Below are positions 1-64,000 of a stretch of 64,000 nucleotides of DNA, one piece after another. The notes below the pieces were generated by a model. It made no database searches and was not told where the DNA came from. It saw only the letters and a program-made list of their open reading frames with translations. Position 1 is the first letter of the stretch. Every line of letters starts with the position of its first letter. The position numbers and the translations under genes were made by a program. The stretch is taken from contig OX597815.1 in assembly GCA_951406725.2 (NCBI GenBank), forward strand, positions 202,368,001 through 202,432,000. The letters run 5' to 3'. The DNA is from Octopus vulgaris (Eukaryota).

Positions 1-85
1 ATTAAAACGTGCTCTCTTGCAGTTCTGAATGTTATAATTCTTATTTCTAGCAATATAGAATCTACACAACATCGTCAGTCACACA

Positions 86-130
<45 letters not shown>

Positions 131-170
131 CTCTTTATATTTCTATATTATCTATCTAAATTTATACTTA

Positions 171-220
<50 letters not shown>

Positions 221-270
221 CTATTTATATATATATATATATATTTATATGTATATATATATATCTATTT

Positions 271-320
<50 letters not shown>

Positions 321-324
<4 letters not shown>

Positions 325-520
325 AGAGTTTACGAAAAAAACAAAAGACGGAGACAGGTGGTGTACAAAACATATATATTAGTATAACGCTCAGGAATAG
401 GAAAAAGTCTTTTACGTTCCGAGCCTACGCTCTTCTACAGAAAGGGACACAGAAAAAACAAGGAGAGAAACAAGGAGAGAAAAACGTGTGTGTAGTGGCT
501 AACGATCTATCATGGCGACT
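321..520 (-). repeat. Dispersed repeat abutting (TA)n, probably a Penelope-type pLTR fragment, with an atypical hammerhead-like fold at 409-444
   Basis: Homologous to 51605-51785 (same orientation) and 27434-27522 (inverted, partial). All three abut (TA)n. Minus strand reads cttt-CTGTAGAA-gagc gtag gctc-GGAA-cg-TA-aaag. Confidence 0.6.
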
Positions 521-1043
521 GACTCGGACAGAAGGGTCACACACAAGGGGGGAAAGTTTAGAAAGTAACAAAATAAATTTTTAAATAAAGTAATGACAAT
601 AATAACAGTTTTACGTAAAGTTCAAAGGTTTTTTTGATGTCGGGGTGTATTGCAAGGATTTCTCATCAAGAGTAAAGTCCACAGTGATCCGTATGTACGA
701 GAGGTGCATCCGGAGGGTAAAGGACGAAGACACACACACACACACACACATACACACACGCACACATATATATATATATATACATACATATTTATCTTTT
801 ATTAAACTTTTAATACTTTTGATATATAAAAAAAATTAATTAATTAATTAATTAATTAAATAATATATAAATATAAAAATATACATACATACATATATAT
901 ATATTTGTATATATATATACAATTTATAAGTTTAAATTATTTAAATAATTTTTTATTTTTAACTCTTATATTTTTAAATTAATTTTATGTATTGGCTTAT
1001 GTTTTTCACTGTTTGATTTGCCTAATAGTGGTTTTATCGCTAA

Positions 1044-1104
<61 letters not shown>

Positions 1105-1129
1105 CACACACACACATATTGTGTTTTCT

Positions 1130-2300
1130 AGAGTACCTCCACGAAATCAAGTTCATTCCCCAAAGGTAGTGTGAAACTAAGTAAATTCACGATACCAGAC
1201 AAAGCAGCAGCAGAATTAATATTTAATGCAATGGACCATTTTCCCTTAACACAACTTGTGCTTGAGCCAAGACTAAACAAATTTTAACCTGATATTAACG
1301 AAGAATTCTAGTTCCATCAATTGCGTTTCAATTGAAAACACTCCTCTCTGACCATTACATTGAACTTTGCCACCTTATTTTCCAGCATACCAAAGCTACC
1401 CAGTCATTCTTGCTCAGCATTCTTGTACGACAGCAAAAATATTCACAAAGCAAAGTGGAGAACAATTAGTAAATATCTATAACTTATCGATTGGCAGCGC
1501 TCTTGGGACATTGTTACTTACATATGATCAAAACCAATTAATCTACTACCACAAACTGAATCCACAATCAGCGTGATTAAGAAGGTTGAATTTGAAACAA
1601 AAATATATGTAGATCAGCATGAAAGCCTTCAGCGACAAAGAAAGAGGTTCAGAGGAAACGGAGTAATCAAAAATGTCAAACAGAACCCAAACGTGTTCAA
1701 TTCATGTTCCAACAAGCACGGAATCACTGTCTCATCCATTGGTCTACTGATAGCATTCGCCAGCTTTACTCTAAAGGAATGTTAGAAGCATTTCAGAAAC
1801 AATATTGCTCTCTATTTAGTGCTTCCACTGATATCGATGTAAGTGATCTGAACGAATTCAACACCTAATACATTATCTCTGACACAACTTTTATTGGCTT
1901 AGACAGCTTAACAATAATAAATGAAATCAAGTATTATTCTGCATTAGGCTCTAATACATTTCCCCGCTATTATCCTGACAACAACTTCCAATCCCTCAAA
2001 CCAACCTCCTATTAAATTATTTAGATTCAGGATATATATCTAAACAGTTCTTATCCCAATCTGCTATCGAAGTCTTCAAAAGAGGGAAACCTATCTCTCG
2101 CAGTTAATTATTGACCAATCTCACTCACTTCCCAATATCATCAAAGTTTTTGAAAATGAGTGAGATAAAGGATGCCTGGCTTCCCGGAGAGCCGCAATCT
2201 TCGTAATTCAGCAAGCATGATTTTCACTGAGGGAAGAACCGACTAGTAAGGGCTTTTACATCACAACTGTGGTGACCTTAAAGCTTTGGATTAAACCGAT
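1130..2300 (+). mobile_element. Highly degenerate LINE ORF2 relic (CR1/L2-like, APE + N-terminal RT)
   Basis: Motif remnants in order: LSDH (APE end, ~1345), KQNP.VF (~1680), NY*PISLTS..IIKVFE (~2105-2155), then a QHGF/GR-like remnant (~2215). Many stops and frameshifts. Confidence 0.7.
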
Positions 2301-2833
2301 TTTTAAAATCATTTAACGGAATGTGAAGAATATGGATATGATAGCATTCCTGAATACCTAGGATACGTATAATGCATTAGATGCTTCAACAAATACCAAT
2401 AATCACATATTTTAACAAACAAGATTTGCCAAAACATAAACATTGTTAATAATGCCAAAGAAAGAGTAGCTACACAGCTAGCCTTATACAAGTCTAACGA
2501 AAATATGTTCAATCACTTTGTATTGTAATGTAATAAGTAGAGTGACTATATTATGAATAAACTACCCAGAGGCGAAAGAAGAATTAAACGCCTTCACCAA
2601 TACTATCAATATTTATGCACTAGGCATCCTTATGCTAAATCAGAACAAAATATAACAAACTGAAATCAAAGCAATGTCGTTGCAGTGTGGACAGTGAAGA
2701 TAAAGGCATCCCTGATAATAAAAGATGTGTACGAGGGGATTTTAAAGAGAGTTCATCTTCAACATTGCAACTCGGTTTCTTCAGAATTCACTCCGGCTAT
2801 TTCGTTCAGATTTCCGAACGAAATAGCTGGAGT

Positions 2834-3439
2834 GAATGGCGATAGAGAATATGAGATGAAAAACAAGCTTCAATAGATCATTCTTAGGCGGAGTGCATAT
2901 TAGCCTTCGAAACCTTAAACCCTAAATTTCCATCTACTTTTCTCAATTACATTAGTTTTGCCACCATTATCACAACAATGATGTATATTCTTGTTTGTCC
3001 ACATTATTTGGATGCTGCAAAACGTCGATGAAAATTGATCATCTGTTTCATTGTCCTCACACCACTTTCTCCCACATAGTTTTGTTTCACGAGTTTTAAA
3101 AAACGTCCAGCAAATACACAGAGAATTATCTATACTAATCTATATTAAAGGTTGCCAGGTGGTCAATCCCTGTGACTTTTGCTTTTGGGCTTCAGTAAGT
3201 AATGAATAGTAGTATGGTTGATGAAAGGATAAATAAGACAGTTGAGATGTGCTTTGGGCACGACGAATCATCTGGGCAGCATGTCAGGTACATTTCTATA
3301 CATTTAATTGGATGAAGTGAAAACTCGTAACCTATTTGTGTGGTAATTTAGGGTTTAAGGTTTCGAAGGCTAATATGCACTCCGCCTAAGAATGATTTAT
3401 TGAAGCTTGTTTTTCATCTCATATTCTTTATCGTCATTC
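2834..3439. repeat. Inverted repeat / MITE-like foldback with ~98-bp arms (2834-2932 and 3341-3439)
   Basis: gaatggcgatagagaatatgagatg...aaccctaaatt is matched by aatttagggtttaagg...tttatcgtcattc with few mismatches. An inner weak IR acgagtttt/aaaactcgt is also present. Confidence 0.8.
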
Positions 3440-3951
3440 TTTTATTTTCCTTTTTCTTCTCGTTTCCGATTCAGTACGAATTTTCCATTTTCAATTGAAG
3501 TAATATTTACATTTAGTATTTCCTATCTGTTTCATATAATTCTCAAATACTTTCTTTTGTTTCAATATTTACTCTAATTCGTGACCCGTTCCATAGCAGC
3601 CGTGCTTATTTGTATGCAAATCACTCCCCAGCTATTCCAGGGAATTTATTCAAACAAATTTTTTACCCTTCTCGTCGCTTCACAAACTTCACTAATTTGC
3701 TGCACTCTCTTCTCTAAAACTCCCTTCATATACCTACGTATCAAATACGAGACTTATTTTCATATTTACATTTCCTAAGAATGTTTATACTTATATATTT
3801 ATCTTATATATTTATCAATTTTTATACTTAAATATTTTCATCTGTAAATATTTTCAGTTTGTAAACGTGGCGATACCCCTGCATAGGATGGATGTGTTTA
3901 GTTAAATATACGTCTGTAGTTGTGTGTGGGCATGTGCATACCTTCATACCA

Positions 3952-4007
<56 letters not shown>

Positions 4008-4009
<2 letters not shown>

Positions 4010-5260
4010 CGGTGTTGAGTTGAAATGCCATAGTCTGAATATGAAGGAGTGATGGAGTGATGCTAGGATAATATATGCATTAATTTCAACTCTTCTTAAT
4101 AACTACATTGTTTCTTTCCAGGTAAACTGAAATCTGACTGTTCAAAGAAGAAACCAATAATTAGTATTGACTTCTCTTGAAAACAGAGAAAGTTTGGCAC
4201 CATGCTTTATGAAGAAGCTGGAGACCAGAGTTTATTCCACAAAGATATTCATTCTGACATGTTTGCTACGTAAAGCGACGACGCCCTGACTTTACCAACA
4301 GTGCAAATGTGGGCAGGTGAATATAGAAGGGAAAGGGAATGTCTTGTAAATTACCCACGGTCTGGAAATCCTACAACTACCATCACCGAGGAAAACATTG
4401 GGCGTGTTTACCGAATTGTCATGGATACAGATGATTGACTATAAATCGAATAGCCAATGCTATTAACATATCCCATGAAAGAGCTGAGAACGATCGACAC
4501 AATGTACTTGGCATGACGAGCCTTTCCGCTCGCTGGGTGCCACGTTTTCTAAAGCGTGCCAGGCTGATCACGTAATGGTAAAATATAAATTGTCTGAAGC
4601 AGTCTCAACTGGTTTTCTAGGAGTTTCCGAACCCAAGGTGAGTGTTGGGTTAATCACTTTTAGCCAGAGACCGAGAAAGACAATCCACGCAATGGAAACA
4701 CCTTTGCTCACGTGCTCACAAAAGGTCAATGTTGTTTTATCTGCAAGGAAGGTGGTCTCAGTTTCGGGAGTATGCAAAAGGCATTGTGTTTATTGACGAT
4801 CTTTAAAAGAAGCACACCATGAATAGAGAATTATATGGCAACTTACTGAGGCAGTTACGCAAGGTAGCCAAGACCGAGCTTCGGGGAAAACTGAGGAAAG
4901 CGGTCTTCCTACATAAGGATAGGGCTTCAGCTCGCAAATCCCTGGTTTCAATGGCTGTGGCTATGGACTTGTTGACCACTTCCTCTGTACTTCTGATTTG
5001 TATATTATTTGTTCCCCAACATGAAACAAAATGGCTCGGATCCAGTATTGCAGAGATGGTGTTGTCATATCTATGGTGACATGTCTCACTAACTTTTCAT
5101 CGGTGGTGAAAGCTCTTTCCCCAAAGTTATCTACCATACACACACTACGATACCGATGGAAGAAATCTGTGAGCTGTAAGGGAGGCTATTTGGAAAAATT
5201 AAATTCATTTGGTCACATTACATGAGAGTATCTTGGTCGGCTTATCTCAGCCGGCTCTAG
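4008..5260 (+). mobile_element. Degenerate mariner transposon (pseudogenised transposase)
   Basis: PRSG.P.T..TEENI (~4355), ARWVPRFL (WVPHEL-type motif, ~4530) and SARKV (~4740). Starts at TA with a decayed TIR; ~1.25 kb long. Confidence 0.8.
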
Positions 5261-5268
5261 GGTTTATT

Positions 5269-5310
<42 letters not shown>

Positions 5311-6254
5311 CACACAAATACACACACATAAACACACACGCACATATACAGACAGAGATAGACAGAAAGTTTCATATGTTTCTATAAACTCACATTGATA
5401 TATCCTTGTGTACAAAAGAGAGAATATTCGTTATGATTATTTTAGAAGCATTGAGTGTTGTCATTATGTTTATGTGCACGAATGAATGAGGATTCGCCAT
5501 TGCATGTGGTTGGCGGCTTTGTAATTCCGATATGCCATTACCCTTCTAGCACCTTGAAGATAAGTAGCGACCCAGAAAACGTAAGGCAATGAACCATTCA
5601 TAGAATATATATGCTTCATGCTGCATATATGATCAACGATGGGCTTACCAATGCTAACTATAATACATAAATATATAACTGTATTTCTCAGAATCTCTGA
5701 AAGTGAATGCACCACCACTGACAAACTGCGACAATTTCAGTAAGTTCTTCAGTAAGATATTGAATATTGATGCAATATTCAATGATCAGTGCTTCTCATG
5801 AACGAAATAATATCATGAATAATTTAACATATGTATCAAACACTAAACTCCAACGCGAATAATTATCTCATTTAAAGTGCATTTAGGATAAATTGTCTGG
5901 TGACGGTCGTTATAACTTATTTATATGATGTTGAAAATGTATCATCTAAAGCAAGACGATTTCGTATACTATTATCTAACACGGTTCCCTTTATTATTAC
6001 CGTTGAACATTTTCCTCAAGACATCCCATCATGCACATGATCGTAGAGCAATGCAATTATAAGCACAAATTGGATAAGGTAATTCTATCTATGAGCCATG
6101 TAATATGTATGCATTAGATTTCAATGATTGCTATACATGGAATTTACCGTCTGTTATCGACCACTGTTATTGGCATTTGATGCGGTATAATAAATATTCT
6201 TGCACACCAACGGCAAATAGAATAATCACTTACATACATACATGCATATGTGTG

Positions 6255-6298
<44 letters not shown>

Positions 6299-6302
6299 TA
6301 TG

Positions 6303-6357
<55 letters not shown>

Positions 6358-6392
6358 GTATATGTATATATAATATATATATATATGTGTGT

Positions 6393-6429
<37 letters not shown>

Positions 6430-6472
6430 ATATATATATTTATGTATATATGTATATATATATATATATGTA

Positions 6473-6521
<49 letters not shown>

Positions 6522-7589
6522 GCATACATAGATACATACATACATACGCACACATACATATCCATATACATATACATATATTTATATGTGTGTATGTTTG
6601 TACTTATACATGGACACACACAGAACATGTATCCGGCTGATATATATTCTGCATCCTAGTGACAGCTCTACAGGTGTAAACACATGAATATATGATATAA
6701 GCTGTGTTTGTATGAATGTAATGTTGATATATGTGTGTGAATATATGTATTTACATATACGCGTGTAGGTATTATTGTGCCTATGAGTATCGGTTTGAGT
6801 ACATCTGTTAAATATTGCAATATTCATAGAAATATTACAGAGAAAATTATATATGAAGAATGTTAGTTGAGGGGACAGTTCATATTTGTCCACAATATAA
6901 ATGTATATGACATTTTTATTTTGTCTGCAATAATCATAACTTTGGTACGTACCACTTCTTAAATATTACGAAATATTCTATGAATTGTAATAAACAAAGA
7001 TATTTTCCATCCAACTTGGCGTGGCTCACTTTATGTAACGCCTAATACTACGGTATCAACTTTGAGAGAACGCAGTAGTCTGCGTTCTAAAAGACGTTAA
7101 CCACGTTAAGATGGATATAAAGATCCCTTGTAGGTAATAATGCTGCTTCGGTCGCTAACAATTAATCTTTAATGAACCTGTCGGGTATTTGTGCCATTAG
7201 CGTCTGAAAAGATGCTGAAATTCTATACAGTGAGTTAGCGAGATTTCGCTGGTAGATGGCCACCAGACGCCTCTCCATGATGATGACCAGTGCACAGGAA
7301 TCATGTGATGTGAGAATTTAGGCATTCATAATATATATTTCAGTGCTTCTATGCACTATGCGCCAGTTTGAGAGGTTCTCTCATAGCTAATAACGCAGTA
7401 TTCGGTGTTCTGACAAGACATTCACGTTAAGTTGGATATATATTTACCATTTGACCTTAAAACCCTTCTGTCGTCAATAATTAACACAGTTATTCCGCAA
7501 ACAACTTTGGATACAGATATTTTTTCATTGACATTTATATGCTGCCATCTCGGATAAAAATACTGCATTATTTGTGTTTATATATCTTT

Positions 7590-7800
7590 TATATTTTAGC
7601 TGTTGTTTCAATCACTGAACTCGACTGTGCTGGTGCGGCGCTTGTAAGGGTTTCATCGGACTAAATGAATCCAGTACTTCCATTTTCTAGCTTGGTCTTT
7701 ATTCTGTTGTGCCCTCTTGCCGAAATGATCTGTTGAGGGGGAGCGGAACAACACAGCATCGGTTGTCAAGCGGTTGTGGAGATATATACAAACACAAAGA
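7590..7800 (-). mobile_element. Degenerate 3' part of SINE family 1
   Basis: gcatcggttgtcaagcg and adjacent sequence match the 3' half of the SINE copies at 14323 and 20818. Confidence 0.55.
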
Positions 7801-7904
7801 CACACATATAGATACACACATACATATGCATGTGTGTGTGTTTGTGTGTGTGTAAGTCTATATACATATATATAGAGAGAGATACTACATACATACTTCT
7901 TCTG

Positions 7905-8058
7905 TCTTTACGGTCTCAGTTCAAATTCTGCCGATGTCGACTTTGCTTTTCATCCTTTGGGGTTCGATAAATTAAGTACCACTTGCGTGCTGGGGTCGAT
8001 CTAATCGACTGATACCCTCCCCACAAATTTCGGTCCTTCTGCCTAGAGTAGAAAAGAT
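7905..8058 (+). mobile_element. SINE family 2 fragment (core resembles the MetaSINE-type domain)
   Basis: gttcaaattc B-box-like motif followed by gtcgactttgcttttcatcctttggggttcgataaattaagtacc. Related minus-strand copies at 48680-48860 and 48910-49000; fragments in the 15-16 kb IR arms. Confidence 0.65.
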
Positions 8059-8180
8059 TTTTCAAATTAACTACTTTTTTCCACATGCGGTTGATTGCTT
8101 CCGCATTGGTCTCTAGGGGTGATGCATACTAAATATTTTTCGAATATATTCGAATTTAATATTTAATATTGTTGTAATCC

Positions 8181-8262
8181 CATGCTGATGAGTCGAAAAT
8201 GGTTGGGTAAAGTATAATTCTATATTCTTTATACCGATCTAATTCCGAAACGCGCGTACATG
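8181..8262 (+). ncRNA. Type I hammerhead ribozyme, canonical core, extended stem II
   Basis: CATG-CTGATGA-G...(ggttgg/ccgatc and gtaaag/ctttat pairings)...C-GAAA-CGCGCG-TA-CATG. Stem I CATG/CATG, palindromic stem III ACGCGCGT, GUA cleavage triplet. Confidence 0.8.
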
Positions 8263-8541
8263 AGTAACCAAATATGGATTGATTTTCGTTATTTTTCCTC
8301 TTTGCCTGCGTAGTTTGTTTTCAAGTACTTTGGTTTTTCTGGGAGTCCCTTTTAAAGTAGAAGAAATAGCTAAAGTTTTTTTGACTGATATTTTTAAACT
8401 TCGGTATGTGGTGAGGCAAATCTTTGCTGAACCCTAATTTTAAACTATTACTTAAGCTTACCATGAAATGGTCTTTTTCTATGCCGAATTCTACTAGGTG
8501 AAATTACTGATTACTTCTTAATTAATTAATTTTACCCTTTG

Positions 8542-8582
<41 letters not shown>

Positions 8583-8822
8583 CAAAATATGTATATTTGT
8601 ATGTATGTGTATATGATATATATCCATATATATATATACACATATATACAAGTGAATTATAACCTATGCATAAAATAAAATTAGTATTATATAAAGATAC
8701 GCCACGTAAAATATGATAAATATGCGATTTTTGGAATAAATATTAAAAAAATATAAACTATGAGCATATGAAATATAGAAATAAATATGCACATATATTA
8801 AAATTATAAAAGAAAATAATGA

Positions 8823-8879
<57 letters not shown>

Positions 8880-8948
8880 CATATTACTCTACCACTGGTA
8901 TTTGAGTACTCTTTTTTCCACCTTGTTTCACATTTATGTGTTTACTCC

Positions 8949-9014
<66 letters not shown>

Positions 9015-9817
9015 TATATATATTCAGTAAAAACAATTAAGATTCAAGTGAGTTTCAATGTTCGTATGAAACAATTGTACTGAACAACTAATCCATTCTT
9101 GTTGCATTTTTCTTATGTATATATATATATATCAATGGAAAATATATACACAAAAACGAATAATTAAGTAGAGAATTCAATGAAAACAGTTGAAAGATAG
9201 AGTCAAGAAGTAGAGGAAGAAAGGAACGTTGTTGGGACCATGCCAAGCGGAAGATAGGGTTAAACGTAAATAATAGATGAATGAATGGAAGTCAATTATT
9301 AGTGAGTCATTGACGCTTAGATAGCCTGGATCGTTAGTGAGTGGTCAGCATGTTAATAGATCCAAAGGTCATTTTTTTCCTGGTAATAAATCGAAGGACC
9401 ACACATTTTTTTCTTAATAAATAGGCAATTGAACGCATATATCCGTACACTGATTCAGAAAGCTAGTTGGTATTAATGTTCTATATAACGTTGATGGGAC
9501 CGGCAGCATTTGTTTACGATACAGATTTTATGATCACGTAATTGATCTCTGCTAATCCTATGAAAGTTGCTTTTCGTTTTTCCATGAATGGCGCAGAAAC
9601 TCTGCATACTAGTGTCTTTAGTAATATCAATATATTCTAATCGCGTTAGTTTTTGAGTTGAGAGTGGAAATTTTTCAGCCGTACCAGTAGCATTCGTTTT
9701 CGTGTCTTTCGTCACACTTTTGTCTGTGTGTGTAGTGTATATATATATATATATATGGGTGTATGTGTGTGTATGTGTCTGTGTATGTGTGTGTGTTTGT
9801 GTGCGTGTGTTTATGTA

Positions 9818-9856
<39 letters not shown>

Positions 9857-11450
9857 CTGTGTCTCTGTCTGTGTAAGCATGCATGTATGTATATATATAT
9901 CTTATAACTTTATATACGAAGTAATTTTGACGACATATTTGTCATCATTTTCACAAGCAGATTGATGTATAGAGGTACAGTCAAGGGTGCTGCTGAGTAT
10001 AATAAAACCGAAGTAACGTAAGCTATATGAATATTGGATAAGAGCTGTATCTTGATGATTTACTCCGGGTGTCAAAATGCCGAAATAATGACTGCTCCTC
10101 AGTGCTTTGCCAACGCTATAAAGACCGTAAAACGTGCCAAAGACATCACGAAAAATTGCTCATTGGTTTCCCCAGTGAGCCTGACGTTATTCTGATCCAC
10201 ATCTTTGAGCAGAGACGACGGAACAGTTCAGACGGCAATAGGAAGCTACTGGAGACTGTGGTTAAACTATGGATGTAGGTTTGCATTTAGAAATCCATAA
10301 CTGTCGCACCAGAAATTGTTTCATTGCCATGCTTCCGGAAACATCACAAGAGATTGTGGGAGAATTTGTACGATTTAAGCGCAAGATCTAACACCTAATT
10401 CCTCGAGTATCATTCCTCGGATTAATATGAGCAGGATACGGTTGCGAAAGACGTACATACATACATACATACATACATATATACATACATACATACATAC
10501 ACACACACATACATATGTGCACGCACAGGCACACACACATAGAGATACACATACACGCACAGACACACACACACACACAGAGCACGCAGAGACAAACACA
10601 CACACACACACAAGCTTTTTACTCACAGTTAACACTCCCGTATATCTGACAGGTGTGAAACTGAGTAACAGTACTGTGATAATTTTCTGGCTTTATTAAA
10701 AGCACATTACTCACCTTTGGTATTCGAGTATTACTTTTTACAGCTCGTGTTTCACTAATGTGGTCCTCAGTGTGTGTGTGTATATGTATACATATATATA
10801 TATATATTTACATATATATATATGTATGTTTGTGCATATATATATATGAGTGTATACATATACATATATATGTATGTCTGTGTATATACCTATATACACA
10901 CACACGCACGTGTATGTCATTATATGTTTGAAAAATTATTTGCCAAAAATATAAATGGTATACTAGACAAGAAGCCACTCATCTATTCGAGGATATATTT
11001 AAAAGCATCAGATTGGACACAAGTATGAATCTTTATAAATTGACCAAGAAATTTATACATTATATAAGTGTGTCACACTTTTCCTACAAAGACCAAATAT
11101 TCTTTCCAGCGAACCAAATAAAAGAAACATCTCAAAAATATAGTATTTTATCTTTCTCAACATTTAACGTAGACACATTATTTAAGAAATGCCTACTAAT
11201 GTTTTTCGTAGATATTGCAAATTATGAACTAAAATCTTAACTTTACGATTCCGTTAACACTAATTCACTATAAGTAAAAAAAGAAAGCCATGCTGATCAA
11301 AAAAAAAACAAAAAAACAGTTATACAAATTACTATAGTAAAAATATCAAGGTTCATATTTTTTTTTAATAAATGCCTTTTGGACGTAAATTGCTATACAC
11401 ATTAGTGTCATTAACATTTTATATAAGTAGAAATACAGTGTATTTGCTTT

Positions 11451-11672
11451 TACGGATGGGTGCGGAAAAGTTCCTGGTTTTAAGTCTATCGCGAAAGTTT
11501 TGTTGGAGGCCCAGTATTCTGAGTTCTTTTACTGGACATAGAGCAAAAAGAAGGGCTGCTACAATAAGTGTGTTAATCTGAGAGGGGAATAGCTTTAAAA
11601 AAAATCATCATTATTTGACCTTCTTGTATTTTATTTTACTCAAAGCCGGCAACTTTTCAACACCCACTCGTA
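11451..11672. mobile_element. Mariner-derived MITE / internally deleted element
   Basis: TA-flanked imperfect ~30-bp TIRs: tacggatgggtgcggaaaagttcctggt and agccggcaacttttcaacacccactcgta. Confidence 0.75.
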
Positions 11673-12577
11673 TATACATCATAACCACATCACTAACAAG
11701 TGTTACATAAATACATATATCAATTATGTGTGTGCGTGTGTGTTTGTGTGTGTGAATTCATATAGATGTGTCGTCCCTCCTTCTGTCTATGGATATGGAT
11801 AGATACACATAATGGTTGAACTTCAACACAGTTACACTATGCGTTATTGTGTTTTCAAAATGAAACATTTTATATTACATACATATTGCAAGGGTATAAT
11901 TTTTCATTCGGAACACTAGCTATCACCATTGTTGTATTTTGTTTTAATTTCGAGGCTTCCTTTATTTCTTGCTCAGCATTTGTATTTAATTTTCTGTATT
12001 TTAATATACATGCATTGGTTTATATTGCTTTTAATGAAGTAGATCGAAATTATTTACAGTCCAGTTGGTTTATGTTCATTAGTCGAATATATTTTCCGTT
12101 TGTTTCTAAAATTTTCTATTGTAATTAAGTACACTTTTAATCAACAACAAAGGCGATAACAGAACATGAATGTGCCTACTATAGAACAAAAATCTAATTG
12201 CCAATTTGTAAACGAAAAAAATATTAAATAAGGTATATAAGAAATAAATAGATGTTTATTTCCTTTTAAATTATGAAAAAAAAATATGATCGGATATTTT
12301 CCTGAATTTTTATTTTAAGTTTTACACAACTTTATGCATTCAATTAAAATGATAGGAAGCAATTTATTTGTCCATTAATAGTGTCTAATGATGAGAAAAT
12401 AGAAATTGACTGTATTTTCCACTTTGTTTAGATTGATTTGATAAGTTACGCCCTTGTGGTTGTGTTTATACTTGTTTTCCCTTTCCATGTCATCGACTTT
12501 ATATACATATACACAAACACACAAATATATATATATATATATATTTATATATGCAACACACAAATACACACACACGT

Positions 12578-12622
<45 letters not shown>

Positions 12623-12627
12623 ATATA

Positions 12628-12811
<184 letters not shown>

Positions 12812-12837
12812 CATATGTATGCGTGCATATATGTTTT

Positions 12838-12881
<44 letters not shown>

Positions 12882-13051
12882 GCATACATACGCACGGTAT
12901 GCATGGAAGGGTGTGAGAGAGAAAGAAAGAAAGAAAGAGATAATCACATACAAATCTAAAAACACACATTCGCAACCATATGTATATATACCTTAGTACG
13001 CATATACACACTTTAATACATATATGGATACATATAAAATACATATACAAA

Positions 13052-13161
<110 letters not shown>

Positions 13162-13183
13162 TATATAATTTACATATATCGAT

Positions 13184-13495
13184 GCAGGAGTGGCTGTGTT
13201 GTAAGTAGCTTGCTTACCAACCACCTGGTTCCGGGTTCATTCCCACTACGTGGTACCTTGGGTGGCTTCTACTATAGCCTCGGTCTGACCAAGCCTTGTG
13301 AGTGGATTTGGTAGTCGGAAACTTAAAGAAGCCTGTCTTATATATATATATTCATGGAGGGTGTATGTTTGTGTCTCTCTATTTATCCCCCAACATCGCT
13401 TGACAACCGATGCTGGTGTGGTTACGTCCCCGTAACTTAGCAGTTCGGCAAAAGACACCAATGGAATAAGTACTAGGCTTACAAAGAATAAGAGT
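13184..13495 (+). mobile_element. tRNA-derived SINE family 1
   Basis: A-box-like tggctgtgttgtaag, B-box-like ggttcattccc, accttggg core and an internal (TA) microsatellite. Homologous to copies at 14323, 20818 and 52545/57585. Confidence 0.85.
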
Positions 13496-13587
13496 TTCTC
13501 GATTTTCATTAAAAGAGCAAAAGAATTTATATTTACATATATATGATTAGCAATAAATATGTGTGCACATAATCGTGTATATATATG

Positions 13588-13665
<78 letters not shown>

Positions 13666-14109
13666 CATACATACATACATACATACATACATACATACAT
13701 ACATACATACATACATACATACATACATACATACATACGAGCAAAACGCCCCGAGTCCAATGGACGGTGCTGAATTATATCTGCTGAATAAAAAGCAATC
13801 AGTGTTTTCTTTTCATTAAAAAACAATTAATCATGCCTATATTTCAATAAAATTTTCGGTTTTGTTAAACGAAGTTAAGGCAAAAAAAGAAATTTCTTAA
13901 AAAAATCAAATCGTCTTTCCTTCCTTTATACGAAGTTTGAATAAAATATCTCTTTTGTATCTTACTTTTTTGGTCTCTTAAATATGCTGCATTTTGTGGC
14001 ATTATTTCAAGCCAGCCGGCTTTTGTTGCGCAAAGTGCACGTGCATTTTTCTCGCATACGCGTAGTATCGATCGCAACAGCTGATGTACGTGCGCGCAAA
14101 AATGCACGT

Positions 14110-14310
14110 ATTATATATATAATATAAAATCTGTTCTGTCTGTGTTTGTGTCTTCTAGGATCTCGGGCAACCTCCATCCGTTTGCGCTGAAATTTGATAT
14201 GTAGATACCGACGGTATCAGTGCGTGTATAAGTCTTGAAAAAATTACAAAAATCGATTCCAGGTGAGAATGCGATCGATAAAGCTTTGGGAACGGCTTAT
14301 CGATCGCATA
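14110..14310 (+). mobile_element. Helitron/HINE-like non-autonomous fragment
   Basis: tatataatataaaa, then a ctgtctgt microsatellite, then ccatccgtttgcgctgaaatttg, a layout typical of DINE-1/Lep1-like elements. Strong hairpin atgcgatcgataaagc...gcttatcgatcgcat at 14269-14309. Confidence 0.45.
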
Positions 14311-14322
14311 TCATATATATAT

Positions 14323-14705
14323 ACTCTTTACTCTTTTACTTGTTTCAGTCATTTGACTGCGGCCATGCTGGAGCACCGCCTTCTAGTCGAGTAAATCGAC
14401 CCCAGGACTTATTCTTTGTAAGCCTAGTACTTATTCTCTCAGTCTATTTTGCTGAACCGCTAAACACACCACCATCGGTTGTCAAGCAATGGTGGGGGGA
14501 CAAACGCAGACGCACAAACATATACATACATATATATATAGCATATATACGACGGGCTTCTTCCAGTTTCCATCTACCAAATCCACTCACAAGGCTTTGG
14601 TCGGCCCGAGGCTATAGTAGAAGACACACGCCCAAGGTGCCACGCAGTGGGAATGAACACGGAACCATGTGGTTGGTAAGCAAGCTACTTACCACACAGC
14701 CACTC
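14323..14705 (-). mobile_element. tRNA-derived SINE family 1, near full length
   Basis: Reverse complement gives the gagtggctgtgtggtaagtagcttgcttacc head and an (agagtaa)n tail. Confidence 0.9.
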
Positions 14706-14792
<87 letters not shown>

Positions 14793-15041
14793 ATTCTTTT
14801 AGTCTCTTATTTCTTTTGTTTCAGTCATTCATTATCCGATTACGTTCGTTTCAATAACACCTGGTGATATATAAATCGCCGAGCATTCATTCTGGAAAAA
14901 CTACGGAGAAATATTATGAACTTTATGAAGGGCTTTGATACATTCATACAGCGAATGATAAAATGCGTTTAATTTTGCGGTCATTAGGAGAAATTATGCA
15001 AGAATTTTCCCACATCCCTGATTCAGTTCTAAGTGCGTTGC

Positions 15042-16164
15042 TTTTTAATCAAACTTATTCTTCAACTAATACGTAATTTGATGTTACCTGTCATCATTTC
15101 CGGGTCGATATAATAAGTACCAGTTGGACACTGGAGCTAATGTAATCGACTTAAGCCCTTTCCTCAAACTGCTGATCTTGTGCCAAAATTTGAAGCCAGT
15201 ATTAATTATATAACACAATTTGGAAAATGAAACGCAAGTGTGGATCCCATATATCTTCAAATACAGTCATTGATTACTATCATTTCATCAAGATGTTGAA
15301 CTATTCACCTTGTAAATTTCAGATACTGGCTACCGAAACCATTTCATGACGGGCATCTTGATGTTTTCCAGACTAGGAGAAATTGAAACCACCTCTATAT
15401 GTAATTCTCCTCGTACAAGTGGCATGTATTTCCTGACGTATTGCAATATTTGTTTCCTAAAGGTGGTTGTTTCAAAATTCTTTTCTGAAAACTATCGAAA
15501 ATTATTCATTTTTGAATAGATGTCAGCTAATTCGATATTTGTTCTTCATGATGTAATGCCTTTAATTTTTAATGATTTTTTTCAATTCTTATGTAGTAGT
15601 TTCATTATTTTCTACTTCTGTAACTCGTTTAAAGTTTGTCCAATCAGTCTGTGTAATCTTTTGACTACAATTGTCTTTCAATTTGTTTGTAGATTTCAGT
15701 CGCGCAAGAGCCATTTCTTTTGCAATTAATTTTTTTCTATTTCATTCCAGAATCTTTTACCTCTTGGAATGAATTCTAAAAATACCATCGTTAAACGATG
15801 CGATTTATGTGGTTTAATTAAGGAAGAAAAAGATGAAGCATGTAAATTTTGATTACTCTCGTGACATTTCAACTCATTCATCTTCCGCACATATTACATT
15901 TATAGTTCAACAACTTGATGAAATGATAGTAATTAATGACTGTATTTGAAGATATATGGGATCCACACTTGCGTTTCATTTTCCAAATTGTGTTATATAA
16001 TTAATACCGGCTTCAAATTTTGGCACAAGATCAGCAGTTTGAGGAAAGGGCTTAAGTCGATTACATTAACTCCAGTGTCCAACTGGTACTTATTATATCG
16101 ACCCGGAAATGATGACAGATAAAATCAAATTACGTATTAGTTGAAGAATAAGTTTGATTAAAAA
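15042..16164. repeat. Inverted duplication with ~263-bp arms (15042-15304 and 15902-16164), near identical
   Basis: Direct read of both arms shows only a handful of mismatches. The arms include a SINE family 2 fragment. Spacer ~600 bp. Confidence 0.9.
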
Positions 16165-17239
16165 TATGTATATGCATTTGAAATGCATCAGATAAAATAA
16201 CGAGTTATTTTCTATAGTAAAACATTTAGATTATGACAAATTTATGTTGTACCATGGTTTCTGATTAGTAATAATACGGTGGTTTATGGCAGCAATATAT
16301 ATTCTGCTGAATATCTTTTATTGCGAACGATTTATGGGCAAGAATAACAAAACCTCTGTGAAAATTTACGTTATAGTACTAATTAGAATGTACTAAAATT
16401 GTAGTATTATTCATATATTTGAATCAAACACTTTTCTTTACGCCTTATATTCATGTCACTTTTGTTTGGCCACTACGCACTCTACAGTGAGAAATTCCTC
16501 TGCATGCACCTAAATTCAAATTATTTTTCTGCTCCCTTCTTAGATCCCATTACATCTAACAAATGAACTCATTTTATCGTTCACTTCTTTGTCAGTTTTT
16601 ATAGATCTTTCCTGGTAATATGTGAGTACCAGCAGCTAAGTTTCGACACGTTTATTCACACTCACACACACTCTCTAATACACCCTGTCGCGTAAACCGC
16701 CGAACAATTACACGCATACCAATATCTTCTTTATTACTATTAAGCAGTATTGCTTGCCCTGAAAGTAATTTACACACACATATACGCATCATCAAATCAT
16801 TCGTACATGTTTCGCACTTGTGGCAGCTTTGTGATAAAAAAAAACGGTCTGAAACCACCGCCTAAACACTTTCTTTTTTACGGACCTCAACACACTGACA
16901 GTGTGGCTTGCATCACTTATTTGTTTTAATTCTGCCTACCTTCTTTTCTCGGTTATAATTGTTTATTTTTAAGTTTTGGAAATTCATGATTTTTTTTCTT
17001 TACATTCAATGCAATGACTATTTTACTTTCTGCTCTCCTAAGCTTCTCTTTATTGTTCTAACGTTAGACAAACATAAACATTAACGCACGGACATTTTAA
17101 ATTTCAAGCGATAAATTAATAACACCTATATTCATCAATATAATTTCTTCTTAATTTTTGTGACTTTTCAGATTACACACACACACACACACACAAACAT
17201 ACACACGTACACACAAATATATCTATAAACTATCCTGAT

Positions 17240-17282
<43 letters not shown>

Positions 17283-17323
17283 CAAAGTGGAAGTTGTTGG
17301 GTACCGCACGAGTGGAATTATAT

Positions 17324-17600
17324 ACGAAAGAAGGTTTGAAAATGCAATTTAAAAGATGTTTATTTACTTTACCGGTTTCACTCTTTGGAAAAATATTGTC
17401 AAAAGTAACATGTGGAAGTTTGGTTGCGTTAATTATTGGTTGTTGCAAACCAATAATTATTGCGTTAATTATTGGTTGTTAACAACTAATAATTAACGCA
17501 ACCAAACTTCCACATGTTACTTTTGACAATCGTTTTCCAAAGAGTGAAACCGGTAAAGTAAATAAACATCTTTTAAATTGCATTTTCAAACCTTCTTTCG

Positions 17601-17601
<1 letters not shown>
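17324..17601. repeat. Foldback (arms 17324-17444 and 17481-17601) with decayed hammerhead motifs; Penelope-type inverted pLTR remnant
   Basis: Near-perfect IR between (TA)n tracts. Plus strand 17518-17560 reads tactt-TTGACAA-...-GAAA-CCGG-TA-aagta, consistent with a CTGACGA core eroded by two transitions. Mirror copy at 17365-17407. Confidence 0.75.
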
Positions 17602-17662
<61 letters not shown>

Positions 17663-17668
17663 GCACAC

Positions 17669-18939
17669 TACAGGTATTCATAGAAGATTTCCTGTGACCC
17701 ACTTCCGGTCATTGCAGGGAACGGGACTTGTAAAGGTATGATCATACATGTTTCGACATGTTACATTGCAGATTCCAGTTTATCGATTAGTATTCAGCTG
17801 TCGTTTACGGCTGCTGAAGTGGACTAAGGTGTTATAATGGAGGTTGTTCAATTCAGATCTGTGACCAGGTTCTTACACTTGAAATGTCGTACATCAAAAG
17901 AGACTTTCGATGAGATTAAATAAGTTTATGTTGACGATACAACATCATGCAACCTAGTCAAGCCCTGGCATCCTCTGTTCACATGTGGTCAGATATTGGG
18001 GAGACTGCTCCTATTCCTGGACGACCACATTCCGCCTATGGTGCCGACACCATGAATAAACTGGAAGTCGAAGTTTTAGAGGATCGCCGCGTAATTATTC
18101 GGCAACTAAACCAAGAATTGAACATAAGTGTAGGTTCCTTAAAAAACATCATTCACGAATACTTCCACACGTTAAAGTTGTCTGCACAATGGATTTCCTG
18201 GATGTTCTCACCTTTTCAGAAACAGGAACGAATCTATTGCTCTCAGGCTCTTTTGACAATGTGCGAAGAAAGCGAGGATCTTTTCGACAGACTTATCACA
18301 CAGGATAAAACAGGGATGCATCACTATGATCCGCAGACTAAAATCCAGTCGAAGCAATGGAAAGTTGATAACTCACCACCACCAAAGAAGGCTCGCGCCC
18401 AACTCTCAGCAGGCAAGGTGATGCTCACAGTCTTTTGGGACCAGAGTCGAGTCGTGATGATAGACTTCCTAGCAAATGGAACCTCAATTAACTGGTCATC
18501 TTATGCTTCTCTTCTGCAGAAATTGCTTGCGGGATGCCATCAAAGCCGTGAGGCATGGCATGCTGAGAAAAGAAGTCCAGCCCCTCCAAGACAACGACCC
18601 AGTTCACATTGCGCATGTTGCCTAGATGAAAGCACACTCCTGCGGCTGTGAAATCCGTACTCATCTCCCTTACTCTTCCTACCTTGCATCATCTAACTTC
18701 CAAGATTATTTTGAAGGGGAAGCACTTTTCGGATGATGATGAACATATTTCCGCGGTAAAGCCTTGGCTCCAGACGCAACCTGCCGACATCTACAGATGA
18801 GATCTTTACAGTTGCATAAAGCGATGGGAGAAATGTGTCACCATTGGTGGTGCATACGTTGAGAAGGCCTAATAAAAGTTTCGTTTATCCTAGTCCTGGG
18901 AAAGTGGGTCAGAGGAAATCTTTAATGAACATCCCTTAT
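17669..18939 (+). mobile_element. Mariner (DD34D-type) transposon with disrupted transposase
   Basis: Imperfect TIRs (aagatttcctgtgacccactt / aagtgggtcagaggaaatctt). ORF 17947-18651 has ITQDKTGMHHYDP and SAGKVMLTVFWD. Downstream LQDN and H.PYS..LA.S.F motifs are out of frame. Confidence 0.9.
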
Positions 18940-19443
18940 ATATATATATATATATATAATATCTCCTTTATACTCATTAAACAGCACAGGCGTATTCTTT
19001 GCCCTGGAAATAATCTATACACATATATACACCGCACAAACACATTAATACATGTATCCCACTTATAGCGGCTATGTGATAAAAGAAACAGTCTGATTCC
19101 AGCGCCTTAACTCTTTCTTTCTCACGTATCTCAACACACTGATAGTATGGTCTATATCACTTGTTTGCTTGATTTCTGCCTACATTTCTTTCTCAGATTT
19201 CAATTCTTTTTATTTTTCAGTTCTGGAAATTCGCGAGATTTTTCTTTTACATTCATTGCAATGACTATTTCTCTTTCCTTAACCCTGAGCTTCTCTTTAT
19301 CGTTCTAAAGTAAGACAAACATAATAAATATTAACGCACTGACATTTTAAATTTCAAGCAGTAAATTAATAACACCTTTATTAATCAATATAATTTCTTC
19401 TTAATATTTGTGACTTTTCAGAATACATACCCACATTTACATA

Positions 19444-19547
<104 letters not shown>

Positions 19548-19570
19548 CATATATATATTATATGTATATG

Positions 19571-19609
<39 letters not shown>

Positions 19610-20117
19610 CAATATAATAAATAAAACATATGCATACATACATATATGTACATGCCCACATCTATATGTATATATACATGCATATATGAGTACAGGACAC
19701 CACAAATAAACGTAGAACACAACGAGAAAAGAAAACATAAAACCAAACAAGGAAACAGAGTACAAGGCAATCAACACAAGGAACATTCCCCTTCTTCAGC
19801 TGCTCCTGTTTCGACTCAATGCGTGTTTCGAAGGTAAGGGCAGAACACGATCCGGCCGAATCATTCCTTCCCGCAAAATGAATTAAATAATTTTTTTTTG
19901 CGGAGGGATAAAAAAAAGTGACAAGAACAGGACGTAAAGGCAACACAAATGAAAAAAAAACAGTAGAAATAAAGAATAAAAACAGTAAAAGACAGGACAA
20001 GGAAACCAACAACAGGGGCTTTTTTTAGCCTAGACTGTGGAAAAATTCGTTAGAACGCATTCTGAAGATCGGCTTGCGGAAGACAGAAGAAAGCCGATGT
20101 TGACTTATATATATAAA

Positions 20118-20734
20118 TAAATAACAAACGAAAGACAGAAGATGGAATTTACGAGAATATATTATTAATCACAACAATTGTTTCGACACATCTAGCATCG
20201 ACTCCTCTTGTGGTATACACAAAAACTAGTTCAGGGGTATCCGGTGGTTCAGACGTGTCTCGTCGGGTGATAAGTAAATAAAAAAAATCTCGTTAAAGTG
20301 ACTGTTCCATAATGCAACTTGCCGTTTTGTATAGAGAAAAACGACCAGACGGAGGAAAATTCTTCATACATATATAGAAGATCCAAAAATAAAATTGCAG
20401 AAGACAAAAAGAGAAACGAACATTTAATCCAGCGATTCGTTTCTCTTTTTGTCTTCCGCAATTTTATTTTTGGATCTTCTATATCTATGAAGAATTTTCC
20501 TCCGTCTGGCTGTTTTTCTCTCTACAAAACGGCAAGTTGCATTATAGAACAGACATTTTAACGAGATTTTTTATTTACTTATCACCCGATAACATACCTC
20601 TGCACCACTAGATATTCCTGAACCAGTGTCTGTGTGTCCCACAAGAGAAGCCGATGCTAGATGTGTCGAAACAATTGTTATGTTGAATATTATATTCTCG
20701 CATATTCCATCTTCTGTCTTTCATGTGTTATTTA
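20118..20734. repeat. Foldback with ~300-bp arms (20118-20420 and 20436-20734), inverted pLTR-like
   Basis: Arms read directly as reverse complements with a 15-nt spacer. Each arm carries a hammerhead-like motif. Confidence 0.85.
20168..20271 (-). ncRNA. Hammerhead ribozyme variant (U4C core) with large loop II
   Basis: Minus strand: atcac-CCGACGA-gacacgtct-(~60 nt)-agatgtgtc-GAAA-CAATTG-TT-gtgat. 5-bp stem I, 9-bp stem II, palindromic stem III. Confidence 0.65.
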
Positions 20735-20817
20735 CATAACGATCACTCTAAAAGTGACTGTGCTTTACCAGTAAGCTACTAGGTGTAAACCATTCGTTTT
20801 ATTATCCATATGTATAT

Positions 20818-21014
20818 CTCTCTTTACTCTTTTACTTGTTTCAGTCATTTGACTGCGGCCATGCTGGAGCACCGCCATTAATCGAGCAACTCGACCCCGG
20901 GACTTATTCTTCGTAAGCCCAGTACTTATTCTATCGGTCTCTTTTTGCCGAACCGCTAAGTGACGGAGACATAAACACATCAGCATCGGTCGTCAAGCAA
21001 TGCTAGGGGAACAA

Positions 21015-21047
<33 letters not shown>

Positions 21048-21211
21048 CATATATACGACGGGCTTCTTTTCAGTTTCCGCCTACCAAATCCACTCACAAG
21101 GCTTTGGTCGGCCCGAGGCTATAGTTGAAGACACTTGCCCAAGGTGCCACGCAGTGGGACTGAACCCGGAACCATGTGGTTGGTAAACAAGCTACTTACC
21201 ACACAGCCACT
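20818..21211 (-). mobile_element. tRNA-derived SINE family 1, near full length
   Basis: Same head, core and tail as 14323-14705. Confidence 0.9.
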
Positions 21212-21212
21212 A

Positions 21213-21296
<84 letters not shown>

Positions 21297-21380
21297 TTAG
21301 AGACAAAACCACTATTTTGCAAAACAAACAAGGAAAGACTTAATCAATACATAAAATTTTAATAAAAAGTAAAAAAACCG

Positions 21381-21424
21381 CCACTACAATTGTTTTATGT
21401 CTGCAAATGACAATCTTCAGGTGG
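21381..21424 (-). ncRNA. Minimal hammerhead, probably inactivated (GAAA to AAAA)
   Basis: Minus strand: ccac-CTGAAGA-t-tgtc atttgca gaca-t-AAAA-CAATTG-TA-gtgg. Confidence 0.65.
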
Positions 21425-23554
21425 ATTTCTGATCTAAAATATCAATATTTTAAAATATAAGTTTAAAAAATAATTTTAAAATAATAAAAGTATCAATGAA
21501 AAATATAAATATATAATCTATATATAACCTATATATAATCCATATATAATCAATATATAATCTAAAATAAACCCTATCAACAATTAAATATAAAACAAAA
21601 TAAAAATAAACTATATATACACACATACGCATACACATATAACTAAGTATATATAACCATATCTAAATACATACACTAACTCTACACTAACTCACACACC
21701 TATATATATATCCCTATACATACACATAAAAACGTCTAGGCAACGATGAATAAATAAAATAGCCACATACTTCAACACATTACTTATTCATACTCCCTCA
21801 CACACACATACAACCCACATTCATAAACAGTATACATATACCCGCTCACACATACATATACATACATACAGAACTCGATATATACACCAATATATTCACA
21901 CCCACATCTATACAGATAAATACATTACGCAAACAATCACACACACACATACACACATTCACACATACATAAACACTCAAAAGAAAAATAAACAATTCTT
22001 TGCACGTGGTGATCGAACGTTTTTTTTGAAATTATGAATGGAATAATATATAATCAACGTAAATATACAGAATTTACTCCAAATCATTAATAAACCATCA
22101 TGATAAATGAAACCCATATATACATATAATGATAAAACTCCCTTTACCATACACAATTATACCTATATAGCAATCTCCATATATACATTCACACACAAAT
22201 ACACATACGTAAAACACACACACACAACATATACGTATACCCCCTCACATATACATATACATACGTACTAAACTCGATATATACAACAATATGTTCACAC
22301 CCACACTCATACAGATAAATAAATTACACAACCAAAATACGCACACACACACACATTCACACATACATAAACACTCAAAAGAAAAACAACATTACTACAC
22401 ATAATACGATATATAAAATACTTCATAAGTAACCAGAATATCATAATTAACAAGATTAACATAAGGAGAAAAAAATATACATACTTTCAAATCAGTTTCA
22501 ATTTATGAAGTGAAATTAAACTCTAGCCGTTATAACGTCAAACAAAATTACGTTACCATAGGAACCTAACATATGTATAAAAAGTCTTCGCGCTCTGTAA
22601 ACGAACGTCATTTAAAATTATGAATGGAATAAATGGAATTAAAAATTCTTTGCGCGTGGTAAACGAACATTACTTAAAAATTATGAATGGAATAATGTAA
22701 TAAAATAACAAACATCTTAAATAGACATAAATTACTACAAATTCTTTAATAAAACTACCATGATAAACTAAAACTCATAAATACATATAATGATAAAACC
22801 TCCCTTTACTAAACACTATAACATACCTATATAGCAATCCCCCTAACCTATACATTCACACACAAATACACACACGTATACCACACACCCACGACATATA
22901 CAAATACCCACCCCACTCACACATACCTATACATACGTATAAACCTCGATATATACACCAAAAATTCACTCCCACACCCATACAGATAAATAAACATATA
23001 CATCCTTAAAATGGTGCAATCTCACGCACATCAATCATGCATGTATACAAGTGCATACACAAGCACACACTTTTACATAGCACCATGCACTCCCACATCT
23101 ACACATTCACTTATACACGCGCACACATACACACACACCCATGCAACATACATATTCACGGACACTCTCCTAGACATCCAAATATACGTATAAATGGCTA
23201 CAAAACAATACCCAATAAAAAAACTACCATGAACAACAAACCAAGCTATAATGCATGGGGACTAAAATACTAAAAAATTCTAAATAAAATAATCATGATA
23301 AATGAAATTCATACATACAAATATAAAGATAAAACCCCTTACCAAAACACAATACACACAAATACACACACATATATACACACACCCACAAACATAACCA
23401 TATACACACTCTCATAAACATATACATACGTACAAACCTCGATATATACACCAATATATTCATTCCCACACTCAATAAATTATTAAATAAATACATATAC
23501 AAACATAAACATATATATATATATAAAATATATATATATATATATATTTTAAAA

Positions 23555-23870
23555 GACTCCGCCGGTTACGACGACGAGGGTCCCAGCTGATACGATCAAC
23601 GGAACAGCTTGCTCGTGAAATTAACGTGCAAATGGCTGAGCATTCCACAGGCACGTGTACCCTTAACGTAGTTCTCGGGGATAATCATGACACAGAGAGT
23701 GACAAGGCTGACCCTTTGAAATACAAGTACAACTCATTTTTGCCAGCTGAGTGGACTGGAGCAACGTGAAATAAAGTGTCTTGCTCAAGGACACAACGCG
23801 TCGCCGGGAATCAAACTCACAACCTTACGATCATGAGCCGAATGCCCTAACCACTAAGCCACGCGCCCTC
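23555..23870 (-). mobile_element. tRNA-derived SINE family 3 (CORE-like middle) nested in the Penelope 3' region
   Basis: Minus strand: gggcgcgtggcttagtggttaggg (A box), gagtttgattccc (B box), tgtgtccttgagcaagacactt core. Confidence 0.85.
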
Positions 23871-24577
23871 ATTCACATATCATCACATACACATATATAT
23901 AAAAAACAGTCTTTCAAAAAAGTAAATAAATATTAATATATTTATATTTATATATGAGTGTGTACACGCAGACGGGTGCAAACACACGCACATTCAAAAC
24001 ATTCATGTATACAAGTGCATAAATAATCCCACTCAATTACATAGCACTCATACACTCCCGCATCTACACTTGCACTTGTACACACGCACACATGCATACA
24101 CACCCATACCTACATATTCACGGACAATCTCCTAAATATCTATATAAACGTATATTATAACAGACAATACCCAAATAAAAACTGCCATGTTCAACATACC
24201 AAATAAAAGACAAAGGGATCGTAAACATTCACACATACATACAAAACTCAATATATACACCACTAAATACACCCAATCATCCATAATAATATATCCTCAA
24301 ATATACATATAACATATACATAATAAAAATACATAATAAAATAAAATAAATAAATAAGTAAATAAAATAAAATAAATCTAATATAAATTATTAAAGTTTT
24401 AACGTACCATAAACTGTTATATATTAATATACATTAAAAATGAACTAATTAAAACAAAGAAATATCAATTAAAGACTAACTATAATTAAAGCCTAAACTA
24501 CATAACTAAAGATATATAATACTCTAAACTCAATTTAATATTAAACTAAAGTAACCTTTAGTAGGGAACTATTATTG

Positions 24578-26107
24578 TTATTTATCATGAAACTTATTAT
24601 ATAGGTAAAGTAACCTATGTCTGCATTTTATTTTGCGCTCTTCACCTGTATTAAGTAAATTATCATACTTATAAAATAAAATTTCTTTAAACTCATTAGA
24701 GCATAAATAACAACAATTCGCTCCTATAGTATATGATTTAGTTTTACAAATTATTTCCCAAATTAAACTATAATTAATATTTTGTGATTTAAGTCTCCAA
24801 AGGTACTTACTAAGTCCAGTTGAGCTGATTAAGTTTTTATTTTTGAAAGAATTCATATGTTGTGCGATTCTTAATTTTATTTTTGAGGAAGTAGACACTA
24901 TATAAACCGCTTTTGGGTAATTATTATTCTTAAAGTTATTATCATGTAATGTAACTATACATTTATACACTACATCGTTAATATCACAATTATTATTTAA
25001 TATACATTTAGATTTATCTCTACAAGTACAATTAATATAAGTCTTATCATTATTATTATTATTATCAAATAATTTATTATTATAAAAATTATTCAGTTTA
25101 AATTTATTAAATGAAGAAATAATGTTACCTACATTATTAGTGGTGGAATAACCTACTCCAAAATTATCACTCGAGAAAATGTTTCTATATTTACGATTAT
25201 CTCTAATAAATAGTTCTATAACATCTAAAATCTCTTTGGTAATATTCGTTTTTACTTGATCACCATAAGGAACTATTAACCAAATTTTATTCTTATTAAC
25301 CTTATTATTATTGTCATTATTATAAATATATTTATAATTCTTTATCTTATTAAAAGTATTATCAGAATTATATCTATGTACAGCATTTAAGGAATTATTA
25401 ATATTATTAATTTTATCAATATTATTATTATAATTATTATTAAATTTATTTTTATCGTTATTATTCTTATTTTTATTATTATTATTATTATTTTTATTCT
25501 TATTTTTATTTTTATCATTTTTATTATTATTTTTATAATATCTATTATTTTTACCACTAATACTAACAAAATTATTATTATTATTATTATAAGTATCTCG
25601 AAAATTATCATTTAAATCTTTATCACTAATATTATAAAATTTAATATTCCTATTATAACCTGCCCCTCTAAGGGCCTCATTATAATAAGTAGCATGTTTA
25701 TCAAAAATCTCTATATCATAAGAGAGTAATGAAATATGTTTACTTATATTATTAATCAACGATTTTTTAATAGAAATTGGGTGATTACTATTAACATTTA
25801 TATATCTAAGGTTCTCATTAAGTTTATGATATGGTTGTGTTTTACCTGTAATTAGATTAAAATTAACATCTAAATAATTAACATTATAATTCTCCTTATA
25901 TATAGTAATACTTAAACCATATCTTTTAAAGAAACTATATAGTTTTTTCTTATATCCTTCTAGATTCCTATTAGTACAATTATTTGTAACTAGTAGAAGA
26001 TCGTCTCTATATAAGCCACCCTCTATCTTAAGATTTTCTAATTGGAGTTCAGATAAAAGAAAAATACCTACTAAATCAGTAGCTTGTGCAGAATCTGGTG
26101 CTCCCAT
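24578..26107 (-). CDS. Penelope-like RT C-terminal half + GIY-YIG endonuclease (5'-truncated)
   Basis: RT and thumb motifs MG..S..ATDL, GLYRDD, NYLDV, YINVNSNHP. Then CTCR..C..C, VVYKC...YIVST (GIY-YIG-like), R..QH, CYLC..E. Contains an in-frame Asn-rich expansion. Confidence 0.9.
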   Translation of the reverse strand: MGAPDSAQATDLVGIFLLSELQLENLKIEGGLYRDDLLLVTNNCTNRNLEGYKKKLYSFFKRYGLSITIYKENYNVNYLDVNFNLITGKTQPYHKLNENLRYINVNSNHPISIKKSLINNISKHISLLSYDIEIFDKHATYYNEALRGAGYNRNIKFYNISDKDLNDNFRDTYNNNNNNFVSISGKNNRYYKNNNKNDKNKNKNKNNNNNNKNKNNNDKNKFNNNYNNNIDKINNINNSLNAVHRYNSDNTFNKIKNYKYIYNNDNNNKVNKNKIWLIVPYGDQVKTNITKEILDVIELFIRDNRKYRNIFSSDNFGVGYSTTNNVGNIISSFNKFKLNNFYNNKLFDNNNNNDKTYINCTCRDKSKCILNNNCDINDVVYKCIVTLHDNNFKNNNYPKAVYIVSTSSKIKLRIAQHMNSFKNKNLISSTGLSKYLWRLKSQNINYSLIWEIICKTKSYTIGANCCYLCSNEFKEILFYKYDNLLNTGEERKIKCRHRLLYLYNKFHDK

Positions 26108-26116
26108 AGGTATATC

Positions 26117-26196
<80 letters not shown>

Positions 26197-27051
26197 ATAT
26201 ATATATACATATATATATATATACATAATGATTTGCCTTGCAATAGTCTCTTCATCTTCTAACGTGGGCTTCTGCATAATTATTAAAAACCCATGTCACC
26301 TCTGCTGTTTCCTTCGTCAAGTGTGGTGTTGAGACTGAAGATCGCTGATTATATAAATGCAAATCTTACATTAAACTACCCCAGTCACACGCGGTAAGCC
26401 TGAACTTAGTTATGGCAGATACAAGTCAAACATTACGGAGTAATGTCTGTATGTTTGTGTCTTTACGGCTTCAGTGACGGAACAAAGGAAATAGAGTGTC
26501 ATGTCTACATCTGAATGAGAAGAAACTAAAACAAAATATAAGGAAAACTTAAAGTAGATCGTTATATTATGTGTTTGTAGGAGTGTTTATATAAAGTGGA
26601 TATTTGCACAGTCGAACGATTAAATAGCTGTGTTCGCTCCAGTTTGTAGGATATCGAGAACAACACTCTGAGCAATGAATCACGTCAACGCATTCCTTGT
26701 GAAAGAAAGTAAATAGATAGAAACCTGGCGGAATTGTGTAGGGAGGAATGGTTTATGTAATTCAAAGAAACTAACTGATCGCGCATTTCCGAAGCAAGTG
26801 GGTATGGAATAATGAACCACTTAATGTGAATACAACGAGGATAAAATACAGTTCATTGTGCAACGCATCCATTATTGCTGAAATAAATGATGAGCCTTAT
26901 ACTTTTTTTGCATACACACGTGTAATTATTTGAAGATGTTTTCTTTAATTACAGGTGTTAACCTTATTATATATGCAAGAAATCATTATCAAAAATATAG
27001 ATATACACATACAGAATTATACAGACACAGATAAACAAACGCGCACACACA

Positions 27052-27360
27052 TTCTTCAAACTTTGCCTCTTCTCTGGTTGATATTCTCGGGGTGGTTGTC
27101 ATGGGGGTTAAACCCTCAGGCAATTCTTCCAAAGGGTCTTATCATTAGTAACACTCTTTAGAATTTTTCTGCTGGATTACCAAGCGTGACCAAGTGACAC
27201 TTTGGATATGAGCCATCTCTTTCTTGGTCTGCTCCTGGGTTCGCTGACTTGGCTTGAAAAGTTCGTCTTGTGATTCTTTCCTGCAAAGTTTTTATAGCAT
27301 GTCCGTAGTAGCCAGCACCTATAACTCTAGCATTCAGTTCATCCTCCTGCCGTCTATCAA
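27052..27360 (-). mobile_element. RTE-like LINE 3'-end relic
   Basis: Minus strand ...cccaggagcagaccaagaaagagatggctc encodes PR.RPRKRWL, followed by a D...W remnant typical of the RTE ORF C-terminus. Confidence 0.55.
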
Positions 27361-27369
27361 ATCAACGCT

Positions 27370-27436
<67 letters not shown>

Positions 27437-28912
27437 CTATTCCTGAGCGCTATACTAATACATTTGTTTGTTTGTACTCCACCTGCCTTCGTCTTTTGTT
27501 TATTTTCGTAAACTTTCCCGTTATATATATATATATATATATATACATACACTGTGCGTGTGTATGTGTTTGTTAGTGTGCCTCTGTAGACATTATATAT
27601 GTATATACATAGATATATTATACCATATATTGAAGTAGACACCACTTAACAAATTGATTTCTTTGCAAACATAGTCAAGCTTCTAATAAATCATGGGTAT
27701 ACAGCACCATTCCTTTGAGGCTTCATCTTATTTATCGATACGTGTGTGCATTGCATATACAATATTTCATTCCTCGTTCTGAATTCTTTCTAGTATACTA
27801 ATTATGTATGCATGGTAATAACACACCTATTGTATTGCATTCACATTTTCACTTTTATAGATATTGAATACTATTTTACGTGAATTTAACGCTTATAATA
27901 ATGAAGTACAAGTCAAATACTCTGTTTTATGCCATATTTTATTAGAAGAACCAGAAGTAATTTTATGAAATATATTCAAAAACAGATATATCTCTCCCAT
28001 TCAATATTAAATAGACAATATATTTTATAACGCATTCATATCATTTCCATGTCATCGATTGGTTTTAATCAATATTATGCACATTTTAGGAAATGTCTCA
28101 TTATATTTCACTGCATAGAAAGAATCATAATGGGAGAACAATGGCACTAAAAGCCTGTCACCTACATTCTTTGTATTGTTTTGATAAAAGCTATTTTATA
28201 ACTGAATTAATGTTAGCGCAAAAGTATGACCTACTGGAGATATGAAATATACATGAGTGATAGAATGTTCTATAGCTTGAATCGCGGGAGATGTTTTGCG
28301 TATTCCTTTTTGATACACTGATTGACTGTATTTAAAAAAATGCTTTTGCATGAAAGAACGATTTTTTTTTGGGTAAAGTACCACAAACATCTTGTGTCAA
28401 AATAAGAAATTAAGGTGAAAATAGTACAAGTAACTGAATCCAATAACTGTAATGCAACTGAGGCACAAAACAAAATATAGCGATAACCACTTAGCAAATG
28501 CCAATAAAGCATGCTTTATGGCGGCAACGTAGGAATAATAATAGTATATGTTAAAAGAAATAAGCTCTTTAAACGTAAACATTTACAAATGAAATAGAGA
28601 CGATTTGTTTCAGAGAAAATTGTCCTATGTTTCAGAATTTCTACCTCCATACATCGGTATTGAGCTGAACAAAAAGCTGTTTTTACACATTGAGTGGGGA
28701 CACTTGTTATGATACGACAGGTTTTTCTGGGATTATCAGAAGAAAGCGACAAGCATCTTAATCCCAAAACATTACGGATATAATGTAGTGAAAATAAAAT
28801 TAGCGCACACGATAGGTGTGCAGGTCACACTCCTTCCCCACCCTACCGAAAAAGAAATTATTCATATATGTTTGTATGAATGCATGTAGATGCGTCATAT
28901 ATACATTTATAC

Positions 28913-28971
<59 letters not shown>

Positions 28972-28987
28972 GGATATATATCCGTAC

Positions 28988-29028
<41 letters not shown>

Positions 29029-29589
29029 AATGAATGTTTTTATATATAATGAACGTGAAATACAGGAACTCCTCCAGCTGGGACGAACACGGAACACAGA
29101 CAAATCATTCGACAGCCGAGGTATTGACCTCTCGTCAGCGTGTCAATCTTCGCCAGTCAGACACCGAATCATCATAGCAAATTTCGGCTGTTCAATTCTG
29201 ATATTTGCTCCAACTCGGCCAGCCCCAAGAAAAAAACTAAGCTGTAAGCATTAGATTTCTTGGTAGAAGACAGGAATGTGAACGCACAAGACGGATGTAA
29301 ATACAAGAGACGAAAACGAAATTGAAAACAGTAATGAATAAACAAAAATATATATAACGGTGGTTGTCATACGACTTTAGACCAAATGAGACAGAAACAA
29401 CAACAACATAGCAGCTGGCGTAGAAATAATTACCGTTTCGGTAGCGGGGACACATGTTGGTCGAGATACGATGGCCAACAGAATGGTTTAAGAAGCAGCA
29501 GGTTGCAGGAGAGAGAGAGAAAGAGAGACAGAGAGAGAGGGAATCAACACACACACACACACTACACATACACACACACACACATATTT

Positions 29590-29642
<53 letters not shown>

Positions 29643-30325
29643 GCATACCACCACATATAAATAAATATAAATATACATATATATGTATGCATATGTATGT
29701 ATGCATGCATCTGTAACGGAGAAAGCTGCTTACTGATTAGGTATGTAACAATTACTAAAAACGCTAAAAGAAAGCAATTATTTATGGATTAACCTTCTGG
29801 AAATATTTTTATAAATTCATGTTCCAAGAAATTTCCTGTAATTTCGATTTCTCAAGTTTATTGAATTTTTTAAAACCCCTATTTCTCACAAATTTAAATG
29901 TACACTGCGTCCTATCCATCACATGTGTAAACATTCATTGCATTCACTGCGGAGTATTCCAATTTAAGTTGCAAAGTCTCTCACGTTCTCTTTTAAGGTT
30001 TAATTTGCTTTTAATGTTTAGGTAATGTAAAAACATTATTTACTGAAATGAAATTTTTTTTAAATGACCGTATAATTTTTTAACGCGGGATAGTTGTGAG
30101 ATGTGCCTCGAAAGTTGGGTACTTACTACTAGAAGACAAGGAGGGGAAAACTCGAAAAAAGACCTTATTCACACTTTCCAAACACAACTTCAACAGTGAC
30201 ACGCCCCACCCAATACATACTGGTCCAGAGGCATAGATACACAGACACACAAATGAAAGGCAATGAATGTGTGCGTGTGTGCGCGGTAGTGTTTGTGTGT
30301 GCATGCGTGCGTGCGTGCGTGTGTG

Positions 30326-30357
<32 letters not shown>

Positions 30358-30985
30358 CTGCTCACTGACAAAACTTTGTGCTGCATGACTTTTGTGAAGT
30401 TTTCTCAGAGTTGCGGTTTGAAAGCTATGAATATATTTTGACACAAATTAAGTTTTCTTGTTGAAGTGAAACTAAGGTTTTTTGTGTTCTTGAATGGTAT
30501 ACTAACATCTTCCACGCTGCAATTGATTTTGTTTCAGCATACGATCTCACATCAAGTCACTTGCTATGCAAGTACATGTCTCTAAATGCCAGCAATGACC
30601 TTCTCAGGCTCTCCAATATTTTAAATTCTAAATAGAATCAGTCGGGTGCAGAGAGTAAGGTTCCGAAATGTTCATGATTTTTCAATTTTTTTTTAACATA
30701 TGAATGTATTTATGGGGGAAAAAATATTGAAAATCATCAATACATGCGTGAGTGAAAAAGAAACGTGGTGTGTTGTCTTTGGATATGCTATAAACAACAA
30801 CCAAATCGCCCTTAAATTACTTTTCCCTCTGAAAATATTTATAAAAAAATTTTTTGTCAGTAATGCTCTCCCCATGATTTTGAAGAGCAAAAAATAAAAA
30901 TTGGCCGAAATAGGACCAGAGTGGAATGATGAGGGAGGGGGATGTTAATAAAAGAGTTTTCAAAACATCTTCATACAAAGATGCC

Positions 30986-33384
30986 AAAAATTTTTCAACA
31001 AATTTTTTGAAAATTTCACCGAAATTTTACCCAAAAATTTTTCAAAAATTTTCACCGAAAATTTTACCAAAATTTCACCGAAAATTTTACCCAAAAGTTT
31101 TTCGAAAATTTCACCGAAAATTTTACCCAAAAATTTTTCAACAAATTTTCGCAGAAAATTTTAGCCAAAAATTTATCAACAAATTTTTCCAAAATATAAC
31201 CGAAAATTTTACCCAAAAATTTTTCTAAAATTTTCACAAAAATTTTAGCCAAAAATTTTTCAACAAATTTTTCCAAAATATAACCGAAAATTTTACCCAA
31301 AAATTTTTCAAAAATTTTCACAAAAAATTTTACCCAAAAATTTTTCGAAAATTTCACCGAAAATTTTACCCACAAATTTTTCCAAAAATTTCACCGAAAA
31401 TTTTACACAAAATTTTTCCAAAATTTTCACTGAAAATTTTTTTATCCAAAAATTTTTCCGAAATTTTCAAGGAAGTTTTACCCAAAAATTTTCCCAAAGT
31501 TTTCACCGAAAATTTTACCCGAAAATTTTTCCAAAATTTTCACGGAAAATTTTACCCAAAAATTTTTCGAAAATTTTGCGAAAGTTTTCAAGAAATTTTA
31601 CCCAAAAATTTTTCCAAATTTTTCACCGAAAATTTTACCCAAAAATTTTTCCAAAAATTTTTCCTAAACTTTCAAGGAAATTTTGCCCAAAAATTTTCAC
31701 CGGAATTTTTAACACAAAAATTTACACAAAAATTTTTCACAAATTTTCACCCAAAATTTTAATCAAAAATTTTTCAAAAATTTTCACCCATAATTTTAAC
31801 CAAAGATTTTTCCGAAATTTTCGAAAATTTTACCCAAAAATTTTCCGAAAATTTTCACCGAAAATTTTACCCAAAAATTTTAACCAAAAATTTTTCCATA
31901 AATTTCACCGAAAATTTTACCCAAAAATTTTTCCAAATTTTTCACCGAAAATTTTACCCAAAAATTTTAACCAAAAATTTTTCCATAAATTAATTTTACC
32001 CTCAATTGTTGAAATTATAATTCATCTTTCTCTATTTAATGCCTCGGATTTTACCGAAAAAAAAGCATGTTGTTTGTTGATTTTAACCCACGCTGGTGGA
32101 AGGGGGAGAGCAGAAATTCTTCGCTTGCATATTTGAATTTGCTGGCACTGTTAGTTGCGAGTAGATCTTCGGAGGCGATGGGAAGCCGAATAGGTATGCT
32201 CCTGCTTTCAGTGTTTTCAAATCCAAACCAGGGAGTTCTGAGCAGATGATAGAAGTGTCGAGTTTGACTAATCTTGAAAAGTACGTTCTCAAATAACCTT
32301 TGCATTTGATTTTTTAATGTTTCTACCCTCATACTTTCGTGAGTTGAATTGAACAAGCACTATATGAGAGAGATTTTCTTTAAGTATTGGAAATAGTTTT
32401 AAAATTGTAAATTTTCCCAAAATTTTCACCTAAAATTTTACCCAAAAATTTTTCCGAAATTTTCAACAAAAAATTTCACCGAAAATTTTACCCAAAAATT
32501 TTTCAAAAATTTTCACCGAAAATTTTACCCAAATGTTTTTCAACAAATTTTAACAAAATTTCACCGAAAATTTTACCCAAATATTTTTCGAAAATTTTCA
32601 CCGAAAATTTTACCAAAAAATTTTTCAAACATTTTCACCGAAAATTTTAGCCAAAAATTTTTCAACAAATTTTTCCAAAATATAACCAAAAATTTTACCC
32701 AAAAATTTTTCGAAAATTTCTCCGAAAATTTTACCTAGAAATTTTTCAAATATTTCCACCGAAAATTTTACCCAAAAATTTTTCAAAAATTTTCAAAGAA
32801 AATTTTAACTAAAAATTTTTCGATAATTTTCCAGGAAATTTTACCGAAAATTTTTCAAAAATTTTAACCGAAAATTTTACCAAAAATTTTTCAAAATTTG
32901 AAGAGCGAAAAATACCCAGAAATTTTTCAAATATTTTCACCGAAAATTTTACCCAAAAATTTTTCAAACATTTTCACTGAAAATTTTACCCAAAAATTTT
33001 TCAAAATTTTCTCAGAAAATTTTAGCCAAAAATTTTTCAACAAATTTTCCAAAATATAACCGAAAATTTTACCCAAAAATTTTTCAAAAATTTTCACAAA
33101 AAATTTTAACCAAAAATTTTTCGAAAATTTCACCGAAAATTTTACCCAGAAATTTTTCAAATATTTTCACCGAAAATTTTAACAAAAATTTTTCTAAAAT
33201 TTTCGAAGAAAATTTTAACTAAAAATTTTTCGATAATTTTCAAGGTAAAAATTTTTCAAAAATTTTCGCCGAAAATTTTACCCAAAAATTTTCGCCAAAT
33301 TTTACCCAAAAATTTTTCCAAAAATTTCACACAAAATATTTCCAAAATTTTCACTGAAAAAATTTTCAAATTTTCAAAAACATT
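30986..33384 (+). repeat. AAAATTTT-core satellite, C-rich orientation (interrupted by unique DNA at 32002-32405)
   Basis: 11-13-bp units such as AAAATTTTCACCG, AAAATTTTACCC and AAAAATTTTTC in a roughly 36-bp higher-order pattern. Confidence 0.95.
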
Positions 33385-36300
33385 TTTCCTTGAAAATTAT
33401 CGAAAAATATTTGGGTAAAATTTTCGGTGAAATTTTGTTAAAATTTGTTGAAAAACTTTTGGGTAAAATTTTCGGTGAAAATTTTGGAAAAATTTTTGGG
33501 TAAAATTTTCGGTGAAAATTTTTGAAAAATTTTTGGTTAAAATTTTCGGTGAAATTTTGGAAAGATTTTTTGAAAAATTTCTCGGTAAAATTTTCTGTGA
33601 AAATTTTTGGTAAAATTTTCGGTTAAAATTTTTGAAAAATTTTGGGTAAAATTTCCTTGAAAATTATCGAAAAATTTTTAGTTAAAATTTTCTTTGAAAA
33701 TTTTTGGGTAAAATTTTCGGTGAAAATATTTGAAAAATTTCTGGGTAAAATTTTCGGTGAAATTTTCGGAAAATTTCTGGGTAAAGTTTTCTGAAAAATT
33801 TTTGAAAAAATTTTTGGGTAAAATTTTCGGTGAAATTTATGGAAAAATTTTTGGTTAAAATTTTCGTTGAAATTTATGGAAAAATTTTTGGGTAAAATTC
33901 CTTGAAAATTTCGGAAAAATCTTTGGTTAAAATTATGGGTGAAAATTTTTGAAAAATTTTTGATTAAAATTTTGGGTGAAAATTTGCGAAAAATTTTTGT
34001 GTAAATTTTTGTGTAAAATTTCCGGTGAAAATTTTTGGGTAAAATTTCCTTGAAAGTTTCGGAAAAATTTTTGGAAAAATTTTTGGGTAAAATTTTCGAT
34101 GAAAAATTTGGAAAATTTTTGGGTAAAATTTCCTTGAAAACTTTCGCAAAATTTTTGGAAAAATTTTTGGGTAAAATTTTCGGGTAAAATTTTCGGTGAA
34201 AACTTTGGGAAAATTTTTGGGTAAAACTTCCTTGAAAATTTCGGAAAAACTTTTGGGTAAAATTTTCGGTGAAAATTTAGAAAAAATTTTTGGGTAAGAT
34301 TTTCGGTGGAATTTTTGGAAAATTTTTGCGTAAAATTTTCAGTGAAAATTTTGGAAAAATTTTGTGTAAAATTTTCGGTGAAATTTTTGGAAAAATTTCT
34401 GGGTAAAATTTTCGGTGAAATTTTCGAAAAATTTTTAGGTAAAATTTTTTGTGAAAATTTTTGAAAAATTTTGGGTAAAATTTTCGGTTATATTTTGGAA
34501 AAATTTGTTGAAAAATTTTTGGCTAAAATTTTCTGTGAAAAGTTTTGAAAAATTTTTGGGTAAAATTTTCGGTTATATTTTGGAAAAATTTGTTGATAAA
34601 TTTTTGGCTAAAATTTTCTGCGAAAATTTGTTGAAAAATTTTTGGGTAAAATTTTCGGTGAAATTTTCGAAAAACTTTTGGGTAAAATTTTCGGTGAAAT
34701 TTTGGTAAAATTTTCGGTGAAAATTTTTGAAAAATTTTTGGGTAAAATTTCGGTGAAATTTTCAAAAAATTTGTTGAAAAATTTTTGGCATCTTTGTATG
34801 AAGATGTTTTGAAAACTCTTTTATTAACATGCCCCTCCCTCATCATTCCACTCTGGTCCTATTTCGGCCAATTTTTATTTTTTGCTCTTCAAAATTTTAG
34901 CCCCAGGATGACGCACTCCTCCAGCTGGCCATAGACACACTATCTGTGTCCTGTCAGTATTTGCAAAGGGAAGTCATCCTTCCTGTCTTCAACTTATGAT
35001 ACACACGGACTCGAGTTTCGAGGTATTGACCTCTCGTCAGCGTGTGACAATCATAGTTGTCGCCGAGAATTAGATTTCCTTCACAAATATTATACTTTTT
35101 CCAGCGTCCACTGTCGCTGATATTGAAAAATTTTGGGTAAAATTTTCGGTGAAATTTTTTGGTGAAAATTTCGGAAAAATTTTTGGGTAAAATTTTCGGT
35201 GAAAATTTTGGGAAAATTTTTGAAAAATTTTTGTGTAAAATTTTGGAAAAATTTTTGTGAAAAATTTGTGTAAAATTTTCGTGAAAATTTTAGAAAAATT
35301 TTTGTGTAAAATTTTCGGTGAAATTTTTGGAAAAATTTTTTTGAGTAAAATTTTTAGGTAAAATTTTCGCCGACAAATTTAGAAAAATTTTTGGGTAAAA
35401 CTTCCTTGAAAATTTCGGAAAAATTTTTGTGTAAAATTTTCGGTGAAAATTTTGGAAAAATTTTTGGGTAAAATTTTCCGTGAAAATTTTTGAAAAATTT
35501 TTGGTTAAAATTTTCGGTGAAATTTTGGAAAAATTTTTTGAAACATTTCTCGGTAAAATTTTCTGTGAAAATTTTTGAAAAATTTTTAGTAAAATTTTCG
35601 GTTAAAATTTTTGAAAAATTTTTGGTAAAATTTCCTTGAAAATTATCAATAAATTTTTAGTTAAAATTTTCTTTGAAAATTTTTGAAAAATTTTTGGGTA
35701 AAATTTTCGGTGGAAATATTTGAAAAATTTCTAGGTAAAATTTTCGGTGAAATTTTCGAAAAATTTTTGGGTAAAATTTTTGGTTATATTTTGGAAAAAT
35801 TTGTTGAACAATTTTTGGCTAAAATTTTCTGTGAAAATTTTTGAAAAATTTTTCGGTAAAATTTTCCGTGAAAATATCTGAAAAATTTTTTGGTAAGATT
35901 TTCGATGAAATTTTCGAAAAATATTTGGGAAAAATTTTCGGTTATATTTTGGAAAAATTTGTTGAAAAATTTTTGGCTAAAATTTTCTTAGAAAATTTTT
36001 GAAAAATTTTTGGGTAAAATTTTCGGTGAAAATGTTTGAAAAATTTTGGGGTAATATTTTCGGTGAAAATATTTGAAAAATTTCTGGGTATTTTTCGCTC
36101 TTCAAATTTTGAAAAATTTTTGGTAAAATTTTCGTTTAAAATTTTTGAAAAATTTTCGGTAAAATTTCCTGGAAAATTATCGAAAAATTTTTAGTTAAAA
36201 TTTTCTTTGAAAATTTTTGAAAAATTTTTAGGTAAAATTTTCGGTGAAAATGTTTGAAAAATTTTTTGGTGAAATTTTCGAAATATATTTGGGTAAAATT

Positions 36301-36623
36301 TTCGGTGAAATTTTGTTAAAATTTGTTGAAAAACTTTTGGGTAAAATTTTCGGTGAAATTTTTGAGAAACTTTTGGGTAAAATTTTCGGTGAAATTTTTT
36401 GGTGAAAATTTCGGACAAATTTTTGGGTAAAATTTTAGGTGAAAATTTTGGGAAAATTTACAATTTGTTGAAAAATTTTTGGGTAAAATTTTCGGTGAAA
36501 TTTTCGAAAAACTTTTGGGTAAAATTTTCGGTGAAATTTTGGTAAAATTTTCGGTGAAAATTTTTGAAAAATTTTTGGGTAAAATTTCGGTGAAATTTTC
36601 AAAAAATTTGTTGAAAAATTTTT
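33385..36623 (-). repeat. Same satellite, G-rich (inverted) orientation, interrupted at 34787-35124
   Basis: Units GGGTAAAATTTT and CGGTGAAAATTTT. The interruption is the inverted tip of segment A (34787-34894) plus the HHR-bearing unit B (34895-35124). Confidence 0.95.
35002..35046 (-). ncRNA. Perfect minimal type I hammerhead ribozyme
   Basis: Minus strand: cacacg-CTGACGA-gaggt caat acctc-GAAA-ctcgag-TC-cgtgtg. 6-bp stem I, 5-bp stem II, palindromic stem III ACTCGAGT, GUC triplet. Predicted cut between 35008 and 35007. Confidence 0.92.
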
Positions 36624-37250
36624 GGCATCTTTGTATGAAGATGTTTTGAAAACTCTTTTATTAACATCCCCCTCCCTCATCATTCCACTCTGGTCCTATT
36701 TCGGCCAATTTTTATTTTTTGCTCTTCAAAATCATGGGGAGAGCATTACTGACAAAAAATTTTTTTATAAATGTTTTCAGAGGGAAAAGTAATTTAAGGG
36801 CGATTTGGTTGTTGTTTATAGCATATCCAAAGACAACACACCACGTTTCTTTTTCACTCACGCATGTATTGATGATTTTCAATATTTTTTCCCCCATAAA
36901 TACATTCATATGTTAAAAAAAATTGAAAAATCATGAACATTTCGGAACCTTACTCTCTGCACCCGACTGATTCTATTTAGAATTTAAAATATTGGAGAGC
37001 CTGAGAAGGTCATTGCTGGCATTTAGAGACATGTACTTGCATAGCAAGTGACTTGATGTGAGATTGTATGCTGAAACAAAATCAATTGCAGCGTGGAAGA
37101 TGTTAGTATACCATTCAAGAACACAAAAAACCTTAGTTTCACTTCAACAAGAAAACTTAATTTGTGTCAAAATATATTCATAGCTTTCAAACCGCAACTC
37201 TGAGAAAACTTCACAAAAGTCATGCAGCACAAAGTTTTGTCAGTGAGCAG

Positions 37251-37284
<34 letters not shown>

Positions 37285-37964
37285 CACACACGCACGCACG
37301 CACGCATGCACACACAAACACTACCGCGCACACACGCACACATTCATTGCCTTTCATTTGTGTGTCTGTGTATCTATGCCTCTGGACCAGTATGTATTGG
37401 GTGGGGCGTGTCACTGTTGAAGTTGTGTTTGGAAGGTGTGAATAAAGTGTTTTTTCGAATTTTCCCCTCCTTGTCTTCTAGTAGTAAGTACCCAACTTTC
37501 GAGGCACATCTCACAACTATCCCGCGTTAAAAAATTATACGGTCATTTAAAAAAATTTCATTTCAGTAAATAATGTTTTTACATTACCTAAACATTAAAA
37601 GCAAATTAAACCTTAAAAGAGAACGTGAGAGACTTTGCAACTTAAAATGGAATACTCCGCAGTGAATGCAATGAATGTTTACACATGTGATGGATAGGAC
37701 GCAGTGAACATTTAAATTTGTGAGAAATAGGGGTTTAAAAAATTCAATAAACTTGAGAAATCGAAATTACAGGAAATTTCTTGGAACATGAATTTATAAA
37801 AATATTTCCAGACGGTTAATCCATAAATAATTGCTTTCTTTTAGCGTTTTTAGTAATTGTTACATACCTAATCAGTAAGCAGCTTTCTCCGTTACAGATG
37901 CATGCATACATATATATGTATATTTATATTTATATTTATATTTATATATATGTGGTGGTATGCT

Positions 37965-38037
<73 letters not shown>

Positions 38038-38038
<1 letters not shown>

Positions 38039-38374
38039 ACAATGATAAATATCAAAGTGAGTTATATACAGTAGCGGTAACACATCGTGACGTATTTTTG
38101 CCATTTCAATATGGCTAACCCCTAAGGGTGGATGCTACTGTAGTTTTTAGCCCCAGGAGGACGCACTCCTCCCGCTGGCCATAGACACACTATCTGTGTC
38201 CTGTCAGTATTTGCAAAGGGAAGTCATCCTTCCTGTCTTCAACTTATGATACACACGGACTCGAGTTTCGAGGTATTGACCTCTCGTCAGCGTGTGACAA
38301 TCATAGTTGTCGCCGAGAATTAGATTTCCTTCACAAATACTTATACTTTTTCCAGCGTCCACTGTCGCTGATAT
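38038..38374 (-). mobile_element. pLTR-like unit B (longer copy), abutting (TA)n; 38145-38374 is repeated at 34895-35124
   Basis: Direct repeat with offset 3250 and few substitutions. Contains the hammerhead. A related diverged fragment is at ~29066-29150. Confidence 0.7.
38252..38296 (-). ncRNA. Perfect minimal type I hammerhead ribozyme (identical to 35002-35046)
   Basis: Same 45-nt sequence. Predicted cut between 38258 and 38257. Confidence 0.92.
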
Positions 38375-39660
38375 TGAAAAATTTTGGGTAAAATTTTCGG
38401 TGAAATATTTTGGTGAAAATTTCGGAAAAATTTTTGGGTAAAATTTTCGGTGAAAATTTTGGGAAAATTTTTGGGTAAAATTTTCCGTGAAAATTTTTGA
38501 AAAATTTTTGTGTAAAATTTTGGAAAAATTTTTGTGAAAAATTTGTGTAAAATTTTCGGAGAAAATTTTGGAAAAATTTTTGTGTAAAATTTTCGGTGAA
38601 ATTTTTGGAAAAATTTTTTTGAGTAAAATTTTTAGGTAAAATTTCCGCCGACAAATTTAGAAAAATTTTTGGGTAAAACTTCCTTGAAAATTTCGGAAAA
38701 ATTTGTGTAAAATTTTCGGTGAAAATTTTGGAAAAATTTTTGGGTAAAATTTTCCGTGAAAATTTTTGAAAAATTTTTGGTTAAAATTTTCGGTGAAATT
38801 TTGGAAAAATTTTTTGAAACATTTCTCGGTAAAATTTTCTGTCAAAATTTTTGAAAAATTCTTGGTAAAATTTTGGAAAAATTTTTGTGAAAAATTTGTG
38901 TAAAATTTTCCTTGAAAATTTTGGAAAAATTTTTGTGTAAAATTTTCGGTGAAATTTTTGGAAAAATTTTTTTGAGTAAAATTTTTAGGTAAAATTTTCG
39001 CCGACAAATTTAGAAAAATTTTTGGGTAAAACTTCCTTGAAAATTTCGGAAAAATTTTTGTGTAAAATTTTCGGTGAAAATTTTGGAAAAATTTTTGGGT
39101 AAAATTTTCCGTGAAAATTTTTGAAAAATTTTTGGTTAAAATTTTCGGTGAAATTTTGGAAAAATTTTTTGAAACAATTCTCGGTAAAATTTTCTGTGAA
39201 AATTTTTGAAAAATTTTTGGTAAAATTTTCGGTTAAAATTTTTGAAAAATTTTGGGTAAAATTTCCTTGAAAATTATCGAAAAATATTTGGGTAAAATTT
39301 TACCCAAATATTTTTCGAAAATTTCACCGAAAATTTTACCAAAAAATTTTTCAAACATTTTCACCGAAAATTTTACCCAAAAATTTTTCAAAAATTTTCA
39401 CAAAAAATTTTAGCCAAAACTTTTTCAACAAATTTTTCCAAAATATAACCAAAATTTTACCCAAAAATTTTTCGAAAATTTCACCGAAAATTTTACCTAG
39501 AAATTTTTCAAATATTTCCACCGAAAATTTTACCCAAAAATTTTTCAAAAATTTTCAAAGAAAATTTTAACTAAAAATTTTTCGATAGTTTTCCAGGAAA
39601 TTTTACCGAAAATTTTTCAAAAATTTTTACCGAAAATTTTACCAAAAATTTTTCAAAATT
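38375..39660. repeat. Satellite array switching from G-rich to C-rich orientation at 39297/39298
   Basis: Perfect 42-bp palindrome at 39277-39318 marks the switch. Confidence 0.95.
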
Positions 39661-40488
39661 TGAAGAGCAAAAAATAAAAATTGGCCGAAATAGCACCAGA
39701 GTGGAATGATGAGGGAGGGGGATGTTAATAAAAGAGTTTTCAAAACATCTTCATACAAAGATGCCCGCAACCATTTGGACGGCTGTGGTTTAAAAAATAA
39801 AGAAAATCACCGAAAACATTTTCCCGGCAAATATCTTTATAATCGTAATCTATGCCGTTTGAAAGGTATTCGTATAAATCTTCATTAAAACAATCACATC
39901 TTCCTGAGGGTAAAAATTCAGATCTCCAAAATTATCTATCTCCAACCAAAATCCTCAATAAAAATTTTCAAATATAAGTACAAAAACCGACATACATAGA
40001 AATATCTATTTAGGTGCGAGCAAGTTGGAGTGCCATTTTATTTTTTTCTCATCGTTTTGGGTTTTTTTAATTCTTTTTTTATGTTTTAACTTTGAAATTT
40101 AGAATTTTTATATTTGAAATAAATTTTTGCGTTATATTTTATTATATTCCCATTTTTATGTATGAATTAATACGCAGCCTTCTAATACCCCACTTTCACA
40201 TATATCCAGAGACCTAATATATAAAAAATATATATATTATAAAAAGGTTGAAAGGAATTGAAGAAATATTTATAAACACTTGGACCCTAAAATCTACCTT
40301 CAAACAACACAAGGTTTAAAATTTCTACATACAGATCAAATTGTTTATTGAACAGTTAAATGAACAGCTACAGAGAAACTTTCAGATCAACAACTTTTAC
40401 TCTTACCCACATACATTTATGAACATCAAAGCACAATATAAACAAATTCCTTTGCTAACAACATGACATGCCTGCCAAATAAACCTCA

Positions 40489-41873
40489 CTTTCAAAAATT
40501 TTCACCGAAAATTCTATCAAAAACTTTTTCAAAAATTTTCACAGAAAATTTTAACCAAAAATTTTTCCTCAATTTTCAAGGAAATTTTACCCAAAAATTT
40601 TCCCAAAATTTTCACCGAAAGTTTTACCCAAAAATTTTTCCGAAATTTTTTCAAGGAAGTTTTACCCAAAAATTTTTGCAAAATTTTCACCGAAAATTTT
40701 ACCCATCGAAAATTTTTCGGAAATTTTCAAGGAAGTTTTACCCAAATATTTTCACCAAAAATTTTACCCAAAAATTTTTCAAAAATTTTCACAGAAAATT
40801 TTACCCAAAAAATCTTTCGAAAATTTTACCAAAATATTTTTCAAAATTTTCACACAAAATTTTAGCCAAAAATTTTTCAACAAATTTTTTGAAAATTTTA
40901 CCGAAATTTTACCCAAAAATTTTTCAAAAACTTTCACCGAAAATTTTACCAAAATTTCACCGAAAATTTTACCCAAAAGTTTTTCGAAAATTTCACCGAA
41001 AATTTTACCCAAAAATTTTTCAACAAATTTTCACAGAAACTTTTAGCCAAAAATTTTTCAACAAATTTTTCCAAAATATAACCGAAATTTTACTCAAAAA
41101 TTTTTCAAAAATTTCACCGAAAATTTTACCCAGAAATTTTTCAAATATTTTCACCGAAAATTTTACCCAAAAATTTTTCAAACATTTTCACCGAAAATTT
41201 TACCCAAAAATTTTTCAACAAATTTTCACAGAAAATTTTACCCAAAAATTTTTCAACAAATTTTTCCAAAATATAACCGAAAATTTTACACAAAAATTTT
41301 TCAAAAATTTTCACAAAAAATTTTACCCAAAAATTTTTCGAAAATTTCACCGAAAATTTTACCCAGAAATTTTTCAAATATTTTCAACGAAAATTTTACC
41401 AAAAAATTTTTCTAAAATTTTCGAAGAAAATTTTAACTAAAAATTTTTCGATAATTTTCAAGGTAATTTTACCCAAAATTTTTCAAAAATTTTCCCCGAA
41501 AATTTTACCCAAAAATTTCACACAAAATTTTTCCAAAACTTTCACTGAAAATTTTACGCAAAAATTTTCCAAAAAGTTTCACCGAAAATCTTACCCAAAA
41601 ATTTTTTTCTAAATTTTCACCGAAAATTTTACCCAAAAATTTTTCCGAAATTTTCAAGGAAGTTTTACCCAAAAATTTTCCCAAAGTTTTCACCGAAAAT
41701 TTGACCCGAAAATTTTTCCAAAAATTTGCGAAAGTTTTCAAGGAAATTTTACCCAAAAATTTTTCCAAATTTTACAACGAAAATTTTACCCAAAAATTTT
41801 ACCCAAAAATTTTTCCAAAAATTTTTCCGAAACTTTCAAGGAAATTTTACCCAAAAATTTTTCAAAAATTTTC
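40489..41873 (+). repeat. AAAATTTT satellite array, C-rich orientation
   Basis: Same units. Contains a higher-order copy of the block that begins at 30986. Confidence 0.95.
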
Positions 41874-42332
41874 ACATACATAATACGTATACATACATAT
41901 ATACATATATATATATCTTTCTGTGTTCCCTTCTGTATAATGCAAACATTCTTGTTCATTGAGGAAGATTGTATATCTCCAGTACCGAAAACATAATTTC
42001 ATTTTTATACACAATATCATTGCAGGAAAGGGAAATGTACTAAATCGTACAGATTACAACTTGGATTCTTGGAGAAGAAACTTAGAACCATAACTCCGGT
42101 TTACGGAGGAATATCCTAATACCTACTAACTACATAAACGATGAATGATTGCTTAAATGACGGAAAGCGAAAACTTTTTTCAAAGATGCAATTGAGTAGG
42201 CGTATCATGATGATAAATATTAAAACACTTATCAGAACGTGATAAGTCATAGAGCCCATACATACATATACGCCCATATGGACACTACATCTATTTAAAT
42301 AACGAGCTTACCTAATTTCTCAATTTTTCATG

Positions 42333-42370
<38 letters not shown>

Positions 42371-42948
42371 TTTGAGTTTCTCTAATGCATTTTATTTTAT
42401 TTTTATATACTAATGTACTGAATTCTTTATTGTTATTGATTGGAGATTAACCATAGAAGAAAATGAGGAACAAAATACGAAGCGAGGAATATAAAATCAC
42501 TATGAAAAAATCAATTTCTCAATAGTTGATACTGGAGCAAAAACTATGGTGTTATTGTTGTTTTCAAGAAAGATAATGTTTAGCATTTCATTCCAACTTA
42601 CTTAAATACGTCCCAATGAAAATGTTATAAAATTCTTAAAAGAAATCAATCGTAGACTTTTATGTATACCATTATTTTTCTTTATTTCACATCCACCCTA
42701 CCTTTCAAATGTTCTATTTTCATGTCTGTCTTAAACATTTCTTGTTTAATTTTATATCTAAATGTATACAAAAACGATAAAAGAAATTAGGTATCGATAA
42801 GAAGCGAACATTGAAATAAGATTTATAGAGTTCGCACTCATGTGGTTGATTGCATCTTAGTAAGCCTAGTAAGTACAGCTGTACGTACATTACAAATTAC
42901 TATACTTTTTATAACGATAAAACAATCACATTGTCCTCTTAACAACTT

Positions 42949-45712
42949 TTGCGAAAGTTTTCAAGGAAATTTTACCCAAAAATTTTTCCAAATTTTTCAC
43001 CGAAAATTTTACCCAAAAATTTTACCCAAAAATTTTTCCAAAAATTTTTCCGAAACTTTCAAGGAAATTTTACCCAAAAATTTTTCAAAAATTTTCACCG
43101 GAAATTTTACACAAAAATTTACACAAAATTTTCAGAAATTTTCACCCAAAATTTTAATCAAAAATTTTTCAAAAATTTTCACCCATAATTTTAACCAAAG
43201 ATTTTTCCGAAATTTTCAAGGAAGTTTTACCCAAAAATTTTCCCAATATTTTCACCGAAAAATTTCACCGAAAATTTTACGCAAAAATTTTTCCAAATTT
43301 TTCACCGAAAATTTTAACCAAAAATTTTAACCAAAAATTTTTCCCTAAATTTCACCGAAAATTTTACCCAAAAATTTTTCCAAAAATTTCACCGAAAAGT
43401 TTACACAAAAATTTTTCCGAAATTTTCAAGGAAATTTTACCCAAACATTTTTCGAAAATTTCACCGAAAATTTTACCCAGAAATTTTTCAAATATTTTCA
43501 CCGAAAATTTACCCAAAACTTTTCAAAGAAAATTTTAAATAAAAATTTTATACCCAAAATTTTTCAAAAATTTTAACCGAAAATTACCCAAAAATTTTTC
43601 AAAAATTTTCACAGAAAACTTTACCCAGAAATTTTTCGAAAATTTCACAGAAAATTTTACCCAGAAATTTTCACAGAAAACTTTACCCAGAAATTTTTCA
43701 AAAAATCTTTCCAAAATTTCACCGAAAATTTTAACCAAAAATTTTTCAAAAAGTTTCACCGAAAATTTTACCCAAAAATTTTTCCAAAATTTTCACCGAA
43801 AATTTTACCCAAAAGTTTTTCAACAAATTTTAACAAAATTTCACCGAAAATTTTACCCAAATATTTTTCGAAAATTTCACCGAAAATTTTACCAAAAAAT
43901 TTTTCAAACATTTTCACCGAAAATTTTACCCAAAAATTTTTCAAAAATTTTCACAGAAAATTTTAGCCAAAAATTTTTCAACAAATTTTTCCAAAATATA
44001 ACCAAAAATTTTACCCAAAAATTTTTCGAAAATTTCACCGAAAATTTTACCTAGAAAGATTTTAAATATTTCCACCGAAAATTTTACCCAAAAATTTTTC
44101 AAAAATTTGCAAAGAAAATTTTAACTAAAAATTTTTCGTTAATTTTCAAGGAAATTTTACCCAAAATTTTTCAAATAATTTCACCGAAAATTTTAACCAA
44201 AAATTTTTCAAAAATTTTCACTGAAAACTTTACCCAAAAATTTTCACTGAAAACTTTACCCAAAAATTTTCACCGGAAATTTTACCCAAAATATTTTTCG
44301 AAAATTTTCACACAAAATTTTACCCAAAAGTTTTTCAACAAATTTTTCGAAAATTTCACCGAAATTTTACCCAAAAATTTTTCAAAAATTTTCACCGAAA
44401 ATCTTACCCAAAAGTTTTTCAACAAATTTTTCCAAAATATAACCGAAAATTTTACCCAAAAATTTTTCGAAAATTTCACCGAAAATTTTACCCAGAAATT
44501 TTTCAAATATTTTCACCGAAAATTTTACCAAAAAATTTTTCAAATATTTTCACAGAAAATTTTAACCAGAAACTTTTCAAAAAATTTTTCCAAAATTTCA
44601 CCGAAAATTTTAACCAAAAATTTTTCAAAATTTTCACCGAAAATTTTACACAAAATTTTTCCAAAATTTCAACGAAAATTTTAACCAAAAATTTTTCAAA
44701 AATTTTCACTGAAAATTTTACGCAAAAATTTTCCAAAAATTTTCACCGAAAATTTTACCCGAAAATTTTTCCAAAATTTTCACCGACTATTTTAGCCAAA
44801 AATTTTTCCAAAGTTTTCAAGGAAATTTTACCCAAAAATTTCTCCAAAATTTTCACCGAAAATTTTACCCAAAAATTTTTCCAAAAATTTCACCGAAAAT
44901 TTTACACAAAATTTTACGCAAAAATTTTCCAAAAATTTTCACCGAAAATTTTACCCGAAAATTTTTCAAAAATTTTCACCGAAAATTTTACACAAAATTT
45001 TTCCAAAATTTCACCGAAAATTTTAACCAAAAATTTTTCAAAAAACTTTTAAATGAAAATTTTACGCAAAAATTTTCCAAAAATTTTCACCGAAAATTTT
45101 ACCCGAAAATTTTTCCAACATTTTCACCGACTATTTTAGCCAAAAATTTTTCCAAAAATTTTTCCAAAGTTTTCACCGAAAATTTTACCCAAAAATTTCT
45201 CCAAAATTTTCACCGAAAATTTTACCCAAAAATTTTTCCAAAAATTTCACCGAAAATTTTACACAAAATTTTTCCAAAATTTTACACAAAATTTTACGCA
45301 AAAATTTTCCAAAAATTTTCACCGAAAAATTTTACCCGAAAATTTTTCCAAAATTTTCACCGAATATTTTAGCCAAAAATATTTTCCAAAAATTTTCCAA
45401 AGTTTTCAAGGAAATTTTACCCAAAAATTTCTCCAAATTTTTCACCGAAAAGTTTACCCAAAAATATTAACCAAAAATTTTTACATAAATTACACCGAAA
45501 ATTTTACACAAATTTTTCCAAAAATTTCACCGAAAATTTTACCCAAAAATTTTTCCAAAATTTTCACTGAAAATTTTACCCAAAAATTGTTTAAAAATTT
45601 TCACCAAAATTTTTCCAAAATTTTCACCCAAAATTCTACCCAAAATTTTCCGATAATCTTCACCGAAAAGTTTACCCAAAAATTTTTCGAAAATTTTCAC
45701 CGAAAAATTTGA
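42949..45712 (+). repeat. AAAATTTT satellite array, C-rich orientation (longest, ~2.8 kb)
   Basis: Same units throughout. Confidence 0.95.
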
Positions 45713-45795
45713 ATGAAATTAGTGGTGTATTTTCTAGTTTTAATGATACACACATACAGACACACACTCACAAGCACACCCAGAGATATTTTCAG

Positions 45796-45837
<42 letters not shown>

Positions 45838-45838
<1 letters not shown>

Positions 45839-45960
45839 TCAACCAAATCCAGTCAAAAGGCTTATGTCGGCCCTAGGTTATGGTAGAAGTCACCTGCTCA
45901 AGGTGCCACGAATCATGTCGTTGATATGCAAGCTACTTACCATAGATACACTCCTGCGCC
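45838..45960 (-). mobile_element. SINE family 1 head fragment
   Basis: aaggtgccacg...aagctacttacca...ctcctgcgcc matches the reversed SINE head. Confidence 0.6.
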
Positions 45961-45981
45961 TACACACTCACACACACACAC

Positions 45982-46026
<45 letters not shown>

Positions 46027-47929
46027 CACACATATATATACATATATATATTTTGCGATATATGTGTGCGCGCGCTATAGTGTGTGTGTGGAGATGTGAA
46101 GATGTCTATGTGTATGTATAGATCTATTTAAGTTTGGAGACACACATTGGATATGTTGATATCTGACACCTTTGTAATTAACTTAGCGAACAATTCCTGA
46201 ATAATTACCTTAGTAAATTTTGGGCTAGCGAGGCCATCCGGTTCCATGACTAAAATTGCTTTATCATAGTAGAGATACGTTGTTTTTGATCTTGAACAGT
46301 GCCAAGAAACCTAACCTCTTCGTAGGATTAATACTTAAATAGGTGCTGGAATCACATCTTCATACTTGACTATTTTATTAATTTTGCACTGATTGTCATT
46401 TACAAGTTTATCCTCTTAGTTAGAGGTCTGCCTGTTTATCTATCTGTATATATATATATGTACACACACACGTACACACACATGTATACACGCACACGCG
46501 CGCCCGTGCACACACACATGTACACACGCACACGCGCGCCCGTGCACACACACGCACACTCATATATACACAAGCTTAAAAGTCGCACTAAAGGGCGGCT
46601 TTTAAGTGAGCTCCTGTTGGGAGCTCATCATTGGACTTTGAATCCCAAAATGACACTGCATGGTTGACCGCCTCAGCCACCACCACCACTACCACCATAA
46701 TCACCGTCACCTCCGCCTCTATCATAATTACAGCTCATACTATTACTATCATCCCGTTACCCTCTCAACAGTCAATCTACTACCGCCCTCACCGTCTCTA
46801 TGCCTACTATTACTCTCACTCCAGCAAGAGGAGTAGAAGTGTCATTGAATAGTGAGGGAGGGAGTCAAAGTGTAACACACTGACACACAGAAATTCGTTT
46901 TGGCATTTATTATTATAGATATAGATTTTGTTTAAATTGAAATTTAGATAGGAGACTTTAAAATATAGCATCCAAACCTTGTTTTGGGTACGGCACAAGC
47001 AGTGTACATCATACACCATCCTATCACAAACAGTTGCGAAATGTTTATATTATAACATTGCGACGTATTATGTAACCTGATGAGGATTCTTCTGCACTGC
47101 GGAGTGCATTATATCCCCACCCACAAGGGACGAGTGCAAATGTTAACTGAAACAGTCGCTGTGCTGAATAAAGCTTACAGTACACTCTGCCTTCCCTATC
47201 AATTATTTAAAAATATGTGTATATCTTATAGTTATATAAGCATATATTTGTGAGTCTGGTATTTCGTATATTGAGTGACTTATATGAAATTTTAAATGTG
47301 TTCCTGTATCGATATTTTATGTTCAATTCAAGTGTATGATTTCTCATTAATATGAAATACAAGTATGTAAAATCTGGCTAGCAGTCAACTGGACGTGAAT
47401 TGTTTTCGTACAACGTATGGTATGTTGCAAAATGTGTCAAGCAATTATACAAATTGTGGCGGTGGTCAGAAAAATGACCGCCCAAAATTATTGAGAAGAT
47501 GAATGTATGTTGTGAAAGTTTCTGACGAAATTGAATTTTGAAGAAAAATTATCATTGGAAGAATTCACAAAAAATGCAGCTGAAATTCATATCTATTAAG
47601 AAAAAAAGGGAATCTGAAGTAATAAGCTGAGGAAATAGTCCCCATGAATAGAAACCTTTATCAGCAAGTTATCGCATGTCAATATGAGTAGAGTATCTTA
47701 TGAACAGTTTATGAACAACCGAACAATGAAAAGCTATTCAAAGAAGAATTTATTCAAAATGGAGAAAGCGAAATTAGCCTTCTTTTGATGTCAGCATAAA
47801 AAGTAATGCCGACTTTACCTCGTAGTGATTTATAGAGAAAACATGTCTGAAGAGCAGAGTTTTTTGAAATTTTTGTGGCAATATTATGTATTACATTTCT
47901 GAATACATTATGTATATAAATATTAAAAG

Positions 47930-48576
47930 TATCCAGAGAAACTTATAAAGTAAGATATCCGAATAGCTTAACATTGATGAAACGAGCGACACTTTGAAAA
48001 GACCCGAGATGAAGACTGATGAAACGATTATATATTTAGTGATTCGTATAAGAAAACAGGGTCAACCAAAAACTCGATAAGAGAATATGACCAATAGTGT
48101 CATATTTGATCACCAAATTGATGTTTACTCATTGTTATGAATAGTTGCAAATGGCAAATGTAGTAGTCTTAACACTCCACCATCCTAAGCTATATTAGAA
48201 TTTTAAGACATTATCATATGGCATTATACAACAAAAGGTTACTGGATTTCATGATGCTTGATATTAGAGATCCAGTAAGTCAAGTGTTGTTTGAAAAAGT
48301 AAATTTATGGAATACTACAATGTTGTCGGTAGGCTACCAAGAAACGCAAGAGAATCTAAAAATACAATATCATGTATGTGGCATATGTTAAAAATAATGT
48401 TACTTTTTTCAGAGTGGTCAGTCCATAACATTTAGCATTTATACTTCTTGAACACCGGAAAAGTCAGTTATCCAGAGAAACTTATAAAGTAAGATATCCG
48501 AATAGCTTAACATTGATGAAGCGAGCGACACTTTGAAAAGACCCGAGATGAAGACTGATGAAACGATTATATATTT
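47930..48576 (+). repeat. 108-bp direct repeat (47930-48037 and 48469-48576), one mismatch
   Basis: tatccagagaaacttataaagtaagatatccg...aaacgattatatattt read twice. Confidence 0.9.
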
Positions 48577-48679
48577 TATTCTAGTAATATCCATACATAT
48601 TGTTTATATATTTTAAATGGTGTGAAATATATTACATACAATCACTCCAAGGTATTCACCGAGGGTATTATTAATAAAT

Positions 48680-49000
48680 TTGGGCACAAAACCAGCAAGT
48701 TTTAAGGAGGGGTAAATCGATTACATCGACACCAGATCTCAGCTTGTACTTATTTTATCGATCCTGAAAATGACAAACAAAATCGATTACGGTGGAATTT
48801 ATAATCAGATCGTCAAGACGGACGTAATAACTCTAAGCATTTTGCCCGGCGTGCTAAATAAGGATTATGCGACCTCGCTGCTTTTTATTGAAATTAGTAT
48901 TGATTTCATATTTTGGCACATGGTCAGCAATTTCGAGTGAGGTTTAAATCGATTACATCGATCCCAGTGTTGACGTAGCATTTATGTTATCGACCCCGTG
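48680..49000 (-). mobile_element. Two tandem SINE family 2 fragments
   Basis: ggcaca...aaatcgattacatcgac...tacttattttatcga blocks are reverse complements of the element at 7905. Confidence 0.65.
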
Positions 49001-50843
49001 CTAACGTTTCTGCCAGTTCGCTGCCTTAAATTTCGAAATCCGTATTAAATGGAATAATAATACGTTCATATGCTCCACTCGATTACCTATTTTCCATACC
49101 AATGCAGCAGTGAATGTGATGGGCAAAGCCATTTGAAAATTCGGTATTGACAGTATTGACAGTATTGACAACACAATGTAATACTTCATTCATTTAAGTT
49201 ACAATGCTTCATGGTGGAGCTGAATGTCCGGACACTTTCTGCAATTAAGAATGTGTCATTCTTGCATAAGCGTTATGTCTAACATAGAGTAATAAAACCC
49301 TAAACGTGTGAAAATCTTTAAACCTAGCAATGACATAAAACGTCAATTATATTAGTGGGAAGTCGAATGTTTATGCATATAAATTAGTCTTGAGAAATAT
49401 GTCGGGAAGTTTAGCCATTATTACTAAGTCTTACACATAATAGTCGGATATGAATTAGATTCAATGCAATTTTACTGTAGCAATAGCAGCTTTAATAGGT
49501 ATAACAATCCATAATTACTCCGGTTTTCTCCAGTATTATATTATTATGTTTATGGGAGGTAGATGGTAGAAAGATCACAATGAGTATTGAGTATTTCTTC
49601 GTGTACAACCGCGGAATATAGATGTGTGTATACCCCAAGTACTTTTAGCTTTATAGCTCAAAAATCTTAAGTTGTTAAGAGGACAATGTGATTGTTTTAT
49701 CGTTATAAAAAGTATAGTAATTTGTAATGTACATACAGCTGTACTTACTAGGCTTACTAAGATGCAATCAACCACATGAGTGCGAACTCTATAAATCTTA
49801 TTTCAATGTTCGCTTCTTATCGATACCTATATATATATATTTATTTATTTACTTATTTATTTATTTATTTACTCCTAAAGTAAAATCAATAAAATAATGG
49901 TATACCTTATTTGTACTGCGGCTGGTATACTAATTATTTCAATAAAAATAAATATACTTTTCATGCAATGGTGGTAGTAGTATCAAAACATCATTTCAAT
50001 TTATAGTTAATACTTGATTTTTAAAAAAAATTGTTCTATAGGCACTTTGAAAAATACACACACGAAAAACACGAATGTAAATCATGAAGAAAATAAAACA
50101 GTAAACACATATTTTAGAAATCATACGCGAGTCATATAGTACATAAAAAAGAACTTTTTATAATTTCGTTTAAAATGTAATTGAAAATCTCGATATTGTT
50201 ATTGTAACTGTATTAGGTCAAAAATTACATACAGGAGAGTTTATGTTAACTTGCGATATCAAAAGCGCTTAAAAAGAAATTAAAAGATCATTGTTTAAAA
50301 CTGAATGAAGAAGACATTGCTTACGAAAGCAAAAATATATTGCTTAAAATGTGTATATTGATGCAACGAAAATAATATTTAGAAATTGTTAAAAGGTTTC
50401 ATATAATTGGATTGTTTTAACAAATAATTTCTTTTATCGTTTTTGTATACATTTAGATATAAAATTAAACAAGAAATGTTTAAGACAGACATGAAAATAG
50501 AACATTTGAAAGGGAGGGTGGAAGTGAAATAAAGAAAAATAATGGTATACATAAAAGTCTACGATTGATTTCTTTTAAGAATTTTATAACATTTTCATTG
50601 GGACGTATTTAAGTAAGTTGGAATGAAATGCTAAACATTATCTTTCTTGAAAACAACAATAACACCATAGTTTTTGCTCCAGTATCAATTATTGAGAAAT
50701 TGATTTTTTCATAGTGATTTTATATTCCTCGCTTCGTATTTTGTTCCTCATTTTTTTCTATGGTTAATCTCCAATCAATAACAATAAAGAATTCAGTACA
50801 TTAGTATATAAAAATAAAATAAAATGCATTAGAGAAAATCAAA

Positions 50844-50914
<71 letters not shown>

Positions 50915-51516
50915 ATGAAAAATTGAGAAATTAGGTAAGCTCGTTATTTAAATAGATGTAGTGTCCATATGGGCGTATATGTATGTATGGGCTCTATGAC
51001 TTATCACGTTCTGATAAGTGTTTTAATATTTATCATCATGATACACCTACTCAATTGCATCTTTGAAAAAAAGTTTTCGCTTTCCGTCATTTAAGCAATC
51101 ATTCATCGTTTATGTAGTTAGTAGGTATTAGGATATTCCTCCGTAAACCGGAGTTATGGTTCTAAGTTTCTTCTCCAAGAATCCAAGTTGTAATCTGTAC
51201 GATTTAGTACATTTCCCTTTCCTGCAATAATATTGTGAATAAAAATGAAATTATGTTTTCGGTACTGGAGATATACAATCTTCCTCAATGAACAAGAATG
51301 TTTGCATTATACAGAAGGGAACACAGAAAGATATATATATATGTATATATGTATGTATACGTATTATGTATGTACATATATGTTGAGGCGCAATGGGCCA
51401 GTGGTTAAGGCTGCGGATTCTCGGTCGGAGTTGAATTTTCCATGTTAAAGGTAAACATAGGAAAATTCATTCACCCATCGAAATATATATATATATATAT
51501 ACATATACATTTTTAT

Positions 51517-51604
<88 letters not shown>

Positions 51605-51606
<2 letters not shown>

Positions 51607-51785
51607 GGAGATTTTACAAAAAAAATAAAGAGGAAGGCAGGTGGTGAAGACAACAAACAAATGTATTAGTATAACCCTCGGGAAGTGCAAAGAGTCTTCA
51701 ACGTTTCGAGCCTACGCTCTTCCACAGAAAGAAACACAGAAAGAAACAAGGAGAGAAAATAAAGAATGTGTAGCGATCTATCAGA
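51605..51785 (-). repeat. Copy of the 321-520 repeat family, with an atypical hammerhead-like fold at 51695-51732
   Basis: Minus strand: tcttt-CTGTGGAA-gagc gtag gctc-GAAA-cg-TT-gaaga. Confidence 0.6.
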
Positions 51786-51805
51786 GAGAAAGAGATAGAT
51801 CGATC

Positions 51806-51852
<47 letters not shown>

Positions 51853-52193
51853 GGATGAACAGACACATCTATATGATGTCTGCATGCATGCTAGGCTTTT
51901 GAATGCTTGCATCTAGGTAGTTATAGTGTGACATGATATTCCTCAAGGAATTATTTTCGTTGATTATTTATGCATGCAAGAAATAATACAATCATTCACT
52001 TAGTCATATATTTGCGGTGCAAAACTTAGAATTTTTCATTCTGCAACATGTTCACATATTGCGCACCAGATATAAACACATACAAACGCCTTTGAATAAA
52101 GAGACTCACCAGTAACACGCACACACACACTCACATACATATACATACATATATACATGTGTACATACATACATATATACATACATACATACA

Positions 52194-52225
<32 letters not shown>

Positions 52226-52970
52226 AGTATGTTTCGATCGAAAACCTACCAAAATTCTAAATAAGGCGAGAAAGTTTTATTTGTCCATTACACAAAAGGA
52301 AATGCAGAATATATGCGCATACGTATATACATATATATGTATGTATTGATATGTATGTGTATGTATGCATGTAAATGGGCAAATGCAACTGCGCGTGTTT
52401 GTGTGTGCGTGCGCGCGCGCGTGTGTGTGTGCATTTTTGCATTGTTTCTACTGTTGTGCTCCTTGGGACCCCCTTGTAGTGGTTTTAAAATAAATTATAT
52501 GAAATATTATTGTTATATTTGAGGACTATACAGAAATAAATACACGCAGGAGTGGCTGTGTGGTAAGTAGCTTTGCTAACCTCACTGACAGAAGAGTGAC
52601 TTTGCTTACCGTACTACGGTGTGGACGCGTTTTCTTCCCGGTAAGAGTTTTGCTGTGTTGTTAATTGTTGAATTCCTACTACTGAAAATTTGCCTTTAAA
52701 CGTTGCTGAACTGTCTTGTTCTCCAGTTTTACCGGGAAATAATTGAATAATTTCTTACCGTTGAACTGTTAGCCACTGTGGCTTTTTATTTACGTGACTA
52801 TATATAGTCCTGCCAGACTATTTTCGTGCCCCTCCCCCGAATGGGGGTGGGAATTGGAATTTTTGAACTGCTTTTTTGAACTACTTTGGAAGAAAAACTT
52901 TCTATAGGTTTCCCAGTTTTGTGGGAAACCAATATTCGTAATTTTTGTGTTGTCTAATTTCAACAGAATA

Positions 52971-54375
52971 ATGTCTGTTGAAATTATTCACGAAAGTAGT
53001 GCTCTTGAGGAGAGCAATGTTAAAAAATTTTCTGAGGTAGCCGCAGTGGCTACCGAGAACATTGACATCGATGTCAACCAGCTCGTCGAGCTATTTAAAA
53101 GAATGCAAGAGGAGGGTGGTGATGTTAAAATATCACCCTCCGCCAGTATCGTGGAGACCGAGAAGCGAACCGTAGCGTTTAAAACTTTCTGTCCACAAAG
53201 CAGAAGGTTCAAACACTTTGAAAAAAGCACCATCGAGAAATGCCTGTCACCGATTTGGAAGGACATCGTGTACGTCGCCAGGGGACGGGCATATGGCACT
53301 GTGGATGTCCGCTTCTCGGGGGAAGAAATGACCCGCGGGCATTCTGTGAACCCCCTAAAAACCAAGGAGGTGGTACTTTTCTCAAGCTATAGGGGACGCA
53401 GGACGTCCCGTGTCAGGATTGTAGAAGCCCCGCCGGAAGAAGATCCGGTAGAGGTAGTGGCCGCCCTGTTATACAAAAGGGCAGACAAAATAAAAATACT
53501 ACAAGTAACATGCTCTACCCCTCTATTTTGGCTCGGGCGTAACATTAATATATTAATTCAAGGAACAGCAGAGGACCTACAGCTCCTTCCTGAGAGGGTG
53601 CTCGTGGGCGAGAACGTAGCCCTCAGGGTTAAGGTCGAAGGCCGAAAACCCACCTGTTACGCCTGCGGCAAAAAGGGCCACATTCGTGTAGACTGTCCAG
53701 ACAAGCAAAAGAAACCGCAGACACCAGGCCCCTCAGATAATAAAAAAGTTCCTACCCTTGCAAACACACCTACCCCTACAAAAACAAAAAATCCCACTCC
53801 CGCTGTTACGGTGCCAACCCCAAAACAGACTGATGAAAAAACCCAGCCCTCGCACTCACAAACCCCTACACTATTAAAACCTCCCACACCCCTAAGAACT
53901 GCGGCGCCTACCGGACAAACTATTGCCACCCCAGACGATACCATGGAGGTATCAGAGGGTGGATTTACACCAGTTCGTAAAAGAATTCGTGCAGCATCCC
54001 CGTCCACATCCCCTACAAAAAATAATAAAAACAAAGACACACCACAGACACGGAAAAAAAAAATCCCGCTCAACTGGCCCAGAAAAAGAAGACAAAAAAG
54101 AAAATGAACTCATATTAATTGAATTCGACACACAAGACAAATACATAAACGATATTGTGGTTCAGCATCAGTCAAAAAGACTGTACAACAAATACAAAGA
54201 TCGAAATAGACACGCGTGGATTGCGGAAACAACGTTCAAACAATTAAAAGACAGACACCCAAACGCCATCCGGCATATCGCGAACTTGCCGGACTATCTG
54301 AAGAAAGAGGAGAAAGAAGGGGCCCACAAACATGTGGTGAGGTCGGCCCCCACCTCTCCAACGAAATGTAAGTAG
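52971..54375 (+). pseudogene. LINE ORF1 (gag-like nucleic-acid-binding protein), probably frameshifted in the A-run near 54055
   Basis: Zinc knuckle CYACGKKGHIRVDC followed by a Pro/Thr-rich tail. Continues in ORF 53923-54375. Confidence 0.8.
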
Positions 54376-57356
54376 AACTTGGTTGTTTAAATGTGCGTGG
54401 TCTGAGTTCGAAGTGGAAGCAGGCTTGTTTCCTCGACGGACCTCAGATCACATGATATACATGTGATGGTTGCTACAGAGACCAAGCTGGACAGCCTACA
54501 AACCTTCTCGCCTCTCCTGAATGGCTACGAGAAAATCATGTCTCCTGGCCAGACCGGAGGGCGAGGGGGCGTAGTGGTACTGATCCGTAAAGACTTGGCT
54601 CTACAGACAAGTACAGTCTATGTAGACCCAGAAGGTCGTCCTTGATGTGACATACAGCAGTAAGGCCTTCAGGTTGATCGGACTCTATGCACCTTGTGCT
54701 AGAGGTTTCCAAACTGATTTTTATCGGCGCCTAGAGGGCTTTCTCGTGACGTCGAAGACTTTAGTGATATTAGGGGACTTTAATGCTATCGTTGACGTAC
54801 ACATCGATAGCGTTGGCTCGATCTATAGGAAAGTGAACTCACGTCTCGTGGATCTACTTAAGCGGTTTCAGCTGGCAGATCGTTACAGACTTGACCATCC
54901 GAACGTCCCAGAGTGGACCTGGATGAGTGGCGACGGAAGGTTCAAGTCTTATCTAGACAGGATAGTGATAAGAACTAGAGATAAGTCTAGTTTTAGTTGT
55001 CCACAGCTCGTCCAGGTGCCCTATACTGACCATAGAATGGTCACGTGTAGACTGGACATAGATAGCACACTTAAGATAGGAACCGGCTACTGGAAGCTGA
55101 ACAAGTCTATTTTGACACGCGAGGCATACCGTAGCCGGATTAAGGTGTTAGTGCAGAGGGCGTTAACCGGAGCCGTGGTTAATAACCGGTGGTGGTTCAC
55201 CCTCAAAAGAGCCATTCGATTCGAGTCCATTAGATTTAGTAAACAACTAAGACTAGATAGGGCTAGAATAGAAGGGCAACTAGTTAAGGACTTAGAGGAG
55301 GCGTTGAGGTTGGGCTCTGCATCTCACATTTTAGCGGCGAGAACGGCATTAGACCGTCACCTCAAAACCAAACATGAGGGATGTAGAGTCCGGGCTAAAG
55401 TACGAGCATTGGGCCGTGAGGGAATTAATGTTGCCGGATGACCCGTACGATAGAAACACAGCGTGGAAACGATGCCACAATTGGGTCTCTTGTTGATGAA
55501 AACGGATGCACGATCAAGAAGCGGGACGAGATGTGTGAGGCACTTCACAAGCACTTCGCCGAGTTGTTCGGGCGGTGCGGGACGCTGGATCATGGTGAGG
55601 CCCTTAGGGACTTCCTGTCTGGTGGTCCGCGCCTCTCGACACGAGAGGCTGAGTGCTGTGAAGGGCCAATCACAGCCGAGGAAGTAATCGAGGTGTTGGG
55701 CAAGTGCCCCAGGAAGAAGTCGCCGGGTCTCGATGGTCTGCCCTATGAATTTTATAGAAGTATGCCAGACTTGTTCGGGCACCTGCTGGCTAGCGTCTAC
55801 GCCAACTGGCAGCAGAATGGGAGAATTCCCAAGTCTGCGAGCCGGGGGGCGGTGACATTGATCAGGAAGGACCCGAACAAGGGGGACGAGATAGGGAACT
55901 TCAGGCCCATAACTCTGTTAAACACAGAGTTAAAGATTCTGGCCAAGGTGCTAGCAAAAAGGTTGGCGCGGGTCGTGGACAAACTTGTCGGGGAAGCGCA
56001 AACGTGCGCTATCCCCGGCAGAACGGTCCACGACAATCTCCACCTTATACGCTACTCCTTAGAGAGGGTGGGGAAGCTTTCTGGCGCAGGGGGAGCACTG
56101 GTACATTTAGACCAGTCCAAAGCATTTGATAGGGTCGACCATCGGTACCTGGCGGCGGTCCTCGGAGAGGCTGGCCTAGGCCCGACCTTTCGAGGTTGGA
56201 TCGCTGCTTTGTATAGCGACATCGAGTTCAGTTCGTCATGGGTGTCCCCTGTCCTCGCTCCTATACGTATTGGCTCTTGAGCCTTTGCTGCGGAAGTTGG
56301 AGGCACTAGGGTGCGCGCCGCATGATTTATGGTGTGGAAGAGGAGCTACGGCGTATGCGGATGACACCTCCATCATCGTGGCAGACGAAGACCAGCTTCC
56401 AGTGGTGGAAGAGGCCATCAAAAGCTACGAGGCGGTGGCAGGAGCAAAGGCTAACAAGGACAAGTCGGTCGGTTTGCAACTCGGCACCTGGAGGGGTAAG
56501 CCGATGCCGTCCAATAACGTCGTAGGGCGTTGGACGGAAGGTCCTGTTAAGCTGCTCGGAGTCTGGTTCGGGCCAGACCTCCAGATTGAGAAAAATTGGA
56601 GTGAGGTGGCCAACAAGGTGACCGCTCTAACCCAGACCTGGTCTGGGCGGGCGTTATCACTGCTAGGGAAGGCGGAGGTGGTGCAGATGTTTATAGCATC
56701 AGTAATCACCTACCGTCTGACCGTGGTGCCTTGCCCCGATTTGTGGCTGAACAAGTTGGAGAGAATCCTTTTCCGATTTTTGTGGAAAGGAGGAAAGCCA
56801 CTTGTAAAGCGCTCTGTCTGCTGCCAGAAACCGCTAAAGGGTGGGCTAGGGATGCCTTGGCTAAGGATGCGAAAACTCGCGTTAAGGTTGAGGCACCTCT
56901 GGCTTTACCTGGATGGAGAGCAGGTGTGGTCACCGCACGTCCGGTTCTACCTTCCCCAGTTAACATCCCTAACGGACATCGGTGCATGGATCAAGCGGAG
57001 ACCTAAACTGAGTGAATGGCATTTGGAGTGCCGTCAGGCGCTCCAGCTACTATCTCGGGTGGGCAACGCCGGCAACAGGAGAATCTATCATCGAGATTGT
57101 GCCGCCCCCTTTCCTTAACTGGGAAAGAAAGGCTTGGTTTTTCTGTGTAGTAGCCATACTGAAAGAAACAGTATGGAAGACGCGTACGAAAGGTATAGTG
57201 ACAGGCACCTTTGTCTCCGGCCAGGGGTTGATTAACTTTTTTAGTTACCACCTCAGTAGCAAAATCAGGCTGGAGAAGAGGTGTCTGCCACGAGATATGT
57301 TTGTGAAAAGATGGAAGCCTGTGGCATACAAGATGGGTATGTTTGGCACCAGGTAA
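54375..57356 (+). pseudogene. LINE ORF2 (APE endonuclease + reverse transcriptase) with stops, frameshifts and deletions
   Basis: APE motifs CLNVRGL, ATETK, GDFNA, SYLDR, TDH, WKLN. RT motifs KSPGLDGLPYEFY, NFRPITLLN, LDQSKAFDRVDH, GCPLS, AYADD. Confidence 0.92.
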
Positions 57357-57724
57357 GTGTGACCGGATCAGAAAGTAAAGGTTCTACCCGGATGGCTGGG
57401 TGTCCGTCCTTCGACATGATCATTAATATTTTTAAACATTGCCTTCGTAAAATTCATTGTTTATAATCTTATCCGTAATTTCATTCGAAAATTGTAACTG
57501 TGTTAAGCTACTTCACCCTTTATATTTGTCTGTCCTTGTTTGTCCCCTCTTTGTAAATGCCTAAATGGCAAATTATATGAAATAAAGTAGCTTGTTTACC
57601 AACCACATGGTTCCGGGTTCAGTCCCACTGTGTGGCACCTTGGGCAAGTGTCTTTTACTATAGCCTCTGGCCGACCAATGCCCTGTGAGTGGATTTGGTA
57701 GATGGAAATTGAAAGAAGCCCGTC

Positions 57725-57763
<39 letters not shown>

Positions 57764-57996
57764 TGTGTGCGTTTGTGTGTCTGTGTTTGTCCCCCTAGCA
57801 TTGTTTGACAACCGATGCTGGTGTGTTTATGTCCCCGTTACTTACCGGTTCGGCAAAAGAGACCGATAGAATAAGTACTGGGCTTACAAAAGAATAAGTC
57901 CCGGTGTCGAGTTGCTCGATTAAAGGCGGTGCTCCAGCATGGCCGCAGTCAAATGACTGAAACAAGTAAAAGAGTAAAGAGTAAGAGAGCACTAAA

Positions 57997-59242
57997 TACA
58001 GGGTGTAGCAGTGAGGACGAAAATGTTTGAAAAATTCACAAAATCACTAATTTTAGCTGCAAACAAATTTTATTGACAACAATGTGTTTCTATTGAATAA
58101 GCATTTGTCAAAATTACGTGTGGAAAGCAACATCTATTATGTGGTGCCCGCTTTCATTAATGAATTTCTAAAAAGTGCTCTTGGAGATTAACCTCCACTC
58201 TCGCCAGCATTGCTGTGTAGATTTGGACAACTTCCACGCGAGTATCCTCTTCAAGTCGTCTAATCTACAGGGCTTACGCGCATACACACGTGTCTTGAGG
58301 TTTCCCCACAAGCAATAATCACAAATGGGCAAATCATGGAACCGAGGTGGCCAAGGAATACCAGCAATACTGGAAATGAGGTGGTCACTGAGGAAAAGGC
58401 GAAGAACGTCCATTGATTCTCTGGCAGTGTGGGCCGTCGCCCTATCCTGCTGAACATACACACGTCGAATGTTCAGCATGTTTTCGTCGTTATTCAGGCC
58501 CGAGTCATCATCTCGATGTAACGCTCGGAATTCACAGTAACGGCATTTTTATTATTGTCTTCAAAAACGAAAGGACCTATGACAGCGGCTTTTCCAGCCG
58601 CATACCAGTCACTTTTTGGTTGTTCTGTGGTCTTTCGTGCAGTTCTCTCGGACTTTCAAGACCCCAATAACGACAGTTCTGTTGATACATCACACATTAA
58701 CAACATAATGTTGCCATTTGCCTCAAAAATTGATTCCATCTGACGTGCGAAGTTAAGCCGCTGTGCATAGTCCCATGGTTTTGAACTGATGCCTAATAAC
58801 CAGTTCCTACAAGTGGAAATGCAGGTCTTCATACAAAATACTCCTTACCGATAGATTACCGATGCCAAATTCAGTGGAATGCCTCGGAGCAGTGCGATCG
58901 GAGACTGTATCAAAACTTGTCTGACCTGTTCCGCCAATTTCTTATTCTTTAGCGAACCTCGTCCATGAAATGCATTCTGCCAACGTAAGATTGTGTTACG
59001 AGTTGGAAAAGCGGCACCGAAACTTATACTAAACTGCTGTGACAGACTCGTTATTATTGATGTACCTGTCGGAAACAAACAAGCGATGTTCTATCACACA
59101 CAGTGTCATGGCTTAACCTGAAAAGAAAAAAAATGCTAAGAGACTGAGAACTGAATGGTAAAAGACGGACATACGTCCGTCACCTGGGGCTGAGTAATAG
59201 TCATTTCAAATACGCCATCCTCTTTGTGCCCACACCACATAT
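57997..59242 (-). mobile_element. Tc1/mariner relic of the DD41D (rosa-like) type
   Basis: QQDRATAHT...WPPRFHDLPICDYCLWG.LK.RVY, with 41 residues counted between the second and third catalytic Asp. TA-CAGGGTG at the left end; the right end is uncertain. Confidence 0.8.
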
Positions 59243-59261
59243 ACTTGATTTTCATGTCATC

Positions 59262-59351
<90 letters not shown>

Positions 59352-59805
59352 GAGTGAGAGAGCAGTTCATGCCATCAAAGTGACACTGGGGTAAAATATA
59401 CGAAGCCCAATATACCCATCATGACTACCCGTCTTATAAAGGTACACCAGGCACATGCATCACAACCATATGTGCGCGACATGGTGATCTCATATCAAGA
59501 TAAACAGCACATGACCTTGCAGGTGGGCCCCAGTTAGAATTTTCTTCAGGTTGAGTAGCCCATCCCGCTCAAACGGTCCCTGAATAAGGGTTGTTTAAGG
59601 ATGTTGAAAGAACCACCCATGTTTCCAGAGGTGAACTATTCAAACCCCAAAGAATCCCTCTCAACACATGGCTAGGATGCTCCCCCACTACTTCTGCTCG
59701 TGATCAGAGATGCACATATCGTCAGCCACTAAGGGACATGCACAACTGGTTAAGGTCAAACAACTGACAAGCAAATCTGTGGTATTGAGCAGAATATTTG
59801 GAACA
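59352..59805 (-). mobile_element. Non-coding 3' segment of an unidentified (TAA)n-flanked retroelement
   Basis: GC-richer ~450-bp block bounded on both sides by TAA/TTA repeats, in the same context as the neighbouring R4/Dong copies. No ORF. Confidence 0.4.
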
Positions 59806-59872
<67 letters not shown>

Positions 59873-59877
<5 letters not shown>

Positions 59878-60316
59878 TAGTTTTATTTTTATAGCGTGCT
59901 TTCACTTCACTACCGAGCGCAGCTCTGTATGCCTTGGGTATGTGCTGTGATTTGTTGTGATGCTCTGATGGTTATTGTATGGAAAGTGTTCTGCGTAGGA
60001 TGTGGGCAGTGCCTAGTAGTGCAATTTTCTGTATGTTATATGTGTTTGTAAGTCCTGGTGTTTTTGTTATGTATTTGTCTGAATATTTTTTTATCATGCC
60101 TAATGCACCTACTATGATAGGAATTGTTTCTGTTTTCAGGTTCCACATTCTAGTTATCTCTATTTCCAGGTCTTTGTATTTTGAGAGTTTCTCCATTTCT
60201 TTTAGAGACACGTTGTCATCTGCCGGTATTGATACATCAATTAGAAAGCATTTTTTTCTTCATGATCTCTGACAACTATATCTGGTCTGTTGGCCTTAAT
60301 TTCTCTATCTGTGTGT
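59873..60316 (-). mobile_element. R4/Dong-type element family A, short 5'-truncated copy
   Basis: Near identical to 62120-62567. Encodes the REL C-terminus (EKLSKYKDL...PIIVGALG). Confidence 0.9.
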
Positions 60317-60329
60317 ATTATTATTATTA

Positions 60330-60385
<56 letters not shown>

Positions 60386-60387
<2 letters not shown>

Positions 60388-62088
60388 TTTTTTTTTCTTC
60401 TTTCAAATTTTCTTCCATTTCTTGCCGAGTGTCTTCCCGACTCCTAGGGCAAAGAAACTCATAGTGTATATTGGTAGGCCATTAAACCAAACTCAGTAGT
60501 TCGTTCATTTTTTTTTTTTTTTTTTTTTTTAAAGTTAAATTAAAATACATGAGCAGCAACAGTTCTCACATCGACAATGCTCTTCTCAATACGTGTGATG
60601 TACCAGTTAAAACAATCTTTTGCACTTCTTGCAGGGATGGTAAGCCAGGGATCATTCTCATATAATTTTCGGTTCCCTTCTTGATCATTCCTAGTGCTCC
60701 TACGATCACTGGTATTGTAACCGCCTTGAGATGCCACATTTTCTCAATTTCAATGAGTAGGTCTTTATATTTTCTGAGCTTGTCAAACTCTTTCGCTGAG
60801 ATATTATGATCACAGGGGATGCTCATGTCGATCAATAAGCAAACTTTATTGTTTTGGTCTTTCACAACAATATCTGGTTTATTGGCCTTGATGGTTCGGT
60901 CTGTATGTACTGGAAAGTCCCACAGAATGGTTACATTTTCTCCTTCAGTTACAGCCTCAGGGTGGTGATTATACCACTTGTCGGCAGTTTTGATATTGTA
61001 ATGCCGACTTATTAGCCAGTGGAGATATTGGCCAATTCTGTCATGTCTTAATTTATACTCCACTGGTGCTAAGACTTTACATCCAGAGATTAGGTGGTCC
61101 ACTGTTTCAATCATATCGTTGCAGAATCGGCATTTTGGGTCTGCTCCATTTTTCATCACATTGGCCTGGTAGTTCCGGGTTAATAGGCTTTGGTCTTGAG
61201 CAGCCAGGATGAAACCTTCGCTCTCTGCTTTTAGCCCTGAGCTCCGCAGCCACTGATGGGTTTGCTTCTGGTCAACATCAGCTTGTTTGCTGCGGGTCAC
61301 ATATTTGCCGTGCAGAGGTTTCTCCTCCCACCTATCAGCCAATTGCTCGTGCGCTTTTTTCATTGCCATCATTTTCACCTTCTTTGCAACAATAGTTGCC
61401 GTACTTCCCTCGGGTTGTTCAGTTTGGGTATCCTGCACGAGATCAATAGCAATTTTTTTGCTTTCCTTGATGGTAGAATGAAGCTTCTTTCGTCTCTCGT
61501 GATTTTTCACGAGCTTTAGCATCCAGTCATTCGATATTTCGAGATATTTGGCCAGTCCAATTGTGGTTGTTTTGTAAGCTAGTTCAAATTGGATCAGGCC
61601 TCGACCTCCTTGGGCTCTGGGAAGGTAAAGGCGATCTACGTCTGCCTTTGGGTGGTGCATCCTATTACAACTCAGCAGCTTGCGTATTTTCCTATCTATA
61701 TTCTTTACTTCACTCATATTCCAGTTCAACACATTGTAGCTATAAGTAACAACTGGAACTGCTAAGGAATTTATAGCTAACACCTTGTTACGTGCATTTA
61801 GTTCAGATTTCAGGACTGCACGAACTCTCCTATAACATTCCTTCCTGATTTCTCTTTCATGCTTGCATGCTGAATACCAGAGCCTTCATTTATCCCTAAA
61901 TATTTGTATGTCTGTTCTTGCTCAAGCTCTCTTATGACTGTGTCAACATCTAACACGACTGAATTTGTGGTCTTCACTTTCCCTTTCTGGAAAGTGGCCT
62001 TGGCACACTTCTCAAGTCCAAACTCCATCCCGATGTCATCGCTGAATGCTTTCACGGTGCGCAATAGGCCTTCAAGTTCATTATTGTC

Positions 62089-62090
<2 letters not shown>
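60386..62090 (-). mobile_element. R4/Dong-type element family B, 5'-truncated (RT end, CCHC finger, REL endonuclease)
   Basis: EFGLEKC, YKYLG, GGRGL, CRFC...ETVDHLISGC, RHD, KPDIVV..ID...P, KLRKY. One frameshift near 61850. Flanked by (TTA)n. Confidence 0.92.
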
Positions 62091-62119
<29 letters not shown>

Positions 62120-62122
<3 letters not shown>

Positions 62123-64000
62123 TAGTTTTATTTTTATTTTTATAGCGTGCTTTCACTTCACTACCGAGCGCAGCTCTGTGTGCCTTGGGTATGTGCTGTG
62201 ATTTGTTGTGATGCTCTGATGGTTATTGTATGGAAAGTGTTCTGCGTAGGATGTGGGCAGTGCCTAGTAGTGCAATTTTCTGTATGTTATATGTGTTTGT
62301 AAGTCCTGGTGTTTTTGTTATGTATTTGTCTGAATATTTTTTTATCATGCCTAATGCACCTACTATGATAGGAATTGTTTCTGTTTTCAGATTCCACATT
62401 CTAGTTACCTCTATTTCCAGGTCTTTGTATTTTGAGAGTTTCTCCATTTCTTTTAGAGACACGTTGTCATCTGCCGGTATTGATACATCAATTAAAAAGC
62501 ATTTTTTTCTTCATGATCTCTGACAACTATATCTGGTCTGTTGGCCTTAATTTCTCTATCTGTGTGTATCGGCATATCCCAGAGTATGGTTGCTTTCTCG
62601 TTTTCTGTGACCTTTTCTGGTGTGTGCCTATACCATCTTTTTTCTGTTGTTATTCCATAATGTTGGCATAGCTTCCAATGTATGTAGGTTCCAACTCTGT
62701 CATGTCTGTGAATATATTCCTTCTTAGCCAGGACTGGGCAGCTAGAGATAATATGATTTATTGTTTCTTGTCCATCTCCACATATTCTGCAGTTACTTGT
62801 AATATTTCTTTTCATTACATGTTTTTGGTAATTTCTGGTGGGGAGGCTTTGGTCTTGTGCTGCAATTAAAAATCCCTCTGTTTCTGCTTTGAGTCCTGAG
62901 CTTCTCAACCATTGCTGGGATTTTTCTTTGTCTATTTCTTTTGCGTTTAGTTTAGTGCAGTATTTACCATGAAGGGGCTTTTCTTGCCATCGTTTTATCA
63001 TGGTTCGTTGCTGTTCTGTTTTTAGTTTGGATTTCATTTGTTTTATAGCTTTTGTTGTTTCTTCATCTTCTTCTTCTTCTTCATGTTTATTAGGTGGTAT
63101 GATTTCTTGTTTGTATTTGTCAGCTTCCTTAAATACTGAGAACAGTTTTTTGTTTTGCTCGTGTTTTGCCGCTATCTGGATCAGTTTTCCTTCCTTCTGA
63201 AGTAGATATTTTTGCAGTCCTATGGTGGTTATTTTATAGTAGTTTTCCAGCTGTATAAGGCCTCTACCACCTTCCATACGTTGTATATATAGTCTTTCTA
63301 TGTCAGATTTTGGGTGATGCATCCTAGATCCTGTCATTATTTTTCTTGTTTTCCTATCTATTTTGGTCAGTTCATTTCGTGTCCAGTTAAGGATATTGTA
63401 GCTGTAACTTATAACTGGGACAGCTAAAGTGTTGATACCTATTATCTTGTTTTTAGCATTGAGCTCTGTGTTTAGTATTGATCTAACTCGTCTATAATAT
63501 TCTTTTTTTATTTTCTCTTTCATTTGTGTGTGTTGTGTCTTATCTAGTTCATGGATTCCTAAGTATTTGTAAGTTTGGCTTTGGTCTAATTCTTTTATTT
63601 CATTGGTTTTATCTAGTGTGATGTTGTTACTCTTAACTAGTTTTCCTCTTTTCATGGTTACTTTGGCGCATTTTTCTAATCCAAATTTCATATCTATTTC
63701 TTTGGTAAATCCATGAACTGTCTTTAATAGTGTTTCCAGCTGTTTGTCATTTGCAGCGTATAGTTTTAGGTCATCCATATATAAAAGGTGGCTGATCGTT
63801 TTGCCGTAACATTTATATCCGCATCCAGTTCTATTTAGCATATCAGATAGAGGTGACAGTGCCAAGCAGAAAAGGAGTGGAGAGAGCGTGTCTCCCTGGA
63901 ATATTCCTCTTCTAATGGGGATGTCTTTGGTTTTCATGAGTCCCTCTTTTGTTTGGAGGTGTAGGACTGTTTGCCATTTATTCATAGAGTGCTCTATGAA
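62120..64000 (-). mobile_element. R4/Dong-type element family A (RT, CCHC, REL endonuclease), running off the window end
   Basis: RGIFQGDTLSPLLF, HLLYMDDLKLYA, FGLEKC, YKYLG, CRICGDGQETINHIISSC, RHD, RPDIVV. ORF 62492-63985 continues in 62223-62462. Confidence 0.93.

Follow-up and report, generated by a model that had tools for sequence, protein, structure and literature searches.

Nested copies around a satellite array in Octopus vulgaris form three bracketed insertions that probably record serial template switching

Our analysis resolves a mosaic block in the Octopus vulgaris genome (29640..51373 of the window, the whole 64,000-nucleotide stretch of DNA analysed) into three insertions of 8.67 kb (I), 1.07 kb (II) and 0.43 kb (III), each lying between direct repeats of host DNA, which are 107, 151 and 108 bp long, respectively. 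The insertions are composed in part of neighbouring sequence copied in direct or inverted orientation, and we consider it likely, with a probability of about 65%, that they were made by a strand at a fork or in break repair that switched template many times and returned slightly behind its point of departure. Collapsing them, which removes 10,542 bp, abolishes all non-satellite duplication within the 13 kb re-examined. The copy map, the brackets, the junction sequences, a copy of one empty site and two layers of divergence can all be read directly. The segment order and orientation proposed in the first-pass annotation are reproduced by the copy map, and the copy alignments agree with its description of scattered substitutions and variable microsatellite lengths.

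Insertion I adjoins A, a unique host segment (29641..30985, plus strand) that begins beside a (TA)n tract and served as template for an inverted copy, A(-) (36624..37965, minus strand), which it matches at 98.2%. The end of A, or A-tip, is present as copy 1 (30879..30985, plus), the left bracket; copy 2 (34787..34893, minus), within a satellite-plus-tip unit at 33385..34895; copy 3 (36624..36730, minus), contained in A(-) together with the junction between A and satellite; and copy 4 (39659..39765, plus), the right bracket, one substitution away from copy 1. The count of four and the observation that only copy 4 runs on into 39766 had been made before and stand, with the length corrected from 105 to 107 bp. 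The earlier proposal that the ancestral allele joined A directly to 39766 is supported as well: the A-satellite junction enters the interior of the master array at 40868 with 3-bp microhomology, just where tip 4 instead continues into X (39766..40489, plus), unique host DNA that is the probable ancestral continuation of A. Copies of the A arms with shared termini are not dispersed elsewhere in the window.

Between the brackets lie six satellite arrays and several non-satellite pieces. U1 (31992..32408) is a unique segment separating the first two arrays. B copy 1 (about 34895..35123, plus) is joined to A-tip copy 2 with 1-bp microhomology, and B copy 2 (about 38145-38374) ends a stretch (37966..38373, plus) that opens with (TC)n(TA)n and holds, immediately before B, 107 bp of unique DNA (pre-B) that the first-pass annotation had missed. 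Neither U1 nor pre-B, nor the segment Z of insertion III described below, has a second copy or template within the window, and for this reason each of the three may be either inserted or ancestral. As a putative source we considered a donor locus with the order U1, a 98-bp satellite block and reversed B.

All of the arrays derive from one satellite, an AT-rich minisatellite. The master array (40490..45711, plus strand, C polarity; pieces 40490-41875 and 42948-45711) measures 3,998 bp after removal of insertion II, and its monomer of about 37 bp consists of three 11-14-bp subunits, each with a self-complementary AnTn core. The motif AAAATTTT occurs 184 times in 4 kb of this array and 4 times in 41 kb of flank, and none of 200 shuffles of a 300-nt piece of the array folds as well as the piece itself (z -4.7). 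The arrays are copies of one another and of the 4-kb master, with matches of 272-564 bp at about 96-99%, far above the longest array match of 85-114 bp in six of six monomer-shuffled controls. Outside the arrays, no satellite-like sequence above 19 bp was found. A 42-nt stretch of the satellite had no match in bacterial and archaeal genomes, and a translation of the satellite gave two weak matches in a protein set, at 7-9% coverage. In the literature covered, which includes few subscription papers, neither this satellite nor a comparable structure from a cephalopod is described. An O. vulgaris repeat study (PMC13282606) reports 80 satellite families, without sequences in its accessible part, and its library may already include this one.

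The individual arrays differ in origin. Sat1 (30986..31991, plus, C polarity) copies the master array from 40868 on, without insertion II, and shares its 3-bp microhomology with the A-tip end. Sat2 (32409..about 33384, plus, C polarity) belongs to an older layer, and its final part flips from C to G polarity (about 33358-33393) in a patchy way, with no clean palindrome; it opens with the 98-bp block, which is missing from the master array, being 17-20% from its best match there and 1-4% divergent among its four copies. An 18-bp variant within sat2 (32897-32914) matches the A-tip start at 17 of 18 positions, a match that is not rare by chance, as 42 of 200 shuffles and 2 of 19 real tiles give one. 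Sat3 (about 33385..34786, minus, G polarity) spans the empty site of insertion II; together with A-tip copy 2 it largely repeats 30877-31944 in inverted orientation. Sat4 (35124..36623, minus, G polarity) is a composite of a copy common to sat5, inverted older-layer blocks of the sat2 and sat6 kind, which include 6 nt of the U1 end, and the inverted start of sat1. Within sat5 (38374..39293, minus, G polarity) about 350-400 bp are duplicated in tandem, and sat6 (39294..39658, plus, C polarity) is related both to 43847-44213 of the master array (3.8%) and to sat2.

Insertion II (41876..42947, minus) is an inverted copy of D (49669..51371, plus), its host template. It consists of two pieces, inverted 51371-50425 joined to inverted 49829-49669, with 596 bp skipped between them and microhomologies of 2, 2 and 1 bp at its junctions. 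The 151-bp satellite brackets on its left (41725..41875, plus) and right (42948..43098, plus) differ by two substitutions. A copy of the site before insertion is present in the window: the reverse complement of 33870-34345 aligns across the master-array seam, with D absent and the 151-bp unit present once. The alignment covers 459 columns, with 9 mismatches and three unit-size gaps, and scores 778; six other stretches of array score 369-560, and the sister sequence, sat1, scores 753. At 47930-48576 the same bracket signature recurs without satellite. Here E copy 1 (47930..48037, plus) and E copy 2 (48469..48576, plus), 108 bp each and one substitution apart, enclose Z (48038..48468), 431 bp of unique DNA; Z may be insertion III itself or ancestral DNA behind which E copy 2 was inserted. 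The two-piece structure of the D copy, its 151-bp brackets and the E/Z structure had all escaped the first-pass annotation.

Satellite makes up most of the copied DNA (6,169 of 8,780 bp), but enrichment at junctions is not shown. Nearly every rearrangement junction had been said to be occupied by satellite; we find it at 8 of 13 non-redundant junctions, where 59% would be expected with satellite as 36% of the reconstructed locus (p=0.54), and alternative ways of counting give 10 of 15 (p=0.36), 8 of 11 (p=0.27) and 10 of 13 (p=0.15). Proximity of breakpoints to (TA)n was not significant either (2 of 16, p=0.09; 3 of 16, p=0.15). Microhomology is present at all six junctions for which both templates are known (3, 1, 2, 2, 1 and 5 bp). 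Its sum, 14 bp against 5.1 under the null (p=0.008), leaves out the sat6-to-tip 4 junction (0 bp of strict overlap against the master array) and a selected 8-bp flip, and only one junction is significant individually. Derived junctions were themselves copied again and now occur three times (A-satellite and satellite-tip) or twice (B-satellite and U1-satellite). At the G-to-C flip between sat5 and sat6 lies a perfect 42-bp palindrome (39277..39318), centred between AAAA and TTTT, that marks a same-site strand switch. It is the only perfect palindrome in the window, (TA)n aside, with arms of at least 12 bp, and arms as long as its 21 bp are attained by 0.74% of 33,672 random flips.

The block is non-coding DNA. 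No gene was found in it and therefore no functional effect is implied. Across the whole window there were no Rfam matches and no ARAGORN genes, and 84 of the 105 six-frame ORFs of at least 40 aa in the unique parts (the other 21 being microsatellite-derived) gave six weak Pfam matches, all below cut-off. U1 contains no Pfam family above cut-off. A candidate 43-aa exon in it had no protein match at E<=10, which is weak evidence, and a 102-aa ORF on its minus strand had a single match (E 1.2e-4, best stretch 37 residues) that is not a convincing relative. Retroelement remnants, LINE or Penelope-like, flank the block within the window.

Across 13 copy pairs divergence is 0.93% (35 of 3,748; CI 0.65-1.3%) and homogeneous (p=0.95), and in the older satellite layer it is 3.5-5.6%, with older blocks 2-5.6% apart. 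The history appears to comprise at least two age layers, or rounds, and not one event; the older blocks would imply earlier rounds of array turnover. Unique DNA shows 23 substitutions over 2,747 bp and, microsatellites aside, 5 single-base indels, a substitution-heavy pattern unlike raw long-read error, and the transition/transversion count (14/21) is indistinguishable from random error (p=0.25). Provided that the copies are not allelic, a divergence of 0.93% corresponds to about 1.3-2.6 million years at a dS of 0.0036 per million years. Because this divergence is close to, and within its CI overlaps, the heterozygosity of 1.22% given for O. vulgaris in the accessible part of PMC10700109, there is room for allelic templates or partial misassembly.

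We consider it unlikely that assembly created some of the block by joining two haplotypes or fold-back chimeric long reads through a satellite present in two polarities. The uniform divergence near heterozygosity, the pairing of the large copies A, B and D, the uninformative transition/transversion ratio and the inverted overlaps that two satellite polarities supply would all fit such an origin. However, the tip and its neighbours exist in four distinguishable versions rather than two, and the joins of unique to unique DNA (tip 2 to B, D to D, and E/Z) are impossible through satellite overlap. The 107-151 bp brackets are far below long-read length, the palindrome arms end at 21 bp, and substitutions outnumber indels. 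Also unlikely, in our view, is the reinsertion, through homologous recombination, of extrachromosomal circles that carried satellite, pieces of flank and 100-150 bp of the host sequence. In its favour, one crossover with such a circle would leave long direct brackets, and satellite eccDNA with reinsertion has been proposed for Drosophila Rsp-like (PMC7403614), as have hairpin-capped intermediates for ODIRA (PMC10766183), as far as the accessible parts of these papers go. The finished structure fits template switching and homologous circle reinsertion alike; yet the internal inversions and 1-5 bp joins would still require template switching, and whole inserts are not seen as tandem concatemers.

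Mobile elements account for the block less well. A Foldback-like or reverse transcriptase-mediated origin had been suggested earlier, along with the absence of any transposase, clean TIR or short TSD; Pfam and boundary tests confirm the absence and leave both origins unsupported. At nine boundary pairs the best candidate duplications were 2-6 bp, or trivial (TA)n in one, with no 8-10 bp TSD of the Foldback/Tetris type, and the insert ends carry neither a TIR nor poly-A. It is very improbable that A and A(-) delimit a Foldback/Tetris-like transposon, non-autonomous and with an outer domain of 1.35 kb, that landed in (TA)n and was rearranged afterwards. A and its satellite do resemble the long, modular inverted arms with inner tandem repeats described for Tetris in the accessible part of PMC4079207, and (TA)n stands at both outer ends, yet A is continuous with host X at tip 4 and joins the master array at an internal point, no TSD other than microsatellite and no transposase is present in the block, and D and E share the age and bracket signature without A. 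Least probable of all is a reverse transcriptase that jumped between local transcripts and yielded a chimeric cDNA. The flanking LINE/Penelope-like remnants and the starts of tips 2 and 4, which lie within 2 bp of each other as template ends might, would agree with it; both strands were copied, however, and the inserts show no poly-A or simple-repeat tail, no short TSD, no coding sequence and no retroelement sequence.

Serial template switching, also raised by the first-pass annotation, is supported by the entry of the A-satellite junction into the master-array interior, and the best reading places the block, formed over two or more rounds, with local n-jumps or cycles of templated insertions. 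We envision that, in the young layer, a strand left A at 30985 and re-primed 1.1 kb ahead, inside the master array. It would then have picked up U1, pre-B and B, and older satellite blocks from a source without a second copy in the window, and copied its own new left arm in reverse twice, once as tip 2 with sat3 and once as A(-) with the end of sat4. A same-site U-turn at a AAAATTTT core could have left the 42-bp palindrome, followed by a return to A 107 bp upstream, probably through the 18-bp variant that resembles the A-tip start. For insertion II, a strand would have left the master array, copied D backwards with the 596-bp skip and returned 151 bp behind; insertion III would be a satellite-free cycle that re-replicated 108 bp. 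In this scheme the satellite would act as a stalling-prone source of homology in both directions and not as a mobile element. A bolder idea, speculative and rather unlikely to hold, is that a minisatellite with a self-complementary AnTn core in every 12-bp subunit serves as a strand-switch hub in the germ line, where repeated replication stalling, polarity flips at the cores, copying of near and distant flanks into the arrays and re-use of earlier junction scars for landing, with nucleosome- or Okazaki-sized brackets of about 100-150 bp, would constitute a transposase-free engine of local duplication at many octopus loci.

If reads confirm the block, a cephalopod would provide a base-resolved record, apparently inherited, of serial template switching, which has so far been described mostly from tumours, patients and yeast. 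Diagnostic variants in the satellite make the history of copies of copies readable, and the block offers testable numbers: re-replication of 107, 151 and 108 bp, and a same-site U-turn where the core is palindromic. Genome assemblers should also take it as a caution, as recent duplicates whose divergence is on the level of heterozygosity are easily purged or falsely created.

The type of event is already known; the host is unusual. FoSTeS/MMBIR and DUP-TRP/INV-DUP rearrangements involve serial microhomology-mediated switches, nested inverted copies and a homologue as possible template, all of which the block shares or may share, the homologue being a possible template here too. Unlike DUP-TRP/INV-DUP, it has no long inverted pair of low-copy repeats as initiator, and the satellite gives homology both ways. 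The other comparisons extend as far as the accessible parts of the papers cited. Long inverted arms with what look like inner tandem repeats give the block a resemblance to Foldback Tetris/Galileo (PMC4079207), but it lacks the 8-10 bp TSD, its arm is continuous with host DNA and there is no evidence of dispersal. The spread of Drosophila Rsp-like/1.688 satellites (PMC7403614) similarly features microhomology at satellite junctions, re-use of hybrid junctions and unannotated filler DNA, with a 32-bp duplication at some insertions; there, however, satellite moves between loci, whereas in the octopus it is local unique flanks that were copied, into one array family and its surroundings. Strand switches at short inverted repeats, like the flip between AAAA and TTTT (the second flip being patchy), also characterise ODIRA and small inverted triplications (PMC10766183, PMC13334657), and the latter, averaging 148/160/148 bp, are in the size range of our brackets. 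In ODIRA the inverted repeats are interrupted and the triplications symmetrical around an origin, in contrast to one zero-spacer flip with 21-bp arms in an asymmetric mosaic. The closest likeness is to the cycles of templated insertions and local n-jumps defined in 2020 (PMC7025897), with which the block shares strings of copied templates, clustered direct and inverted joins with short microhomology, and re-replication of a host segment on return, seen here in three brackets (that of insertion III being readable in either polarity) and in the empty-site copy for insertion II. The templates A, D and the master array are still in place in the window beside their extra copies. Those events were described in tumours and mostly at larger scale, whereas the octopus block consists of sub-kb pieces in an animal assembly; it differs further in that one minisatellite dominates, only 107-151 bp are re-replicated and two age layers are present.

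The block spanning about 29.6-52 kb looks like a real complex local rearrangement of an already known kind, most likely produced by serial template switching (a probability of roughly 0.65). Self-comparison of the window confirms the segment order read by the first-pass annotation, and three insertions lie within it, each bracketed by a pair of short copies. Insertion I (30986-39658) sits between copies 1 and 4 of the A-tip, the terminal 107 bp of the host segment A (29641-30985), which differ by 1 substitution. Insertion II is the minus-strand segment D(-) (41876-42947), templated by D(+) at 49669-51371 and flanked by two copies of a 151-bp satellite unit with 2 substitutions; the putative insertion III (48038-48468) lacks satellite and lies between two 108-bp copies with 1 substitution. 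Once the three are taken out together with one bracket copy apiece (10,542 bp in total), the 13 kb re-examined contains no non-satellite duplication except for one old match at 71%. That insertion I was added between an A-tip and 39766 that were once joined is well supported because the A-to-satellite junction enters the interior of the master array (40490-45711; 3,998 bp without D(-)) at 40868, with a 3-bp overlap, exactly at the base where tip 4 continues into 39766. The empty site of insertion II persists as a paralogue at 33870-34345: over 459 columns with 9 mismatches, the reverse complement of this stretch aligns across the master-array seam, with the 151-bp unit present once and D absent.

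Derived junctions are themselves repeated. For the most part, the segment 33792-34895 repeats 30877-31944 in inverted orientation, and the segment 35924-37965 does the same for 33077-32407 joined to 31147-29641. The junction of A with satellite occurs three times, as does that of satellite with tip (two of these three hold merely 16-18 nt of tip-like sequence), and satellite meets B and the unique segment U1 (31992-32408) twice each. No second copy of U1, of pre-B (the sequence preceding B) or of the segment at 48038-48468 was found within the window. The stretch 29117-29148 matches both B copies (ending at 35123 and 38373) at 32 of 34 bases, which suggests that B belongs to a family of interspersed repeats.

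At the six junctions for which both templates are known, overlaps of 3, 1, 2, 2, 1 and 5 bp sum to 14 against 5.1 under the null (p=0.008); taken singly among the six tested, only the 5-bp overlap is significant. This sum leaves out the G-to-C flip in array polarity and the junction of sat6, the last array of insertion I, with tip 4, which has zero strict overlap with the master array and matches a sat2 variant at 17 of 18 positions, a level reached in 42 of 200 shuffles. The tip2-to-B and sat6-to-tip4 junctions cut A at most 2 bp apart (30877 and 30879), perhaps through reuse of this 18-bp variant. The G-to-C flip is a perfect 42-bp palindrome (39277-39318, centre AAAA|TTTT), the sole such palindrome in the window outside (TA)n tracts. 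Randomly joined core pairs give so long an arm in 0.74% of 33,672 cases, and the strand switch thus took place at a single site. Near 33380, the C-to-G flip comprises short pieces in a patchwork. Short target-site duplications (TSDs), terminal inverted repeats and poly-A were absent at the nine boundary pairs tested, as the first reading had stated for the first two. Its view that nearly every junction is satellite goes too far: among 13 non-redundant junctions, 8 involve satellite, with 59% expected (p=0.54; p=0.15-0.36 under alternative counts). That count omits the possibly pre-existing U1-to-satellite and B-to-satellite joins, the master-array ends and jumps within arrays.

The satellite was found at 30986-45711 only. 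Three subunits of 11-14 bp, each carrying an AnTn core, make up its monomer of ~37 bp. The 4-kb master array contains 184 occurrences of AAAATTTT, compared with 4 in 41 kb of flanking DNA, and the single-stranded fold of a 300-nt piece is better than that of all 200 shuffles tried. By a purpose-written jumping alignment with six monomer-shuffled controls, arrays of insertion I match one another over 272-564 bp versus 85-114 bp in the controls, and the distal master array matches at control level. It is unlikely that this palindrome-cored minisatellite acts as a genome-wide strand-switch hub, an idea that draws on one clean flip and gains nothing from junction enrichment.

Across 13 copy pairs, 35 substitutions were counted over 3,748 bp (0.93%, CI 0.65-1.3%) without heterogeneity (p=0.95), and four copies of a 342-bp satellite block diverge by 3.5-5.6% (compared with the young pairs, the two extremes give Fisher p values of 3e-4 and 2e-8); a young episode therefore seems to have hit an array family already turning over. 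At the dS of 0.0036 per million years quoted for O. bimaculoides in PMC13282606, the young layer would be 1.3-2.6 million years old if the copies are not allelic. Had the homologous chromosome served as a template in the event, ~1% divergence would have arisen at once, compatibly with template switching, and the age could then no longer be derived from divergence. Four of the nine substitutions counted between A and its inverted copy A(-) (36624-37965) fall within 25 bp (30151-30175), possibly a conversion tract or multi-base mutation.

The chief reservation is that the copies might be allelic or partly artefactual: the O. vulgaris heterozygosity of 1.22% given in PMC10700109 falls within the 0.65-1.3% interval of the young pairs, and a Ti/Tv of 14/21 does not tell mutation from error. 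A partial assembly artefact or misjoin is quite unlikely: the tip region exists in four distinguishable versions, and a pure misjoin fits poorly with brackets of 107-151 bp, unique-to-unique joins, 21-bp palindrome arms and unique DNA carrying 23 substitutions versus 5 single-base indels. Reinsertion of circles is likewise improbable. Serial template switching, one of the mechanisms first proposed, remains our preferred reading; the Foldback-like element offered beside it was not adopted, as the block has host DNA for an arm and lacks the 8-10-bp TSDs described for Tetris (PMC4079207).

The window is AT-rich animal DNA loaded with microsatellites. Over its whole length Rfam gave no match and ARAGORN no genes, and among ORFs from the block's unique sequence none exceeded the Pfam cut-off (84 of 105 scanned); the rearrangement sits in non-coding DNA. 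To its right lies a frameshifted plus-strand LINE (52908-57400) that has relatives in Octopus and carries a zinc knuckle ORF together with pieces of endonuclease and RVT_1. In the protein set, four relatives of its first ORF (52977-54104) appear, each of them named from Octopus vulgaris or O. sinensis, and the best three show 36-39% identity across ~63% of the query, so the host is probably an octopod. The region 59836-62569, which we take to be Dong-R4-like, holds a minus-strand 439-aa RT-tail ORF with a weak zf-RVT match below cut-off, a 97% direct duplication of 490 bp and (TAT)n tracts. A minus-strand frame of 556 aa (24578-26251), presumably Penelope-like as judged by eye, has an Asn-rich (ATT)n insert and no Pfam match, and adjoins a degenerate repeat region (21800-24356) with strong skew. 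A plus-strand mariner-type Transposase_1 fragment (17935-18651) lies 11 kb left of the block.

Inverted flank copies arise also in the satellite's absence, as a satellite-free 263-bp inverted duplication (15042-15304 / 15902-16164; 97.7%, loop 597 bp) indicates; its arms hold a repeat piece, presumably SINE-like, that is also present at 48676-48996. Elsewhere, a short palindrome (2786-2837) is followed directly by a 99-bp inverted duplication (2834-2932 / 3341-3439, 96%), and long imperfect palindromes occur at 17242-17661 (82%; inside (TA)n, as hairpin MITEs are) and 20118-20734 (86%).

Among known systems, Drosophila already provides junctions of satellite DNA that show microhomology together with a short duplication (PMC7403614). 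The U-turn at the G-to-C flip resembles the ODIRA-type leading-to-lagging switches of PMC10766183. The bracket sizes lie near those of the small inverted triplications of 148/160/148 bp that PMC13334657 ties to Okazaki fragments, and, going by three bracket values, the brackets might share such an origin.

Follow-up and report, generated by a model that had tools for sequence, protein, structure and literature searches.

The two identical hammerhead ribozymes that bracket 3,250 nucleotides in this 64-kb stretch of Octopus vulgaris DNA (hereafter the window) lie in fragments of Rz353, the name given here to a young tandem non-LTR retrozyme with a 353-bp monomer, and the spacing between them probably arose as a side effect of a single local copy-and-paste rearrangement rather than from a mobile unit carrying satellite. 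The right-hand copy (B2) is probably an insertion of this retrozyme, made by a Penelope-like reverse transcriptase (RT) at a (TA)n tract; its left-hand counterpart (B1) is probably a partial DNA-level duplicate from a template-switching rebuild of the palindromic satellite region. The features concerned are given below, with Rz353 monomer positions numbered from the cleavage site.

24578..26110, minus strand: 5'-truncated copy of a young Penelope-like element (PLE) family, with full ORFs of 838-841 aa and its own hammerhead elsewhere
29069..29150, minus strand: short patches that match Rz353 collinearly (11, ~25 and 3 nt), within an otherwise family-identical copy of another repeat
30879..30985, plus strand: segment C, 107 bp, in direct repeat with 39659-39765; the pair flanks the 8.7-kb inserted block
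30986..34786: satellite arrays to the left of B1, folding back around a centre at ~33360-33385; 34786-33806 follows 30986-31932 inverted
31985..32404, plus strand: fragment of Rz560, a second family of tandem hammerhead repeats (~560-bp monomer); both ends are fused to satellite
34895..35130, minus strand: B1, a second, incomplete copy of Rz353 (monomer positions 230-353 then 1-113)
35002..35046, minus strand: type I hammerhead, predicted cut between 35008 and 35007, C17 at 35008
35131..36623: AAAATTTT-rich satellite with 12/13/37-bp periods; 35131-35566 duplicates 38381-38842
36624..37912: segment A, which includes C; copies 29696-30985 in inverted orientation and belongs to an older dispersed repeat
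37965..38037: (TC)n(TA)n microsatellite, insertion target of B2
38038..38381, minus strand: B2, Rz353 copy (monomer positions 230-353 then 1-220), 341/344 matches to a natural monomer at locus L111
38252..38296, minus strand: type I hammerhead, predicted cut between 38258 and 38257, C17 at 38258
38381..39658: satellite on the right of B2; contains an internal 353-355-bp duplication and changes orientation at ~39294
39659..39765, plus strand: right copy of segment C, the point where the block rejoins the original flank

A motif descriptor located the two identical hammerheads exactly where an earlier, sequence-only reading had placed them and detected no other full hammerhead motif in the window; judging by the coordinates, the RNA between the two cuts would indeed measure 3,250 nt. 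The motif is not a chance occurrence, because 407 exact copies of its 45-mer occur in the genome, compared to none of the reversed control. Rfam returned no match at the gathering threshold. Both ribozymes are intact and identical to the commonest Rz353 form, and 163 of 178 family motifs in the fetched, partly overlapping loci are identical to them. The earlier reading was right on the kind of element, namely retrozyme-type hammerheads tied to Penelope-like machinery, but the minimal Penelope-type form it proposed does not apply: helix I has 6 bp, helix II 4-5 bp and helix III 2 bp with a palindromic tetraloop, which fits the 'canonical' metazoan type I of the excerpted text of PMC4209133. Dimer folding through ACUCGAGU, also proposed, is predicted to be possible, with a cofold energy of -12.1 kcal/mol (compare the same excerpt), and the active fold in context is predicted to lie ~7 kcal/mol above the minimum-energy fold in a secondary-structure model. 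In one study, eight of nine predicted Xenopus hammerhead dimers failed to cleave.

Rz353 is a short dispersed tandem repeat with a period of 353 bp, within the ~150-450 bp expected of retrozymes that occur from monomer to multimer, and up to five full monomers were found in one arm (locus L144). Each repeat unit carries a type I hammerhead, the GC content is 42.5% (below the 50% that bounds retrozymes), and no ORF is present. When PLE protein was used as a tblastn query, one of 79 stretches was matched, 3 kb away from the insert. The predicted Rz353 circle would be highly structured (-116.9 kcal/mol, z -5.8 versus two-letter block shuffles). A literature search, with the supplements of PMC7229834 and of bioRxiv papers and Repbase outside its scope, found no description of Rz353 or Rz560. 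At other loci (L022), inserted letters near fold-backs resemble consensus mixing.

The ends of Rz353 inserts were analysed at 57 loci on C1-C4, taken from the first 100 places listed. The great majority of 3' ends (77/86) fall at two fixed sites ~46 nt apart, monomer positions 171-174 and 216-221, and 78 of the 86 abut (TA)n. Inverted, two-armed inserts occur at 29 of the 57 loci; 23 of these 29 have one end from each site and none has both ends from one site. Two internal starts with a tail, inverted arms and an AT-rich target, as expected of Penelope-mobilised insertions, are all found in Rz353, and two RT start sites and a 'tail' have been described for PLEs (PMC11167929; part text of 10.1101/2021.04.23.441226). 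Read from the insert ends, this pattern is the two-start signature of Penelope-like RTs.

The direct repeat containing the two hammerheads was confirmed at its offset of 3,250, although the size of ~230 bp assigned to it is too small for the right copy, which spans 344 bp (38038-38381). Aligned with 38145-38381, B1 shows two substitutions and one gap, and both copies run on into matching satellite as had been reported. The 3' end of B2 lies at a preferred family site beside (TA)n, and its 5' end is fused to satellite via the shared 7-mer TGAAAAA. B1 ends off the preferred sites and is fused to segment C with a 1-nt overlap. Rare substitutions at monomer positions 24 and 95, common to B1 and B2, occur in 1/121 and 1/137 other aligned Rz353 copies, and in three DNA-like public runs the first of them is the minor letter, at <1% of depth; private variants not found in 105-138 other aligned copies occur in each of B1 and B2. 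The B-satellite junction has two genome matches, both inside the window, and the C-B1 junction has one, also inside it. In the public contig sets X1, X2, X3 and X16, none of the matches listed for 34770-35180 bridges either junction; individuals may differ. Among the public runs listed as containing the sequence, none was an RNA run. The rare variants shared by B1 and B2, the window-unique junctions and the two-site ends, (TA)n abutment and inverted arms of the family all favour the preferred explanation set out below.

The block had also been read as a tandem of 3,250-bp units, but only ~670 bp repeats at this offset and the stretch is not repeated head to tail. Right of B, in-register satellite identity extends over 436 bp (430 matches) and then falls to background (351/434); left of segment C, it holds for 162/162 positions before falling to background (360/455), and further left the satellite follows the inverted array at 31 kb instead (450/455). 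The remainder of the satellite at 35131-36623 matches other local arrays in shuffled order and in both orientations. Segment A proved to be a copy of the local flank, as suggested, though inverted, with 12 substitutions and 4 gaps in 1,289; it is a piece of an older dispersed repeat, and of the 40 matches listed for it, 38 lie elsewhere and are 77-83% alike. Inverted copies of segment C lie at 34787-34895 and 36624-36732, and members of the repeat family run from C into 39766-39924, which represents the earlier arrangement A-C-right flank. Segment C was considered as a transposon terminal repeat and rejected, being an internal piece of the older repeat. The whole block is an 8.7-kb mosaic of local copies, some inverted and some direct, that are all ~0.9% diverged (0.85-1.09% throughout for six duplicate pairs and for B2 against its family). 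The satellites beside B1 and B2 differ by a 26-bp indel and by the 353-bp internal duplication, whose match to the monomer length is treated as a coincidence, offsets of 319-413 being common in the satellite. At 41.9-42.9 kb, a similar inverted flank capture is present without a retrozyme. The patches at 29069-29150, missing from five aligned copies of the host repeat, are either real templated patches or a consensus artefact; the hammerhead half at 29.1 kb was rejected as a second ribozyme family, since it is missing from the host repeat's 14 other fetched copies.

The central proposal of the sequence-only reading, a mobile 3,250-nt unit that carries satellite, is unsupported. Satellite was found within ~4 kb of none of the 57 other Rz353 loci, which have at most five 14-mers in common with it, compared to 1,503-3,352 in satellite controls (masking agrees), and in none of 29 shorter Rz353 stretches that partly overlap this set. 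A tested retrozyme was joined to the array at none of 24 other satellite loci, and such loci contain captured or duplicated non-satellite pieces without retrozymes. No copy of the 3,250-nt stretch was found at unlinked loci, and among 40 scored candidates none outside the window was a copy of segment A above 83%. As far as the DNA goes, the lack of co-occurrence and the window-unique junctions are what a passive passenger of DNA-level duplication would leave, and the locus gives no new route of satellite spread. At C9:75.17 Mb, a control locus, a whole Rz353 insert and its flank are tandemly duplicated (6.3 kb, 99.6%) with no satellite, which also favours local duplication.

In the preferred explanation, tandem Rz353 arrays would be transcribed and the RNA processed by the hammerhead. 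A Penelope-like endonuclease would nick (TA)n, and the RT would start at 171-174 or 216-221 to give one- or two-armed inserts. Here, an arm begun at 220 may have become joined to satellite via TGAAAAA. At about the same time, microhomology-driven copying, with AAAATTTT permitting jumps in both orientations, would have duplicated A, C, satellite and part of B, and a skip of 1,413 bp would have yielded B1. That the two hammerheads enclose 3,250 nt would then be accidental; a minus-strand transcript, if made, could still undergo excision and ligation.

Two observations, the Rz560 fusion and the lone 220-site arm of B2, count against this explanation, as does the fit of 34895-38842, read from B1 rightwards, to ~1.2 turns of a 3,250-nt circle. 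Of the 28 ends at 216-221, 25 belong to two-armed inserts, so B2 resembles an arm whose partner was replaced during insertion. The Rz560 fragment, whose hammerhead (~32239-32291) has two private substitutions, one of them in the core, ends off its family's preferred sites. This family is rarer than Rz353, with 82 exact hammerheads at ~52 places in the genome, and its chance expectation is at least ~1.6e-4 per 8.7 kb. No local source was found within 10 kb on either side, and the one nearby copy checked, 376 kb away, was rejected as a donor (93.7% alike). Its fusion to satellite without a local source is poorly explained by pure DNA copying.

These points lend some weight to a rather doubtful alternative, in which the 8.7-kb block arose by one compound retrotransposition: a PLE RT primed on Rz353 at site 220, switched among Rz353 and Rz560 RNAs, satellite and nearby DNA, and rejoined at C. 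The retrozyme would then have caused the rearrangement, yet the 3,250-nt stretch would still be no mobile unit. Consistent with it, two retrozyme families of the same age are fused to satellite within 7 kb, chimeras occur between (TA)n tracts elsewhere (two Rz476/Rz353 inserts at L099 and a PLE-pLTR arm joined to Rz560 at L193), a 3.7-kb inverted duplication (98.9%) at C1:70.52 Mb is centred on an Rz353 piece, and in vitro PLE protein can cut both strands and extend them (PMC11167929). However, satellite arrays elsewhere rarely have (TA)n at an outer end (one end in 4/31 stretches) and, as noted, are not joined by a tested retrozyme at any of the 24 loci; B1 and the Rz560 piece end off preferred sites; flank capture at 41.9-42.9 kb involved no retrozyme; and 200 N in the C1 region leave its assembly uncertain. 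RT template switching may nonetheless have built the block, given Rz560 fused into satellite and the cross-family chimeras. More generally, it is conceivable, though we advance it only tentatively, that PLE RTs hop among retrozyme RNAs, satellite and flanks within one insertion to give kilobase patchworks and inverted duplications, that the block is such a product, and that the two-start ends and chimeras prove, at the genome level, that animal retrozymes are moved by Penelope machinery.

It is improbable that the duplication is, in whole or in part, an assembly or consensus artefact of a palindromic low-complexity region. The uniform 0.9% divergence could be allelic, and the odd patches at 29.07-29.15 kb and the letters inserted at other loci (L022) resemble consensus mixing; but the window contains no N, the private variants of B1 and B2 and the differences between their satellites argue for distinct copies, and the four copies of C, which lie in both orientations and have unique junctions, are unlike two haplotypes in tandem.

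Least probable by far is the original model, in which the hammerhead-released 3,250-nt RNA forms a circle that a Penelope RT copies, so that satellite and flank spread: intact ribozymes, feasible predicted dimer pairing and the structure of B2 (site 220, then upstream satellite), as expected from copying such a circle, favour it, but the unit is unrepeated here and elsewhere, retrozyme and satellite are associated in neither direction, a linear 3,250-nt RNA would have its RT starts within 220 nt of the 5' end and leave satellite uncopied unless circularised, hammerhead cleavage is unnecessary for PLE insertion in vitro (PMC11167929), reported monomers are 51-972 bp (10.64898/2026.07.22.740005), and B1 in its present form cannot have templated B2, since no circle can form before two hammerheads are present and monomer positions 114-220 are missing from B1.

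The PLE family represented at 24.6-26.1 kb has one ORF with RT and C-terminal GIY-YIG domains, a pLTR hammerhead ~270 nt upstream of the ORF in copies elsewhere, and tandem and inverted copies, as in EN+ PLEs. Atlas neighbours of its protein, with GIY-YIG and RVT_1 at 0.95-0.97, provide a lead, and Pfam and PDB sequence searches with the protein gave no relevant match. The family resembles Rz353 in its (TA)n target and two 3' ends. As the partner of Rz353 it is no more than a candidate: its hammerhead is different, and its pLTR aligns to Rz353 with a local score of 33, reached by 78 of 200 shuffles.

Like the metazoan non-LTR retrozymes described by Cervera and de la Pena (2020, PMC7229834), for example mussel repeats of 350-390 bp, Rz353 has a type I hammerhead per monomer, tandem arrays, a 353-bp unit, 42% GC, a predicted circle of high structure and coexisting Penelope-like elements. 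It forms a sequence family distinct from theirs, targets (TA)n strictly and has its 3' ends at two fixed sites; as for the 3,250-nt stretch, it is no retrozyme monomer. Rz353 shares with PLE insertions (Craig et al. 2021, part text of 10.1101/2021.04.23.441226; Frangieh et al. 2024, PMC11167929) 5' truncation, partial tandems, an inverted second arm, a one-end 'tail', AT-rich targets and two internal RT starts downstream of the hammerhead, and differs in having no ORF and a tail of 43-50 nt versus 30-40. A 2026 preprint states that how animal retrozymes are mobilised remains to be elucidated; the young, near-identical Rz353 family with its two-start ends is a useful outcome here, and these ends, together with the retrozyme/PLE-pLTR chimeras, make the mechanism directly testable with purified PLE protein. 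With Terminons, as the excerpt of PMC6431247 presents them, the block has in common a Penelope relation, hammerheads and the trapping of adjacent DNA between units. Whereas Terminons are giant, carry multiple ORFs and are attached to telomeric repeats, the block is interstitial, unrepeated elsewhere and without a coding ORF: the frames at 34.9-38.4 kb are only satellite-derived or low-complexity, with no RT or accessory ORF, and the sequence after the ribozyme is retrozyme body, not telomeric repeat. Finally, the block resembles local n-jump and duplication-inverted-triplication-duplication rearrangements (part text of PMC7025897) in its clustered direct and inverted gains, short-homology junctions and distant templated piece; those types are described there for human genomes, whereas the jumps of the block cross palindromic satellite and involve retrozyme pieces.

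Two complete type I hammerheads, mutually identical and with cut sites 3,250 nt apart, were located when a hammerhead descriptor was run on both strands of the window, confirming the pair seen in the sequence-only reading. They lie in B1 and B2, the left and right copies of unit B, which belong to a 353-bp hammerhead family (Rz353; monomer positions counted from the cleavage site). The relevant features are:

17935-18651, mariner-type transposase fragment
24578-26110, Penelope-like element (PLE) ORF, 5'-truncated member of a young family
31985-32404, piece of a second family, Rz560, fused to satellite at both ends, hammerhead core mutated
34895-35130, B1, Rz353 positions 230-353 + 1-113, ends off-site and fused to segment C
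35002-35046, minus strand, type I hammerhead, C17 at 35008 (descriptor search)
38038-38381, B2, Rz353 positions 230-353 + 1-220, 341/344 matches to natural monomer
38252-38296, minus strand, type I hammerhead, C17 at 38258 (descriptor search)
52908-57356, broken non-LTR retrotransposon with RVT_1
60566-62118, second reverse transcriptase (RT) fragment, zf-RVT below cut-off

Helix I is CACACG/CGUGUG and extends beyond via a bulge, helix II has 4-5 bp and helix III consists of two pairs capped by UCGA. This architecture fits the 'canonical' metazoan type I of PMC4209133, a form whose weak, palindromic helix III reportedly promotes dimers. PMC7229834 reports that coral and mussel retrozymes cleaved when tested as single monomers, and that dimers were needed in axolotl. 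Dimer action is therefore plausible, with a predicted cofold of -12.1 kcal/mol, but not required. At the gathering score, Rfam matched nothing in the window sequence.

Exact copies of the 45-nt ribozyme number 407 in the genome (2.8 Gb in 227 contigs; reversed control, 0), near-identical matches to B are present on many chromosomes, and Rz353 copies recur with a 353-bp period. The monomer has a GC content of 42.5% and a predicted circular fold much stronger than those of block-shuffled sequences (z -5.8). By the definition in PMC7229834 and 10.64898/2026.07.22.740005, Rz353 counts as a non-LTR retrozyme. Our search of literature listings, whose scope stopped short of the supplement of PMC7229834, found no published account of Rz353 or Rz560. 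At the 57 loci behind the first 100 matches listed of the 407 (the window's two excluded; ~4 kb taken each side), 3' ends fall at positions 171-174 (49/86) or 216-221 (28/86), and (TA)n adjoins 78/86 3' ends and 21/28 5' ends. Two inverted arms were found in 29/57 inserts, 23 of which pair one end per site and none of which has both ends from the same site. Older relatives (70-80% identity; L104:6320-6780, L187:531-980, L207:3717-4364, L086, L117 and L020, all stretches of this genome) have the hairpins 3' of the cleavage site in common with Rz353, and some of these relatives are arranged as tandems or inverted copies.

For PLEs, 10.1101/2021.04.23.441226 and PMC11167929 describe the same insert anatomy, respectively partial tandems accompanied by a truncated inverted copy, with one end bearing a tail, and an RT with two internal start sites defining the tail and cutting both strands at AT-rich DNA. 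Because of this pattern of insert ends, we infer that a PLE may mobilise Rz353. The young PLE family in the window has frames of 838-841 aa and a hammerhead ~270 nt upstream. Pfam and PDB searches of its protein returned nothing relevant, its Atlas neighbours have GIY-YIG and RVT_1 (a lead), and by eye we take the frame to contain RT and GIY-YIG motifs. Its hammerhead is unlike that of Rz353, and its pLTR aligns to Rz353 no better than shuffles (score reached by 78/200). Both families insert at (TA)n and show two kinds of 3' end, which makes this PLE a candidate partner only. At L128:1066-4357, between two (TA)n tracts, Rz353 comes immediately after a decayed Penelope-like ORF that has a zinc-finger linker and a GIY-YIG end; this is either a nested insertion or a chimera.

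The 3' end of B2 sits at a preferred family site adjoining (TA)n, and its 5' end meets satellite through TGAAAAA, a word common to both sequences. B1 and B2 have in common substitutions at positions 24 and 95, found elsewhere in 1/121 and 1/137 aligned copies; their private changes (two in B1, one in B2) are absent from 105-138 other aligned copies. The two derive from one insertion or one template.

The 3,250-bp stretch had been proposed as a mobile unit carrying the satellite, the short-period array between and around B1 and B2. At that offset only B and 436 bp of satellite recur; offset 1,837 repeats the flank piece C and 162 bp. Beyond those repeats identity falls to background, and the left satellite tracks an inverted array at 31 kb. 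The satellite was found at 0/57 other Rz353 loci (<=5 shared 14-mers vs 1,503-3,352 in satellite controls; 0 bases masked) and in none of 29 shorter Rz353 stretches partly overlapping them. The exact B-satellite junction has two genome matches and the C-B1 junction one, all in the window. Conversely, 24 other satellite loci, a non-random sample of best-scoring hits, were covered by 31 stretches with 100 kb of array, and in none of these was a tested retrozyme family (library of eight sequences) joined to the array; at two of the loci, related families lie at distances of 246 and 486 bp. The flank piece A has only 77-83% identity outside the window (38 of 40 matches listed). The sequence-only reading was largely right in its observation and unsupported in its interpretation. 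Separately, the satellite is accompanied by a 32-bp minisatellite at L180, L181, L183 and L185 and by a shared 200-bp segment at L182 and L185, a recurrence which suggests composite units spreading together.

We consider it probable that an ordinary Rz353 insertion was partly duplicated by a one-off local rearrangement. Members of segment A's repeat family continue from C directly into 39766-39924, so the earlier order was A-C-right flank. Direct C copies (30879-30985 and 39659-39765) flank an added 8.7 kb. This block has satellite in both orientations, folds back at two points, and contains C twice and A once, all inverted, along with B1, B2 and the 420-bp piece at 31985-32404. Every measured duplicate pair, including 41874-42789 vs 51373-50425, is 0.85-1.09% diverged, pointing to a single episode. 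Long exact inter-array matches occur at many offsets in both orientations, as would be expected of repeated template switching via palindromic AAAATTTT words. Several other satellite loci carry duplicated non-satellite pieces without a retrozyme. A 6.3-kb tandem duplication (99.6%) at C9:75.17 Mb spans a complete Rz353 insert with its flank and lacks satellite, so plain or assembly duplication can bracket kilobases of flank with hammerheads. In the window, flank was also captured inverted between two satellite arrays (41874-42948 vs 51373-49669; 0.9% diverged, no retrozyme). The satellite duplication 38512-38821 vs 38865-39176 has an offset of 353-355, the retrozyme monomer length, which we treat as coincidence.

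RT template switching is a reading we entertain tentatively, and that an RT-driven patchwork built the 8.7-kb block seems rather unlikely. In favour of the patchwork, the satellite also contains the Rz560 piece, expected ~1.6e-4 times per 8.7 kb (a lower bound; the genome has several such families), and the 10 kb on each side contain no further copy. Rz560 is a young tandem family of ~560 bp that has its own hammerhead and its own pair of preferred 3' sites and inserts at (TA)n (L189-L197); its ribozyme has 82 exact matches at ~52 places. Cross-family chimeras point the same way: a 476-bp hammerhead family is joined to Rz353 between (TA)n tracts at L099:2518-4561 and 5979-6372 (G000:C1:70.536-70.540 Mb), and at L193:476-2085, likewise between (TA)n tracts, hammerhead-bearing PLE pLTR pieces form an inverted pair that runs straight into an Rz560 array, a candidate sign of this PLE clade moving Rz560. 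An inverted duplication of 3.7 kb (98.9%; L098, G000:C1:70517037-70525698; region with 200 N) also has at its centre a piece of Rz353 whose ends do not lie at (TA)n. Finally, 25/28 ends at 216-221 are in two-armed inserts, so B2 may represent one arm, its partner having been diverted. An assembly artefact is very improbable, its support being three or four short collinear insertions matching Rz353 at 29069-29150 (29.07-29.15 kb), inside an unrelated (TA)n-associated repeat copy otherwise identical to its family, which could reflect either templated insertion or a mixed consensus.

The block pattern resembles the local n-jump clusters described in PMC7025897. Terminons, as described in PMC6431247, have ORFs and telomeric attachment, unlike this block.
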